From a virus (lineage: Duplodnaviria > Heunggongvirae > Uroviricota > Caudoviricetes), in the IMG/VR virus record IMGVR_UViG_3300025012_000032: a DNA stretch of 48,589 nt; one strand, 5' to 3'. The notes under the pieces are model-generated. The model did no database searches, had not been told where the DNA came from, and saw only the letters and a list, made by a program, of their open reading frames with translations. The position numbers and the translations under genes were made by a program. This document shows positions 1-48,589 of the stretch, in pieces (the stretch's first letter is position 1; each line of letters opens with the position of its first letter).

Positions 1-1
1 A

Positions 2-892
2 GAAAATAAAGAAGAAAGTGAAAAATTAGCTAATGTAATCTTACTAAACAAAAGAGTTCGTGAGAAAGCAGAAGTAAACAGGAAAAACATTAAAAAAGAA
101 TTAGAAGAAAAAATCACCAATCAATCCAATAGACCAGCTAAATTTGAATCATGTAGAAGTAAAATTCCTTCAGAAATTAAGTTTACATTAATCGAAGGAG
201 ATTCTAGTTTAGGTAGTGTTAAATTAGCTAGAAATTCTTATGATACCAGTATATTACCATTAAAAGGAAAACCTATAAACCCTTTTAAAAGTAAATTAGA
301 TAAACTATTAAACAATGAAGAAATTAAAACAATTTTTAAGATATTAGGTTGTGGTATGGAATATAAAGGACATTCTATAAAAGGCATTCCTAAATTCAAT
401 ATTGATAATTTACAAGTAAGCAGAATACAAATTGCTACAGATTTTGACTATGACGGATATCATATTCAATCATTGTTAATAGGAATATTCTATACTTTAG
501 CTCCCGAACTATTAAAACAAGGAAAAATTTATATTCTTTACACACCCTTATATGTCATAAAAACAAATAAAAAAGTAATGCATAAAAATGAAACTACAGA
601 TACAATATTAGCTTATAGCGAACAAGAAAAAGGTGAAATTGTTACAAAATTGAATGAAAGTAATATTACATTTAAAGCAAAACGATTTAAAGGATTAGGT
701 GGTTTGTCAGTTCCAATCATGTCAAAAGCTTTAAGCGAAGAACACATAATTCTTAAACAGTTAACTATGAATGATGTTGAAGAAAGCAAAAAATGGTTAG
801 AGTTATTTTTATCAGAAGAGAAATTAAAAGACAGAAAAGAATATATTGAAACTAATGGTAATAAATATTTTGATTATTCTTTATTTGAATAG
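2..892 (+). CDS. gyrB: Type IIA topoisomerase subunit B (GyrB/ParE family), 5'-truncated by the window edge
   Basis: The frame is open from base 2. It has the Toprim motifs LIEGDSS, LPLKGKPIN and IATDFDYDGYHI, plus RFKGLG. The ORF track starts at an internal Met (356). Confidence 0.93.
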   Translation, partial: ENKEESEKLANVILLNKRVREKAEVNRKNIKKELEEKITNQSNRPAKFESCRSKIPSEIKFTLIEGDSSLGSVKLARNSYDTSILPLKGKPINPFKSKLDKLLNNEEIKTIFKILGCGMEYKGHSIKGIPKFNIDNLQVSRIQIATDFDYDGYHIQSLLIGIFYTLAPELLKQGKIYILYTPLYVIKTNKKVMHKNETTDTILAYSEQEKGEIVTKLNESNITFKAKRFKGLGGLSVPIMSKALSEEHIILKQLTMNDVEESKKWLELFLSEEKLKDRKEYIETNGNKYFDYSLFE

Positions 893-905
893 AGGAGTGT
901 TTTAA

Positions 906-3110
906 TTGGCAGATATCACAAACATAGAATCAGGAATACATGCTAAAGAATCATATATGCAATATGCTATGAGCACAATATTAGATAGAGCATTACCTGA
1001 TGTCAGAGATGGATTTAAGCCAGTACATAGAAGAATACTTTATTCCATGTATGAATCTAAAATAACATATAATGAAGACATGGCTAAAACCACCGAACCT
1101 GTTGCAGAAACAATGAAAATTCATCATCATGGAGATACTTCAATTTCAGAAGCAATTGCTTTAATGACAGAGCAAAATGAATCTTTATTGCACCCATATA
1201 TTGATGGAGAAGGAACATTTGGGAAAGTATATTTAAAATGTAAACCTTCGGCTGCTAGGTACACATATTGCAGATTAAATAAATTTTCAGAAGAATTTTT
1301 TAAAGATATAAAAAGTGGCATAATTCAATTGATTGGAGAAGATAAAAAACATTTACAACCAGTTGTTTTAAGTGCTAGTTTTCCTAATATTCTTATAAAA
1401 AATAATGAAGGGATTGCCTGTGGGGTAGCTTGTAATTTCCCAAGTTTTAATTTATCAGAAGTATGTGATACAACAATTGCATATATTAAAGATAAAGAAA
1501 TTAATTTACTTGATACATTAAAAGCTATGGATTTTTCATCAGGAGAAGAATTAATTTACAATGAGAATGAATTAAATAAGATATACACTACAGGCAGAGG
1601 GTCTATTTTATTAAGATCAAAATACATCTATGATGAAAAAAACAATTGCATAGATATATATAAAATACCATATAGTACAACTGCGGATGCTATTATTTCA
1701 AAAATAACTGAATTGATGAAAAATGATAGCAGTTTAAAAGATATTTTAGATATAAGAGATGAAACTGGATTTAATAAAAAAACTCAAAAAGAAGAACTAA
1801 AAATAACAATTGATGTAAAAAAGAATACCAATATTTCTTTATTAATGAAAAAATTATTTAAAAAAACTCCATTACAATCATGCTTTTCTGCAAATATGAA
1901 TTGTTTGGTTGATTTTAAACCTAAAGTATTAGGAATAAAGCAAATACTTGATGAATGGCTTAAATTTAGAACAGAATGTATAACTAAAGGGTTGAAATAC
2001 AATATTGATAATTTATCGGATAAATTATATATTCTTAAAGGGTTAGAAAGTGTTTTGCTAAATGTTGATAATGTAATTGACATTGTTAAAAACTCAAAAA
2101 CAGATGATATAATTATAAGTAAATTGATGTCAAGTTTAAATATAAGCAAAGAACAAGCTGAATATATTGCAGACATTAAATTAAGAAACATAAATAAAAA
2201 CTATATTCTTAATAAAATCAAAGATATTGAAATCCTAGAGCAAAATATCAATGATTTAAAATATCAACATGATAATAAAGATGAAATTAATAAAATCATT
2301 GTTAATGAATTAGAAAGAATTAAGAAAACATATGGAATACCTCGTAAAACAGAGATAGTTTATGATGATGTGATGGAAAATGTTTCTGAGGATGTACTAA
2401 TTGAGGATTATAATATTAGATACTATCTCACTAATGATGGTTATTTAAAGAAAATTCCTTTGACATCATTAAGAGGGACTTCTGAACATAAATTAAAAGA
2501 AAAAGATTTTATCATATCTGAAATTGATTCAATTAATAAATCCGATTTAATTTTGCTGTCTGATAAAGGGATAGCATATAAACTAAAATCACATGAATTA
2601 CCAGATACTAAAATATCTAATCAAGGTGAATATTTACCAAATATCATCAATCTAGATAAAGATGAAAAAATTATCTATATGATTTCTACAACTAATTATT
2701 CGGGTTATCTATTAATCGCCTTTAAAAATGGTAAGATTACTAAGATTGATTTATCTTCATATGCAACAAAAACAAATAGAAGTAAATTAATTAATGCTTA
2801 TAGTACAGATAGTGAAATTGTAAATATGTTGCATTTAGAAAAAGATATTGATTTATTGTGTAAGAGTAGTATTAATAAAGTGTTGATTATTAATACTGAA
2901 CAAATTGCTGTAAAATCAAGTAAAATGTCAGTGGGGGTTAGTGTAATGAAAAGTAAGAATGAGAGTTATATGGATTTATGTGTGCCAGTTGATTGGATTG
3001 ATGTTGAGGGATTTAGTGGATTAGATGGTATTGAGTATTATAAGGGGAATATTAATTCTATTGGTAATTATTTGAGAAAAGGGGATAGTGTTAATGTTGC
3101 TGTAAAGTAA
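906..3110 (+). CDS. gyrA: Type IIA topoisomerase subunit A (GyrA/ParC family)
   Basis: RALPDVRDGFKPVHRR, HHHGDTSI and catalytic SAARYT, then C-terminal pinwheel-like repeats. TTG start with AGGAG RBS. No canonical GyrA box seen, so gyrase versus topo IV is unresolved. Confidence 0.93.
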   Translation: MADITNIESGIHAKESYMQYAMSTILDRALPDVRDGFKPVHRRILYSMYESKITYNEDMAKTTEPVAETMKIHHHGDTSISEAIALMTEQNESLLHPYIDGEGTFGKVYLKCKPSAARYTYCRLNKFSEEFFKDIKSGIIQLIGEDKKHLQPVVLSASFPNILIKNNEGIACGVACNFPSFNLSEVCDTTIAYIKDKEINLLDTLKAMDFSSGEELIYNENELNKIYTTGRGSILLRSKYIYDEKNNCIDIYKIPYSTTADAIISKITELMKNDSSLKDILDIRDETGFNKKTQKEELKITIDVKKNTNISLLMKKLFKKTPLQSCFSANMNCLVDFKPKVLGIKQILDEWLKFRTECITKGLKYNIDNLSDKLYILKGLESVLLNVDNVIDIVKNSKTDDIIISKLMSSLNISKEQAEYIADIKLRNINKNYILNKIKDIEILEQNINDLKYQHDNKDEINKIIVNELERIKKTYGIPRKTEIVYDDVMENVSEDVLIEDYNIRYYLTNDGYLKKIPLTSLRGTSEHKLKEKDFIISEIDSINKSDLILLSDKGIAYKLKSHELPDTKISNQGEYLPNIINLDKDEKIIYMISTTNYSGYLLIAFKNGKITKIDLSSYATKTNRSKLINAYSTDSEIVNMLHLEKDIDLLCKSSINKVLIINTEQIAVKSSKMSVGVSVMKSKNESYMDLCVPVDWIDVEGFSGLDGIEYYKGNINSIGNYLRKGDSVNVAVK

Positions 3111-3122
3111 GAAATAATTTTA

Positions 3123-3151
3123 TTGAAATAAGTTGTTTGGTGTGGTATAAT
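3123..3151 (+). promoter_or_regulatory. Sigma-A-type promoter of the thyX operon
   Basis: TTGAAA-17 bp-TATAAT with TG extension. Confidence 0.7.
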
Positions 3152-3212
3152 TTTAGTAGGTTGATATATGTAAGTTGGAAATAATAAATTAAAGAAAGAG
3201 GAAGATTAGATA

Positions 3213-3857
3213 ATGACAATTAGAATAATTCGAGCAACGCCAGATCCATTATCATTAATGGGAGAATGTGCTAGTCTTTGTTGGAATAGCACTCCTTCAA
3301 TACAAATAGGAATTGATTGTATAGAATCTGGACATGGACGCACACTTGAATATCCAGATGTAATTGTTGAAATAGATGGTTATTCTGCAAGAATGATTAG
3401 AGAATTATATACAAAGATCATCGGTGTTACACGTTTGCAAGCATCAACTAGATATATAAATTATAAAGAATTTGATTATTATATTCCTGAGTCTATCAAA
3501 AATAATGACTATGCTTATGAAGAATATATTCAATTTATGAACAATGTGCAAAATACATATCAATATCTGCTTGAACAAAACATTCCTAAAGAAGACATTG
3601 CAAACATATTGCCATTGGCTATACATAGTAAAGTAATTCTTAAAATCAATGCTAGAGCGATTGTTGATATGGCTTTGGTAAGATTGTGTACAAGAGCGTT
3701 AAAAGAATATAGAGAATTTATGGTTGAATTACTTGATGTAGTTGGAAGTGTTAATAGCGAATGGAATAAGATTATGAGTTATGCTAAACCAAAATGTGAA
3801 GTTTATGGATTCTGCGGAGAAAAAAATAGTTGTGGGAGGTATGCTAATAAATGTTAA
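3213..3857 (+). CDS. thyX: FAD-dependent thymidylate synthase ThyX (variant motif)
   Basis: IESGHGRTLEYP, RELYT...RLQASTRY, AnILP and RLCTRA..EYR...PKC fit the ThyX architecture. Confidence 0.88.
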   Translation: MTIRIIRATPDPLSLMGECASLCWNSTPSIQIGIDCIESGHGRTLEYPDVIVEIDGYSARMIRELYTKIIGVTRLQASTRYINYKEFDYYIPESIKNNDYAYEEYIQFMNNVQNTYQYLLEQNIPKEDIANILPLAIHSKVILKINARAIVDMALVRLCTRALKEYREFMVELLDVVGSVNSEWNKIMSYAKPKCEVYGFCGEKNSCGRYANKC

Positions 3858-4381
3858 TTATTTTAGTAAGTGGAAAATCCAACTCTGGTAAAGGGGAAGT
3901 ATCTAAAAAATTAGAACAACTTCTAAAATCCAAAAACAAACATGTAATTAGATGTAGTTTATCAACATACATAAGAGAATTAACAAAAAATGATTTTTAT
4001 TGGAATGGAATAGACACATTAGAAAGTCGTATATTTATGGGAGAAGTTTATAGAGTGGGCACAGACTTCTATTCTCATCATATGGCAAGAAGAGTATGGG
4101 AAAGAGATATTGAACCTTTTGCTAATAAAGATACAATAGCAATAATAGAAAGTTTCCGTGAAAAGGTTAATTATGATTATTTTGTTGAACTTTGGAAAGA
4201 AAAAATAATTAATGATATTATTACAATAAGAGTTGTTAGACCTAGTTTTAATGTGATACAAGATGAAGAATTTGAACAACATGTTTCTGAATCAGATTTA
4301 GATGATTTTCCATTTGACTATGTTATTGAAAATAGTGGAACAGTTGAGGAGTTAGATGAAAAGTTAAAGGAGATGTTTTAA
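3851..4381 (+). CDS. P-loop nucleotide kinase (phage dNMP kinase / phosphomevalonate-kinase-like)
   Basis: N-terminal VSGKSNSGKG and C-terminal HVSESDLDDFPFDYVIENSGT; lies in a nucleotide-metabolism operon. Confidence 0.7.
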   Translation: MLIILVSGKSNSGKGEVSKKLEQLLKSKNKHVIRCSLSTYIRELTKNDFYWNGIDTLESRIFMGEVYRVGTDFYSHHMARRVWERDIEPFANKDTIAIIESFREKVNYDYFVELWKEKIINDIITIRVVRPSFNVIQDEEFEQHVSESDLDDFPFDYVIENSGTVEELDEKLKEMF

Positions 4382-4809
4382 TGAATAATAAATTTAAATG
4401 TTATTTGGCAGGTAAAGTTACTGGTATTTCTTACGAAGAAGCCAACACATGGCGAATCAACGCAGAAAGATTGCTAAGAATATCATCTGATAATCAAATA
4501 CATACAATAAATCCCGTAGATTTCTATAACTTCAATATGAATCCAAATACATATACAGAGAATGAAATTAAGAAATTCGATTTACATATGGTAAAAAGAA
4601 GCGATTTAACTATAGTTAATCTTGATTTCTCTGATAGTATTGGCACTGCAATGGAAATTTGTATGGCACATGATGTATGGGATAAACCAGTTATTGGATT
4701 TGGTAAAAATAAATCTCATCCTTGGATGGAATTGTGTATTACAAAAAGATGTGAAACTTTAGAAGAAGCGGTTAGATATATCGTTGATTATTACTTACCA
4801 AATATTTAA
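4381..4809 (+). CDS. Nucleoside 2-deoxyribosyltransferase-like protein
   Basis: CYLAGK...INPVDF...DLHMVKRSD...SIGTAME...KPVIG pattern. Confidence 0.8.
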   Translation: MNNKFKCYLAGKVTGISYEEANTWRINAERLLRISSDNQIHTINPVDFYNFNMNPNTYTENEIKKFDLHMVKRSDLTIVNLDFSDSIGTAMEICMAHDVWDKPVIGFGKNKSHPWMELCITKRCETLEEAVRYIVDYYLPNI

Positions 4810-4850
4810 GAAAATAAATTACTATATATAAATAATAAAAGGAGAATTAA

Positions 4851-5273
4851 ATGAAGGAAGATTATAAGGAAATACATAAAATGTGTAACATGTGCGAGAG
4901 GGCAAAGAGTAGTTCTTGTAATTTCCCATGTAATGATTATGCAGATTATATGTATAATCAATCATTGAAAAATAATATTGGCGAATCTGAAAGTAATAAA
5001 AGTAATAATGGTAATGTCATTTGAAACATCCTTGAATATGATGTTTCAAATGACATATGGATTAAGTTTATTAATAAAGAAATTCCAATTATAGAAATAC
5101 TGGATGAAAATTCATTATATGACTATCTTGAAACGGAAAATGAAAAATATTGCAAACAAGAGGGAATTTGTCCTGAGTGCAGAGGAAATCTTGTTCTAAA
5201 GGTGGAATATGAGGAGATATGGGGATCAAAAAGAGAATCAGAAAGATATTTAGTTTGTGAGAATGGATGCTAA
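4851..5273 (+). pseudogene. Cys-rich hypothetical reading frame interrupted by an in-frame TGA at 5022-5024 (or two small genes)
   Basis: RBS and ATG at 4851. The same frame stays open after the TGA to TAA at 5271-5273 and encodes CPECRG...VCENGC. Missed by the ORF track. Confidence 0.45.
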
Positions 5274-5319
5274 TAATAAAATTAATATATTAAATAATAT
5301 TTGAAAGAAGGAAAACAAG

Positions 5320-5691
5320 ATGAGTAAAATTAAACAATTCAAATGCAAAAATACCACTAATACTAACAATATCAAATATCAGGTTAGATTTGGAGTACAA
5401 TTAAATAATAATGAAGATGAATCAGGAGTTTTCGCAAAACCTGAATATTATGCATCACTTGAAAAAGCGAAAGCTGAAGTAATGAATATATTTAATGATG
5501 ATATTAAGGTAATGTTTCCTGATGCTACACATGATGGATTATTCATGACAAAAGATATAAAATGTGAGTGTTGCGGTGAAAATGTTAGTTCTGTAAAATA
5601 TAGTAATGGAGGGATGCAATTGTTTGGGAGAATTGATGGGGTATTAGGTAATGGTCAAGGTGAATTTTTCATTGATATTGTGGAAGGTTAG
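5320..5691 (+). CDS. Hypothetical protein (CECCG motif)
   Basis: 123 aa ORF with GAAGG RBS. Confidence 0.7.
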   Translation: MSKIKQFKCKNTTNTNNIKYQVRFGVQLNNNEDESGVFAKPEYYASLEKAKAEVMNIFNDDIKVMFPDATHDGLFMTKDIKCECCGENVSSVKYSNGGMQLFGRIDGVLGNGQGEFFIDIVEG

Positions 5692-5706
5692 GGGTAATTA
5701 GTTTGC

Positions 5707-5732
5707 AAGGGTGCTGAAAGGCATCCTTCTTT
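5707..5732 (+). terminator. Rho-independent terminator
   Basis: AAGGGTGC/GCATCCTT hairpin followed by a T-rich tail. Confidence 0.6.
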
Positions 5733-5762
5733 GAAATTGTTAAATTAATAAATAATATTTGT

Positions 5763-5791
5763 TTGACATATACTATAATTTATGGTATAAT
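5763..5791 (+). promoter_or_regulatory. Consensus sigma-A promoter
   Basis: TTGACA-17 bp-TATAAT with TG extension. Confidence 0.85.
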
Positions 5792-5829
5792 GTTAGTGGA
5801 GAGATATAATATAAGAAGGAGGTTAGGAT

Positions 5830-7560
5830 ATGTTAATTACAAAAGAAGTTGAAGTTGAATTAAATTCAAAAACTATTACGTTATTTGAAAATAAAGGTTA
5901 TAATATACCAAAAATAATGAATAGGAGAAAAAAATTAATTGTAAAAAGAGGAACAAAGATTATTATAAAAGTTGAAGACTTATCTGATAAATCTATGGTT
6001 TTAGTAGACATTGAATGTGACGGATGTGGCGAGATATTAGAAAATATAGCATGGCAATTCTATAATAAATATGTAAAAGAAAATGGTAAATACTATTGTG
6101 TAAAATGCGCACAAAATGGATACAAAAAATACACTTCATTTTATGAATGGTGTTATATTAATTTATCTAAAGAAGATGCTGATTTAATAATGTTAAGATG
6201 GGATTACGAATTAAATGTTGATAAGAATGGAAAAATATTAAGTCCCCAAACCACTACTTATGGTTCTCATGGCTTAAAGGAAAGAGGGTATTGGTTTAAA
6301 TGTCTTGAGCATCCCGAACACAAATCGGAACAAAAGCGCATTAAAGACTTTACTAATGGACATGTAGGTAGTATTACTTGCAATCAATGTAATTCTATCT
6401 CAATTACTCATCCTTATTTGGTGAAATATTTAATAAATAAAGAAGATGCATTAAAGTATACAGTTTATGCAAATACAAAAATACCTATGAAATGTCCTGA
6501 ATGTGGATTTGAAAAAGAAACGTCTCTTAATACTTTAGTAAGCCAAGGGTTTGGTTGCAATAGTTGTGGAGATGGTATAAGTTACCCAGAAAAGTTTGTA
6601 GTAAATGTATTGGAACAGTTAAATAAAATTTTTAAACCCCAATTAACTAAAACAACTTTTAAGTGGTGTGGTAAATATAAATATGATAATTATATAGAAA
6701 AAATAAATTGTATTATAGAAACTCATGGAAATCAGCATTATGAAGAACGTACAACTGGTAGATGGAATAAGTCATTAAAAGAAACCCAAGAGAACGATTT
6801 CGATAAGGAATGGTTGGCTAGAAGTAATAATATTAAAAATTACATAATTTTAGATTGTAGAGAATCAGATATGAACTGGATAAAAAATAGTATTATGAAT
6901 AGTAAGTTACCTCAGTTATTAGATTTTAAAGAAAAGGATATAGATTGGTTGAAGTGTAATGAGTGGGCATGTAATAGTATGGTTAAAGAAGTTAGTAATT
7001 TGTGGAATATTGGCATAAAAAGCACATTAGAAATAAAACAAAGATTAAAATTAAGTAAGAGTTCAGTTGTAAGATATCTCAATCAAGGTGCATTGTTAGG
7101 ATGGTGTGATTATAATGGTAACGAGGAAAGAAGAAAAAGAGTATGTAAAAAAATAATATGTTTATTTAATAATGAAATATTTGAAAGTATAACCACAGCA
7201 TCTAATAAATACAATATAGAAGATAGCGATATAAGTAAATGTTGTAGCGGTAAATGTAAATCAGCAGGAATACACCCAGATACGAAAGAAAAAATGGTTT
7301 GGATGTACTATGAAGAATATATTTTAAAAACAGAAGGAGAAATTATTAAAATATTAAGTGACGCTCAAGACAAAAAAATAATATGTTTAAACGATGGAGA
7401 AATTTTCAATTCCACAATAGAAGCATCTTTAAAGTATCAAATTTCTCCATCTAGTATATCTAATTGTTGTCATCATCGTCAAAAGTCAGGAGGAATTCAT
7501 CATATTACAGGTGAAAAACTTGTATGGATGTTCTACAATGAGCATATTTTAACAATTTAG
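5830..7560 (+). CDS. Free-standing endonuclease-like protein: Zn-ribbon repeats + PD-(D/E)xK (DUF559/Vsr-like) domain + two NUMOD1-like DNA-binding repeats
   Basis: Multiple CxxC pairs; YKYDNYI...IIETHGNQHY nuclease motif; two C-terminal KKIICL..EIF.S...AS.KY.I..S.IS.CC repeats. Confidence 0.8.
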   Translation: MLITKEVEVELNSKTITLFENKGYNIPKIMNRRKKLIVKRGTKIIIKVEDLSDKSMVLVDIECDGCGEILENIAWQFYNKYVKENGKYYCVKCAQNGYKKYTSFYEWCYINLSKEDADLIMLRWDYELNVDKNGKILSPQTTTYGSHGLKERGYWFKCLEHPEHKSEQKRIKDFTNGHVGSITCNQCNSISITHPYLVKYLINKEDALKYTVYANTKIPMKCPECGFEKETSLNTLVSQGFGCNSCGDGISYPEKFVVNVLEQLNKIFKPQLTKTTFKWCGKYKYDNYIEKINCIIETHGNQHYEERTTGRWNKSLKETQENDFDKEWLARSNNIKNYIILDCRESDMNWIKNSIMNSKLPQLLDFKEKDIDWLKCNEWACNSMVKEVSNLWNIGIKSTLEIKQRLKLSKSSVVRYLNQGALLGWCDYNGNEERRKRVCKKIICLFNNEIFESITTASNKYNIEDSDISKCCSGKCKSAGIHPDTKEKMVWMYYEEYILKTEGEIIKILSDAQDKKIICLNDGEIFNSTIEASLKYQISPSSISNCCHHRQKSGGIHHITGEKLVWMFYNEHILTI

Positions 7561-7589
7561 GTGCAATTTAAAACTTAGTTTTGGTTATT

Positions 7590-8399
7590 TTATAAATAAA
7601 ACTTCTCATATTTATCTACCTTGCTCTGTTTTACAGAAGATGATCTATAATGATAGTCGAAATATGATTTATCGCTTGAAATAAAATCACGTAATATCTT
7701 CTTAACAAATCCGAATATGTTTTTAATATAAGTTTTGGAATTATAACAAATGTGTAAAGCTTCTTTTAATTGATCGCTAGTTGCTTTAACAGACATAGCA
7801 ATTCTATACAAACTAATTCCCTCATAAGAATTTGGATCAATATTACTATCCTTCAGAACATTTAAGAAACTTAAATCTTTTATCTCATCTTTCCAAAATT
7901 CTTCTTTTGCAATCTTCTTAGCCTCTGAATCCATACATACATTATTAGATAATTGTGTATTATATGTAATGATAGGGACATCTTGTTCTACTTCTTGGAC
8001 ATCTTGTCTTTTTTTATCCACAGGTTTAGAGGGGATTGGAACACCCAATAATCCATATAAAACATCTAAATCAATCCTATATGATTTTCCATGATACCAA
8101 TCTTTAGATTCAAACTGTTCTGAGATAAGAACTTTCTTATTCTCTAAATCCTTAATTGCTCTTTGAATCGTCTTGACTGATTTATTGAGTTCTAAGGCCC
8201 ACTCATTTACAGTCTTATAAACCCATAAGAAACCATCTCTATGCTTAGTTGCTCTGTTTAACCAGTATTTTAAACGAGATAGTAATTCAGCTTGGGTCTG
8301 ACCAAAAACATTAACTACAGTAGGTTGAACAATAATAGGCATTTCATTAGGAATAATTAAATCTAGCATGATTAAAAACCTTCTTTCAGCATTTTTCAT
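7590..8399 (-). CDS. Replication initiator-like protein with N-terminal winged HTH (likely start 8369)
   Basis: LLSRLKYW...WVYKTVNEWALELNKSVKTIQRAIKDLE...YRIDLD matches phage/plasmid replisome-organizer wHTH proteins; adjacent to DnaA boxes and par genes. Confidence 0.72.
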   Translation of the reverse strand: MKNAERRFLIMLDLIIPNEMPIIVQPTVVNVFGQTQAELLSRLKYWLNRATKHRDGFLWVYKTVNEWALELNKSVKTIQRAIKDLENKKVLISEQFESKDWYHGKSYRIDLDVLYGLLGVPIPSKPVDKKRQDVQEVEQDVPIITYNTQLSNNVCMDSEAKKIAKEEFWKDEIKDLSFLNVLKDSNIDPNSYEGISLYRIAMSVKATSDQLKEALHICYNSKTYIKNIFGFVKKILRDFISSDKSYFDYHYRSSSVKQSKVDKYEKFYL

Positions 8400-8454
8400 A
8401 GCAATGCTGAAGACTACTGTTTACAAATTTTTAAAATCATGATAAAATGACTTA

Positions 8455-8535
8455 AAGAATTTAATACGAGTCTTCAGGGGTCTCCTAGTTTAGTGATGTG
8501 TCGCCACAACTCAAGCACTAACTAGGAGATTTTTT
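8455..8535 (+). ncRNA. Candidate counter-transcribed antisense RNA to the rep leader
   Basis: Promoter TTTACA(8420)-17-TAAAAT(8443), no ORF, ends in hairpin TCTCCTAGTT/AACTAGGAGA plus T6. Confidence 0.6.
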
Positions 8536-8680
8536 CATTACCTATTCAATTTGATTAATTTTACTCAACAAAAAAGTTAGTAGCATGTACATCTCTGCAA
8601 CACTACTAACTTTGAAATCCTTAATCTAATTTATCATCTAAAGACTTGATTTTCTTAATGTCTTTAGTTATAATAATCTT

Positions 8681-8760
8681 AAGAACTAAAAGCTTAATGT
8701 TGGTTCAGAACATTTTGCTAAAAGAAAAACTTGATCTTTGCAAGAGGTCAGGTTTTTCGC
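8681..8760 (+). ncRNA. Second candidate small RNA antisense to the rep upstream region
   Basis: Promoter TTGATT(8646)-17-TATAAT(8669) and terminator-like hairpin at 8724-8758. Confidence 0.45.
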
Positions 8761-8802
8761 ATTTATTGAGTTAATTTGATTTTTGATTTGATTGAGTTAT
8801 AT

Positions 8803-8828
8803 ATTCGACAGGTTGATACAAATCTCCT
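8803..8828 (-). promoter_or_regulatory. Sigma-H-like promoter pointing toward rep
   Basis: Minus strand AGGA-18 bp-GAAT (gaAGGAgattt...gtcGAATat). Confidence 0.5.
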
Positions 8829-8855
8829 TCTGATTAAGTATCATATCACAAATTA

Positions 8856-8901
8856 TTATCCACAGGAATAGGTTTAAGAAAATTTATCCACATGTTGATA
8901 A
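8856..8901. promoter_or_regulatory. DnaA-box cluster (putative plasmid-type origin)
   Basis: TTATCCACA at 8856 and 8884, inverted 1-mismatch box at 8893-8901, and another perfect box inside rep at 8014. Confidence 0.7.
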
Positions 8902-8931
8902 CTCATAAGGCCAACAATAAAACGAAAAAAT

Positions 8932-8967
8932 AAGCACTATCCAGTTAATTTTGGATAGTGCTTTTTC
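8932..8967. terminator. Bidirectional terminator
   Basis: AAGCACTATCCA/TGGATAGTGCTT inverted repeat flanked by A and T runs. Confidence 0.75.
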
Positions 8968-8981
8968 TATTTAAAACTATT

Positions 8982-9803
8982 TTACCTTACACTCACTGGC
9001 AACCATATTTTCTCCTTAATTTCCAATCTTTCACTTTCCTTTTTCATCTCACTAATCCTATTATCACACTCATCTTTCATTTCTTGTCTTAACACCCTCA
9101 ATTCCAACATATAACTTTCTCTCAATTCACTAATTTCCTTAATTCTATCTTGTTTTGATTCAACCAATTGCCCTTCTAAAAATACTGATCTAGCATCGGA
9201 TTCCTTTAATTGAAGTTGTAAATATTTATTGGAATCTTCCATTTCACCAATTGAAAACTCTAATTCATCTACAGACCCAATTCTTTTCTTTATCTCTTCA
9301 TTTTCTAATCGTAATGTCTCAATCAAATAATTTGAGTTATTATGTCCGGCCTCTAACTCAATATTTCTTTTGGATAAAGTCTCCGACTTATCTTCTGCTT
9401 CTTTTTTTGCTTTATCAGAATCTTTTTTGCTATTCTCAGCAATATCAATTCTTTCTCTTAGAGAGTCTAATGTTGTCTTAAAATCATTAGTCAATGTTTG
9501 AACTGTTTCCATATGAAATCTTTTTTGGTCTGCTTCACTGCGAGTAATTTCAGTAAACATTTGGACAATTCTTTCTACATGCTCTTTTACTTTTATCATT
9601 TGAGGAGTTATGAGTTCAGATATTCCACCTGATTCTGTTTCTAATTGATCTTTCTTTAGTCTGATGACATCAAGCAATAAGTCTTTTGATGTTAAACCCG
9701 TGCGAGTTTGAAGTGCGACCCATTCATTTTTACCATCTTCATTGTCTAGTCGGATTGAAAGTGATGGTGAGGATGCTCTTCGAGTGTCTTCAGATTCATT
9801 CAT
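8982..9803 (-). CDS. KfrA-like protein: short N-terminal DNA-binding (RHH-like) domain plus long coiled coil
   Basis: SLSIRLD...EWVALQTRTGLTSKDLLLDVI followed by about 200 aa of heptad E/K/L-rich sequence; divergent from parM. Confidence 0.55.
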   Translation of the reverse strand: MNESEDTRRASSPSLSIRLDNEDGKNEWVALQTRTGLTSKDLLLDVIRLKKDQLETESGGISELITPQMIKVKEHVERIVQMFTEITRSEADQKRFHMETVQTLTNDFKTTLDSLRERIDIAENSKKDSDKAKKEAEDKSETLSKRNIELEAGHNNSNYLIETLRLENEEIKKRIGSVDELEFSIGEMEDSNKYLQLQLKESDARSVFLEGQLVESKQDRIKEISELRESYMLELRVLRQEMKDECDNRISEMKKESERLEIKEKIWLPVSVR

Positions 9804-9830
9804 GATTTAGTGCCTCCTTTGAGGTTTAAT

Positions 9831-9900
9831 AATGTATACATTTTAGGTAGTTATAATGGTACGTATACGCATGTATACGTGCTGACATAATGTATACATT
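9831..9900. repeat. Array of four GTATAC-centred palindromes (operator or centromere candidate)
   Basis: GTATAC at 9834, 9863, 9873 and 9892; the outer two are perfect AATGTATACATT 12-mers. Confidence 0.7.
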
Positions 9901-9980
9901 GATATTTGTGTTTATTATATCAGGAGGAATTGGATTAGGCAAGGGAGTATAATTTTATTGATATGTCACATAAAAATGTG

Positions 9981-10009
9981 TTGCAAAGTGTGATGTGAAT
10001 CTATATACT
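9981..10009 (+). promoter_or_regulatory. Sigma-A promoter of parMR
   Basis: TTGCAA-17 bp-TATACT. Confidence 0.6.
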
Positions 10010-10048
10010 AGATGTAACAGCATATTAAAATATTAAGGAGGAGTTTTT

Positions 10049-10903
10049 ATGGTTCAAGTAATACCTATTGATACAGGCCGAAGTTCTACTAAACTTTTAA
10101 ATGGAGTGTCTTTTAGATCAGTGGTTGGTGAATGGCATCATAGAGAAATTTCTGATAATGAGGAATATGAAGTTATTATTGATGGTGAAAAATATTTTGT
10201 TGGTCAACTCGCCATAGATGAATCAATTGCCCCAGTGGAGTTTAACACCTCTTCAAAGATTACCAATGAGAACAAAGTTCTTTTCCTGACTGGAGTTGCT
10301 TTGTCAACAGTTGAAAATGATGAAGATACTAGTCTTTTCATTGTAACTGGTGTACCAGTTGATATGTTTAACATTTCAACAAAGACAGCTTTAGAAAACT
10401 TATTACATGGAGAGTATAATATTAGAGTTAATGATAAACATATCAAGAAGTTATGTATTGATAGTGTTACGATTGTTCCTGAAGGGGTCGCTGCATATCA
10501 ATACCAACTATCAAAAGATGATAGTTTAAGGCTTGGTAAGAAGAGAATAATTGATATTGGTTCTCTCACAGTGAATTTTTCGACAATATCCGACACTAAA
10601 TTCATAAATCGTGATTCTGGAACTTTAGCGTTCGGCATGATCAAGATCAGAGGAAATCAGGTTAGTAATGAGCAATATGTGAAACGTATTATCGCAGAGT
10701 TATCCCAAAAGTTCAGCGATTACGATCCTACTGACCGTGTATTACTTACTGGAGGTGGAGCCTTACAATTCAGTGAATTATTTAGAAAACACTATAAAAA
10801 TTTAGAGATAATTGACAATCCTATATTTGCCAATACTCTTGGTTATTATAGAATGGGCGTGAGTAGATGCATCAAGGAAAACATGAAAGTAAAGACAGAG
10901 TAA
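10049..10903 (+). CDS. parM: Actin-like plasmid segregation ATPase (ParM/StbA family)
   Basis: IDTGRSSTK, IVTGVP, VPEGVAA, IIDIGSLTVN, LLTGGGA and ANTLGY actin-fold motifs. Confidence 0.9.
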   Translation: MVQVIPIDTGRSSTKLLNGVSFRSVVGEWHHREISDNEEYEVIIDGEKYFVGQLAIDESIAPVEFNTSSKITNENKVLFLTGVALSTVENDEDTSLFIVTGVPVDMFNISTKTALENLLHGEYNIRVNDKHIKKLCIDSVTIVPEGVAAYQYQLSKDDSLRLGKKRIIDIGSLTVNFSTISDTKFINRDSGTLAFGMIKIRGNQVSNEQYVKRIIAELSQKFSDYDPTDRVLLTGGGALQFSELFRKHYKNLEIIDNPIFANTLGYYRMGVSRCIKENMKVKTE

Positions 10904-11112
10904 GGAGAAAAGTTGTTTATTTTAATTTGGAAGATGAAGACGAATTATTACTTTTTGAAAAGGCAACTAAAATGAACAATTTTAGTAAATGGGTTAAAAA
11001 GTGCCTCATTAATAATGGGAAGAACGTAATAAAAGAACCAATTATTGAGCAACCTAAGATTGAAAGAAAGACGAGGATAGAGAAAGATGATTTTGAAGAT
11101 ATAATGATGTGA
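10867..11112 (+). CDS. ParR-like RHH adaptor
   Basis: Small ORF overlapping the parM end; VVYFNL...ELLLFEKA...NFSKWVKKCL with an acidic tail. Confidence 0.7.
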   Translation: MHQGKHESKDRVRRKVVYFNLEDEDELLLFEKATKMNNFSKWVKKCLINNGKNVIKEPIIEQPKIERKTRIEKDDFEDIMM

Positions 11113-11151
11113 GATGCAATTGTAATGATTGTGTCTTCTTTTTATTTTATT

Positions 11152-11187
11152 AAGTATGACTAAAAGTATGACTAAAAGTATGATAGA
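11152..11187 (+). repeat. 12-bp tandem repeat x3 (AAGTATGACTAA)
   Basis: Copies at 11152, 11164 and 11176 (last one degenerate), just downstream of parR. Confidence 0.75.
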
Positions 11188-11376
11188 TCGTGTGATTATA
11201 GGGGTTAGAGATAATGAAGTATGCTATAAAGTATTAAGTCTTGAAAAATCAGGGCTTTTTATTTTTGTTTAATATAAATTCCCATTTATTGCTATACATA
11301 ACGTACAAACAATGCTCAATAAGATTAATCATGAAACATTTTCAGACATTGAAAAAGATTGAGGGTGATTATCTAA

Positions 11377-11619
11377 ATGCTCAATAAAGTAGAAGTAGAA
11401 ATATTGCAACATATGTTGCAAAACAAATTAACCGATCAAATCAATAGTCGTACTATCCGTAATATCAGTAAGGGGATTGAGATTAATTATTTCAGAACTA
11501 GAAATTATGTAAATCACTTGAAACTTCTTGGGTTATTGGACTCTGGATTTAAGGAGTTGAACAGTGGAACTTTTTACATTACTAAAAAAGGGGTTGAAAT
11601 TATCAATGAAAAAACCTGA
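11377..11619 (+). CDS. Small winged-HTH protein
   Basis: TIRNISKGIEINYFRTRNYVNHLKLLGL...FYITKKG. Confidence 0.7.
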   Translation: MLNKVEVEILQHMLQNKLTDQINSRTIRNISKGIEINYFRTRNYVNHLKLLGLLDSGFKELNSGTFYITKKGVEIINEKT

Positions 11620-11848
11620 AATTAGATTAAAAACAAAACCAATATTAACCAGTAAACCAATTATTCCAACACAATGTCCCAATCCTAAATGTAGATCATC
11701 AAACATTATTGGCAAAGGAATGGTAATCGGTATGGCTTATATTAATCTTGAAACTATGAATGTCGATGAACTAGGTGATGATTTTGAAGTTTGTGATAAA
11801 GATAATTTAATGTATAGGTGTTTTGATTGTGGAAAAGAGTGGGAGTAA
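11606..11848 (+). CDS. Zn-ribbon hypothetical protein
   Basis: CPNPKC...CFDCG; ATG at 11606 overlaps the previous stop region. Confidence 0.65.
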   Translation: MKKPEIRLKTKPILTSKPIIPTQCPNPKCRSSNIIGKGMVIGMAYINLETMNVDELGDDFEVCDKDNLMYRCFDCGKEWE

Positions 11849-11868
11849 ATTTTAAGGAGGAATTATCA

Positions 11869-12138
11869 ATGCAAGCATATTTTACTAAATTTGATAATGA
11901 TTCTAATTGGGTCAAAGGTAAAGTTGGAAGATTTAGATTTGATGCTAAACTATTTAATGTTGGTTCAAGATTTGGAATTGAAGGTAGAAGAGTTAGTGCA
12001 TTAACGATATGCGACGAATATGAATATGTGGTTAATTATGATAGAGGATGGGATATTGAACCAAGTGAGGATATTGCGGATTATTTTAATGCTGTAATGG
12101 ATTTGTTGGAGAATAGTGATGAGAGGGATTTGGATTGA
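11869..12138 (+). CDS. Conserved MGE hypothetical protein (DUF7678-like by recall)
   Basis: AGGAGG RBS; WVKGKVGRFRFDAK.F..GS.FGI...VS.L...NYDRGWDIEP. Confidence 0.6.
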   Translation: MQAYFTKFDNDSNWVKGKVGRFRFDAKLFNVGSRFGIEGRRVSALTICDEYEYVVNYDRGWDIEPSEDIADYFNAVMDLLENSDERDLD

Positions 12139-12162
12139 TTAATGTTGAGGAGGGATTATTAA

Positions 12163-12375
12163 ATGAGAATTAAATTATCAATAATGATTAACCAAGGTCG
12201 TAGAATCCATGACATTATTAATCATTTGGAATTTGATAGTGTTGAACATTTTGCTGATTATAAGAGGGAATTTTATGAGGATTTAATGGTTAGAGGTTGG
12301 AGAAAGGTTTATATGAGTGCAAATCAATGTTATAAAGGCAATTTGGTTTTGACTCCTTATTTTATAAGGGAGTGA
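12163..12375 (+). CDS. Hypothetical protein
   Basis: 70 aa ORF with GAGGAGG RBS. Confidence 0.65.
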   Translation: MRIKLSIMINQGRRIHDIINHLEFDSVEHFADYKREFYEDLMVRGWRKVYMSANQCYKGNLVLTPYFIRE

Positions 12376-12378
12376 ACT

Positions 12379-12936
12379 ATGAAAAAACCAAGCAAAAAAT
12401 TATTATTCTCTCTTGTATTGTTAACATTATTATCAATACCTCATCCTGTATCTGCCAAAGGAGAATTAACAACTGAACAAGCTAAAAGTATTTTAAATAT
12501 CATCATTGATAAAACTTATACACTTCTCACTTATTACTCTTCTCCTTGGATTTATCCTGTAGATGGAATTATCACAAGTCCTTATGGGCCAAGAGGATCT
12601 TCAATAGATGGATTTCATCATGGTTTAGACATCTCAGCAGTAGAAAATAGTCCAGTTCATGCTTCTAAATTAGGTGTTGTAGTTAAAGCGGAATTTAACG
12701 AAATGGTTGGAAATGTTGTGTGTATCAATCATTCAGATGGATTTCAAACTATGTATGCACACAACAATAAACTACTAGTCAAAGTTGGAGATAATGTAGA
12801 GCAAAATGGTGTTATTGCTTTATCTGGTAATACAGGATTATTGTCAAGAGGGCCACATGTACATTTTGAGATTCGAACCAACAATGGGACAAATTCATTA
12901 AATCCGATGAATTATTTACCTGCTAAACAAAAATAA
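12379..12936 (+). CDS. Secreted M23 family peptidase (cell-wall hydrolase)
   Basis: Signal peptide; ITSPYG, HHGLD, YAH and GPHVHFEI motifs. Confidence 0.92.
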   Translation: MKKPSKKLLFSLVLLTLLSIPHPVSAKGELTTEQAKSILNIIIDKTYTLLTYYSSPWIYPVDGIITSPYGPRGSSIDGFHHGLDISAVENSPVHASKLGVVVKAEFNEMVGNVVCINHSDGFQTMYAHNNKLLVKVGDNVEQNGVIALSGNTGLLSRGPHVHFEIRTNNGTNSLNPMNYLPAKQK

Positions 12937-12977
12937 ACCCCTCAAATGAGGGGATGATATGGGTCATATGATATTCA

Positions 12978-13079
12978 TTATTGAATTAATCTTCCTAATT
13001 GTTGTGCGATATCTACCAATTGATATGATCCATACCCAATTAATCCTACTCCAATTGCTGTTCCGAATATTAAAAACAT
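12978..13079 (-). CDS. 33-aa single-TM peptide (MFLIFGTAIGVGLIGYGSYQLVDIAQQLGRLIQ)
   Basis: AAGGAGTG RBS, ATG at 13079, TAA at 12978; below the ORF-track cutoff. Confidence 0.6.
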   Translation of the reverse strand: MFLIFGTAIGVGLIGYGSYQLVDIAQQLGRLIQ

Positions 13080-13115
13080 GAATTTCACTCCTTTAAATAA
13101 TATTTCAATAATTGT

Positions 13116-13140
13116 AGTATTACCAAACTATATGTCGAAT
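13116..13140 (+). promoter_or_regulatory. Sigma-H-like promoter upstream of the transfer operon
   Basis: AGTA-17 bp-GAAT (gtcGAATat), same -10 context as the 8803 site. Confidence 0.4.
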
Positions 13141-13313
13141 ATACATGAATTGATGTAAATTTTAAGACAAGAACCCTATATTAACCACCTATACCAAAGA
13201 TAATACACCCTAAATCCTACAACCCTTTAATATCAATGATCTTAGACTTGAAAATGTGTGGTCTTCTTATATAGAGAGGCAGATTTGCCGACTGTTTTAA
13301 TTTTCAAAGGAGG

Positions 13314-13574
13314 TTGTTTACATTGAATGAATTTTTGAGTTGGTCAACAAAGATTTGTTTAGCTATGACTGCTCTTGGTGGAGGATTGGCTATGCTTATG
13401 ATAGTCTGGTCTGGGATTATGGACATCATCGGAAATGGGCAATGGAAAGCTCAAGCAAAAGAACTAAAGGAGAGTGTAATTAGAGGGTGTATTACTATTA
13501 TCTTTGGGCCTTGGGTTATTAAAATTCTTTGGACTATACTTAAAGGAATCTTCCCAACACTTCCTACATTTTAA
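13314..13574 (+). CDS. TrbC/VirB2-like pilin
   Basis: 86 aa with two hydrophobic helices; GGAGG RBS and TTG start; first gene of the T4SS-like operon. Confidence 0.65.
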   Translation: MFTLNEFLSWSTKICLAMTALGGGLAMLMIVWSGIMDIIGNGQWKAQAKELKESVIRGCITIIFGPWVIKILWTILKGIFPTLPTF

Positions 13575-13605
13575 TTATTGCAATTCTAAAGGGGGATGAT
13601 TATAA

Positions 13606-14640
13606 ATGCTTACAGTTGGAGAAGTTGGAGATGCAATTATTGATTTTTTTATTAAACCACCATCTCCTGAAACTGTTGATAAAGTAAATGGGGCATTATT
13701 TGATGTCCCTTCTCCAGAAACCGTAGAGAGTGTTAATAATGCTTTATTTAATGCACCTACACCACATGATATTTCTACGGTTAATGGGACATTAGAACAT
13801 TTTATTACTGATTCATTAGTACAAAACTTTGCACAATTATTTCTTCATACACCAAATGTATTGGCAGAAAATCCAACAATTTTATCTTTATATTCTTTCT
13901 TTTTAAAAATAATTATTTCATTTTCATTTGCAGGAATAGTATATTTTGGAATTACGCAAATCATGAATAAAGGTAGTAAACACAAAACATCAGAATATAT
14001 TGTGAAGATAGCTCAATCAATGGTGATTATAAATATAGCAATTATAGCTTTGCCATTATTAATTGAAGCAACAAACAAATTTACTATAGCAATTCTTTCC
14101 CTTGGTGGATCTGAAGCACAAATGGTAAAAGCATTAAGTCCTCAGTATGGATTAGGATTAATAATATTCACTATAATATTCGCATTAATATTAGTTAATC
14201 TAATATGGTTCTATTTTATGAGAATGATTTCTATTATGTTTCTTATTGCAACTGCTCCTATATTCTTCTTTTTATGGTTATTTCCTAAATACCAAAACAT
14301 GAGGCAAGTTTGGATTGATGAATTATTAGACAATTTAATTGCACCAATTATCCATGCAATAATTATGGTTATCTGGTTAGGATTTGAATCATCAGTCTCA
14401 AAATCATCTCATGGAGCACTTTATCATGTAATGCTTTCTATAGCTGCTGGTTCATTTATGCTTAAAGCACCTAGTTATGTACAGCAATGGATTAGTTATG
14501 GTCATCAAAGTCCAAATCCAGTTGCCATGTTTAAAGAGATCAAGTATGGATTAAGTCCTAGAAAACTTATAGGTATTGGTGGATTTGGAAGAATGGGAGG
14601 AAGTATGCTCAGAGGAAGAGGAACTACAAGAAGGAGGTAA
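13606..14640 (+). CDS. VirB6/TrbL-like polytopic membrane protein
   Basis: Multiple TM segments; YFMRMISIMFLIATAPIFFFLWLFP...W motif. Confidence 0.75.
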   Translation: MLTVGEVGDAIIDFFIKPPSPETVDKVNGALFDVPSPETVESVNNALFNAPTPHDISTVNGTLEHFITDSLVQNFAQLFLHTPNVLAENPTILSLYSFFLKIIISFSFAGIVYFGITQIMNKGSKHKTSEYIVKIAQSMVIINIAIIALPLLIEATNKFTIAILSLGGSEAQMVKALSPQYGLGLIIFTIIFALILVNLIWFYFMRMISIMFLIATAPIFFFLWLFPKYQNMRQVWIDELLDNLIAPIIHAIIMVIWLGFESSVSKSSHGALYHVMLSIAAGSFMLKAPSYVQQWISYGHQSPNPVAMFKEIKYGLSPRKLIGIGGFGRMGGSMLRGRGTTRRR

Positions 14641-14644
14641 ATTA

Positions 14645-14992
14645 ATGTTTAATAATGAGATGTTTGAAACTAATCAAATCATTGAAATGAAAGATGAAAT
14701 ATTTTATGGACTTACAGGGAAGCAAACTATTTATTTATTAGGTGGAATAGTGATTGGTTTATCTGTATTTAATACTGCATTACCTATTATTGCAAAACTA
14801 TTCATTCTACCAAATATAGGTATTCCTACTGCAATTTTAACTAAAACTGATGTGGATCAAGGGATAGTTTCTTTCTTTAAATTTAAGTGGAGAGGAATGA
14901 CAAAACAAAATGTTACAATACAACCTTTACCCAAAAGCAAATTATCTTTTAGCAACAAAAGAAGAGCAGACACTACTTCGATCCAAGTTTAA
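14645..14992 (+). CDS. PrgI/VirB3-like membrane protein
   Basis: AGGAGG RBS before ATG 14645; IEMKDEIFYGLTGKQ followed by two TM segments. Confidence 0.75.
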   Translation: MFNNEMFETNQIIEMKDEIFYGLTGKQTIYLLGGIVIGLSVFNTALPIIAKLFILPNIGIPTAILTKTDVDQGIVSFFKFKWRGMTKQNVTIQPLPKSKLSFSNKRRADTTSIQV

Positions 14993-16418
14993 GTATTTAT
15001 TAAATTCTCTAAATGAACCATTTAAGATTATTTGTAAAACTAATTTAAATCAATTAAATAAAGACACACAAATCAATGAATCAAACTACTCTCTTATTAC
15101 TAATGCTAATATTTACGAAAATTTGCGCAATTCAGGAATAGATTATAATCAAAGCGAATTATTAATTGCAAGTAATATTCAAGTGAAAGAACATCGAAAA
15201 TATATTACTGTCACTGAAAACAATGTAAAATATTTTGCTAAATCAATTAAGATTGTTCAGTTCCCTCAGATGCTTTCTATTGGATTCATAAACAACATCA
15301 TGATTCCAGATACCGAAATAACTCTTACAATCTTTCCATTGCCACAAGAAGAGGCTGTGAAGGTAGTAAAGAAGAGAATTGATACTACTGAAGCGAATGT
15401 AAATTGGAAGGCCGTAAAGAACCCTAATCAAGAGTATTATGTAGAAGATGAAATAGTATCTAAACTTCAAAAAACTATGGTTGATTTAATGGGTAATGAA
15501 GAAAAACTTTGTATGGTTGGATTATATATCTTAATTAAAGGACAAACACTTGAACAATTGGAAACAAAAGCAAAACAAATATCAATGCTTTTAGATGGAA
15601 TGCAAATTAGATTTAAATTCGCCAATTGTGAACATTTTAATTGTTTTAAGAATTTTAGGTCATATAAAGAAATTGATTATGTAAATGAGTTAAAAGTATT
15701 TTTGACAAGTGTAATTAGTAATTTCTATCCATTTGTTAGATATGTGTCAGGGGATGGAATTATTATCGGATTTGATTATCAAAACCATCAATTAATAAAG
15801 ATTAATTTTGCAGAGCAATTCAATCTTTCATGGTTTATTTTTGGAATTTCGGGAAGTGGCAAATCATTTGCTGTGAAAAGCATTGTCAAGAAAATATCAA
15901 TTCATAAGAAGATTTATATTCTTGATATTACTGGTGAATATGCAAAATTAAAATCAAAGAATATCATTGTTATTTCTAAAGATTTTGAGAAATTCCTATT
16001 ATACACTGATTTTAAAGATTGTATGATTGTAATTGATGAAGCGTGGGATATTTTAAAAACTGATGCAGTGATTAAAAGAGTAGTATCAATTGCAAAAGGA
16101 TATAGAAAGAGAGGAGTAGGTGTATTGGTCTGCACTCAAAACATTGCTGATACAAGTAAAGATGATATTGAATTGATTATTAAAAATTGTGCTAATACTT
16201 TAATTCTTCATTTGACTTCACTAGAACTTCAACATATTAGTGAATACATGAATATACCACATCACATTGTTAATTATCTTTCTAGGATTGAAAAAGGACA
16301 AGGATGGATGGTCATAGGAACAAAGCAATATGCTTTTAGACCAATTTTTAGTGATGAAGATTATTTATTACTTAATACTAATTATGAGGAAATGAAAGGA
16401 GTTGGTTATAATGGGTGA
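14910..16418 (+). CDS. VirB4-like conjugation ATPase
   Basis: Walker A GISGSGKS, Walker B IVIDEAW and RKRG...TQN. Confidence 0.85.
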   Translation: MLQYNLYPKANYLLATKEEQTLLRSKFKYLLNSLNEPFKIICKTNLNQLNKDTQINESNYSLITNANIYENLRNSGIDYNQSELLIASNIQVKEHRKYITVTENNVKYFAKSIKIVQFPQMLSIGFINNIMIPDTEITLTIFPLPQEEAVKVVKKRIDTTEANVNWKAVKNPNQEYYVEDEIVSKLQKTMVDLMGNEEKLCMVGLYILIKGQTLEQLETKAKQISMLLDGMQIRFKFANCEHFNCFKNFRSYKEIDYVNELKVFLTSVISNFYPFVRYVSGDGIIIGFDYQNHQLIKINFAEQFNLSWFIFGISGSGKSFAVKSIVKKISIHKKIYILDITGEYAKLKSKNIIVISKDFEKFLLYTDFKDCMIVIDEAWDILKTDAVIKRVVSIAKGYRKRGVGVLVCTQNIADTSKDDIELIIKNCANTLILHLTSLELQHISEYMNIPHHIVNYLSRIEKGQGWMVIGTKQYAFRPIFSDEDYLLLNTNYEEMKGVGYNG

Positions 16419-18105
16419 GAAACTTAGCAAGATTAAAGAATTAGCTATTAAGTCAGGTAAATATTCTGCTTTATATAGTGGTAAATTTATTCTAGGTGGT
16501 CTTGGTTATGCTGTTCAAATTGCTTCAAATGGGATATTAGGGATGGGCATTCCAGATTATAAACTGCCTAATTTAAAGTTTAATTCAACTAAAAGTGATA
16601 TTGAGGACAGGGTAATTCTTTCTCCTGAAAAATTTCTGCTTAAAAAAGATGGATTGAATCTTGGTAATGATTATTATAAAGATGGCAATATCATTAGATA
16701 TCCAATAAATTGTTTTGATGATCTTTGCAAAACATGGATATATATAGGAGACCCAGGCTGTGGCAAAACAACTCTAGCTGAAAATCAAGGAATTCAAATT
16801 GCTGAAATTAATAATCTAAAGAATTTTAAAACATGTGGATTCTGTGCTATTGATGTTGCAGATGGAATGTTAATAGATAATATTATGAATGCTTTACCTG
16901 AAAGCAGATTAGAAGATGTTATATTGTTAGACTTCTCAAACAAAAAGTTTCTTCCAGGAATTAATTTATTAGAATTTGGCGAAGAAGTAGAAAAACAATT
17001 TCCTCACTTTATTCATGCTGAAATAATCTCATTTTTTAAAGGAAGATTTGGAGAACAGATAGGATTTGCAAGTGAAGATTTATTAAGTAATTCTTTAAAT
17101 GCAATTTTAAAACAAACTGATCACTCCAAAACACTTATTAGTATTATGAAAATGTTGACTGAACCTGAGTATCGAGAACAAATACTAACCTCTTTGAGAA
17201 AAAATAAGAGGAATGCTTCAACAATTAGATATTGGGAAAGATTTGAAGCACAATCTCCTTCTGTAAAAAGAGACATAATTAAACCTATGATGAACAAGGT
17301 TGGAAATTTAACTAATAATGATTATCTAAAATCTATCATATGTCAAAATCATTCCACTATTGATTTCAGAAAAATTATGGATGAAGGAAAAATACTATTA
17401 ATTAAAGCACCTAAAATTGCTGTTGGAAAACCAAATATTGAAATTCTAATTCCTTTAATATTATCTAAGTTTTGGATTTCAGCATTATCTAGATTTGATA
17501 CTAATGACAAGGATCTGAGGAGGCCATATTTTTTACTCTGTGACGAACCTCAATTCTACCTTAATTCGGCAGGTATTGAAGAAATGTTAACAGAAATGAG
17601 AAAATATAGGCTAGGACTTCACTTTTTCTTTCAGTCCCCAGAACAAACTCAGATTCAATCAGTTATTAAGATGATGTTAGAAGTTAGACCACAAATATTA
17701 TCATTTTCAATAGGTCGTGGTGGAGCACAAACATTATTCAGAGAATTTGAAACAGGTGATGATGATATTGATAGACAAAATAGATATACAATTCTTAATC
17801 TGCCAAAATATCATGCTTTATGTAGATTCTTATACAAAAGTGAAAAGAGTGTAATGTTACTTCATACCAATAATACTGCTAAACATTTACGTAAAAAAGT
17901 ACCGGATATTGTTGTTGAAAATAGTCAAAAGTATTTACGTCCAGTTGAAGAAATTCTAGATGAAATTGCAGAATATGATTATATCCCAGAACCAGACTTT
18001 ACAATTGAGGTGAACAATAATGAACAGCAAAGATTTAATGTTGAAGAAGTTGACTTTAGGAACAAAGTTTCAAGATTTAACAAACCGAGATTTAGAGATA
18101 ATTAG
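16411..18105 (+). CDS. VirD4/TraD-like coupling ATPase
   Basis: GDPGCGKT, LLCDEPQ, EMRKYRLG..FFFQ; GGAG RBS before ATG 16411. Confidence 0.85.
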   Translation: MGEKLSKIKELAIKSGKYSALYSGKFILGGLGYAVQIASNGILGMGIPDYKLPNLKFNSTKSDIEDRVILSPEKFLLKKDGLNLGNDYYKDGNIIRYPINCFDDLCKTWIYIGDPGCGKTTLAENQGIQIAEINNLKNFKTCGFCAIDVADGMLIDNIMNALPESRLEDVILLDFSNKKFLPGINLLEFGEEVEKQFPHFIHAEIISFFKGRFGEQIGFASEDLLSNSLNAILKQTDHSKTLISIMKMLTEPEYREQILTSLRKNKRNASTIRYWERFEAQSPSVKRDIIKPMMNKVGNLTNNDYLKSIICQNHSTIDFRKIMDEGKILLIKAPKIAVGKPNIEILIPLILSKFWISALSRFDTNDKDLRRPYFLLCDEPQFYLNSAGIEEMLTEMRKYRLGLHFFFQSPEQTQIQSVIKMMLEVRPQILSFSIGRGGAQTLFREFETGDDDIDRQNRYTILNLPKYHALCRFLYKSEKSVMLLHTNNTAKHLRKKVPDIVVENSQKYLRPVEEILDEIAEYDYIPEPDFTIEVNNNEQQRFNVEEVDFRNKVSRFNKPRFRDN

Positions 18106-18784
18106 AGTTGTTAGAGATTTACAAATTGTTTCAAGAAGTCAACTTCAAATTATGTTCTTTCCTACAAAGCAAAGTTTAACTATTTGTAATAGAAGATTAG
18201 CAAAAATTGAGAAATTAGGATTTATTAATAGAACCCCTATTACTTTGAATGGTGAATCTTTAATTACTGCTGGAAAATTACTTTGCCTAGCAGGAGGAAC
18301 TTATATGTCTAAATTACCATCTGATTACACTCATCAATTATTAATGAATGAAATTTATGCTTTGTTGTTCAGAGAGCAGAATTTGAATAGGATTATCATT
18401 AAGCAATACAAACCTGAATTTGTTTATAAATTTAGGGACAAGGATGAAGGAAAGCAATATATTCTAAGGTCTGATATTTTAACTGTATTAGAGAAAAATG
18501 GGATGGATACAACTCTATTATTTGAGATAGATGCAGGGACAGAAACAAAGAAACAATTAAGAGAGAAGATTAATATTTATGAAAAAGTGTCTATGAAAGT
18601 AAAGGGATTTCCTCAATTGTTTTGGTTAGCAAATGACAAGGGATTCAGAAAATTAATTAGTTTGGACAAGGTTATTAATATTGCAAAAGTAGAAGAATTG
18701 AGAGAAAACTTTTATTTATGGACAAGATATCCTGATATGAAAAGGACAAGATTAATTCCTGATATTGTTGTTTGGAAAATATAA
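18020..18784 (+). CDS. Replication-relaxation family relaxase
   Basis: LTNRDLEII...VSRSQL...RRLAKI...H.LL.NE...RSD...LFEID.GTE pattern, directly after the coupling protein. Confidence 0.8.
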   Translation: MNSKDLMLKKLTLGTKFQDLTNRDLEIIRVVRDLQIVSRSQLQIMFFPTKQSLTICNRRLAKIEKLGFINRTPITLNGESLITAGKLLCLAGGTYMSKLPSDYTHQLLMNEIYALLFREQNLNRIIIKQYKPEFVYKFRDKDEGKQYILRSDILTVLEKNGMDTTLLFEIDAGTETKKQLREKINIYEKVSMKVKGFPQLFWLANDKGFRKLISLDKVINIAKVEELRENFYLWTRYPDMKRTRLIPDIVVWKI

Positions 18785-18809
18785 GAGAATGAAATGGAGG
18801 TATGATTAT

Positions 18810-18977
18810 ATGGGATTTTTAGGTAATTTAATTAGTAGTTTTAGCAAACCAGAAATTGATGTTGATGAGTTAGTAGATTTTATTGTTGAGGAGACACATA
18901 TTGATAGAAATACCATTGAAATTATCTTAGATATGGAAGAGATTTTTCTAAGAGAAAAGGGAATTATCATTGATTAA
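18810..18977 (+). CDS. Small acidic hypothetical protein
   Basis: GGAGG RBS before ATG 18810. Confidence 0.6.
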   Translation: MGFLGNLISSFSKPEIDVDELVDFIVEETHIDRNTIEIILDMEEIFLREKGIIID

Positions 18978-18999
18978 TAAATAAAAGGAGTGGATATTA

Positions 19000-19149
19000 A
19001 TGGATGAAACTTCTAGAACGTTTATTGAACAAGCAATTAATTTTCTTCAATTGGCTATAGATAAACATGGTAAAGTATCGCGTAATAAGGTGGAGACTAT
19101 AAAGAATATAATTGAGGAATTAGAAGATATTTTATATGGTAAGGAGTGA
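19000..19149 (+). CDS. 49-aa hypothetical protein
   Basis: AAGGAG RBS, ATG 19000, TGA 19147; followed by a GAGTGA/TCACTC hairpin and T run. Confidence 0.55.
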   Translation: MDETSRTFIEQAINFLQLAIDKHGKVSRNKVETIKNIIEELEDILYGKE

Positions 19150-19264
19150 TAAGTGTCACTCTTTTCTTTTTATGATTATTTTTAATAAATTTTAATAAAA
19201 TAGTGCTAAAATATTTGCAAAATCATAAATTATCTATATAATGATGAAAGAAGGTTGATTTGAG

Positions 19265-20785
19265 ATGATTTTTAAATTTGATAAAGGTGGAAATATGAAT
19301 ATGGAAGGAGATATTGATATGGGCAGAAAAGCTAAGGATAGGGAAAGGTTTAGTCAGATGGATATTGGTGTTGTTAATGCAGTGAAGGAAGAGGTGATGG
19401 GAATGGTTGATAAGTCAATGGCTGAAACTGCTGTTGGGTTTGAGTCGTTAAATGAAGACGAAGATATGGTTCAAAGAGAGATGAAAAACGATGAAATTTG
19501 GGATCGAGGGAACAAGGATGGAGTAGTTGAGGCGAGTAAGGATATGCCTAGTTTTGGTAGTTTAAGTGAAATTACTAAATTACAAGATGAAAACAATGTT
19601 AATGATTTTAGCGATGAAGATGAAACTGATGACCAGAAAAGTGAAGCTCAAAGAAAAAAGGATGAGTTGGCTAAGAAAAGGGAATTACGCAAACTTAAAC
19701 AAGAATTAAAACAAAATGACTTAAAGTTAAAAGAAAGTACAAGTTGGTCATTCTCTCCGGTAATTCCTGTTTACAATCAAGGAGAAATCACCAAGTACAT
19801 TTGTACAATTTCTTCATTTGATCTTGCCTCCTATTTTGAAAACTCAATTATACGCTTCATTCCTAGCATTCAGAGGGGAAGTGTTACTACTTCGGCTGGA
19901 AAAGAAAAAGACAATTTTTCCAATAAACATGTAAATGATATTTTTCAAGCTTTTACACAAAAGAAAATTTTTGGAAATACAATTGTCTTAAATTATTCAA
20001 CGAGCAACGAATCAGATTTAGTGTATAATCAAGAGGACAATAGTATTACAGGAGAAGGATATTTACAGGGAATAGATTTTAGTCACCGTGCTAGAGCTTC
20101 CATAAAATGGAAAAACTCTTGGATTAAACATCCAGACCAATATGATGATCCTAGGCAATTTTATTTTAATTGCGAAGTAAATGTGGTATCTGACGAAGAT
20201 GCGAGACAAATGTTCGCGGAATTGAACAATTTTTCGCTTAGAGTCAACCCCACAAGAACACATTATCTTGATAATAGTAATTATGCTAACAAAATTGCAA
20301 GAAGAATTGAAAAAGAGTCAGATTTAAAAAACAAGATCGAAACAGTTAGCACAACAATTAAAGGTTCTAGCCATAATATTTGTAGTTATGGAGTTTTAAC
20401 AAATGCAATTAAAAAAAATTATAAAGAACCTCAAACTAAATTAGATCAAACAAATGTTGAAAATTGGTTAATAGAATACATTGATGAACTTGTATCAATC
20501 TTTCCTCAATTTATGGCTAATCCCAATATAGAAGTTAAAAATGAGTTGAAGAAACAATATTTCACAATCGAGCCATTGGCAATTGGTGCGATGATAGCAT
20601 TAAGCGCAGTTTTAAAAGATGATCCTGATTGGAAAATTAAACTTTCTAAATTAATTAAAGATGATTTCTTTTTAAGAACCGCGAGTCGATGGAGGCCAGT
20701 ATTGAAAGAAGGAGGAAAAATTATCAATGGTACATCGAGCGTAAAGTATTTTAATGAAACCGTAATTAATTGGTGTACTAAATAA
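19265..20785 (+). CDS. DndB/DGQHR-domain (ParB-like) protein with an acidic N-terminal extension
   Basis: FIPSIQRG...IVLNY...IDFSHR...EDARQMFAELN...VN matches the DGQHR family layout, but the motif reads DFSHR. Confidence 0.7.
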   Translation: MIFKFDKGGNMNMEGDIDMGRKAKDRERFSQMDIGVVNAVKEEVMGMVDKSMAETAVGFESLNEDEDMVQREMKNDEIWDRGNKDGVVEASKDMPSFGSLSEITKLQDENNVNDFSDEDETDDQKSEAQRKKDELAKKRELRKLKQELKQNDLKLKESTSWSFSPVIPVYNQGEITKYICTISSFDLASYFENSIIRFIPSIQRGSVTTSAGKEKDNFSNKHVNDIFQAFTQKKIFGNTIVLNYSTSNESDLVYNQEDNSITGEGYLQGIDFSHRARASIKWKNSWIKHPDQYDDPRQFYFNCEVNVVSDEDARQMFAELNNFSLRVNPTRTHYLDNSNYANKIARRIEKESDLKNKIETVSTTIKGSSHNICSYGVLTNAIKKNYKEPQTKLDQTNVENWLIEYIDELVSIFPQFMANPNIEVKNELKKQYFTIEPLAIGAMIALSAVLKDDPDWKIKLSKLIKDDFFLRTASRWRPVLKEGGKIINGTSSVKYFNETVINWCTK

Positions 20786-20797
20786 AAAGGCGTAAAA

Positions 20798-20843
20798 AAA
20801 TAAGGCAATACAAAATCCAATTAAGGATAAGTATTGCCTTATT
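20798..20843. terminator. Bidirectional terminator
   Basis: AATAAGGCAATAC/GTATTGCCTTATT inverted repeat between convergent genes. Confidence 0.75.
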
Positions 20844-20848
20844 AGATA

Positions 20849-21827
20849 TTATATTTTATTATTTAAACTCTCTAAAATATTTTTTATTGCTACATTAACA
20901 AATTCTTTAAATTCAATTACATTGGTAGTCCTGTATGTAATTCTCGTTATTTTAATATTATTATCTTTACAAAATTTGTTTTTAATATTGTCTTTTTTAA
21001 CTGTGTCTTGAAATTGTTTTTCTCCACCAAAATATTCAATAGGTTTTTCATGTTGCAAACCGTCTATTTCAAAAACCTTCATTACTATCAGGTAAATAAA
21101 AATCAAACCTCAATAAACTTTTATCTTTACATCCTTTAAATGTTTTCTCTGTTTCATAGTTAATATCATGTACTATTAATTCTCTTTCAAATATTTTGTT
21201 TCCATTTGATTTAGATTTAGATAGATGAGGATGTCCACAACCTCCATGTATAAAACCATCAGCAGTCGTATTAAAGATATTACTCATATCATCAGGCAAT
21301 TCTCCTTTATATACCCATTGATATTCTGTTTTAATATTATCATATTTTTTACTTATAATATCATATTCTGGTCTAAATAATTTACAATACAATTTTATAT
21401 TTTCTAATGCAAATTTATTTCTTTGTATAAAAGAAGGAATATGCCCTGCTTTTAAATTAGTTATAGAAGCTTGCACTTTAAACCCATATTTATCATAACA
21501 CCAAATTGACTTATCTACATCTTTCCAAGTATTAATATCAATAATATTTATATCATATTGATTATAAAATTCATATACTGATTCTTTTGTCCATGCTGTA
21601 ATTCCATTTTCTTCTTGGTAGCACTGTTTACACATATAACCTTTAGTGAAATTATTCCAACACACCCAATATGATTCGTGGTTGTCATTGGGACATTTTA
21701 CTAAACTCCATAATTGATTCTGATATGACTTTTCCACTCTTTTTGTTTCTAGTATTTCATACTCCTCATAACCATTAGTGCTTTTACAAAAATTATTCAT
21801 TGCTTCTAAATTCCATCTTTTTCCCAT
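20849..21827 (-). pseudogene. Zn-ribbon + DUF559-like endonuclease split by a 1-nt frameshift near 21076
   Basis: The upstream ORF ends LRFDFYLPDSN and another frame continues EVFEIDGLQH...KDNIKNKFC. Removing one G from GAAGGTTTTTGAA fuses them. Confidence 0.75.
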
Positions 21828-22063
21828 TATTTATCATCCTTTCTTCTACTCAAAAAAGTCTAAAAAATGGAATAAGAGTCCTGCGTAGTAGCACAAGACT
21901 CTCGTTTTACATCAATAAATTTGGCCTAACTTATTGATAACCATATTCATTACAATTTCATCAACTACCCAAAAATCCACAAACAAAAAGAGAATGCATT
22001 CCAACATTCTCAAAAACTAATTCAATATAAAATTCTATAAACTAATAATCCTAACTAACAATC

Positions 22064-22270
22064 CTAATCACCACAAACCAAAACCTTCTTCTTACCACTC
22101 AAAACATCCTCAGACCAATTAATAGGAACAATATCCTCTAAATATTCCTCAGTTGAAACAACATCCCTATCCCTATTTTCCATCAACAACAAACTCAAAC
22201 CAACCTTCCCTGAATATTTACCCATCATCTGTTTTAATTCTTCTTTCTTTTTAGGTGTTAATCCAGACAT
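22064..22270 (-). CDS. Hypothetical protein
   Basis: AGGAGG RBS before ATG 22270. Confidence 0.6.
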   Translation of the reverse strand: MSGLTPKKKEELKQMMGKYSGKVGLSLLLMENRDRDVVSTEEYLEDIVPINWSEDVLSGKKKVLVCGD

Positions 22271-22416
22271 AATTTTCCTCCTGACTAATAATATAAATAC
22301 ATACATTTATTAGATAATATTAGTACATTAAATTAGTATAATCCCAATGAATAATGGTATAATATACATGCACATATTATCCGATGATTGCAACTAAAAT
22401 AGGAGGTATTAAATCA

Positions 22417-22689
22417 ATGTCTGAATATGTATATTCAACTGGAGACATAAGCATAAATTCTCAAAGAAATCCGAATTTCCCAATAACTTGTCCAATATGT
22501 AAAAGTAAAAACGTTAAACCATCTAACATGGTTATTTGTTTTCGTATGGAATCACCAGGGGTTGTAATAAATCATTCACCAACTATTACACAAATGTGCA
22601 ATGATTGTGGTTATCTTATGTTCTTTATGAGAATTAAAACTGAAGAAGATAAATTAAAAGAGGCCGAAGAAAATGAAAGGTGGAAATAG
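22417..22689 (+). CDS. Zn-ribbon protein (CPICKS...CNDCG)
   Basis: AGGAGG RBS; lone plus-strand gene followed by a terminator at 22715-22755. Confidence 0.7.
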   Translation: MSEYVYSTGDISINSQRNPNFPITCPICKSKNVKPSNMVICFRMESPGVVINHSPTITQMCNDCGYLMFFMRIKTEEDKLKEAEENERWK

Positions 22690-22766
22690 AATAATTATTC
22701 TCTAATTCTTATATAAATACTCCTAACTGATAGATCAAAACAGTTAGGAGTATTTGCTTGCCTTAT

Positions 22767-23360
22767 TTACTTAATATCGTAATTTTGTATATGATTTTGT
22801 ATTAAACCTAAAATTTCTTTATAAGCATTTATCAAATTCTTATATGTCCCATAGTCCTCACTTTTTCTAAGTTTCTCCAATTTAGGAGTAAGCTCCTCTA
22901 TTTCTCCTACAAGAGTTTCTAATACTTTTTCACTAAAAGGTCTTTCATCTTTTATTTTTGAGCAAGTATAAAATCCAGTGATTATTTTAAAACCATGTTC
23001 TTTTATGGTCATAATTTGTGAATCGCTAAAACCTTCATCTATCACTACATTTCTTATATCTGTTTCTCTTTTAGCGTTATGTACTTCATACCATCCATAA
23101 ATATATTTATATCCCTCTTCTTCTATAATTTGTGTTGCATTTGGATGAAAAACAATATACCCATATTTCTTAGCAAATTTAACTAATCCATGTGTCTTTC
23201 CAATTCCTCTTAACCATTGTGTATGTATTAACTCTGAGATGCCACTTCTAATCTATCTAAAATTAATTCCCCCTGTATCTATATTGATAATTTTGCTCTT
23301 AATTTTCCCTAAAGAATTCAATTGTGTTAATAAATTAATTTCGTCCAATAAATAAATCAT
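22767..23360 (-). pseudogene. P-loop-like hypothetical protein with an in-frame TAG at 23253-23255
   Basis: One frame from ATG 23360 (GGAG RBS) to stop 22767, with a single amber codon; WLRGIGKT...VVIDEG lies downstream of it. Confidence 0.6.
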
Positions 23361-23393
23361 ATATTTTCTCCTTGATGTCGGTCATCAACTTAT

Positions 23394-23906
23394 TTATCTT
23401 CTTCCATATCTTTGCATACCTTTACTAATCTCATCAATTACCATTTGTGAATAACTTTTTAAATCAAATTTCTCTTTCTGAGATTCTTTTACAAATTGTT
23501 CTAATACCTTAATTCTTTCATCTAAAACAAACAAGAAATCTACCAACATATCCTTACTATCCTCCTTAATTTCAGATTTATCCAATACATGTTTATCTGA
23601 TTCAATATCATCTTCTTTGGGTTTACAATGATCTAATAAACATTGAATTGCATTAGAGTATAATTCAGCAAAGTCTTCGCAGTTTTCATCCTTAAAAATA
23701 TCTTCTATTACAAAACCCATATGTTCCATATATTCAATTGGCACATTTGAATTATTACCTTGATTGAAATAGTCTTTATTTTTAGCAAAATAATCATAGC
23801 ACTCAATATATTTATTGCCAAATGTATGATATTTATCAGTTGGAAAATTCTCAATAGATAGACCATTTTTACCATAAACATATAATCTAGTTAACATTTT
23901 GCTCAT
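23394..23906 (-). CDS. Hypothetical protein
   Basis: 170 aa ORF with GGAGG RBS. Confidence 0.7.
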   Translation of the reverse strand: MSKMLTRLYVYGKNGLSIENFPTDKYHTFGNKYIECYDYFAKNKDYFNQGNNSNVPIEYMEHMGFVIEDIFKDENCEDFAELYSNAIQCLLDHCKPKEDDIESDKHVLDKSEIKEDSKDMLVDFLFVLDERIKVLEQFVKESQKEKFDLKSYSQMVIDEISKGMQRYGRR

Positions 23907-23949
23907 TATATTTTACCTCCGGCGTAGGATCGCCACCCATTATTTATTT

Positions 23950-24228
23950 CTATTGACATCTTACTTTGCCTTCATGATCTTCTAACCTATATACCCAATA
24001 AACTTTTTGTATTAACCAATCAGTATCCTCTTGAGATATTTTTATTTCACTTTTAAGTTGTTCACAAAGTTCATCAATCTTATCTAATTCTTTATGGTCT
24101 AACTGAACAATAGGATTTCTGACACTTCCATAAGATAGATACATATTTTGATAATGTTCTTCAATTGTACTACGCATAATTATTAGCACAAAGACGTTGA
24201 CGACTATAATAATGGTTAATAATAACAT
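23950..24228 (-). CDS. Hypothetical membrane-anchored protein
   Basis: N-terminal hydrophobic helix; GGAGG RBS. Confidence 0.65.
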   Translation of the reverse strand: MLLLTIIIVVNVFVLIIMRSTIEEHYQNMYLSYGSVRNPIVQLDHKELDKIDELCEQLKSEIKISQEDTDWLIQKVYWVYRLEDHEGKVRCQ

Positions 24229-24267
24229 TTCTCACCTCCTCTCAACCTAACAATACAAATTATTTTA

Positions 24268-24372
24268 CTAATCATGTGTCTCTTCTTTATATTTCTCTAA
24301 GAATTCCTTAGCTTTTTCTATCCCTCCTAACATTTCAATAATTTCTTCAGTAGATAGTTTTATAGTTTCCAT
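24268..24372 (-). CDS. 34-aa hypothetical peptide
   Basis: AAGGAGG RBS; METIKLSTEEIIEMLGGIEKAKEFLEKYKEETHD. Confidence 0.5.
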   Translation of the reverse strand: METIKLSTEEIIEMLGGIEKAKEFLEKYKEETHD

Positions 24373-24408
24373 TTTATATCACCTCCTTAAATTAATATAT
24401 CTTGCATG

Positions 24409-24510
24409 TTACTCACTAAAATCATTTTTCTTCCAACGCGATAGTAATCTATTTTTTAGGAAAATATTAAATAAAATAGTCACTACAAATGCAGTTATGA
24501 AAAATTTCAT
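24409..24510 (-). CDS. 33-aa hydrophobic/basic peptide
   Basis: GGAGG RBS; MKFFITAFVVTILFNIFLKNRLLSRWKKNDFSE. Confidence 0.55.
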   Translation of the reverse strand: MKFFITAFVVTILFNIFLKNRLLSRWKKNDFSE

Positions 24511-24539
24511 TGCTTATCACCTCCATTCAACAATTGTTA

Positions 24540-24743
24540 CTAAGTCCTCTTAACTGGAATATTAAACATCATCCTAAAAAACTCCTCATATCCAATATGA
24601 TAAATTTTCTCTTGATCTAACTCGTCTTCTTCAAAATCATACCAACTTTTATAAATTGATATTCCATTGTAACTTAAATCAATATCATATGGATCTGTGA
24701 CTTCATCGTTGGGTAGTACATCATTCATTAAAGCATCTTTCAT
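24540..24743 (-). CDS. Hypothetical protein (frame is open upstream to about 24842; possible ATT start)
   Basis: ORF track call; the AAGGAG RBS sits before an in-frame ATT further upstream. Confidence 0.55.
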   Translation of the reverse strand: MKDALMNDVLPNDEVTDPYDIDLSYNGISIYKSWYDFEEDELDQEKIYHIGYEEFFRMMFNIPVKRT

Positions 24744-24896
24744 TTGAATAATTGGTTTACATAAATTTTCTAAAATATTTACGATTTCTACATCTGTCTT
24801 TGCATTTTTTATTTCTTGGACAAGTTCATTTATATAATTAATTTTATCATCTCCTTAAAAACTTAATATATAATAATTATTTATATATGTATTCGA

Positions 24897-25808
24897 TTAT
24901 ATTACATTTGGAAGTGGGTTTAATTTTATGTATTCTGAGTAGTATTGCCATTGTAGTTTTTCGTTGGTGATTGGATGACGACCTGCCGATTTACATCTTC
25001 CACAAAATACGTGAGATATGTTGGATTGGTTTATTTTATATTTAATACTTGCATCTTTAATACAGTTAAAAACTTCTTTTGTATTTACACAAATTATCTT
25101 TTTTGCATTACCATTCATTTCTCCTATCCCTATTTGTTTTAATTTTCTAGTTTCGCTTATTTTTCTTCTAATTTCTTCAGGAAGATGTTTGCCATACCAA
25201 GGATTATTTTCACCACTACTTGATTTACTCATTTTTATTTTTGATTGTTCTGATATAATTTTACCTTTATGAACTTTACTTATTTGTTTCTTTCTTTCGT
25301 CTGAAAGATGTTTTCCATAAAGAGGAGATTTTCCACCTTTTAATTTACCAGTATTGGCTTTACTAATTTTTTGTTTAGTTTCTTCTAACATTTTTACACC
25401 ATAATTAGGATTGTTTTCCCCACTAACATTATAATGGTTATTACTAATCTTATCTTTTGATTCTTGTGAATGTTTTCCACTATGCCCACCATATTGTAAA
25501 TTATAATAATCTATACTCTCTACTGCATTATGATTTTTAATGAATTCTATTTCCAATTCATCTAATTCTTCTTTGGAGTATGCTATGGCTAAAATTTTTC
25601 TACTAAAGTTTTCTTTACCATAAAGTTTTAATGCTCTTTTAAAATACAACCCACTACCTAAATAATTCTGCCATCTCTTATCAAATATTTTCAATCCTAT
25701 ATATTTCATTTTATCAACATTATATTCGCTAATGTAAATAAACCCATAAGCACTCTTATCTAAGCCATTTTCCAATATGTATTCAACACTAAAAATATTC
25801 TCTTCCAC
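24897..25808 (-). CDS. GIY-YIG homing endonuclease with NUMOD3 repeats and a NUMOD1 domain
   Basis: YGFIY...YIG, YLGSG, YYN catalytic domain; repeated NP.YGKHLSEE.K..IS units. Confidence 0.9.
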   Translation of the reverse strand: MEENIFSVEYILENGLDKSAYGFIYISEYNVDKMKYIGLKIFDKRWQNYLGSGLYFKRALKLYGKENFSRKILAIAYSKEELDELEIEFIKNHNAVESIDYYNLQYGGHSGKHSQESKDKISNNHYNVSGENNPNYGVKMLEETKQKISKANTGKLKGGKSPLYGKHLSDERKKQISKVHKGKIISEQSKIKMSKSSSGENNPWYGKHLPEEIRRKISETRKLKQIGIGEMNGNAKKIICVNTKEVFNCIKDASIKYKINQSNISHVFCGRCKSAGRHPITNEKLQWQYYSEYIKLNPLPNVI

Positions 25809-25873
25809 TCTTAATTCTCTCCTCCTGATTAAGAACTCTCATATACGCTATATAAACTTGCAAGTTCTCACCT

Positions 25874-26081
25874 CTGAACCTCTGTTTATGCAGGTTCTTA
25901 TGTACTAATGAATTTCTTTTATACTCTCATTTGCAAGTATGATATTTCATTTGCATTTTACACATACAAACACTAATCATTTTCCACAAGACTTTTACTA
26001 TCAATCCTACTATTGTAGAAATTAGCGATAGCATACGGCTCGATTCTAAACCGCTTTTGTTTTTTTGACAACTAATATATT
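25874..26081 (-). ncRNA. Putative omega/reRNA scaffold and right end of the TnpB element
   Basis: About 200 nt non-coding after tnpB, ending in hairpin GAACCT-GCATAAACAG-AGGTTC and terminal GAGGTTCAG, resembling IS607-type right ends by recall. Confidence 0.6.
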
Positions 26082-27533
26082 CTAAATTACATTCCTTAAA
26101 GCTACTGGCAGATTCAATCCCTTTAATCTCTCAATTTCAATATCATGTAATACTTTAAACTGACTAAACTTCTCAAAACATAAATCTCGATTAATTGTTT
26201 CTAAATCGTCATTCACATTCATAATTAGAAAACTTGAATACAAATCCCTCTGTATTTTAAATTCTCCAAAGTAGTTCCATCTCTCATTTAAGTCTTTCTT
26301 AATAAACTTATCATCGATATGATTATATTGACTAGCTTTTACTTTCCATGTGTCAATTTTCTTTAATCCTAAATTGTTCCATTTAAGTTTATTATCCAAT
26401 ATTGTTAAAAACATAGATGGTGCTTTATTTGCAAGAGACTTTCCAAATCGTTTCTTTTTATTTATTTTACCTGTCTTTTTGTTCTTAGTAGTTTTCTTAG
26501 TCCTTGCTTGTAATCCTTTGTAACTCATAGTTTCAACTTTTATATCATTTCCTAAAGTTAAGACATAATTAGCAAGTTTATTATGAGATTGTTTTCGTAT
26601 TTCTCTTTGCTTGCGTTGAAGTTCTTTTAATTCCATTTGAGTCTTGATGTAATGTTTTGATTTAATCCATTTACTTCTATCTTTAGTATTTATAGTGCCA
26701 TTATCATTGTATTTATTAGGATTAGTCGCTCGTCTAGACCTATCCATTTTCCTTTGCAAAACTCTCTTCTGATCTTCGATATTCTGCACTTCTGGTGCTA
26801 ATTCTAAAAGTTTAACTTCTGTGTCAGAACAAATCCCAATTGATTGAGTTCCAATATCCAAGCCTACAATTCCATCATTGATATAATGCTTAATTTCTCC
26901 AGTATTTATATCAAACTTTTGAGGAGGGATACCGTCCAATATCAACTGAACATAGTAATGGTACTTTCCTTTAATTGTTTCACGTTTAATGCGACAATAT
27001 TTAATCTTATTCCGTAAAGACAAATGAGCATAAATATCATTAGATTTAATAATTACTGGAATTTTCAAGCCTGAGAATAATACAACATTTTCTCTAAATC
27101 TAATCCCTTGTTTATTAGATTTTCCTTCGATAGAATTCAATTCTCCAAATACCTTATATTTAATTTTCTTAGCTTTATGAAATACCAACCCTTGAAAAGC
27201 ATCAAAAGCTCTCGTGGCAATCTTTTGTACAGTCATAGCATCAATCCCAAAATATTTGCCCATTGGTTTAACAAAGTCGTGTAATGAATACTCTGTTAAT
27301 TTATATTCAACATTGAGTTTATTGAATATCTTATTACGATCTTTTCCTTTATATTTACAATTTTTCTGATATGCTTTAGATTCCCTCATATGGTTATATC
27401 GTTTATGTAATTCTGATATGCAAGAATTATAAACCTTTCTGCATTTCTCAAAATTCTTATCCAAAACATCTTTTTGGAACTTTTCAGTTTGCAACGGAAG
27501 AGTTAAAACAAAATTGGACATAGTATCCACCAC
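26082..27533 (-). CDS. tnpB: TnpB family RNA-guided nuclease, IS200/605/607 type without the Cys zinc finger
   Basis: RuvC-I VGLDIG, RuvC-II IKVETM and RuvC-III IQRDLYS are all intact; helical insert DRSRRATNP. Confidence 0.88.
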   Translation of the reverse strand: MVDTMSNFVLTLPLQTEKFQKDVLDKNFEKCRKVYNSCISELHKRYNHMRESKAYQKNCKYKGKDRNKIFNKLNVEYKLTEYSLHDFVKPMGKYFGIDAMTVQKIATRAFDAFQGLVFHKAKKIKYKVFGELNSIEGKSNKQGIRFRENVVLFSGLKIPVIIKSNDIYAHLSLRNKIKYCRIKRETIKGKYHYYVQLILDGIPPQKFDINTGEIKHYINDGIVGLDIGTQSIGICSDTEVKLLELAPEVQNIEDQKRVLQRKMDRSRRATNPNKYNDNGTINTKDRSKWIKSKHYIKTQMELKELQRKQREIRKQSHNKLANYVLTLGNDIKVETMSYKGLQARTKKTTKNKKTGKINKKKRFGKSLANKAPSMFLTILDNKLKWNNLGLKKIDTWKVKASQYNHIDDKFIKKDLNERWNYFGEFKIQRDLYSSFLIMNVNDDLETINRDLCFEKFSQFKVLHDIEIERLKGLNLPVALRNVI

Positions 27534-27613
27534 CTTTCTATTAATATCAATCCTTTGTAAAAGAGTTAATAACTTAATCTTGATTATTTATGTATTATAC
27601 AATTCATAACTAA

Positions 27614-28987
27614 TCAACTAACCTTCTTATCCTTAAACTTACTCATCATCTTCAATTGCTCCACAATAATACTATCAATCATTGGAATACTAATATTTTT
27701 AGCAGCGTTTATATCCGCGTTTTCTTCATGTCCACATGTAACACATTTAAACTTAGCTTGATTACCTTTACAGTTTCTATTCTCATCATCAATACATCCA
27801 CAATGACTACATCTTTTGCTTGTGTATTTTGGGTCAATGAGTACAAATTTTATACCATTTTCTTCACATTTATATTGGATCTTTGTTTGTAAGTCATGAT
27901 ATGCCCAATTCTTCAAAAACTTCTCTGATTGCTGTTCAGAAAATCCACTTAAATTTTCCATTTGAATTGTCGCACAATTATGTTTAATTGCAAATTCTAT
28001 TATGTATTTGCTAACTTTATGGTTATATGTATCTTTGAATCTTGCTACTTTATCTCCAATATCATTAAACGGTTTCATTCTAGTGTTTCTACCATGGCCT
28101 ATCCTACCATCACCAACTATTTTACTAGCTTTTTGAATTTGTCTTTTTCTAGCATTTAATTTATTTCTAAACTGTGATATTTCTTTACCATTAATTACAC
28201 TTTTATTCCAAGATAATTTATCCCATTTTTCTGTACTCATATCAAATACTTGCATTACTGCTGTATTAACTAGTCCTAAATCAATTCCTAGAATTTTATT
28301 CGTGTTCAATTCTAGTGCAACAGGTTCAAAAGAGTAACTAATTGTTAAATACCATTTGCCACTTTTCTTTTTATCTTCAATGATTTGCATTGCCCCTTGC
28401 TTATAAATACCAGACATAATCTTATTTAAGATGGATTTTTGACTAGATCCTAAACTTTCAATAGTGAAATTAACTCTTTTTACATTATTTTCTTGTTGAT
28501 ATGGCGTACTAAATAAACTGCACATAACTTCAAATCCCTTTGTATTAATATTTATTTTAAAGTTATTGTTTTTTATGATTATGGGCGTACTTAGTCTAAA
28601 ATTTGATACTCCTACTTTCCCTTTGAATACTCCTTTCTTTTTATCATCACTAAATCTTTTAGAAACGAATTGATATGCTTGAGCAACATTTCCACTATTA
28701 TGAGATACCATAACTTCATTCATTCTGTTTTGTATCCAAGCTCCATGAGTTTTACCAAATCTTTCACGTTCATTTATATTTACACCATTTAATTCTTTAT
28801 GCTCCGTATTTTCCATAGAAAATGTATAAAAATAAGTCATTGCTTTATTGAACGCTAACCATGATTGATATCTCAAATCACTAAGTATTTTTCTATAATC
28901 TAATACTTTTTTTGTATCACTTTCTTTATCACAATATTCATTACAATTCTTTATTTCAATTTTTACACATTCATTCATTTGTATCAT
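27614..28987 (-). CDS. cas12f: Cas12f1 (type V-F) effector, AsCas12f1-like (likely start 28978)
   Basis: ILGIDLG, IQMENL, NADINAAKNI and CSHCG/CVTCG are intact. Segments such as KWYLTISYSFEP, GHGRNTRMKP, FLKNWAYHDLQTKI and IDPKYTSKRC closely echo AsCas12f1 as recalled. Adjacent repeats and tracrRNA distinguish it from plain TnpB. Confidence 0.88.
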   Translation of the reverse strand: MIQMNECVKIEIKNCNEYCDKESDTKKVLDYRKILSDLRYQSWLAFNKAMTYFYTFSMENTEHKELNGVNINERERFGKTHGAWIQNRMNEVMVSHNSGNVAQAYQFVSKRFSDDKKKGVFKGKVGVSNFRLSTPIIIKNNNFKININTKGFEVMCSLFSTPYQQENNVKRVNFTIESLGSSQKSILNKIMSGIYKQGAMQIIEDKKKSGKWYLTISYSFEPVALELNTNKILGIDLGLVNTAVMQVFDMSTEKWDKLSWNKSVINGKEISQFRNKLNARKRQIQKASKIVGDGRIGHGRNTRMKPFNDIGDKVARFKDTYNHKVSKYIIEFAIKHNCATIQMENLSGFSEQQSEKFLKNWAYHDLQTKIQYKCEENGIKFVLIDPKYTSKRCSHCGCIDDENRNCKGNQAKFKCVTCGHEENADINAAKNISIPMIDSIIVEQLKMMSKFKDKKVS

Positions 28988-29105
28988 CCTTTTTAAGTTA
29001 ATAATTTATATTTTAATTTATAATATTATAAAAATCATGATTTTAGTAAATTTATCCTATTAGGCATACACAAGAGTTGTATAACCAAAATCGTAAGATG
29101 GTCAG

Positions 29106-29267
29106 ACTTACATCTTATACACATATACAAGTTATAATCCTAATATGTCAGCAAGGATATATCAGTTTCCATTTACATCTTATACGCACACACAAGTTGT
29201 AACATGATGTTGGATATATTAGACAGGATACATTGCTTACATCTTATACGCACATACGAATTGTAAC
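29106..29267 (-). CRISPR. CRISPR mini-array: three 33-nt repeats, two spacers (31 and 32 nt), plus a degenerate trailing repeat at about 29050-29085
   Basis: Repeats at 29235-29267, 29171-29203 and 29106-29138; minus-strand consensus GTTACAAYTYGTRTGTGCGTATAAGATGTAARY; period 64-65 bp. Confidence 0.85.
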
Positions 29268-29329
29268 AGCATCCCCTACAATTCAGTCACACCAACCATT
29301 ACAACCAACTAAAGTGCGAACCTATTCAA

Positions 29330-29555
29330 TTATTACAATTTGTGTATATACGTATAAGAGTCTGGACGGAATTTGTGCCAGAGTTTCAATGGGTGCGAAA
29401 TACCTAGTGACTTTATGTATGCTTTACGTTCGCATTACTCCCATTACCTTACGAGTGTTATTCACAACCTAATAAATAAGGTATTATGAACACTTCTCGA
29501 TTTTAGGCCAAGTTGTTAAAAACAACTAAAGGAATACCTTTCTAAGATGGCCTTT
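29330..29555 (-). ncRNA. tracrRNA for Cas12f
   Basis: Anti-repeat at 29332-29362. Ordered motifs CGAGAAGTG (29491-99), TAACACTCGTAAGGTA (29445-60), TGAAACTC (29381-88) and GCACAAA (29372-78) parallel the recalled AsCas12f1 tracrRNA. 5' stem AGGCCA/TGGCCT. Confidence 0.8.
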
Positions 29556-29652
29556 TATTTAAAGAATGATTGTGAACTTAATAATTTATTTATGTATTTA
29601 TAAACATTTATTATCACCAACTTTTATTTATTTATATCTTCAACCTATAATC

Positions 29653-29681
29653 AGTTTACCATAAGTGGAAATGCCTGTCAA
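29653..29681 (-). promoter_or_regulatory. Sigma-A promoter upstream of tracrRNA/array
   Basis: TTGACA-17 bp-TAAACT with TG extension. Confidence 0.7.
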
Positions 29682-29849
29682 GTTTTATTTGAAATATTTA
29701 TTTCTTGCTTTAACATCCATTATTTCCTCACCTCACTTTCTACTCTCTCTCATCATACCACTAGCAAATAATGTTTGTCAAGTATAATTTTATTTTTATA
29801 TTCATAAGAAAAAGAGATAGAGGAAAGGGAATTTTACTTCCCTAGTCAA

Positions 29850-30050
29850 TTATCCTTGCATTTCTCCAGTTAAAGTAACTCTTTTCCCATTATGATCTTC
29901 ATCTACATAGACTTCTAATAATCCACCAGTAAATCTACCTCCCTTTTCAATGTGACCAGTTGAAACTTCTACTCTTAGAGACTTATCTTTTATTTTAGAT
30001 AATTTATCAATTAATTCTTGAACTGTTAAGACATTGCTAAATTCATACAT
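29850..30050 (-). CDS. Small hypothetical protein
   Basis: AAGGAG RBS before ATG 30050; own promoter TTGACA-17-TATTAT near 30090-30118. Confidence 0.65.
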   Translation of the reverse strand: MYEFSNVLTVQELIDKLSKIKDKSLRVEVSTGHIEKGGRFTGGLLEVYVDEDHNGKRVTLTGEMQG

Positions 30051-30167
30051 AAATTTATCACTCCTTAATAATCTATTTCCTCTGACCACATAATATCATT
30101 TCCAGTAAATAATGTCAACAATTATTTTAAGATTTGCACAGAAGAAGAAAGAAAAAGGAATAAATCA

Positions 30168-30314
30168 CTATTCCCTCTCATTAGTCTCCTTTTCTTTCCT
30201 TCTTCTCTCTAATTCTCTCATAATAACTCTAGCCGATGCCTCCTTATATAATCTCTCACCTTCTGCAACACTTTCAGGATCATATCTATAACTTCTAGTA
30301 ATTTCTACTATCAT
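30168..30314 (-). CDS. 48-aa charged peptide
   Basis: ATG overlaps the TGA of the 30311-30691 gene (ATGA coupling). Confidence 0.5.
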   Translation of the reverse strand: MIVEITRSYRYDPESVAEGERLYKEASARVIMRELERRRKEKETNERE

Positions 30315-30691
30315 ATTTTATATCCCTTCCACTCATCCCTAATATTTCCATTTTTATCATAAAAATCCCCATTAATCCCATCTACCTCATCTACATCACC
30401 CCAAGGCCCATAAGTACCAAACTCATTCATCATATCAATAACTTCATTAAAACTATACTCCTTAATAACTTTTGCATTAAACAAAGCATTATACACAACA
30501 ATAGGAAAATCTTTTTCATGTACTGCATCTCTGATAATATCATCTTTTATACACCAAGCATGGTCAATCGTTTGAAATGGTGGATATAAATTAGTAATAG
30601 TTCCATGAACTAACTTATAGTCATGATTTGATAATATAAATTGCAAACTTAATTCATAGCATTTTCCAATTTTATCTTGATTAATTACCAT
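30311..30691 (-). CDS. Hypothetical protein (GKCYE...LVHG...HAW motif)
   Basis: 126 aa ORF with GAGG RBS. Confidence 0.7.
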   Translation of the reverse strand: MVINQDKIGKCYELSLQFILSNHDYKLVHGTITNLYPPFQTIDHAWCIKDDIIRDAVHEKDFPIVVYNALFNAKVIKEYSFNEVIDMMNEFGTYGPWGDVDEVDGINGDFYDKNGNIRDEWKGYKI

Positions 30692-30732
30692 TAATTATTC
30701 ACCTCTTATTTTACATATTAAATTTGAAATTA

Positions 30733-31002
30733 TCAATAATTACGAACTATTCTCAATACCTTATATAAATTCTTTATTAAAGGATTTCCAAGAGAACGAC
30801 CATCTGCACAATGATAATAAATTCTTTCAGGAATTATATCTTCACAAAAATCTGTTGCCCATAAACCATTGCGTTTTCCTTCAAAACAAAAACCAAATTT
30901 CTCTATCTCTTCTTCGAAATCTCTTACTTGTTCGTATGTTTCTAATTTTTTAAATTTTAGATTAAGTTCATCCATAAATTCTTTAGAGTAATTATTGTCC
31001 AT
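30733..31002 (-). CDS. Hypothetical protein
   Basis: GGAG RBS before ATG 31002. Confidence 0.65.
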   Translation of the reverse strand: MDNNYSKEFMDELNLKFKKLETYEQVRDFEEEIEKFGFCFEGKRNGLWATDFCEDIIPERIYYHCADGRSLGNPLIKNLYKVLRIVRNY

Positions 31003-31090
31003 ATATTTAACTCCTATCACAATAATTATAATGGACCAGTCAAGCAAAGTCAAAAGGAATAGATTGAAGGGGAATTAATCCCCTATCCAA

Positions 31091-31396
31091 TCACTTACTT
31101 TTCTTCATTTCCTCAAATTCACTAATAAACATTTGGTTTGCATATGTTACGATTTTGTTTACGAACTCATCTGTTAAATTCATAGTAACTTCTAAAACAA
31201 ATTTAGATTCCTCGCTATGACTAACAATATCGTTTTCTGATATAAAATGCTTAGTTTTCTGAACAAAATCTTCATATGGTATTTTGTCAATCATCAATTT
31301 CAATCTGCAATTGTCTGACAAACTACAGTCTACATCATTTCCAATATCTGCACCTAAAACTTCGTTTAACACCTCAAAAATAGCAGTATTTAACAT
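31091..31396 (-). CDS. Small acidic hypothetical protein
   Basis: GGGAGAG RBS; promoter TTGCAC-17-TATAAT at 31432-31460. Confidence 0.7.
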   Translation of the reverse strand: MLNTAIFEVLNEVLGADIGNDVDCSLSDNCRLKLMIDKIPYEDFVQKTKHFISENDIVSHSEESKFVLEVTMNLTDEFVNKIVTYANQMFISEFEEMKKSK

Positions 31397-31767
31397 AATA
31401 TTAACACTCTCCCTTTGCTTCAGATGGACTTATTATAGCACGATTTAGGTGGGAGTGCAAGCAATATTATTTTTGTATTAAATGATATTTAGATTTGTGA
31501 TTAGATATATTATTAGTTTTATTATTATGTTAAATGTTATTATGTTTTATAAAAACAATTATCATTTATAAAACATAATTCAAATCATAATTAATATTAA
31601 CAAATTTATAAGCAAAAGGTAAAAAAATAGAGGTAATCTTTCATTACAAAAAGATTACCTCTTAGGATGAAAGAAAGAGTGTATAAATGAAAAATAAAAA
31701 TAATTCACTTATATTTGTTATGATATATTATTTTAGGGTTTATGTCAATGGGAGATTTATTTATTCC

Positions 31768-32847
31768 TCATCCCAACAAATCATAAAAATCATCATCACT
31801 TATATCTTCTTGCATTTGCTGAATAATTCTTTTAACTTCATAAGGTATTTGATCATCATTGGCGACTTCACATTCATCTACATCAAACCAATCTTCAAAG
31901 ATATCTGGCTCATTGCTTACAGTTACATTCGCAATATCTTCAACAATTATTTTCCTCTTATTGTTCTGTAATCCTCTACCCTTAATCTCTGTTGATGTAC
32001 GATTATCTATGATATTATCATTGGGTTTATATTCCAATTCTTTATATTGTTCTTGCTTTTTCTCTAATTCGGAAACCTTACTAACATCATTTAAAATATT
32101 ATTAATCTCTTGCTTTTTACTTCTTCTCTTATTAGAAACAATTTTATCAGTATGAACTAAATTTTTAGCACTAACCTCTATCTGCAATTGCAAATTGAAA
32201 TTCTTTTCATCATCATATTTTCCAATAAATGTAGTGCAATATCTTCTCTCAGGAGTTAGAAAATTATTATTATATCTAATCAAATGCAATTCATCCTGAA
32301 GAATAATATTGTATTTATGTATTGTTTTTGAATCATTCAATAATTGTTTTAGTTTTCCTTGTGACAAGTATCCAAATTGACTATCATTATTAGAAACTCT
32401 ACAGCAAGCAATAAAATATCTCACAATATTAAATTTACTTGTTTTGTCAGATTCTAATTGTTTAAAGATATGGTCTAAATCTTTATCATAAACCTTAAAA
32501 TAATACTCATCCAAAGGTTTAACTAATTCAACATAAAATAGTGTATCTTTCTTAATATCATCTACAGTAATTTCTTCTTTGTATATATTTAATATCTTGA
32601 CAATAAATTTCTTTTCCAGTAATCCAAAAATAGCCTCTTTTATAGTTGGAACAATATCATGATTCTTTTGAGTATTAAATCTCATTATCTTTACTATCAT
32701 TTCAATAGAGCAAACCCCTATATTTTTATATAATTGATAATTACGATACATTAATGCTAAAACAGTTAATTCCTCGTTTGTAATATCCATATTGTCATAA
32801 ATATCATTGGGCAATTTAATAAAATCATTCTCATTTGAATTAGTCAT
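31768..32847 (-). CDS. Putative phage replication/DNA-binding protein
   Basis: FIKLPNDI...wHTH-like N terminus and acidic tail; lies next to an iteron-like array. Confidence 0.5.
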   Translation of the reverse strand: MTNSNENDFIKLPNDIYDNMDITNEELTVLALMYRNYQLYKNIGVCSIEMIVKIMRFNTQKNHDIVPTIKEAIFGLLEKKFIVKILNIYKEEITVDDIKKDTLFYVELVKPLDEYYFKVYDKDLDHIFKQLESDKTSKFNIVRYFIACCRVSNNDSQFGYLSQGKLKQLLNDSKTIHKYNIILQDELHLIRYNNNFLTPERRYCTTFIGKYDDEKNFNLQLQIEVSAKNLVHTDKIVSNKRRSKKQEINNILNDVSKVSELEKKQEQYKELEYKPNDNIIDNRTSTEIKGRGLQNNKRKIIVEDIANVTVSNEPDIFEDWFDVDECEVANDDQIPYEVKRIIQQMQEDISDDDFYDLLG

Positions 32848-32880
32848 TGTACAATCATCCTCTCATAATCAAAATTAATA

Positions 32881-33069
32881 TTATTTTTGTGAACTAAATT
32901 TATTTTTCAAACCAAGTAAATCATTTAATGCTTCCCTGAATTTTTCATTATCTTCAAAAGAATATGATATTCCTTCTGGATCATTAAACTTAAAATATCT
33001 GAAACCTAAATATGATAATGCATCTGCCATGTATTTCTTTCTAATTTCAAAATATTTAATTTTGAACAT
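32881..33069 (-). CDS. DUF5659-like small protein
   Basis: KYMADALSYLGF.YFKF...YSFE...FREAL pattern. Confidence 0.55.
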   Translation of the reverse strand: MFKIKYFEIRKKYMADALSYLGFRYFKFNDPEGISYSFEDNEKFREALNDLLGLKNKFSSQK

Positions 33070-33225
33070 CCCCTTAATTTTAATTTTATAATAAGAGAGA
33101 AAAGAAAATTAATTTAACTCATTTCTCGCGTAGCGAATATATCTCTTATTAATATTTTACTCTTTACTTATATTTTACTATTATTACTCTTTAACTCTTT
33201 ATACTCTGGGATTTAGGTTTAAATT

Positions 33226-33324
33226 AAGTGATATATCTTTCTGGTGACGGAAAAAATAAGTGATATATCTTTTTACTCACGGTTAATTTAAGGGATATGT
33301 CTTTTTGACAAGGATATATCACTT
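33226..33324. repeat. Iteron-like array: three direct 15-mers with an exact 32-bp period plus one inverted copy
   Basis: AAGTGATATATCTTT at 33226 and 33258, AAGGGATATGTCTTT at 33290, inverted AAGTGATATATCCTT at 33310-33324; AT-rich flanks. Confidence 0.75.
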
Positions 33325-33501
33325 GATTCTTCCGTTTGTAAATGTTAAATTATTGATTTATTTATATTGTTCAATAAGGGTTTTATAAGTAAAAATTTTA
33401 TACTACATATTTATTGTAGTTGAATATTTTTACTTGTTGTGAAGGAGTCATCCAAACTAATTGGATAACTCCTTATATAGACGTATATTATTTATGTATT
33501 A

Positions 33502-34629
33502 TTAATCCACATTCCTAATATAGCAATAAATCTTTCCATCTTTATAACTATCAATTTCTAAATTCTTTTCCACAATTATTTTATCAATTATGCAATCATC
33601 TTCTTTATACTCTCTTGTAATAATTTGATCGAAAGCACTCTTCAATAAATTTTGTTTATCAAATCTTGCCAAACAATCAAATTTTATATACACTACAATT
33701 GGTTTATCCCAATCTATATTTAATTCATCCTTTGGAATTAATTGATGCGATGGAAAATTCTTAATCCAATTTTTATATGTATTTGTTTTTACTGTGATAA
33801 GTTTTCCTGTGTAATCGCTAACAACTTTTTCGTAGAGATAATTTTCAGACATTCCGTGAGAATTTATGCACATATATTCTGATAATGAAGGATTTAATAT
33901 TGCGATTGTATTCTCTAGATTATTTAATGCTTCATCTTTTTCATCAATAATCTGTAATTGTTTTGTAATTACTTTATCTTTATGAGAAATTATTTGCCCT
34001 CTACTTTTATTATTGGTTTCCTTTTGTTTCTTAGTTATAGTATTCATTACTTCTGCAAGAACTAAAGCGAAGGAACCCTTACCACTATCTATTAATGTTT
34101 GTTTCCTATTTCCTAAAGCACCAATAATTATATTTTGTATAGAATTCTTCTCTTTACCATCTTTATTTTTATGATATGTCATACATTCACGATATTCATT
34201 TTCTATTGCTTCAATATTGCAAGTTTTGAATGTATTTCTCATCTTTTTATTTGTAGAATATTTATCAAGTTTTGCCTCTTGTTCTTCTGTAATATTGCTA
34301 GAAATATATGCACCATTTTGTCTAATTTCTACTAATACTTTTCCTACCCAAAGCATAAACTGTGTTGCCCTATCATTTTTTGCTTTACCTATAAGTGGAT
34401 ACATTATATATTCTGGAATAAAATCTCCTGTCGCCACTTGTGTCGATGCTCCTAAATCAAATAAATGCTTATTTACTCTCGCCCATTTAATACACTCATT
34501 ACCACTTTTTGCAATTTCTGTCCATCCACAGAATTTTGCTACTTCATCAATTCTGACTTCACTTTGACCGTTGGTTTCTCTGAATGCTACTTCTTGTTCT
34601 TCATAAACTTTTGTTAATACATTTTCCAT
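33502..34629 (-). CDS. Antirepressor/Bro-like N-terminal domain fused to a RusA-like C-terminal domain
   Basis: IDEVAKFCGW...IKWARVN...FIPE..MY.LI.KA.N..A..F..WV; C-terminal FDKQNLLKSAFDQI...DDCII. Confidence 0.6.
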   Translation of the reverse strand: MENVLTKVYEEQEVAFRETNGQSEVRIDEVAKFCGWTEIAKSGNECIKWARVNKHLFDLGASTQVATGDFIPEYIMYPLIGKAKNDRATQFMLWVGKVLVEIRQNGAYISSNITEEQEAKLDKYSTNKKMRNTFKTCNIEAIENEYRECMTYHKNKDGKEKNSIQNIIIGALGNRKQTLIDSGKGSFALVLAEVMNTITKKQKETNNKSRGQIISHKDKVITKQLQIIDEKDEALNNLENTIAILNPSLSEYMCINSHGMSENYLYEKVVSDYTGKLITVKTNTYKNWIKNFPSHQLIPKDELNIDWDKPIVVYIKFDCLARFDKQNLLKSAFDQIITREYKEDDCIIDKIIVEKNLEIDSYKDGKIYCYIRNVD

Positions 34630-35001
34630 TTTAACACGTCCTTTTCTTTTTATTTTTATTCACTGTTTCTTGTCCTTTAATCTAAAAAAATATAAAAAAC
34701 TAAATGGCAAAGGAAAGGACACCTTCTTTTTGGTATGGGAGCTACCCATAAAAGCCATTTAGTAAAATTATCAATAATAAAAGAGAGAGGTGATTATAAA
34801 ACCATCTCTCAACCAACTAAATATTATTAAATTAACCTAAATTACGTTTTATACCCTATTTTACCTATCTTATGCTTCCATTATCTCTTGATTCCTTCAA
34901 TTTACTACCTAGTCTATATCTATCCATTAAAACTGGAATTTTATGGTAATAAAATTAATATTATTTTACATATTTTTTATAAAATAAGAAACAGAATAAA
35001 A

Positions 35002-35286
35002 CTAATTACTCTCTTTTCTTTGTATATGTATAAGGTTTGTAAAATGTAAATTTATAGCAATTCTCTGGTTTACCACGACTTGCACGGCGTTGCTTTTAGG
35101 GATCGAAAATAATACCAAAACCTTGTGGTTTTTACTAGTTGTGCTAATTACTTTACTCAATTTTACCTGTTTTTGAATATCATTAATTATATTGACCACT
35201 TTTGCATAAGGTTTTTCACTAAAGCATCTAATACAATCTGTATCTCTTGTCAATCTTCTTTTTATTTGATAATTTATTCTATGCAA
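35002..35286 (-). CDS. Hypothetical basic protein
   Basis: 94 aa ORF on the phage majority strand; no clear family. Confidence 0.4.
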   Translation of the reverse strand: MHRINYQIKRRLTRDTDCIRCFSEKPYAKVVNIINDIQKQVKLSKVISTTSKNHKVLVLFSIPKSNAVQVVVNQRIAINLHFTNLIHIQRKESN

Positions 35287-35351
35287 TTTTATACATCAAT
35301 ACTATAAAACGGTTGTGATCATTAGAATAGTGATGTATAATTAAGTAAATT

Positions 35352-36488
35352 ATGGATAAGACATATGATTTTGAGGAGGAAAACAAATTGGGGATCATTA
35401 GACTTTTATTGGCTTTGGCGGTAATCATTGTGCATACGACACCTGTTTTTGGTCTAAAATTAGTTGGTGCTGAAGTAGCGGTTAATTCTTTTTTTATCAT
35501 CTCAGGTTTTTACATGTCTTTGGCATTAAATGAAAAGTATAAAGCTGTTAGTTCTAATAAATTGTTTTACAAAAATCGCTTTTTACGGTTGTACCCACTT
35601 TACTACTTCGTATGGGTTCTTACCCTAATCGGTTATGCGGTATCTATGTCCATGGGGAAAGGAGGTTATGGGTTACATGTCTTAATGAATGTAAAAATGG
35701 GTATAGGTGCTATCCTGTATGCCGCGTTCGGAAATGTTACCATGTTAGGGATTAATTTTACACCTTCACTTAATCTAACTGCAGCCGGGGGATTAGCCCT
35801 CGTACCGTGGAACGGTAACAACACAGTAGTTGGTAGTTTCTTTATTGTGTGGCAAGCATGGTCACTATCGCTTGAAATTTTGTTTTACATCTTAGCACCA
35901 TATATTGTTAGAAGAAATGCAAAGTTTGTTGCCATATTCTTGTTGGTTAGTGTTGGCTTAAGATACATACTAGCCGCAACGATATTCACTAAATACATTG
36001 TCTTGTCAAGATTTTTCCCTACTGAGGTTTGGACATTCTTATTAGGAGTACTCTCGTACAAGTTGTATGTGAAAATGAAAACAATTAAAATTAGCAACTA
36101 TATTGGCTTTAGCCTCCTTGCTTTTATGATTTTATTTACCGCTATTTTTCAATTCCTACCCGCGACCGAAGGTAGGTACTGGATATATTTAATCTGCATG
36201 GCCTTGAGTATTCCACTGATATTTAATTCCACTAAAGAACTCAAATTTGACAAAAATATAGGTGAACTATCCTATCCTTTGTTTATTTCCCATATTTTCA
36301 TAAGAGACATGTTGAAGCCTTACCTTTCCACTACCACAGACTTAGGCTTTATCGTAGTAGTTGTAACAATTTTATTAGGGATGCTTCAAGTTAAATTCAT
36401 AATTGAACCGATAAACAAACGTAAATACAAGATAAAGACTTTGCCGCAAGAACCTATTATCTCGACACTTCAACCAGGTAGTAGTTAA
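35352..36488 (+). CDS. Acyltransferase-3 family membrane O-acyltransferase
   Basis: IRLLLALAVIIVH, FFIISGFYM, FYKNRFLRLYPLY, AWSLSLEILFY and GELSYPLFISH; about 10 TM helices. Confidence 0.92.
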   Translation: MDKTYDFEEENKLGIIRLLLALAVIIVHTTPVFGLKLVGAEVAVNSFFIISGFYMSLALNEKYKAVSSNKLFYKNRFLRLYPLYYFVWVLTLIGYAVSMSMGKGGYGLHVLMNVKMGIGAILYAAFGNVTMLGINFTPSLNLTAAGGLALVPWNGNNTVVGSFFIVWQAWSLSLEILFYILAPYIVRRNAKFVAIFLLVSVGLRYILAATIFTKYIVLSRFFPTEVWTFLLGVLSYKLYVKMKTIKISNYIGFSLLAFMILFTAIFQFLPATEGRYWIYLICMALSIPLIFNSTKELKFDKNIGELSYPLFISHIFIRDMLKPYLSTTTDLGFIVVVVTILLGMLQVKFIIEPINKRKYKIKTLPQEPIISTLQPGSS

Positions 36489-36537
36489 TTAGTTAGCCCC
36501 TGACAAATTATGTTAGGCCTAACTAATTAACCTTAAG

Positions 36538-38331
36538 TTAACCCAGAATACACACGGTTCCAGATTTAACCGTTCCATTTGCGTATTTAGTCATAACTTT
36601 TAATGCATTAGCAACCTCGTCGATATAAAAACTAACTTGACTAGCATTCAAATCTGTACTCGTAGGAGTTATTGCATTAAAAGCTGTCTTTTTGTCCCAT
36701 GTTGTCTTAATACCTTCCATTAAAACACCATTGTTAGCTACCATCATAGACCACCCACACTTCTCAGCTCCCGATGTGAGACTTGCCCCAAGTAATGTTA
36801 AATTTGCAACTTCAACTGTTGCACCAACTGAATTATTCTTAAGAGCCGATATTTTATCTATACTATTATCCCATGCGGAATTTGGTGAGGTTTTGAATCT
36901 TAAAGGTTTTCCTTTTAGATTTATAAATTCAGGTGTACTCAAAAACGTATAGCAACCAATCACAGTATTGCCTTCAACTCGATTATTATCAATATCTAAG
37001 CAATATACACCATATCTAGGCTTTGCTCCGCTCCCCCTAGTGTTACCAATTATGTGATTATTTCTAATTTCATTTCCAGTAAACCCATCTACTTCATGGA
37101 TTGCGTCATATGTGTTGTCTGTGTATATACTACAGTCCATAATGGTATTTTCAGTTACGATATTGCTGTAGCCATTTATAACGATTCCGTGCCCAAATAT
37201 CATACCAATAGTATTTCCCATTATTTTCACTCTACTAGAATTACAAACAATTCCTCCACCTTTTATATTCTTATCCACAATAGAAGAGTATAATCTTCCA
37301 ATTATAGTGTTACCCAATACAGATGCTTGGCCTACTCCTATCACCGCCCCACCCCCCGTGTATGGTTGAATAGTGATAGCATTGTCATACGGTTCCATGA
37401 TAAAATTTTCATTTATTTTCCCTGTATTTAGACTTCCATCATAGAATTTCTGGCAGTAATCAGAGTGATTGTCTGTTATATTCAAACCAATAGCTTCAGG
37501 GGCATTATTCTTAATGCAACATGCTCCATCATTTGCTATAACAAAACCACCTAACGAGTGGAACCGATTATCCTTAATCTCATACCCTCTACATTCTAAT
37601 GATGTACCCCCAGTTACATTATTAATCTCTAGGCCTATAAAACAGTTGGAGATAAGATTAGTTGTTACTTTTAAATTCCTTCCGTAAGTACGCACCGCAG
37701 TTTTAAATTTATAAAATTTATTACTTATTAGGTGTGCATCTAGGTCTGGATTATTAGTCGGTCTTAGAAACTGCATACAGGTTTGAGTTGTTTCTTCGCC
37801 ATTGTATTTCCCATCCGATCCCCAATAATCCACTTTATATGATCTGAATTCACTTCCTAATATATTAAAGAAAATTCCGTTGGGTTTAGTAAATAACAAT
37901 TTAGAAGTATAGTATCCAAACGAATTGGCCTGAAATGTAATATTATCTTTTCCTATTGTCACGGTGTCTTGAAATACATAACAAGACAAATCTTCTGTTG
38001 ACGGAAATTGAATTACACTACCTGAAGGCGAATTTGCAAGTAGTGCATTCAATATAGTCGTACAATCACTGACTATACCATCTGTCGTGATGGCACCGTC
38101 AACGGCAATTGATATAGCTGTAGTCTGTGGCCTTGTATATGGCGGTGGTAATTTCGCAAAATTAATAGCATACTCGTTTACAGTATCATCCTTATGCGCA
38201 TCAAACTCACTCTTATTTGTCTTCTCAACTACTCCTCCAGTTCCACCCAAAACCGCAATCTTATCCTTAACACTCCCTACCTCATCAGACAACATAAAGT
38301 CTGGTATTTGATTTAAACTCATATGTATCAT
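36538..38331 (-). CDS. Right-handed beta-helix (pectate-lyase-like) tailspike/depolymerase-like protein
   Basis: Regular I/V-x-N-N/G repeats (IKDNRFH, ITDNHSD, IMGNTIG, VTENTIM, IRNNHII). Confidence 0.7.
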   Translation of the reverse strand: MIHMSLNQIPDFMLSDEVGSVKDKIAVLGGTGGVVEKTNKSEFDAHKDDTVNEYAINFAKLPPPYTRPQTTAISIAVDGAITTDGIVSDCTTILNALLANSPSGSVIQFPSTEDLSCYVFQDTVTIGKDNITFQANSFGYYTSKLLFTKPNGIFFNILGSEFRSYKVDYWGSDGKYNGEETTQTCMQFLRPTNNPDLDAHLISNKFYKFKTAVRTYGRNLKVTTNLISNCFIGLEINNVTGGTSLECRGYEIKDNRFHSLGGFVIANDGACCIKNNAPEAIGLNITDNHSDYCQKFYDGSLNTGKINENFIMEPYDNAITIQPYTGGGAVIGVGQASVLGNTIIGRLYSSIVDKNIKGGGIVCNSSRVKIMGNTIGMIFGHGIVINGYSNIVTENTIMDCSIYTDNTYDAIHEVDGFTGNEIRNNHIIGNTRGSGAKPRYGVYCLDIDNNRVEGNTVIGCYTFLSTPEFINLKGKPLRFKTSPNSAWDNSIDKISALKNNSVGATVEVANLTLLGASLTSGAEKCGWSMMVANNGVLMEGIKTTWDKKTAFNAITPTSTDLNASQVSFYIDEVANALKVMTKYANGTVKSGTVCILG

Positions 38332-38614
38332 TCCTTTCTTATTATAAAATTTTATAGTTTATTATTTTGTAATTAATGTTATTATTGTTTTAACTTATTA
38401 TTTATTTTTATACTTAAAATAATGAAATAAAAGTGCGATTTTATTATTTCTCACTTATTGTCAAACGAATAATACCGATCATTACATAATAAATCATCAT
38501 ATTATTTTTATCCTATCCTCCAAAATTTAAAAAATCTTATAATTTTGCCATTCTGAAACCTTGTAAACACAACACTTTCAGACCTACAATGTTATGATTC
38601 GCACAGAATGTGGT

Positions 38615-39073
38615 CTATTTTGAGTCAGAATTATCTGTTTGAGTAATTATGCCACTATCATTTTTTGAATCGCTTGGAAGGCTTGTATTTTGTGATTTTT
38701 CTAATATAGTTGATGTAGTTTCTACTATATTTTTCTTATTAAACAAATCAACAGTAAAACTTGACCCTTTGCTTGCTAAAAATCCTGTGACTGCAATATC
38801 AACAATCCAATAAAGCACATCATATCCTATTTTAAATTGACTTATTAAATCAACAAAATTATGAGCAGGAACAAAACCAAGAGGTTGTAAAATACTAGTT
38901 CCTGTAACCAAAGATAAAATCATAGCAATAATTACGCTAGCTCTTTGAGTATTTTTGTCAGAAATCACTTCTTTGTATACCTGTGTGATCCCAAGGGTTA
39001 GAGTACTAAGCATCATAAAACTTTGTAATGCAGTTGCAATATCCATATTTATTTTTCCTCCTTTAAAATACAA
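38615..39073 (-). CDS. Putative holin
   Basis: Three TM segments, GFLASKGSSF..DL motif and a hydrophilic tail; located in the lysis cassette. Confidence 0.65.
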   Translation of the reverse strand: MYFKGGKINMDIATALQSFMMLSTLTLGITQVYKEVISDKNTQRASVIIAMILSLVTGTSILQPLGFVPAHNFVDLISQFKIGYDVLYWIVDIAVTGFLASKGSSFTVDLFNKKNIVETTSTILEKSQNTSLPSDSKNDSGIITQTDNSDSK

Positions 39074-40167
39074 AAATCACTCTCTTGGAGTGATAATTCT
39101 TTTAATAATATTTCTTCTACTCTATTAATATCCCAATACCAAATTTCTAGAAAATTATATCCATTATTTAGTGCATATTCTTTCTTTCTGCGATCATGCT
39201 CCTTTTGTTTAATTAATCTTGCTTCCGCTAATTCTATTGGTTCATTTTTGTATTTTAATATAACTTGATCATGATATTCTCCCTGAACTTCGATGAGTAA
39301 TTTTTTTCTAGGTATATAGAAATCATAAGATAATAACCCACCAGACATACCTATTAAACCATCAAATGTTATTTGATAAGTATATGACTCATCAGTGCCA
39401 ATTAAATATTCTGATACCATAACTTCATATTGCGAAGCATTATTACATTCTGGACATCTGAAATTATAGACATTTGAATTAGAAATACTTCTCAGATAAT
39501 CTTCGTGTTTTCCGTTTGGGCATTTCCACCATACTTCTTTATTGCTAAACTGAAAATATTCAAATGGTGACTTATTATTTTTATCAGACCATATAGTTAT
39601 AACTTCAGGACGCAAAAAACCAACTGACTTACATTGTTTACAAATTATATCTACGTTCATACTAGTAAACAAATATAAACTTTTTAATTCGCTAGTATGT
39701 ATTTCTTTTGGACATTTAAAATAATATTCTGTTTCAGTATTACAATTAACTTCACTTGGTTTAAGTTTATTTAATTTATAATCCCATCTGCCTAATACGT
39801 CCTGACGATTATTTTCTAAACACCATTGTTCAAAAGATTTACCTTTAAGTAATAAAGTTTTTCTGCAAGTTTCACGACCATATAATTTCATAGCACATTT
39901 TTGACAATAATATTTACCATCTTCTTTAATACTCTTTTGATAATCCACCCATGCTAATTGTTTTTCTTCACCACAATTATCACATTTCACATCTACTTTC
40001 ACCCTAGTGCCATTTGGTAAATCATTAACATTAACTAAAATTTTTGTTCCTCTTTTTACCACTATTTGACCTTGTTTATTTTTATATCTAGGAATTTTAT
40101 AACCTAAATTTTCATAATATTTTATATTTGTCATTAATCCAACTTCTATTTCTTTTGTAATTAACAT
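39049..40167 (-). CDS. Zn-ribbon + DUF559-like endonuclease, paralogue of 5830-7560
   Basis: Same MLITKE.EV.L N terminus; WWKCPNGKH...CPEC; LSYDFYIP...IEVQGEYH...HDRRKKEY. Confidence 0.8.
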   Translation of the reverse strand: MLITKEIEVGLMTNIKYYENLGYKIPRYKNKQGQIVVKRGTKILVNVNDLPNGTRVKVDVKCDNCGEEKQLAWVDYQKSIKEDGKYYCQKCAMKLYGRETCRKTLLLKGKSFEQWCLENNRQDVLGRWDYKLNKLKPSEVNCNTETEYYFKCPKEIHTSELKSLYLFTSMNVDIICKQCKSVGFLRPEVITIWSDKNNKSPFEYFQFSNKEVWWKCPNGKHEDYLRSISNSNVYNFRCPECNNASQYEVMVSEYLIGTDESYTYQITFDGLIGMSGGLLSYDFYIPRKKLLIEVQGEYHDQVILKYKNEPIELAEARLIKQKEHDRRKKEYALNNGYNFLEIWYWDINRVEEILLKELSLQESDFCILKEEK

Positions 40168-40184
40168 TAAAACATTCCTCCTAA

Positions 40185-40361
40185 TTATTTATTTTTGAAA
40201 CGCAAATACTCCTGAATTTTTTCTTGTAATTCAGGAGTATCATTAAAGATAAATATTTTTCTATTTGATTTTTGATCGTCTCTCATTAATTTAAGTACAA
40301 ATCCTTGAAGCATTAAAAATCCTGCAAGGCGTAAAGAGTAAGAACTGAATTCAGATTTCAT
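40185..40361 (-). CDS. DUF5659-family small protein (58 aa)
   Basis: YSLRLAGFLMLQGFVL...NRKIFIFNDTPEL...IQEY; GGAG RBS; below the ORF cutoff. Confidence 0.7.
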   Translation of the reverse strand: MKSEFSSYSLRLAGFLMLQGFVLKLMRDDQKSNRKIFIFNDTPELQEKIQEYLRFKNK

Positions 40362-40448
40362 TTAGATTAATCATTTCTCCTTTTTATTTAAATACATCTC
40401 CTTAAAATTATTTATATCTTATTATTTATAGTATTTTAAACTTTTTCT

Positions 40449-40676
40449 TTAAAACCCTTTCCCTCTAATCATTCTGCCAATTACATCCAATTGTTTTAAT
40501 AACTCAGCTATTTGTTTTGCATTTGAAAGATTTTGTTCTTTAATAATTGAAAATTCTTCTTTAAGTAGTATGTAAATATCTTCATTTTGTTTTGTGATTT
40601 CTTTGTTTATTTCTGTTGTAATTCTTGATGCTATTTTTGTTACAATACGGTTTATGAATTTGTTTAATTTATTCAT
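40449..40676 (-). CDS. Coiled-coil hypothetical protein
   Basis: 75 aa ORF with AAGGA RBS. Confidence 0.6.
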   Translation of the reverse strand: MNKLNKFINRIVTKIASRITTEINKEITKQNEDIYILLKEEFSIIKEQNLSNAKQIAELLKQLDVIGRMIRGKGF

Positions 40677-40698
40677 AATAAATCATCCTTTAAATTGT

Positions 40699-41151
40699 TT
40701 ATTGTTTTATAGAAATTCCATACTTCCCACCAATATAAGCTAACACAAGAGTTGAGATTACAGCTAAAACCTTTAATACAATTTTTGTTGTATTGTCCAT
40801 TTTACCCTTTGCAAACTCATTTTCACTTTTATTATCTTCTTTATCTATTTCATTTTTTGTAGAAGATGTATTAATTGCAATTTGAGATAAAGTAGATAGT
40901 AATATATTAGAGGACTGTAAACTATTATTTTCTATTCTTGCTAAACTGATCTTAATAGTATTAAATTCACTATCTATAAAATCAAATCGTGCATCATAAC
41001 CAGCATTCTTAATTTCAAGTTCATGAATTTTTTCTCCTTGATGATTTAATTTTATATCATGCTCAGTTATTCTTTTCTCATGGTCATCAATTTTAAACAA
41101 TAAATCATCCTCGATTGCCACTTCCAACACCTCTTTCGCTATATTATCCAT
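40699..41151 (-). CDS. XhlA-like coiled-coil protein with C-terminal TM (lysis accessory)
   Basis: Heptad coil followed by IVLKVLAVISTLVLAYIGGK; directly downstream of the amidase. Confidence 0.55.
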   Translation of the reverse strand: MDNIAKEVLEVAIEDDLLFKIDDHEKRITEHDIKLNHQGEKIHELEIKNAGYDARFDFIDSEFNTIKISLARIENNSLQSSNILLSTLSQIAINTSSTKNEIDKEDNKSENEFAKGKMDNTTKIVLKVLAVISTLVLAYIGGKYGISIKQ

Positions 41152-41359
41152 AATTAATACTTGCCCTCCTCTTTACTCAATTTATTTTGTGTGGTATAAT
41201 GAATTAATGGTTGTAGTGCTACGAACATTACAATCAGGATTCGACAGTCCAGATTGGGCAAGTCTGGCTGTCATACATACAATAACTTGATAAATAAAAT
41301 TAATTAGATTAATAGAGGTGTGATTTATCTTTACACCTCTATTTAGTGATTTGTTTTAT

Positions 41360-42211
41360 TTAAAGACTATTTACTACTGCTTGAAGCGTATCTTTTGCTT
41401 CTTTGCCTGAAAGTAACTTCTCATTGGAATGTCCAACTGTACTCCCACCTACTACATATAAGGTATTTGATTTTAAGCAATCTTGATTAAAACTTTTATC
41501 AGAATTTCTAAAATATATCGCACAATTTCCATATTTCTGAGATACTAACATACAAGCACCTAAGTCATTAAGTGAGAATCCGAGTACGGCATAATTCACA
41601 TTATCATCTCCTTGATTATTATTTATTGTTGATTGGATAGTTGAAGTTATTGGTTCTTTAAATATTACACCAATAAAATTACAAATTCCCTTTGCTATGG
41701 CACTCGAAACCTTATCATCCCAAGAATAATCTTTCATTAATGCTTCTTCATTAAGATTAGAAATAAATCCTATTTCTGTTAGTATAGCAGGACAATCAGT
41801 TTCACGTAGCACATGATAATTTGCTGTTTTTAAACCTCTATCAAATAGTCTAGTAGCAGGAACCAATTCTTTATGTACTTCTTCTGCTAACATTCTGCCT
41901 TTGCCTGTTGATGCGAATGAAAATGTCTCTACACCATGAGAGTCAGGAGAAAAACTATTACAATGAATTGAGACAAAATAATCACTTTTCCATAAATTTG
42001 ATTTATTTGTTACATCATATAAATCCCCATCTTGATATACCATTGTTTCTATTCCATTAAATTTTAATTTATTAGAAACTAAATCAGCAATTTCTTTTGT
42101 TTCTACTGATTCTTTATATCCTGTTAATCCAATTGCTCCTGGATCATATCCATTTGAACTTGAATTATTAACTCCTTTTGGGCCATGACCAGCGTTTATA
42201 AATATTTTCAC
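41360..42211 (-). CDS. N-acetylmuramoyl-L-alanine amidase (Amidase_3) endolysin
   Basis: IFINAGHG, E, FVSIHCN and AILTEIGFISN; C-terminal LYVVGG cell-wall-binding-like segment. Confidence 0.93.
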   Translation of the reverse strand: MKIFINAGHGPKGVNNSSSNGYDPGAIGLTGYKESVETKEIADLVSNKLKFNGIETMVYQDGDLYDVTNKSNLWKSDYFVSIHCNSFSPDSHGVETFSFASTGKGRMLAEEVHKELVPATRLFDRGLKTANYHVLRETDCPAILTEIGFISNLNEEALMKDYSWDDKVSSAIAKGICNFIGVIFKEPITSTIQSTINNNQGDDNVNYAVLGFSLNDLGACMLVSQKYGNCAIYFRNSDKSFNQDCLKSNTLYVVGGSTVGHSNEKLLSGKEAKDTLQAVVNSL

Positions 42212-42475
42212 TTTTATTTCACCTTCTTATAAAATTTTATCTTACTGAAATAGTAAATTAGACATACTACATATAGTATATGAATTTAAAATAAACACTA
42301 TATGTAGTGTTTTAAATTTCTTCATACTAAATAAAATCAAGTTTTTATTTGTATGGATTAGTAATAATTAAATACATCTCAGTTGAGAATGGAGTATAGA
42401 AAATATACTCCATTCTTTTGTCTATTTATACTTTGTGAATAATAAATCTAATAGACAGTATGCGTCTGTTACGTC

Positions 42476-45400
42476 TTAGAGTCCCAATCCTAAGTGATAC
42501 CGAATTGTTTTAGCTGTTGCTAAATTGTTCTGTACTTGGATATAACCACTCTCTACATAAATATTAATCGTACTCGAATTATCTTTAACATCACTGAATT
42601 GAATATTTGGATTACTTAGCATAGTAACGAACTTACCTCCATTTGCTGTCGATGCACTAACCACAAATATTGCCATAGTCCCGTCAGACACATTTGCAAC
42701 ATTTAATAACCCATATTTCCCTTGAGGTACATTCGATTGCTGTATACCAGCACTCGAAACGGAATACGATTTCTTATAGCTAGGTGTCCCTAAACTTAGA
42801 AATTCTGGCAATAATAAAGATACAGAAGCATTAGTACAATTACTTGCTAAATTAGCGTCCAGAGTAAGTGCCTTGGTCGTTACATCAATAGCGACAACCT
42901 TATAATTACCAGTAACACCGTTTACGACAATGATACATTCTGCTGTTAATTGTATAGGTATATTATTTAAAATTATGGTATTTTCTCCGATTACCCCCGT
43001 TCCAGTTACGGATGAAATTGTATTCTGAGTCCCTCTTACAATACACTGTAGTCCTATATCCTTTAATCCAGTGTTAGCGTTTTTATTATAGATGGTGTCT
43101 CCAACTTCATAATTTCCTGCAGGTATTGCATCAACATCTTGTTTATACGACCTAATTTTAGATCCTCTTACGTTTATAATATCCGAATTAACAGTGTACC
43201 CGTCAACATACTTTAACCCATGAATGGAATGCGGTATAGTATAGATAGTATCGTGTAATTCCGATCTATTTGAATACCCCGTCTTACCGTTTTGGGCTGA
43301 AAAACAGGCATTATTTATTCCTATATAGTAAGAATTTGAAAATCCAGCAACATCTGGATAGATCCCTCCTGTTTGCCAAAAATTATCCTCGCATTTCAAA
43401 TTTACAGCATCACCCACAATGATTTTTTTATCAGTTGTGTTCCCAAAATGTCTGCAATTTTTAAAGGTTACTACCGCAGCCGTATATTTTGACCTATCGC
43501 TATTATAAAGATACACATCAAAGTTTTGATTAGCCTCGAAATATACGCCGATGGCTAGTAAGGCAAACAGAGTTCCAGTACCTAACCATTTCATACCACC
43601 ACCAACGCAACTTTCGATTACACACTTACCCTCGAATGATATAGCTCCACCCTCAATAGCAATACCGATCCCACTAAAAATAGTTATGTCTAAATCTCGG
43701 ATAACATTATTGTAGGAGTAATTACCGTCATAAGCAGCCCCACTGTATTGATTAAAGTAAAGACCATAAGGAGCAACACAATCATAGACTGTAATTCTAT
43801 CCCCCATTGTTCCATAACCACTAACATTCCTAATAAGGCTATGGTTTGCAGTAACATGATAGAATTTACAATCTTCCACCAATGTATTTATAGCATCCTT
43901 TACGGTAATATTTCCAATCTTAATTATTGTATCGAAATTAGAAGACCCAACAAGGGATACAAATTTCGCATTAATTATCTTTGGTGGTTTAAATTCTGCC
44001 CTATCACTTGAATTTGCAGGTTGATAGACAATAAAATCTCCTGTTCCATCAAGACTAATCTCTGCCCCGTTAAAATCAATCGTGATTTGCTTTGCTATTG
44101 TACCCAACGACCCTAAAGTGTATCTCTTTCCAGATTTAAACTGTACAGTTCCACCGATAGGACAAGCGTTAATTGCCCCTAATGTGGCACCTGTATCGGT
44201 TAGTCCTAGTATATAATGAGCTTCTACCTTTGTCGTATTTTCGGCCTTATATTCAGCAACATCATCATAAAACTCAGAAATAGAACTTACAATATCCGTC
44301 TTTGCTACCGTAGGTAAACCACTCAAAACCCCAACTTTATTACTATCATGATCATCCAACCTAGCTTTAAGATTCGCATACCCAATCCCTAAAGAACTAA
44401 CCCTAGCATTTTCAACTTCTTGAGTAGTTAAACTTCCTGCTCCTCCAGGAACACTTCTAAATGCCTCTACTTTTGTTCCTGCAACAACACCACTAGTTAA
44501 TGTAAATGAATTTGTACTAGTCTCAGTATAATTTACTCCAATAATCTGCTTGATTCCAACAACATACACCATTAATTGATTAACACCAATTAAATAAGGA
44601 AATTCAGTCAATGTAAATAATGTTTGATTTTCTGTTGCTGTAAAAACTTGACTATTGTTTGCTCCATATCCTCCTGCAAAAGTTAAATCTAAAACATATG
44701 ATTTTTCAAAAATAGTTCCATTATATCTCCACATAGCATTATTAGCTGTAATTGCATCATCAATTACTTGATAAGTATCTCCTAAAATATTATCAGATGC
44801 AGGGAGGGATGCAATTCCTGTAACAATACCTTTAAAATTTATATGTCCAGATGAATATGTATTTTGACGATTATCTTCTTGGGATTGTCTGGTATTTTCT
44901 TGTGAAATTCTAGTATCTTCATTTGCTTGAGCAGTTGCATTAGTTTCATTTAATTCACCTATTGAAAAATTTGCTGTTACAATAGTTCCATCTAAAGTTC
45001 CGTTTATAATTGCTGCAGAATCAATAGAATCATCTAAATTATTTTTTGTTATATTTGCAGTTGTATCGCTTAAATCAAGAGCTATTTTTGTTTCCAATGC
45101 TGTAGTATTCGATCCGTCTAATAAAACTTTGGTTGCCAAAGCTGTAGTATTAGAACTATCCAAATTACTTTTTGTTATATTGGCATTTGTGTTACTTAAA
45201 TCAAGTGCTGTTTTTGATGCTCCAGATGTAGATATGCTTGCATCTAAATTTGTTTTAGAAGTATTGGAATTAGAAATAGATAAATCTAATGCTATTTTTT
45301 TAGTATCTGCAGTATTAAATCTAGAATCTAAATCTGATTTTAATATATTCCCTGTAGCAATATCTGAATCTAATTCATTTTCTAAACTTTGAGCAGTAGA

Positions 45401-45811
45401 AATGGCAGCAGTTAATCCACCTAAAGTTTCAATTGCAACTGAGCCATTATTTATCATATTTTGAAGAGTCTGTGTTACATCATTTCCATCTGTGCTATAA
45501 ATTCTTTCAGCAGGTATTTGAATAATCCCCCGACCTAAATAATTTGCAACAACTGTCTTTCCGTTTTCAGAAGGGTTAAAAGATATTGCTCCGTTCAAAT
45601 AATTAACGAAAAATTGATTTGATTCAATAGCAGTATTACTTCTAGTTTCAAAATAATTAAGAATAGTTGTTCCAGAGAATTCATTTGGTATTTCGCTGAG
45701 TGTAATTGTGTTATTGACTATTAATCTAGAATCCGACTTGGATATATATGGGTCTTCCGAATTACCGGCTCGTAAAAAGTACAAAATTGGATTATTAAAT
45801 TCAAAAGCCAT
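42476..45811 (-). CDS. Tail fiber/tailspike: coiled-coil repeat stalk plus beta-helix C-terminal domain
   Basis: 14-aa repeats (LD.S.TTA..TK..), FTATENQTLFTL...VYV.GIKQ Ig-like unit, and beta-helix-type repeats after about residue 530. Confidence 0.75.
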   Translation of the reverse strand: MAFEFNNPILYFLRAGNSEDPYISKSDSRLIVNNTITLSEIPNEFSGTTILNYFETRSNTAIESNQFFVNYLNGAISFNPSENGKTVVANYLGRGIIQIPAERIYSTDGNDVTQTLQNMINNGSVAIETLGGLTAAISTAQSLENELDSDIATGNILKSDLDSRFNTADTKKIALDLSISNSNTSKTNLDASISTSGASKTALDLSNTNANITKSNLDSSNTTALATKVLLDGSNTTALETKIALDLSDTTANITKNNLDDSIDSAAIINGTLDGTIVTANFSIGELNETNATAQANEDTRISQENTRQSQEDNRQNTYSSGHINFKGIVTGIASLPASDNILGDTYQVIDDAITANNAMWRYNGTIFEKSYVLDLTFAGGYGANNSQVFTATENQTLFTLTEFPYLIGVNQLMVYVVGIKQIIGVNYTETSTNSFTLTSGVVAGTKVEAFRSVPGGAGSLTTQEVENARVSSLGIGYANLKARLDDHDSNKVGVLSGLPTVAKTDIVSSISEFYDDVAEYKAENTTKVEAHYILGLTDTGATLGAINACPIGGTVQFKSGKRYTLGSLGTIAKQITIDFNGAEISLDGTGDFIVYQPANSSDRAEFKPPKIINAKFVSLVGSSNFDTIIKIGNITVKDAINTLVEDCKFYHVTANHSLIRNVSGYGTMGDRITVYDCVAPYGLYFNQYSGAAYDGNYSYNNVIRDLDITIFSGIGIAIEGGAISFEGKCVIESCVGGGMKWLGTGTLFALLAIGVYFEANQNFDVYLYNSDRSKYTAAVVTFKNCRHFGNTTDKKIIVGDAVNLKCEDNFWQTGGIYPDVAGFSNSYYIGINNACFSAQNGKTGYSNRSELHDTIYTIPHSIHGLKYVDGYTVNSDIINVRGSKIRSYKQDVDAIPAGNYEVGDTIYNKNANTGLKDIGLQCIVRGTQNTISSVTGTGVIGENTIILNNIPIQLTAECIIVVNGVTGNYKVVAIDVTTKALTLDANLASNCTNASVSLLLPEFLSLGTPSYKKSYSVSSAGIQQSNVPQGKYGLLNVANVSDGTMAIFVVSASTANGGKFVTMLSNPNIQFSDVKDNSSTINIYVESGYIQVQNNLATAKTIRYHLGLGL

Positions 45812-45913
45812 TTATTTATTTTCCTCCTTTTAATTGTAAAAAGAGACAGAATTAAATCTATCTCTTTCCTAAACAAAATATATTATTTATTAATTATTTT
45901 CTAACATTGATAC

Positions 45914-46234
45914 TTAAACCTTAGACAAACTAATTGATATAGAATTATAATTATAACTCTTATTTATCGAACGAATATTAACATATCCTGCAAGAGTCAC
46001 ACCTATATATTCATCAGATAATTCACTATCTTTTACATAAACTTTTATATTGTCTAATGATGCTAAAAACTTATTGTTTACATCGATAATATCTGGCAAA
46101 ATCCCTTCAGAATTTTTTCCAATAATTATATTAGCAATTGGTGTAGATGGGGTTGATTTATTGTCAATATATTCCTGAACGTCGATTACTTTACTAAAAG
46201 AATCTCCTCTAGATAATTCTATCCGTGTAATCAT
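45914..46234 (-). CDS. Hypothetical tail-region protein
   Basis: 106 aa ORF with AGGAGG RBS. Confidence 0.65.
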   Translation of the reverse strand: MITRIELSRGDSFSKVIDVQEYIDNKSTPSTPIANIIIGKNSEGILPDIIDVNNKFLASLDNIKVYVKDSELSDEYIGVTLAGYVNIRSINKSYNYNSISISLSKV

Positions 46235-46319
46235 TTTTATATATTTCCTCCTAAATTATAATAATAAAAGTAATAAAGAGAGATAAATTTATAATATCTC
46301 TCTAATAATTTAATATTTA

Positions 46320-48578
46320 TTATGTTGGTTGTGGATAAGTTTCTGTTACCCATGTTTTTAATATAGTTATTTGCTCATCAGTATAAGAATTAGAGATTCC
46401 AACTGCCGCATCTGCTGTACTTATTGCAGCAGATGCGTTAGAATAGGCACTATTTGCTGTACTTAAAGCACTATTAGCCGTATTAATTGCATTTGCTATA
46501 TCTGAAGCAGTAGACGATTGAACATATGTAAAATTAGATTCTTCAGCAACTGCAATATCTTCCAGTATTATTGCTTTTTTATCATAATATAATTTAAATG
46601 TAGCATTAAATGTTGTTCTATCTATAACTGTAGTTATATTAGAAGATAAAGAAAGAGTTGCTACATAAGTTGATAAAGCATCATAGGCTGGAGTATAACT
46701 ATGAGTGTCTGTCCAATGTGGTTGAGCACAATAATAACATAGTTTTTCTAATAATAATGTTGCTTTATTACTAATTAATATTTTTTCTGCAACAATTGTA
46801 TCCCATTCACTTTGCACAAATCTTTTTTCAAGCGCGTTTAACTTTCCATCTTCTGTTATTTCGTCAAACTTGTTTCCTACATAAATTTTCACCGCAGATA
46901 CAATATTCTCAGATAAAACACTTCTTGCAAAATAATAAGTCGTAAATTTAGAATCAAAAGTAATTCTATCTACATTTGAGGTTTTTATCATATTACCTAA
47001 AATAGAAAAATCATCACCAGTATATGGAAAAACACTAGATGGTGCTACATATAGATAATCATATAATCCTACTCCTGCTCCGTTATAGGATAGTGTATAT
47101 GCAGTTGTATCTACACTATAATATTCTGCTTGATTTATATAACCATCATATTCTGCTACTATAGAGTCCCATATTGGTTTTAAGACCGTTATTTTTTCAT
47201 TTTTAGTAATTTTCCCACCATTTGCTATTTCATCTAAACTCATTAATGCTGAAGTAGCATCAGTTTGTGCTTTATTTGTCAATGCTTTTGTTATACTTCC
47301 TGCAACATCATCTGTATATTCAGTATAATAAATCCAATCTGAATCTACATAACTTCCTGTTAATCTTTCAACTATACAAATCTTAAAATCCGAATTAGAT
47401 TGTTGCCTCCATAAATCTTGAATACTATAAGGAGGTTGAGGTGTTGCAACAAATAACCTTAATTCTGAATCTAATGAACCTTGTGTTCTTGAAGCATTAG
47501 ATAATACTTTGATTACATCAACATTGTCAATCAATTCCCATTGATAAACACTAGAAATATATGAAAATCTATATGCATTCCTTTCAACTACATCATAAAA
47601 TAAATCACCTAAATGATATCCTTTTATTACATCTGTATTCCATTCACTACTTGGTAAATTTGTCAATAAAGGAATATAGCCATAAAAATAACATTCAATT
47701 TTACCATCTATACTCTGATTCTGGAAATTAGTGTTATCTGCATTATATAAAGTATCAGCAAATAACTTTAAAGATGTTGCTAAGACTGTATTTGTTTTAG
47801 CGTTATCAATTTCTAATGTAGATACTTTTGCAATAAGTATTTTCTTAGTAGAAGTTAAACCATCATACAATGTTTGAATAACACCTATTTGTGGAGCAGT
47901 AATTGCTTTTGGTACTGATAAATTAATCCAATTGTTTAGTTCTGTTTGCAATGAATTTAGAGCATCTTGAAAATTTGTCTTTTCATTAGGACTTATATTG
48001 GATAACCCCAATTTAGTAGCGAGATCAATCAATGGTTTAGATTCTTCAATTACTAAATCTAAATCAGTTCCAAGTATAATAGAATCTTCTACACTTATTG
48101 TAAATGTGGTAAATGAACTATTAATTTTTAACCCTAATGCAATAATTGCTTCTGCTAATCCTGATATTGAATCTCCTATATAATCTCTTGCAATAACCAT
48201 TATTTCTTCTAATAGTACAATTTTATTATCATAATACGATGTAAAATAATTAATAAATGTGGAACTTACAATTGTTGAATTTGAATCTAAATCAACTAAT
48301 ATAGGACTAATATAAGCACTTAAATTAGAATATGCAGTTTGATAGTTTGATAAAAGTGCTGCAATAGCAGGATAAGTAGAATTATTCCAATAACTTGCCT
48401 GTACTTCTACTGTATTTTTTTCACTTACAATTGCGTCCCAATAACTTTTTACAATTTTCTTCTCTTTTGATACAACTAAAGTAGGAGTTGTTGTTACTAC
48501 TTTTGTAATATCTGCCATAGCTATATCTCTATTTGCTTTTGCTAATTGAACTGCTAAAGTTGCTTCTGCTGAAATCAA
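46320..48578 (-). CDS. Phage tail/host-specificity protein, probably 5'-truncated by the window edge
   Basis: Repeated D..IT..EK......WD.I.AE units, PSSEW...HLGDLFYD and PQPPYSIQDLW typical of tail proteins. Confidence 0.7.
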   Translation of the reverse strand: MISAEATLAVQLAKANRDIAMADITKVVTTTPTLVVSKEKKIVKSYWDAIVSEKNTVEVQASYWNNSTYPAIAALLSNYQTAYSNLSAYISPILVDLDSNSTIVSSTFINYFTSYYDNKIVLLEEIMVIARDYIGDSISGLAEAIIALGLKINSSFTTFTISVEDSIILGTDLDLVIEESKPLIDLATKLGLSNISPNEKTNFQDALNSLQTELNNWINLSVPKAITAPQIGVIQTLYDGLTSTKKILIAKVSTLEIDNAKTNTVLATSLKLFADTLYNADNTNFQNQSIDGKIECYFYGYIPLLTNLPSSEWNTDVIKGYHLGDLFYDVVERNAYRFSYISSVYQWELIDNVDVIKVLSNASRTQGSLDSELRLFVATPQPPYSIQDLWRQQSNSDFKICIVERLTGSYVDSDWIYYTEYTDDVAGSITKALTNKAQTDATSALMSLDEIANGGKITKNEKITVLKPIWDSIVAEYDGYINQAEYYSVDTTAYTLSYNGAGVGLYDYLYVAPSSVFPYTGDDFSILGNMIKTSNVDRITFDSKFTTYYFARSVLSENIVSAVKIYVGNKFDEITEDGKLNALEKRFVQSEWDTIVAEKILISNKATLLLEKLCYYCAQPHWTDTHSYTPAYDALSTYVATLSLSSNITTVIDRTTFNATFKLYYDKKAIILEDIAVAEESNFTYVQSSTASDIANAINTANSALSTANSAYSNASAAISTADAAVGISNSYTDEQITILKTWVTETYPQPT

Positions 48579-48589
48579 TGTAGCCCCAA

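Follow-up and report, generated by a model that had tools for sequence, protein, structure and literature searches.

Plasmid-style maintenance genes and a reduced conjugation-type operon as adjacent units in a large groundwater phage

Introduction

Why would a tailed phage carry, side by side, the genes of a plasmid replicon, an actin-type partition system, a T4SS and a relaxase? The question is raised by positions 7590-19149 of a 48,589-nucleotide stretch of DNA (the window), which belongs to the 276,924-bp scaffold of an uncultured groundwater tailed phage of ~277 kb. A preliminary description had proposed either a conjugative phage-plasmid or a phage into which a small conjugative plasmid had cointegrated. 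The reading that we favour, at a probability of about 0.5, is that of two phage-inherent units, one for plasmid-style maintenance and one a reduced Gram-positive-type conjugation operon that would serve virion-independent export of phage DNA.

The block in its phage genome

The replicon, partition, T4SS and relaxase genes were all confirmed in place between phage genes, with support that varies from gene to gene. The flanks are phage-like, as had been described, with type II topoisomerase and ThyX genes, and with a tail and lysis region represented in the window by a YomF_N protein and an Amidase_3 lysin and, just beyond its end, by a YomG-like protein and a tape measure. Tail and lysis genes (a PhageMin_Tail tape measure, YOMG_N/Prophage_tail and YomF_N proteins and an amidase) are found on the same scaffold, and judged by its YomG/YomF-like tail genes the phage is an SPbeta-like tailed phage; its host is probably a low-GC member of the Bacillota. 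In agreement with the preliminary description, Pfam revealed no integrase domain among the scanned ORFs of the window. The G+C content is 0.31-0.33 at 8-14 kb, compared with 0.27-0.29 in the flanks.

The chance that the block is an assembly chimera, or that the scaffold is a chromosome with separate adjacent elements, is next to nil. One 4550-nt contig (4082-8631) spans the left junction in two groundwater samples, and one 6599-nt contig (15530-22128) from sample X1 spans the right junction, in both cases with 0 mismatches; in sample X3, a 1750-nt contig covers 17364-19113. Depth in X1, the deeper sample, stays for the most part at 118-147x over block and flanks and reaches 169x in a single bin, and this evenness together with the bridging contigs excludes a chimeric assembly at the junctions. 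The gene order of the block is identical in at least seven independent assemblies from different pipelines, and no chromosomal housekeeping context is present around the block, which shares its scaffold with SPbeta-type tail genes.

Two separable units and their relatives

By comparison with relatives, the block is made up of two adjacent separable units, 7590-11260 and 11377-19164. In two relatives of 227-230 kb (G001 and G002, both 100% complete by CheckV), 11377-20785 is retained with 73-88% amino-acid identity, and neither genome contains a homologue of ParM or Rep; the Rep/Par and T4SS parts are thus separable. A comparison with relatives lacking the block had been suggested earlier; what these two lack is its Rep/Par part, while a further close relative, G004, has an FtsK-type cassette of the same functional type at the T4SS site. 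Relatives whose contigs measure 12.6 to 230 kb keep the operon with amino-acid identities of 73-99%, and its genomic context is unchanged in phages diverged to dS about 1. With dN/dS of 0.02-0.31 for every T4SS gene (dS 0.2-1.5), the T4SS genes are intact and under purifying selection, and the genes of the block are inherited vertically within the phage lineage.

These observations bear on the proposed recent cointegration of a small conjugative plasmid into the phage genome, which we regard as largely refuted and very unlikely. The arrangement does recall a plasmid backbone, with replicon, partition and transfer genes side by side, and G+C at 8-14 kb slightly exceeds that of the flanks; the top match overall of the ParM-like protein is on an Alicyclobacillus plasmid (6e-28), and homologues of the coupling ATPase (T4CP) occur on large Clostridium plasmids (1e-31). 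However, no nucleotide match was found in 72,556 plasmids, and the VirB4-like protein is far closer to phage G gp155 (9e-28, 26% identity over 93% of its length) than to the best of these plasmids (6e-8 over less than half of the protein). The two units also differ in distribution among relatives, the operon keeps its context across the divergence given above, the G004 site holds a different cassette, and depth is even with the flanks. Moreover, the order of the actin-like, coupling-ATPase and relaxase genes recurs in Bacillus phage CP-51, and such an operon has been known from phages since 2012 (PMC3357382). What stands is one phage molecule that combines a replicon and a partition unit with a relaxase and a reduced Gram-positive-type T4SS, and a conjugative phage-plasmid is possible.

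Replication and partition genes

The first unit begins with a gene on the minus strand (7590..8399) for a 269-aa Rep-like replication initiator (wHTH; DnaD/O-like), which matches phrog_6493 (3.3e-19) and several 'replication initiation' PHROGs and has a counterpart in relative L002 at 68% identity and dN/dS 0.29. Its origin-like leader (8400..8981) holds a cluster of DnaA boxes, two of them perfect (TTATCCACA, at 8856 (8856-8864) and 8884 (8884-8892)) and one with a single mismatch at 8893-8901 (minus strand), as well as a Spo0A-box-like TGTCGAA heptamer at 8804-8810 (minus strand) and a two-way terminator at 8932-8963; another perfect box lies at 8014. Both the leader's DnaA boxes and the heptamer are kept in L002. 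The earlier assignment of a Rep with DnaA boxes is thus borne out; wHTH Rep-like initiators are ordinary phage replication genes too.

The gene at 8982..9803 (minus strand) encodes a 273-aa coiled-coil protein that may have an RHH at its N-terminus. This protein has no Pfam match and no family, and its gene always adjoins an actin-like gene; the protein is 91% identical in L002 (dN/dS 0.08) and 85% identical in G004, there after a different (Alp7A-like) actin gene. Between this gene and the divergent parM lies a parC-like operator array of four GTATAC palindromes (9831..9900), kept in L002, into which four of the seven such sites of the window are packed within 65 bp. The parM gene (10049..10903, plus strand) encodes a 284-aa ParM-like actin-family ATPase (ALP_N 9.7e-22, phrog_691 4.4e-49, NCBIfam ParM 3.1e-17); its homologues occur in 36 plasmids and in 54 phage records of the Bacillus group. 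Of the ParM/ParR pair in the preliminary description, ParM is therefore well placed and ParR weak: the candidate adaptor is an 81-aa protein (10867..11112, plus strand) that shows the RHH pattern in its sequence and matches MobC_2 below the threshold. Repeats of the AGTATGACTAAA type (11149-11234) and then a terminator (11236-11257) lie 3' of its gene. Because large Bacillus phages commonly carry ParM-like genes, this gene alone is no proof of a plasmid lifestyle.

The T4SS operon

The unit common to all relatives opens with a gene for an 80-aa winged-helix protein (11377..11619, plus strand; HTH_45 4.3e-7; 54% identity in L003). It continues on the same strand with a DUF7678 protein (11869-12138; DUF7678 2.1e-19) and a 70-aa protein (12163-12375), both called in seven assemblies and 68-89% identical in relatives, and with the wall peptidase that had been noticed earlier, a secreted M23 (LytM) peptidoglycan endopeptidase of 185 aa (12379..12936; Peptidase_M23 9e-29, signal peptide in the sequence, dN/dS 0.14-0.17), after which comes a terminator at 12938-12953. 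A small hydrophobic peptide of 33-36 aa (12978..13088, minus strand) is called in seven assemblies with its own RBS, and its start codon and RBS are kept across four lineages. A conserved non-coding block 5' of the T4SS operon (13125..13215), which aligns in four lineages, is a candidate operator or promoter. It contains TGTCGAA at 13133-13139; of the four copies of this heptamer in the window, three lie within 7590-19149, and those checked are kept in relatives. No oriT was found, and the non-coding block has no significant hairpin (single-strand fold z = 0.6).

Among the membrane proteins, all on the plus strand, a VirB2/T4SS-pilin-like protein of 83-86 aa with two transmembrane segments (13314..13574; dN/dS 0.04-0.16) matches T4SS_pilin at 2.2e-3, below the cut-off, and weakly matches phage G gp150, which itself passes that cut-off. 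The VirB6/TrbL-like polytopic protein of 344 aa (13606..14640; dN/dS about 0.1) is identified through its homologues P0163 and P0167 (70-80% identity), which carry TrbL_3, through phage G gp153 (TrbL_4 at 1.8e-11; hhalign probability 78.6%, 1.7e-5) and through Atlas features that indicate TrbL clusters. A PrgI/VirB3-like small membrane protein (14576..14992; 137 aa as called) matches PrgI at 1.3e-4, below the cut-off, and has the position of phage G gp154 (weak match, 0.002). The pilin and PrgI genes reported earlier are thus present, and their family assignments are weak.

The short VirB4-family ATPase of 502 aa (14910..16418, plus strand; dN/dS 0.11-0.13) has Walker A and B motifs and matches the NCBIfam CD1110-type VirB4 model (2.7e-29, far below its curated cut-off), CedB (8.9e-14) and PDB 4ag5 (4.6e-6), in line with its earlier naming. 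The TrwB/VirD4-type coupling ATPase of 564-567 aa (16402..18105, plus strand), with one N-terminal hydrophobic segment, matches phrog_5156 (6.4e-71). A Pfam search gives the 567-aa protein no match of its own; distant homologues bear TrwB_AAD_bind PF10412, T4SS-DNA_transf PF02534 and TraG-D_C PF12696, and the family profile matches TrwB (1.3e-8) and DotL. It is through profiles or relatives that the described T4CP and VirB6 are upheld.

The MOBC-type (Replic_Relax) relaxase candidate of 254 aa (18020..18784, plus strand) scores 38.2 bits against PF13814, above the cut-off of 25.3, as expected from its first description. PF13814 is MobC in CONJscan, and MOBC relaxases of streptococcal IMEs are paired with VirD4-type coupling proteins (PMC5357655). 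All 18 members of the relaxase family match PF13814, with D152, E169, D171 and K183 invariant. The candidate combines a winged helix at the N-terminus with a nuclease-like domain at the C-terminus; its AF2 model (pLDDT 81) gives a MarR-like N-domain (Z about 10) and weak PD-(D/E)XK nuclease matches. Two small ORFs (55-70 aa and 49 aa) and a terminator at 19141-19164 end the operon (18765..19164, plus strand; gene calls and terminator scan), and the alternative cassette of G004 has a homologue of the first ORF at the corresponding place. The T4SS is stripped down, as had been remarked, with no VirB8/TcpC/PrgL-like component or adhesin among the ORFs scanned with Pfam.

Possible functions of the operon

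The gene set recurs, on sequence comparison, in phages of spore-forming bacteria. Its closest homologues are gp146 and gp150-156 of Bacillus phage G and the 'DNA translocation operon' of 0305phi8-36, SPO1 and CP-51, a simpler version of the module. Phage G is collinear (gp146, Replic_Relax 4e-25; gp149, metallopeptidase; gp150, T4SS_pilin; gp153, TrbL_4; gp155; gp156, a coupling-ATPase homologue), CP-51 repeats the order actin-like gene, coupling ATPase (homologue gp91) and MOBC-like relaxase, and D6E has a ParM-like gene and then a T4CP. The operon of 0305phi8-36 and SPO1 was described with a MOBC-like relaxase, coupling ATPase, VirB6-like and MreB-like genes, and 0305phi8-36 deleted for it grew normally in the laboratory, with no defect (PMC3357382). 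Phage G gp155/156 have been called TraC/TraD-like, with a function 'entirely unknown' (PMC12484599).

Virion-independent export of phage DNA is the most likely, though putative, function of the operon. The relaxase, with its winged helix and restriction-endonuclease-like domain, would nick phage DNA at a putative oriT, and the coupling ATPase would pass the nicked strand to a VirB6 channel powered by VirB4, while the M23 enzyme would open the wall, so that phage DNA might enter an adjoining cell or compartment without a virion. The first unit, with its Rep-like initiator, coiled-coil DNA-segregation accessory, ParM-like actin, RHH partner and GTATAC centromere/operator, would be the maintenance unit, Rep and ParMRC keeping the genome as a low-copy episome in a carrier or lysogenic state. 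Several findings speak against export, namely the normal growth of the deleted 0305phi8-36, the failure to find an oriT or a significant hairpin, the absence of a VirB8/TcpC/PrgL-like part and of an adhesin from the scanned ORFs, the shortness of VirB4 with its score far under curated cut-offs, and the sub-cut-off pilin and PrgI. SPO1, G and 0305phi8-36 are regarded as lytic, and plasmid-like prophage conjugation makes little sense in such carriers. The plasmid lifestyle itself is argued purely from homology, and wHTH Rep-like initiators are ordinary in phages, as ParM-like genes are common in large Bacillus ones.

Matches to the coupling ATPase in 50,697 phage records come almost exclusively from phages whose hosts form endospores (Bacillus 105, Geobacillus 5, Lysinibacillus 2, Deep-sea thermophilic phage D6E 2, Brevibacillus 1), with one more from Microcystis and none in Staphylococcus, Listeria, Streptococcus or Lactococcus phages, and ParM-like matches show the same host pattern. 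This would suit a forespore as recipient, the module and the actin-like system trapping phage DNA in the endospore (a 'virospore') under on/off control by Spo0A, a scenario that we consider possible, if doubtful. TGTCGAA is the Spo0A-box heptamer, and SPO1 ParM gene 27.9 has been tied, as a hypothesis, to spore entrapment (PMC12991052); here the heptamer stands amid the DnaA boxes of the Rep leader and in the conserved block 5' of the T4SS operon. It is, however, not enriched in the window (4 seen vs 2.8 expected) and has a one-base variant in L003, the host pattern may mirror the phylogeny of the query alone, and sporulation of the phage's host is an assumption.

It is distinctly unlikely that T4SS-derived parts were repurposed with loss of genome export, whether for a nicking start of replication, Ced-like DNA uptake, protein secretion, exclusion of rivals or mobilisation of other DNA. 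The relaxase matches PHROGs that bear the labels 'replication initiation by nicking' or 'replication initiation protein', but these labels are automatic, and although the VirB4-like protein matches CedB, the DNA-import ATPase of the archaeal Ced system, and the 567-aa protein weakly matches CedD, the CedB match (8.9e-14) is much weaker than that to conjugative VirB4 (2.7e-29, itself sub-cut-off). A gene set without a VirB8-like part and a deletion without laboratory phenotype would also fit repurposing, but an operon that unites a relaxase and a VirD4-type coupling protein with VirB4, VirB6 and a wall hydrolase bears the signature of conjugative export.

The right neighbour of the operon

Beyond the operon terminator, a gene with its own promoter (19265..20785, plus strand) encodes a DndB/DGQHR-like protein (DndB 1.8e-17). 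No known defence system fits, PADLOC giving only a generic HerA-type ATPase likeness and the DndB match. The DndB-like gene is the right neighbour of the module in every relative: in L002, L003 and L008 it follows the relaxase gene, and in G004 the FtsK-type cassette.

The block and its flanks form one molecule

The block at 7590–19149 lies between a cluster of phage-type topoisomerase II, ThyX and dNMP-kinase genes on its left and a lysis and tail cluster on its right, in a window of low G+C content (0.25–0.35). The possibility of a chimeric assembly was addressed through coverage and bridging contigs. The left junction is spanned without a mismatch by a 4550-nt Logan contig (4082–8631) in two groundwater samples, and the right junction by a 6599-nt contig (15530–22128) in X1, the deeper groundwater sample. 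In X1 the depth stays at 118–147x over the greater part of block and flanks and reaches 169x in a single bin, and at least seven assemblies from different pipelines give the same order of ThyX, Rep, ParM, T4SS and DndB-like genes. With both junctions bridged and the depth even, the region is one molecule and not a chimera.

On the scaffold of 276,924 bp, which is scaffold_17 of ENA ERZ28564339, genes just past the end of the window code for a PhageMin_Tail tape measure of 1906 aa, a DUF6558 protein and a YOMG_N/Prophage_tail protein of 1904 aa, and a 1111-aa ORF of the window itself is YomF_N; the YomF_N and YOMG_N proteins and the tape measure therefore indicate an SPbeta-type tail module. 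No capsid, portal or terminase gene was identified. In three relatives (G001–G003), Pfam models of HK97 capsid, portal, sheath and baseplate J gave no match and TerL remained sub-threshold at 21.7 bits, results of little weight given the poor coverage of SPbeta-type structural proteins. As the preliminary description had it, no integrase is visible among the ORFs of the window, which covers about a fifth of its scaffold; no serine recombinase is present in the relatives, of which only G002 has a tyrosine recombinase.

A tape measure, YomG/YomF-like proteins, a lysin, Rep and a ParM-like gene are thus found on one 276.9-kb scaffold. In this the element resembles phage-plasmids of the P1, N15 and SSU5 groups, which combine a plasmid-type initiator and partition genes with a phage genome, with no integrase in view (PMC7969092, PMC12282955). 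It differs from them in that its episomal state is putative, and in having sister genomes (G001, G002) that do not carry the Rep/ParM unit. According to reviews, phage-plasmids spread through virions and not via a T4SS of their own (PMC7969092, PMC12282955).

Replication and partition signals

Terminators and promoters divide 7590–19149 into five transcription units, namely rep, the divergent 273-aa gene and parM with its candidate parR, a winged-helix-to-M23 unit, a minus-strand small peptide gene, and an operon running from the pilin-like gene to the relaxase gene. Profile and motif searches recovered the parts named in the preliminary description, including Rep with its DnaA boxes, ParM, the M23 peptidase, VirB4, the coupling ATPase and the relaxase.

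In the Rep/ParM unit (7590–11260), the Rep-like initiator (269 aa, minus strand) matches phrog_6493, 'DnaD-like helicase loader', at 3.3e-19 and several further replication-initiator PHROGs. Its leader holds two of the five perfect DnaA boxes of the entire window, at 8856 and 8884, together with a one-mismatch box at 8893 (minus strand), all within 46 bp, and this arrangement is kept in the relative locus L002, which has a Rep of 68% identity. In contigs of three runs, 162 bp of the Rep leader are missing at a joint (8396–8559) with short flanks of 20–22 nt and a depth of 45 out of about 170 in X1, which points to a variant leader in part of the population. The Spo0A-box heptamer TGTCGAA occurs at 8804–8810 (minus strand) among the Rep-leader DnaA boxes, at 10579–10585 (minus strand), and at 13133–13139 (plus strand) inside a conserved non-coding block that precedes the T4SS operon; at L002 3395–3500, two copies are interleaved with the DnaA boxes. 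With four copies against 2.8 expected, the window as a whole shows no enrichment of the heptamer.

The ParM-like actin matches ALP_N at 9.7e-22 and phrog_691, 'partition protein', at 4.4e-49; its identity to NCBIfam ParM is low, with 62.8 bits against a cut-off of 417. The 65 bp separating parM from the divergent 273-aa coiled-coil gene (8982–9803, minus strand), whose product has no Pfam family, contain four of the seven GTATAC palindromes of the window, an array that is conserved in L002 and, judged from its sequence, appears laid out as expected for a type II partition locus. The 81-aa product of 10867–11112 (plus strand), whose gene overlaps parM, is a candidate ParR-type adaptor; a complex prediction with the ParM-like protein scored 0.07 and points neither way. 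Of a ParMRC system, the actin-like ATPase and the repeats are present, with the adaptor recognised solely by its ribbon-helix-helix sequence pattern. The locus resembles R1 type II ParMRC and the Alp7A-type loci of Bacillus plasmids in its actin-like ATPase, its small ribbon-helix-helix-type protein downstream and its upstream repeat array that also serves as promoter region, but differs from them in the conserved coiled-coil gene attached divergently.

Components of the T4SS-type operon

The T4SS-type unit (11377–19164) starts with genes for a winged-helix protein, a DUF7678 protein and a 70-aa protein, followed by an M23 peptidase (9e-29) with a signal peptide. Between the M23 and pilin-like genes lies a conserved gene for a hydrophobic peptide of 33–36 aa (12978–13088, minus strand), which has its own RBS and is called as a gene in seven assemblies. 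The operon proper encodes an 86-aa pilin-like protein with two transmembrane segments, a 344-aa VirB6-like polytopic membrane protein, a small PrgI-like membrane protein, the VirB4-family ATPase, the coupling ATPase and the relaxase candidate, and ends after two small ORFs at a terminator (19141–19164).

The 502-aa VirB4-like protein (14910–16418) is a short and divergent member of its family: it matches the NCBIfam CD1110 model at 2.7e-29, with 102 bits against a cut-off of 325, and the VirB4-like structure PDB 4ag5 at 4.6e-6, and carries Walker A (GISGSGKS) and Walker B (IVIDEAW) motifs. The 567-aa coupling ATPase (16402–18105) matches phrog_5156 at 6.4e-71 and has no Pfam match of its own. 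Its assignment comes from homologues of about 30% identity (1e-36) that carry PF10412 (TrwB_AAD_bind), PF02534 (T4SS-DNA_transf) and PF12696 (TraG-D_C), and from a profile of 30 family members, for which the top solved structures are TrwB of R388 (1.3e-8) and DotL (6e-8).

The VirB6-like protein is likewise recognised through relatives: two homologues of 70–80% identity contain TrbL_3, the family aligns with gp153 of Bacillus phage G (hhalign, 78.6%, 1.7e-5), itself a TrbL_4 match at 1.8e-11, and language-model features point to TrbL clusters. Its AlphaFold model, built from a shallow alignment, had a pLDDT of 38 and was not usable. Matches of the two small membrane proteins to PrgI (1.3e-4) and T4SS_pilin (2.2e-3) each fall below the respective cut-off, with compatible position and topology, and the proteins weakly match phage G gp154 and gp150, respectively.

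The impression of a stripped-down T4SS held up, with neither a VirB8/TcpC-like gene nor an adhesin gene found in 7590–19149. Among the ORFs of the block, no VirB8/TcpC/PrgL-like protein was matched in Pfam at E <= 0.01, and the small proteins (DUF7678 and the ORFs of 70, 94, 55 and 49 aa) have no transmembrane anchor. A non-homologous protein may stand in for this component.

The relaxase candidate and the search for oriT

The 254-aa product of 18020–18784 exceeds the Pfam cut-off for Replic_Relax (PF13814), a domain matched by all 18 members of its family alignment, in which D24, F47, H105, D152, E169, D171, K183 and Y187 are invariant. PF13814 constitutes the MobC class in CONJscan, and PF13814 relaxases of streptococcal IMEs pair with VirD4-type coupling proteins (PMC5357655). 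The AlphaFold model (pLDDT 81) shows an N-terminal winged helix similar to MarR (Z about 10) and, after it, an alpha/beta domain. With Foldseek, the C-terminal domain gave weak matches (E about 1e-3) that include PD-(D/E)XK nucleases, type II restriction enzymes and Can2-, VC1899- and EndoMS-type nucleases; a wide VIA-align search with the same model was dominated by the winged helix and barely probed this domain. A deep search of 1.8 billion proteins with the relaxase returned just 15 representatives at E <= 1e-3; the family is a fast-evolving one.

Two regions were considered as candidates for oriT, a conserved non-coding block at 13125–13215 and inverted repeats at 18961–19233, and neither shows a significant fold or a known nic motif. 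The non-coding stretch 13089–13313 folds no better than shuffled sequences (z = 0.6), and the inverted repeats are not conserved in the relative loci L003 and L008.

Two separable units and exchangeable cassettes among relatives

The VirB4-like gene is found at 75–90% identity on seven IMG/VR contigs. One relative, G003 (112.8 kb, locus L002), has everything from Rep to the DndB-like gene in common with the window. The comparison with relatives that the preliminary description had called for also brought out a partial match: G001 and G002 (227–230 kb, CheckV 100% complete) share only 11377–20785, and keep the T4SS part with no ParM or Rep homologue anywhere in either genome. The T4SS operon and the Rep/ParM unit are thus independent of each other among relatives. 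Identity between the window and L002 ranges from 99% for the relaxase and the pilin-like protein through 90% for VirB4, 79% for the coupling ATPase and 62% for the ParM-like protein down to 32% for the winged-helix protein, and this mosaic across 10049–18784 points to break-points of recombination within the block. For each of the T4SS genes, dN/dS is 0.02–0.31 at dS 0.2–1.5. The T4SS operon is under selection and phage-inherent.

A different arrangement is seen in G004 (IMGVR_UViG_3300025012_000140, locus L017), whose topoisomerase is 83% and whose 273-aa protein is 85% identical to that of the window. Its segment 3333–13498, which corresponds to 7590–20785 of the window, carries a different cassette, with a Phage_rep_O-like gene, an Alp7A-like actin and a 120-aa partner, a 470-aa FtsK/SpoIIIE-family ATPase, a 250-aa Replic_Relax-related protein (hhalign, 92%, 7e-7) and an M23 peptidase. 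This cassette contains neither VirB4 nor a TrwB-type ATPase, and is flanked as in the window by the 273-aa gene and by a pair consisting of a small ORF and the DndB-like gene. Since the flanks are the same, cassettes at this site can be exchanged for one another and are of one functional type, which, as predicted from sequence, combines an actin-like segregation system with a DNA-translocating ATPase, a MOBC-like protein and a wall hydrolase. In a more distant relative (G006, topoisomerase 46% identical), the dNMP-kinase gene almost adjoins the homologue of 22767–23045 and no block is seen on the 94-kb fragment; as the record is 56% complete, absence of the block from this genome is not established.

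HNH/zinc-ribbon homing-endonuclease-like paralogues (phrog_4538, phrog_559) border the block on both sides (5830–7560, 21069–21827, 39049–40167) and lie at different places in relatives, such as L003 2966–4447 and 15681–17384. Such genes may drive cassette exchange.

Homologues on plasmids and in cultured phages

It had been proposed that the block could be a small conjugative plasmid cointegrated into the phage. This does not agree with the homologues. A nucleotide search with 7000–20000 gave no match among 72,556 plasmids or 50,697 phage records. The closest relative of the VirB4-like protein is gp155 of Bacillus phage G (26% identity over 93%, 9e-28), and its best plasmid match reaches 6e-8 over less than half of the protein. 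The absence of a plasmid nucleotide match, the phage G affinity of VirB4 and the separability of the two units in relatives all argue against cointegration.

The relaxase matches phage G gp146, annotated '27.3 in phage SPO1', and the coupling ATPase matches 116 phage records, nearly all from the Bacillus group and including phage G gp156 and the SPO1-like phage CP-51, as well as large Clostridium plasmids (1e-31). On C. botulinum and C. sporogenes plasmids of 170–266 kb, such as PLSDB NZ_CP013684.1 (65513–68313; L019 7595–10395), a TrbC/VirB2-family gene lies immediately before the gene for an 800-aa protein homologous to the coupling ATPase (26% identity over 85%). MOB-suite typed 95 of the 105 plasmids matching the coupling ATPase as non-mobilizable. 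The ParM-like protein matches two PLSDB 'plasmids' of Bacillus amyloliquefaciens and B. subtilis, NZ_CP076118.1 (161,917 bp) and NZ_CP106792.1 (165,593 bp), at 27.6% identity, the same as for the 162–166-kb Bacillus phages 2S-4, FADO and PJN02; these phages may be present in isolate assemblies as episomes.

The kind of module is already known, if obscure, having been sketched in 2012 and being visible in the genome of phage G. In this 497-kb phage, a very large one with a Bacillota host like the window, the same set occurs in the same order: gp149 (metallopeptidase), gp150 (T4SS_pilin), gp153 (TrbL_4), gp154, gp155 and gp156, with the Replic_Relax protein gp146 nearby. Phage G differs in that the relaxase gene is upstream on the opposite strand, the peptidase is PhageMetallopep and not M23, gp156 is longer (825 aa), and no Rep/ParM unit adjoins in the stretch examined. 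Of these proteins, only gp155 and gp156 have been named, as TraC/TraD-like with 'function entirely unknown', in a 2025 paper (PMC12484599).

The 'DNA translocation operon' of phages 0305phi8-36 and SPO1 comprises MobC-like relaxase, coupling ATPase, VirB6-like and MreB-like genes, and its deletion in 0305phi8-36 caused no laboratory growth defect (Pathria et al., 2012; PMC3357382). The loci are orf200–207 in 0305phi8-36, 27.3–27.9 in SPO1 and gp90–gp96 in CP-51, and share with the window the combination of a MOBC-like relaxase, a coupling ATPase and an actin-like protein; with the VirB6-like gene, also present in 0305phi8-36, all four parts are found in the window. The CP-51 coupling ATPase is 28% identical to the 567-aa protein (2e-36), and the CP-51 order of actin-like gp96, small ORFs, ATPase gp91 and relaxase-like gp90 is that of the window. 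Unlike the window, the CP-51 stretch and the 2012 operon have no gene annotated or named as VirB4-, pilin- or PrgI-like or as an M23 hydrolase, the coupling ATPases of this operon are longer and lack a transmembrane segment, and a Rep with DnaA boxes is not joined to it. Phage D6E has a ParM-like gene followed by those for a coupling ATPase and an integrase.

Conjugation systems of Gram-positive bacteria, among them those with CD1110-family VirB4 and the ICEBs1 Con, pCW3 Tcp and pCF10 Prg types, have as their generally known parts a relaxase, a coupling ATPase, VirB4, a VirB6-like protein, a VirB3/PrgI-like protein and a wall hydrolase, all of which have a counterpart in the window, that of VirB3/PrgI being a candidate. 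In contrast to these systems, the window has no detected VirB8/TcpC/PrgL-like protein or adhesin, its VirB4 lacks about 300 residues by comparison and scores far below family cut-offs, its hydrolase is of the M23 type and not a lytic transglycosylase or CHAP enzyme, and the carrier is a tailed phage.

The window adds three features to what is known, namely that the T4SS operon directly adjoins a Rep/DnaA-box/ParMRC unit, that the two units are independent among relatives, and that a VirD4 plus VirB4 cassette is exchangeable with an FtsK-type cassette at one locus.

Possible function of the operon

The genes of the module are intact, selected, phage-inherent and collinear with the module in cultured phages. 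By analogy with the roles of these families in conjugation, the winged helix of the relaxase would bind DNA and the relaxase would nick at a putative oriT, the coupling ATPase would hand the strand to a VirB6 channel energised by VirB4, and the secreted M23 enzyme would open the peptidoglycan, while Rep with its DnaA boxes and ParMRC would keep the genome as an episome. We tentatively propose, with a probability of about three in ten, that in large tailed phages of spore-forming Bacillota a relaxase-driven T4SS provides a second, virion-independent route into receptor-less neighbours or the forespore, the locus being a swappable 'DNA-translocation island' of a VirD4 plus VirB4 type (the window, G001–G003) or an FtsK/SpoIIIE type (G004). 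The weak points of a conjugative reading are that no oriT and no VirB8-like component were found, that VirB4 is short and divergent, that the module occurs in phages regarded as lytic, and that deletion of the operon had no laboratory phenotype.

The same mechanism may have the forespore, and not another cell, as its recipient. Within the phage collection, nearly all homologues of the module come from phages that infect endospore-formers, and the Spo0A-box heptamer is found both in the leader of Rep and in the conserved non-coding block before the T4SS operon, but its overall frequency is unremarkable and a sporulating host is an assumption. Alternatively, the operon may have another role, with the relaxase as a nicking replication initiator, or with the system serving Ced-type DNA uptake or secretion; consistent with the Ced alternative, the VirB4-like protein matches CedB at 8.9e-14.

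If the operon works as a relaxase-driven transfer route, these phages would have two ways to spread, by particles and by mating, which would blur the line between phages and conjugative elements and could explain the persistence of large phages in biofilms, sediments and spores, where adsorption limits. The value of the window is comparative, and the cultured carriers (phage G, CP-51, SPO1 and 0305phi8-36) make the question experimentally accessible.

A defence function was also considered and found no support: PADLOC gave nothing beyond a generic resemblance to HerA/mad8 ATPases and, for the neighbouring gene, a match to DndB. This DndB/DGQHR-like gene (19265–20785) adjoins the module on its right in every relative, evolves fast (30–37% identity, dN/dS 0.3–0.6), and has its closest phage matches in Clostridioides phages of 132–134 kb.

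Follow-up and report, generated by a model that had tools for sequence, protein, structure and literature searches.

The window, as we call the whole 48,589-nt stretch of viral DNA analysed here, carries a module that is, with a probability of roughly 0.8, a genuine type V-F1 CRISPR-Cas12f system of the AsCas12f1 class aimed at rival elements; its activity is predicted. The case rests on protein homology and catalytic residues, on a guide RNA that is conserved and covaries, on its complementarity to the repeats, on protospacers sharing a flank, and on purifying selection. All elements of the module lie on the minus strand in the order tracrRNA, array, cas12f, and no terminator is predicted between them. 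The preliminary description had read from this strand a TTGACA/TAAACT promoter, an RNA of about 225 nt with an anti-repeat, three 33-nt repeats with two spacers, and a RuvC protein of roughly 454-457 aa with its catalytic acids and Cys pairs. The promoter (29681-29653), the structured RNA (29555-29331, anti-repeat at 29362-29331) and the protein were all recovered. The three good repeats also stand, at 32-33 nt, whereas the count of two spacers is revised to three because a decayed fourth repeat is present. The elements are as follows.

29752 to 29781, minus strand: upstream sigma-70-like promoter, TTGACA-18-TATGAT with a TG extension (11/12 matches; also in relative L004)
29653 to 29681, minus strand: sigma-70-like promoter, TTGACA-17-TAAACT with a TG extension (10/12 matches; identical in relatives L003 and L004)
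29331 to 29555, minus strand: tracrRNA core, about 224 nt, conserved and structured (CM R1 match, 230 bits)
29542 to 29546, minus strand: candidate short anti-repeat CUUAG in the stem-1 loop (CTTAG/CTTAA kept in 15 homologues)
29331 to 29362, minus strand: long anti-repeat that can base-pair with the first ~30 nt of every repeat (repeat pairing)
29296 to 29330, minus strand: conserved tail between anti-repeat and array, AATTGAATAG-GTTCGCACTTTA... (conserved in 13/15 homologues)
29236 to 29267, minus strand: repeat 1, 32 nt, or 33 counting 29235 (array repeat search)
29204 to 29235, minus strand: spacer 1, with a match in a temperate myovirus contig, in its large serine recombinase gene
29172 to 29203, minus strand: repeat 2 (array repeat search)
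29139 to 29171, minus strand: spacer 2, no target found
29107 to 29138, minus strand: repeat 3, more diverged and with weaker anti-repeat pairing (array repeat search and duplex energy)
29075 to 29106, minus strand: spacer 3, 21-32 nt depending on the start of the decayed repeat, with a probable match to the same myovirus
29045 to 29085, minus strand: decayed terminal fourth repeat, starting at about 29085/29074, without anti-repeat pairing
27614 to 28978, minus strand: cas12f, 454 aa from the second ATG (28978) or 457 aa from 28987 (homology and catalytic residues)

The likely start of cas12f is the second ATG, because every homologue begins MN(E/K)C and the Shine-Dalgarno sequence agrees with it. 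As proposed earlier, the protein parallels AsCas12f1, the V-F1 nuclease of Acidibacillus sulfuroxidans, which it resembles in full-length homology, size class, the D-E-D triad and the CCCC zinc ribbon. Searched with phmmer against the PDB, it matches the AsCas12f1 structures 8J12, 7WJU and 8DZJ at E 1e-86 over residues 31-446, and the other Cas12f entries follow at 3e-73 (9NZQ, the next best) to 1e-25. The Cas12f1 proteins of other Firmicutes belong to the same family (9NZQ, entered as 'Cas12f', 9I8Y and 8HR5, E 3e-73 to 5e-32), and the Pfam family Cas12f1-like_TNB matches at 3e-22. The RuvC triad D236/E344/D425 and the zinc-ribbon cysteines C393/C396/C415/C418 (457-aa numbering) both line up with the motifs of AsCas12f1 and do not vary among 18 homologues. 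In a maximum-likelihood tree of 81 proteins, the window protein falls into a 49-row clade with support 100/97, and array-less TnpBs lie outside it. Arrays adjoin 43 of the 49 members. This placement supports an AsCas12f1-class Cas12f1 of a CRISPR-associated clade over a member of the transposon TnpB clade. With dN/dS values of 0.08-0.23 against seven relatives (0.08 against one of 93% protein identity), cas12f reads as an intact gene under purifying selection.

The RNA upstream of the array opens with stem 1, which holds two inner hairpins, followed by a CGAGAAGUG/CUCG stem bearing a GAA bulge and by GUAAGGUA; a UGCGAA/UUCGCA stem, UGAAACUC, a CUGG..CCAG hairpin, GAC and the long anti-repeat complete it. 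No Rfam family matches the region, its single-sequence fold is not significant (z -1.4), and register shifts in a plain MAFFT alignment of 15 sequences made the RNAalifold consensus collapse. The structure was taken from a CM-based alignment, which resolved these shifts. CM R1 matches the RNA beside cas12f, and on the cas12f strand, in about 30 loci. In the alignment, 92.7% of cells are paired (32-48% in slid controls), 25 of 35 pairs show double changes, and 137 cells are doubly changed (13-47 in slid controls). The claim that the tracr motifs parallel AsCas12f1 was borne out by a motif-by-motif alignment with the published AsCas12f1 sgRNA scaffold: both RNAs contain CGAGAAGUG/CGAGAAGTG, CUCG(G)UAAGGUA, UGAAACUC/TGAAACTC, GCACAAA..CCG, and GAC before the long anti-repeat. 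They differ in stem 1, which is longer in the window and has the two inner hairpins, and in the short GCC..GGC hairpin of AsCas12f1, which is replaced by the UGCGAA/UUCGCA stem. Covariation and scaffold motifs identify the RNA upstream of the array as a homologue of tracrRNAs. The tail that follows it may be either the tracrRNA 3' end or an array leader.

Pairing between the repeats and the long anti-repeat is far beyond chance. The duplex energies of repeats 1, 2 and 3 are -29.2, -28.4 and -20.7 kcal/mol, compared with -15, -15 and -13 kcal/mol (sd about 2) for the respective shuffled-repeat controls. All repeats end in GTAAG, and the CUUAG of the stem-1 loop faces this (G)UAAG end with 4-5 bp, a pairing that may form a pseudoknot. 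Only one compensatory change was found, in the second module of L005, where CTTG accompanies a repeat ending in GCAAG. In AsCas12f1 the corresponding short repeat:anti-repeat pairing has 5-7 bp, its stem-1 loop GUUCA lying opposite a repeat that ends in UGAAC (PMC11246509), whereas the window uses CUUA:UAAG.

The putative promoter at 29653-29681 has a predicted transcription start near 29646, and the one at 29752-29781 may serve either the tracrRNA or just an 11-codon ORF downstream of it. The promoter scan overall showed no enrichment, with 14 sites found where shuffled sequence led one to expect 17, and these two stand out only by their score and their conservation in L003 and L004.

The array has a spacing of 64-65 nt, with three good 32-33-nt repeats that differ mutually at 4-6 positions. 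The decayed fourth repeat overlaps the 3' part of the annotated spacer 3, and the boundary between them is ambiguous. Heterogeneous repeats, the weaker pairing of repeat 3 and the dead fourth repeat make the array look as if it were no longer renewed. Among relatives the repeats are conserved and the spacers are different, even in the relative with 93% protein identity, and a second sample holds fragmentary contigs that include array variants carrying other spacers. Since close relatives hold entirely different spacers, the arrays must turn over. The idea that a host Cas1-linked array shares the Cas12f array repeat finds no support in the one MAG in which both were available, where the repeats differ. 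A 10/11 motif common to spacers 1 and 2 led to no common target; read in the recombinase frame, the two spacers showed no convincing protein similarity.

Spacer 1 certainly matches, at the sequence level, a myovirus that comes from the same groundwater metagenomes as the window. The match is 24/24 from position 2 (E 2.6e-9) and 29/32 overall, with the 5' flank TATC; the best match of a shuffled-spacer control reached E 2e-4. Spacer 3 probably matches the same virus (15/15 at positions 3-17, about 25/30 overall, 5' flank TTTC). Taken by itself, the 15-nt core of this match scores close to what shuffled spacers give, and the extension and flank raise confidence. Four further spacers, from four related arrays, match this phage as well: S1 of L001 (21/21, E 1.2e-7), one spacer of L003 (33/36 with an indel), S3 of L091 (16/16, 26/31 overall) and S2 of L004 (17/18). 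All six protospacers lie on one phage, on both of its strands, and protospacers sit in or beside its integrase and recombinase genes. The phage carries genes for terminase, portal, capsid, sheath, two integrases and cI-like repressors. A tyrosine integrase, a large serine recombinase and HTH proteins of the cI/Cro type mark it as temperate. None of the six spacer-protospacer pairs is a full-length perfect match, and the first position after the repeat is mismatched in three of them. Spacers 1 and 2 have no significant match among GenBank phages, and exact-word scans of IMG/VR using parts of both gave none. Spacer 2 resembles L036 over 19 nt, a similarity set aside as chance because the PAM-proximal part has no match. 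Protospacers with a shared flank on a co-occurring phage support warfare between phages, in line with the use against competitors suggested in the preliminary description.

TC occupies positions -2/-1 in 6/6 protospacers (background TC frequency 0.056, P about 3e-8). The predicted PAM is therefore probably 5'-(T)NTC on the strength of six sites, unlike the NTTR of AsCas12f1. Three of the four residues with which AsCas12f1 reads its PAM differ in the window protein (Y76, S92 and K96 are Q, A and Q). As H72/Y76/S92/K96 (bioRxiv 10.1101/2023.07.03.547593) thus read H/Q/A/Q, the AsCas12f1 PAM is not transferable to it. Including the next base, the six flanks are TCT, TCA, TCC, TCC, TCT and TCA, and TCN-type PAMs (TTTCA and TATCT) function in the clostridial type I-B system of C. 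pasteurianum (PMC4860712). Because the six flanks are TCN-type and relatives hold wholly different spacers, one may speculate that this adaptation-less lineage of phage Cas12f has its mini-arrays refilled by host type I-B adaptation machinery, an idea we regard as rather doubtful. If true, a phage effector would have evolved a PAM matched to the spacer-capture preference of the host, with spacers supplied across types to a viral CRISPR system.

The carrier had been called phage-like. Pfam and PHROG scans of the window ORFs agree in part, with topoisomerase II, ThyX, homing endonucleases, an endolysin and tail-like proteins, and relatives are found in IMG/VR, one of them 138 kb with terminal repeats. 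On the other side, capsid and portal genes are missing within the window, and plasmid-like genes are present: a ParM-like partition gene, PrgI/VirB4-like (T4SS-like) genes and a Replic_Relax (relaxase-like) gene. Pfam searches of three related IMG/VR records for HK97 capsid, sheath and Terminase_6C gave no match, and near-identity DNA searches with 22 kb of the window found none among GenBank phages and PLSDB plasmids. The carrier resembles phage c-st and SPbeta-like phages and may be a large phage of this kind or a phage-plasmid, its phage nature being a candidate assignment given the plasmid-like genes. The sequencing runs that contain the window sequence are all DNA runs of groundwater metagenomes, and the predicted host is a Clostridiaceae-like Firmicute from groundwater. 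As noted before, no cas1, cas2 or cas4 was detected (no Pfam match in any window ORF of at least 90 aa), and three related IMG/VR records contain no Cas1. Adaptation genes are typically missing across the Cas12f branch (PMC10691335), so their absence is the Cas12f1 norm and no special feature.

Other Firmicute Cas12f1 systems, both bacterial and phage-borne, also have short arrays and no adaptation genes. In the cultured Alicyclobacillus phage MMB025 and Bacillus phage Mgbh1, unannotated loci place an array of 2-3 repeats immediately upstream of a homologue of 433-447 aa that is labelled 'transposase'; a CM R1 search for a tracrRNA in both gave no match. Protein identity of these systems, the two phage loci included, to the window is only 36-48%. 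In most relatives the array is downstream of the gene, as in the Cas12 literature (PMC10691335), whereas in the window it is upstream, and the order tracrRNA, array, cas12f on a phage-like carrier also differs from AsCas12f1. Phage type V systems such as Cas12j/CasPhi and Cas-lambda share a compact effector, a short array, the lack of cas1/2 and a large phage as carrier. Cas12j, however, belongs to a different Cas12 branch and processes its own crRNA without a tracrRNA, whereas the window has a tracrRNA-dependent Cas12f1. Virus-borne mini-arrays in inter-virus competition (PMC11656645; PMC12607003; PMC11748809) likewise have spacers that target other mobile elements. MGE-borne V-F systems are already documented, and the window system is another of a known kind.

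Read as an active CRISPR-Cas12f system, the module would work as follows, with transcription, RNA processing, dimer formation, cleavage and biological benefit all predicted from sequence. One or two sigma-70-type promoters would transcribe the ~225-nt tracrRNA, the three-spacer mini-array and cas12f in a single direction. Each repeat would pair with the tracrRNA through a long repeat:anti-repeat duplex of ~30 bp, probably with a short pseudoknot in which the repeat end (G)UAAG meets CUUA(G) of the stem-1 loop. A Cas12f dimer would then bind the tracrRNA:crRNA dual RNA and cut double-stranded DNA matching about the first 20 nt of a spacer, beside the predicted 5' PAM (T)NTC. The targets would be rival mobile elements, with spacer 1, probably spacer 3 and four sister-array spacers directed at the one temperate myovirus, and the carrier would exclude or destroy this competitor as superinfecting phage or resident prophage. 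New spacers would come from outside the module, since it has no adaptation genes.

Could the module instead be a decaying relic, inherited and unused, its array frozen and drifting and its spacer matches fossils of old conflicts? The heterogeneous repeats and dead fourth repeat, the mismatches in every protospacer match and the missing adaptation genes fit this idea, as does L003, the closest IMG/VR relative (94% identical), in which frameshifts split cas12f into three frames and a repeat fragment replaces the tracrRNA tail. The module can therefore decay, as the split gene of L003 shows. In the window, however, cas12f is intact and purifying selection on it is strong (dN/dS 0.08 in the comparison with the 93% relative). 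Compensatory changes accompany the conservation of the tracrRNA, and the promoter is conserved as well. Entirely different spacers in close relatives indicate array turnover, the first 20-24 nt of spacer 1, the guide length of Cas12f, match perfectly, and the target phage is present in the same samples, all of which makes a relic unlikely. A weapon directed at the host, in which the target is a chromosomal prophage that the carrier cuts to damage or reprogramme the host (by chromosome breakage, or by prophage killing or induction), would suit the temperate nature of the target and the position of the protospacers in or beside its integrase and recombinase genes. Yet no bacterial flank is visible in the target contigs, of which roughly 30 kb were seen, and the end of the contig lies close to the integrase, which would be expected of a free or circular phage genome. 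We consider this very unlikely, and it would be a variant of the main reading, not a contradiction.

It is scarcely credible that the protein is a transposon-type TnpB with an omega-RNA-like guide, serving IS mobility or retention and not acting as a CRISPR effector. Among NCBIfam models it is best matched by the generic 'guided_TnpB' subfamily (180 bits), databases name its homologues 'transposase', and a TnpB-like gene lies directly behind cas12f. The window protein and the IS200/IS605 TnpBs with their omega RNA do share an ancestral RuvC plus zinc-ribbon fold. The Pfam and PHROG scans of window ORFs, however, found no TnpA-like protein, and the guide is no 3' omega RNA: it lies upstream and is split into a tracrRNA and the crRNAs of a spacer-bearing array. 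The gene belongs to the separate, array-associated clade and occupies a fixed site, the locus being syntenic across related phages and elements, and the adjoining TnpB-like gene is a separate insertion missing from relatives.

What is new here are the matches of window and sister-array spacers to a myovirus of the same community and the predicted (T)NTC PAM; no new principle is involved. The locus adds a natural, intact 454-aa orthologue of the AsCas12f1 class with a tracrRNA defined by comparative evidence. Its probably different PAM, (T)NTC in place of NTTR, could open more target sites to the smallest Cas12f editors, and the tracrRNA model R1, together with the 'transposase'-labelled layout of MMB025 and Mgbh1, should help re-annotation. 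With five related arrays of one groundwater community aimed at the same temperate phage, the locus would offer one of the clearer natural pictures of the role of phage-borne mini-systems.

On every criterion testable here, the CRISPR system of the window is of type V-F1, AsCas12f1 class. The locus lies on the minus strand between 29800 and 27614, in the order two promoters, AT-rich leader, conserved non-coding stretch, repeats and open reading frame:

29781-29752, minus strand: sigma-70-like promoter TTGACA-18-TATGAT with a TG extension (promoter scan)
29681-29653, minus strand: sigma-70-like promoter TTGACA-17-TAAACT with a TG extension (promoter scan)
29555-29296, minus strand: conserved non-coding stretch (sequence conservation)
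29267-29236, 29203-29172 and 29138-29107, minus strand: three repeats of 32-33 nt, spaced at 64-65 nt
28987-27614, minus strand: open reading frame (cas12f)

The downstream promoter is the one named in the preliminary description; the other comes in addition. The promoter scan overall shows no enrichment relative to shuffles, and the two promoters are credible solely from their scores and from the identity of the second one in the related loci L003 and L004. No intrinsic terminator was predicted across 29800-27614. The three repeats first described are present (32-33 nt), followed by a decayed fourth, which brings the spacer count to three instead of the two first given. An 11-codon ORF (MDVKARNKYFK, 29685-29720, minus strand) lies between the promoters, preceded by a strong Shine-Dalgarno-like GAGGTGAGGAAA, and is present in L004 too.

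The Cas12f protein is most likely 454 amino acids long with its start at 28978, because every homologue opens with MN(E/K)C and the second ATG is the one that the Shine-Dalgarno sequence suits. It contains the Pfam Cas12f1-like TNB domain (3e-22) and matches the AsCas12f1 structures 8J12, 7WJU and 8DZJ across residues 31-446 (E 1e-86). The next structural-database matches are other Cas12f entries (9NZQ, 3e-73; 9I8Y, 3e-61), and entries deposited as TnpB or transposase rank far below them. The preliminary description of a RuvC protein of about 454-457 amino acids, with catalytic acids and cysteine pairs paralleling AsCas12f1, is borne out: D236, E344, D425 and four zinc-ribbon cysteines line up with the motifs of AsCas12f1, and none of them varies among 18 homologues. 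The gene has a dN/dS of 0.08-0.23 against seven relatives. This evidence points to a Cas12f1 of the AsCas12f1 class.

Many of the 444 relatives detected at E 1e-20 or better in a 5.8-billion-protein library are labelled 'transposase' and stem from Clostridium species, plasmids of these, and metagenomes. Among 89 fetched loci, in which an array was counted if within 1.5 kb, arrays accompany nearly all relatives above about 30% identity and hardly any of the more distant TnpB-like proteins. A maximum-likelihood tree of 81 proteins places the window protein within a Clostridiaceae-rich subclade of a 49-row clade (support 100/97, arrays in 43 of 49), and the array-less TnpB clades fall outside. 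The refuting condition of the preliminary description, clustering with transposon TnpBs, thus does not hold, and the evidence is that its clade is CRISPR-associated. A separate 483-amino-acid TnpB-like protein (26082-27533, minus strand; NF040570, 88 bits) begins 80 nt beyond cas12f; candidate RuvC D/E/D motifs are kept and the zinc-ribbon cysteines are absent. Its segment of about 1.7 kb (25874-27601) is missing at the syntenic site in L003 and another related locus, L001, and thus represents a separate insertion outside the Cas12f module.

Relatives from IMG/VR and metagenomes with no more than 57-94% protein identity retain the upstream non-coding stretch to a striking degree. Matches to a covariance model of this RNA, built from eight sequences, adjoin cas12f in about 30 loci, always on the strand of the gene. 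The order in the window subclade is tracrRNA, array, cas12f, and in more distant relatives cas12f, tracrRNA, array; in L005, a locus from a Bacillota MAG, two tracrRNA and array modules with different repeats flank cas12f on either side (L005:7422-7934 and L005:9384-9723). We tested covariation in 34 sequences, with partners slid by 1-3 columns as controls. Fitting the alignment to the model biases the figures towards it, although the margin is large: 92.7% of cells are paired (32-48% in slid controls), 25 of 35 pairs are changed on both sides, and 137 cells are doubly changed (13-47 in slid controls). Compensatory changes are visible already in plain MAFFT alignments.

At its 3' end (29362-29331) the RNA can base-pair with the first ~30 nt of the repeats, with duplex energies of -29.2, -28.4 and -20.7 kcal/mol for the first, second and third repeat (shuffled repeats about -15, -15 and -13); the decayed fourth repeat does not pair. 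The long anti-repeat is thereby shown, as the preliminary description had proposed. The likeness suggested there to the AsCas12f1 tracrRNA also stands on comparison with the published sgRNA scaffold (bioRxiv 10.1101/2022.10.20.513037). Both RNAs have, in identical order, CGAGAAGTG, CTCG(G)TAAGGTA, TGAAACTC and GCACAAA..CCG, and GAC immediately 5' of the anti-repeat. In AsCas12f1 the stem-1 loop GTTCA lies opposite the repeat end TGAAC, and this short duplex is essential (PMC11246509). The stem-1 loop of the window family carries a conserved CTTAG/A and its repeats all end GTAAG, so a pseudoknot between them is likely; the second module of L005 (loop CTTG, repeat ends GCAAG) offers one compensatory case.

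A metagenome scan with 22 nt of spacer 1 gave a match on a 37-kb contig from a JGI sample that also holds L001, L003 and the related locus L087. The site is inside a large serine recombinase gene, not an array. We fetched more of the target, plus near-identical contigs of other assemblies (overlaps 99.7% identical). Together the genes on these contigs, which include a tyrosine integrase, serine recombinase, cI/Cro-like HTH proteins, endolysin, YomX-like protein, terminase, SPP1-type portal, Mu F-like protein, capsid, tail sheath and tail chaperone, show a temperate myovirus. Spacers from sister arrays match the same element, with protospacers on both DNA strands.

Spacer matches to the temperate myovirus (array and spacer; match; bases 5' of the first spacer base)
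Window S1; 24/24 from position 2, 29/32 overall; TATC
Window S3; 15/15 at positions 3-17, about 25/30 overall; TTTC
L001 S1; 21/21; TGTC
L003 spacer; 33/36 with a 2-nt indel; TTTC
L004 S2; 17/18; TTTC
L091 (related locus) S3; 16/16, 26/31 overall; ATTC

Scaled against twenty-fold shuffled spacers (best E 2e-4, a 16-nt match), four matches are secure, and window S3 and L004 S2 are probable. These matches to one temperate myovirus in groundwater samples agree with the proposed use against competitors. None of the searches yielded a target for spacer 2. Spacers 1 (29204-29235) and 2 (29139-29171) both contain CT(A/G)ATATATCC (10/11 nt; chance estimated at a few per cent), and no common target explaining it was found. 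The myovirus and the window have little in common beyond the endolysin type (Amidase_3, 55% identical) and a 122-nt stretch with a small ORF (85% identity; 6061-6182 of the myovirus sequence L095, 30200-30319 of the window), which hint at a common host.

All six flanks have TC at -2/-1 (background TC frequency 0.056; P about 3e-8, one register). Judged from these protospacers, such a constant flank is the mark of a 5' PAM, the side on which Cas12 is expected to read one. The predicted PAM differs from the NTTR of AsCas12f1, consistent with change at three of the four PAM-contact residues (H72/Y76/S92/K96, bioRxiv 10.1101/2023.07.03.547593; H/Q/A/Q in the aligned window protein). The first base after the repeat is mismatched in three of six matches; either this base belongs to a repeat of 33 nt, or the mismatches are escape mutations in the seed.

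The window genes include phage-type topoisomerase II subunits, ThyX, dNMP kinase, Amidase_3 endolysin and tail-like giant proteins, several HNH and GIY-YIG homing endonucleases, a ParM-like partition protein, a DnaD-like initiator, PrgI-like, a VirB4/HerA-like ATPase and Replic_Relax. The best full-length match of the ATPase is gp155 of jumbo phage G, and plasmid VirB4s match the P-loop part only. The N-terminus of a 1111-amino-acid protein matches phage c-st and SPbeta-like phages. Related IMG/VR records gave no match to the capsid, sheath and Terminase_6C Pfam families. Phage or phage-plasmid is the fair description of this carrier from a groundwater metagenome. PrgI-like, the ATPase, a 567-amino-acid protein (unknown PHROG) and Replic_Relax form a cluster (14576-18784) amid the phage-like genome, and at least four HNH/GIY-YIG genes (5830-7560, 21069-21827, 24897-25808 and 39049-40167) are present, one directly past the TnpB-like insertion.

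As first noted, the window lacks Cas1, Cas2 and Cas4 domains (ORFs of 90 amino acids or more); Cas1 is also absent from three IMG/VR records of relatives, one of which spans 138 kb and has terminal repeats. This is ordinary: the Cas12f branch generally goes with arrays only and V-F systems generally lack adaptation genes (PMC10691335). Phages and plasmids are the targets of V-F spacers according to the same paper. Against a live array, the window repeats differ among themselves, the last is dead, and cas12f of L003 (94% identical) is frameshifted across three reading frames (L003:6007-7382). A repeat 3' half is fused to the L003 tracrRNA in place of the conserved post-anti-repeat tail (L003:5611-5642); split gene and replaced tail reflect either decay or assembly error. 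In favour of a live array, the four repeats of the related locus L086 (93% identical) separate entirely different spacers, and contigs of a second sample join the same repeat to other spacers. Because of these differences, arrays in this lineage turn over faster than the gene diverges, without an adaptation module. Host type I-B machinery may supply the spacers, though with low probability. The idea arises because the flanks, read with the following base (TCT, TCA, TCC, TCC, TCT, TCA), are the same as TCN-type PAMs functional in type I-B systems of clostridia, TTTCA and TATCT among them (PMC4860712); one MAG with a Cas1-linked array and a Cas12f array gives it no support, as their repeats differ.

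Published work shows an enrichment of V-F systems on plasmids (PMC9071438; review PMC11656645) and Cas12f/Cas14-like effectors encoded by large phages (PMC12607003, PMC11748809). Two cultured phages, Alicyclobacillus phage MMB025 (PV686781) and Bacillus phage Mgbh1 (KU665491), share the array-then-gene layout of the window, with a 2-3-repeat mini-array directly upstream of a 433-447-amino-acid Cas12f1-like gene annotated 'transposase'; the MMB025 array carries a CRISPR annotation. To these the window locus adds a tracrRNA family defined by comparison, the less common upstream array position, a coherent natural target set and a predicted non-NTTR PAM, and it is of interest mostly as a candidate compact editor and a clean ecological example.
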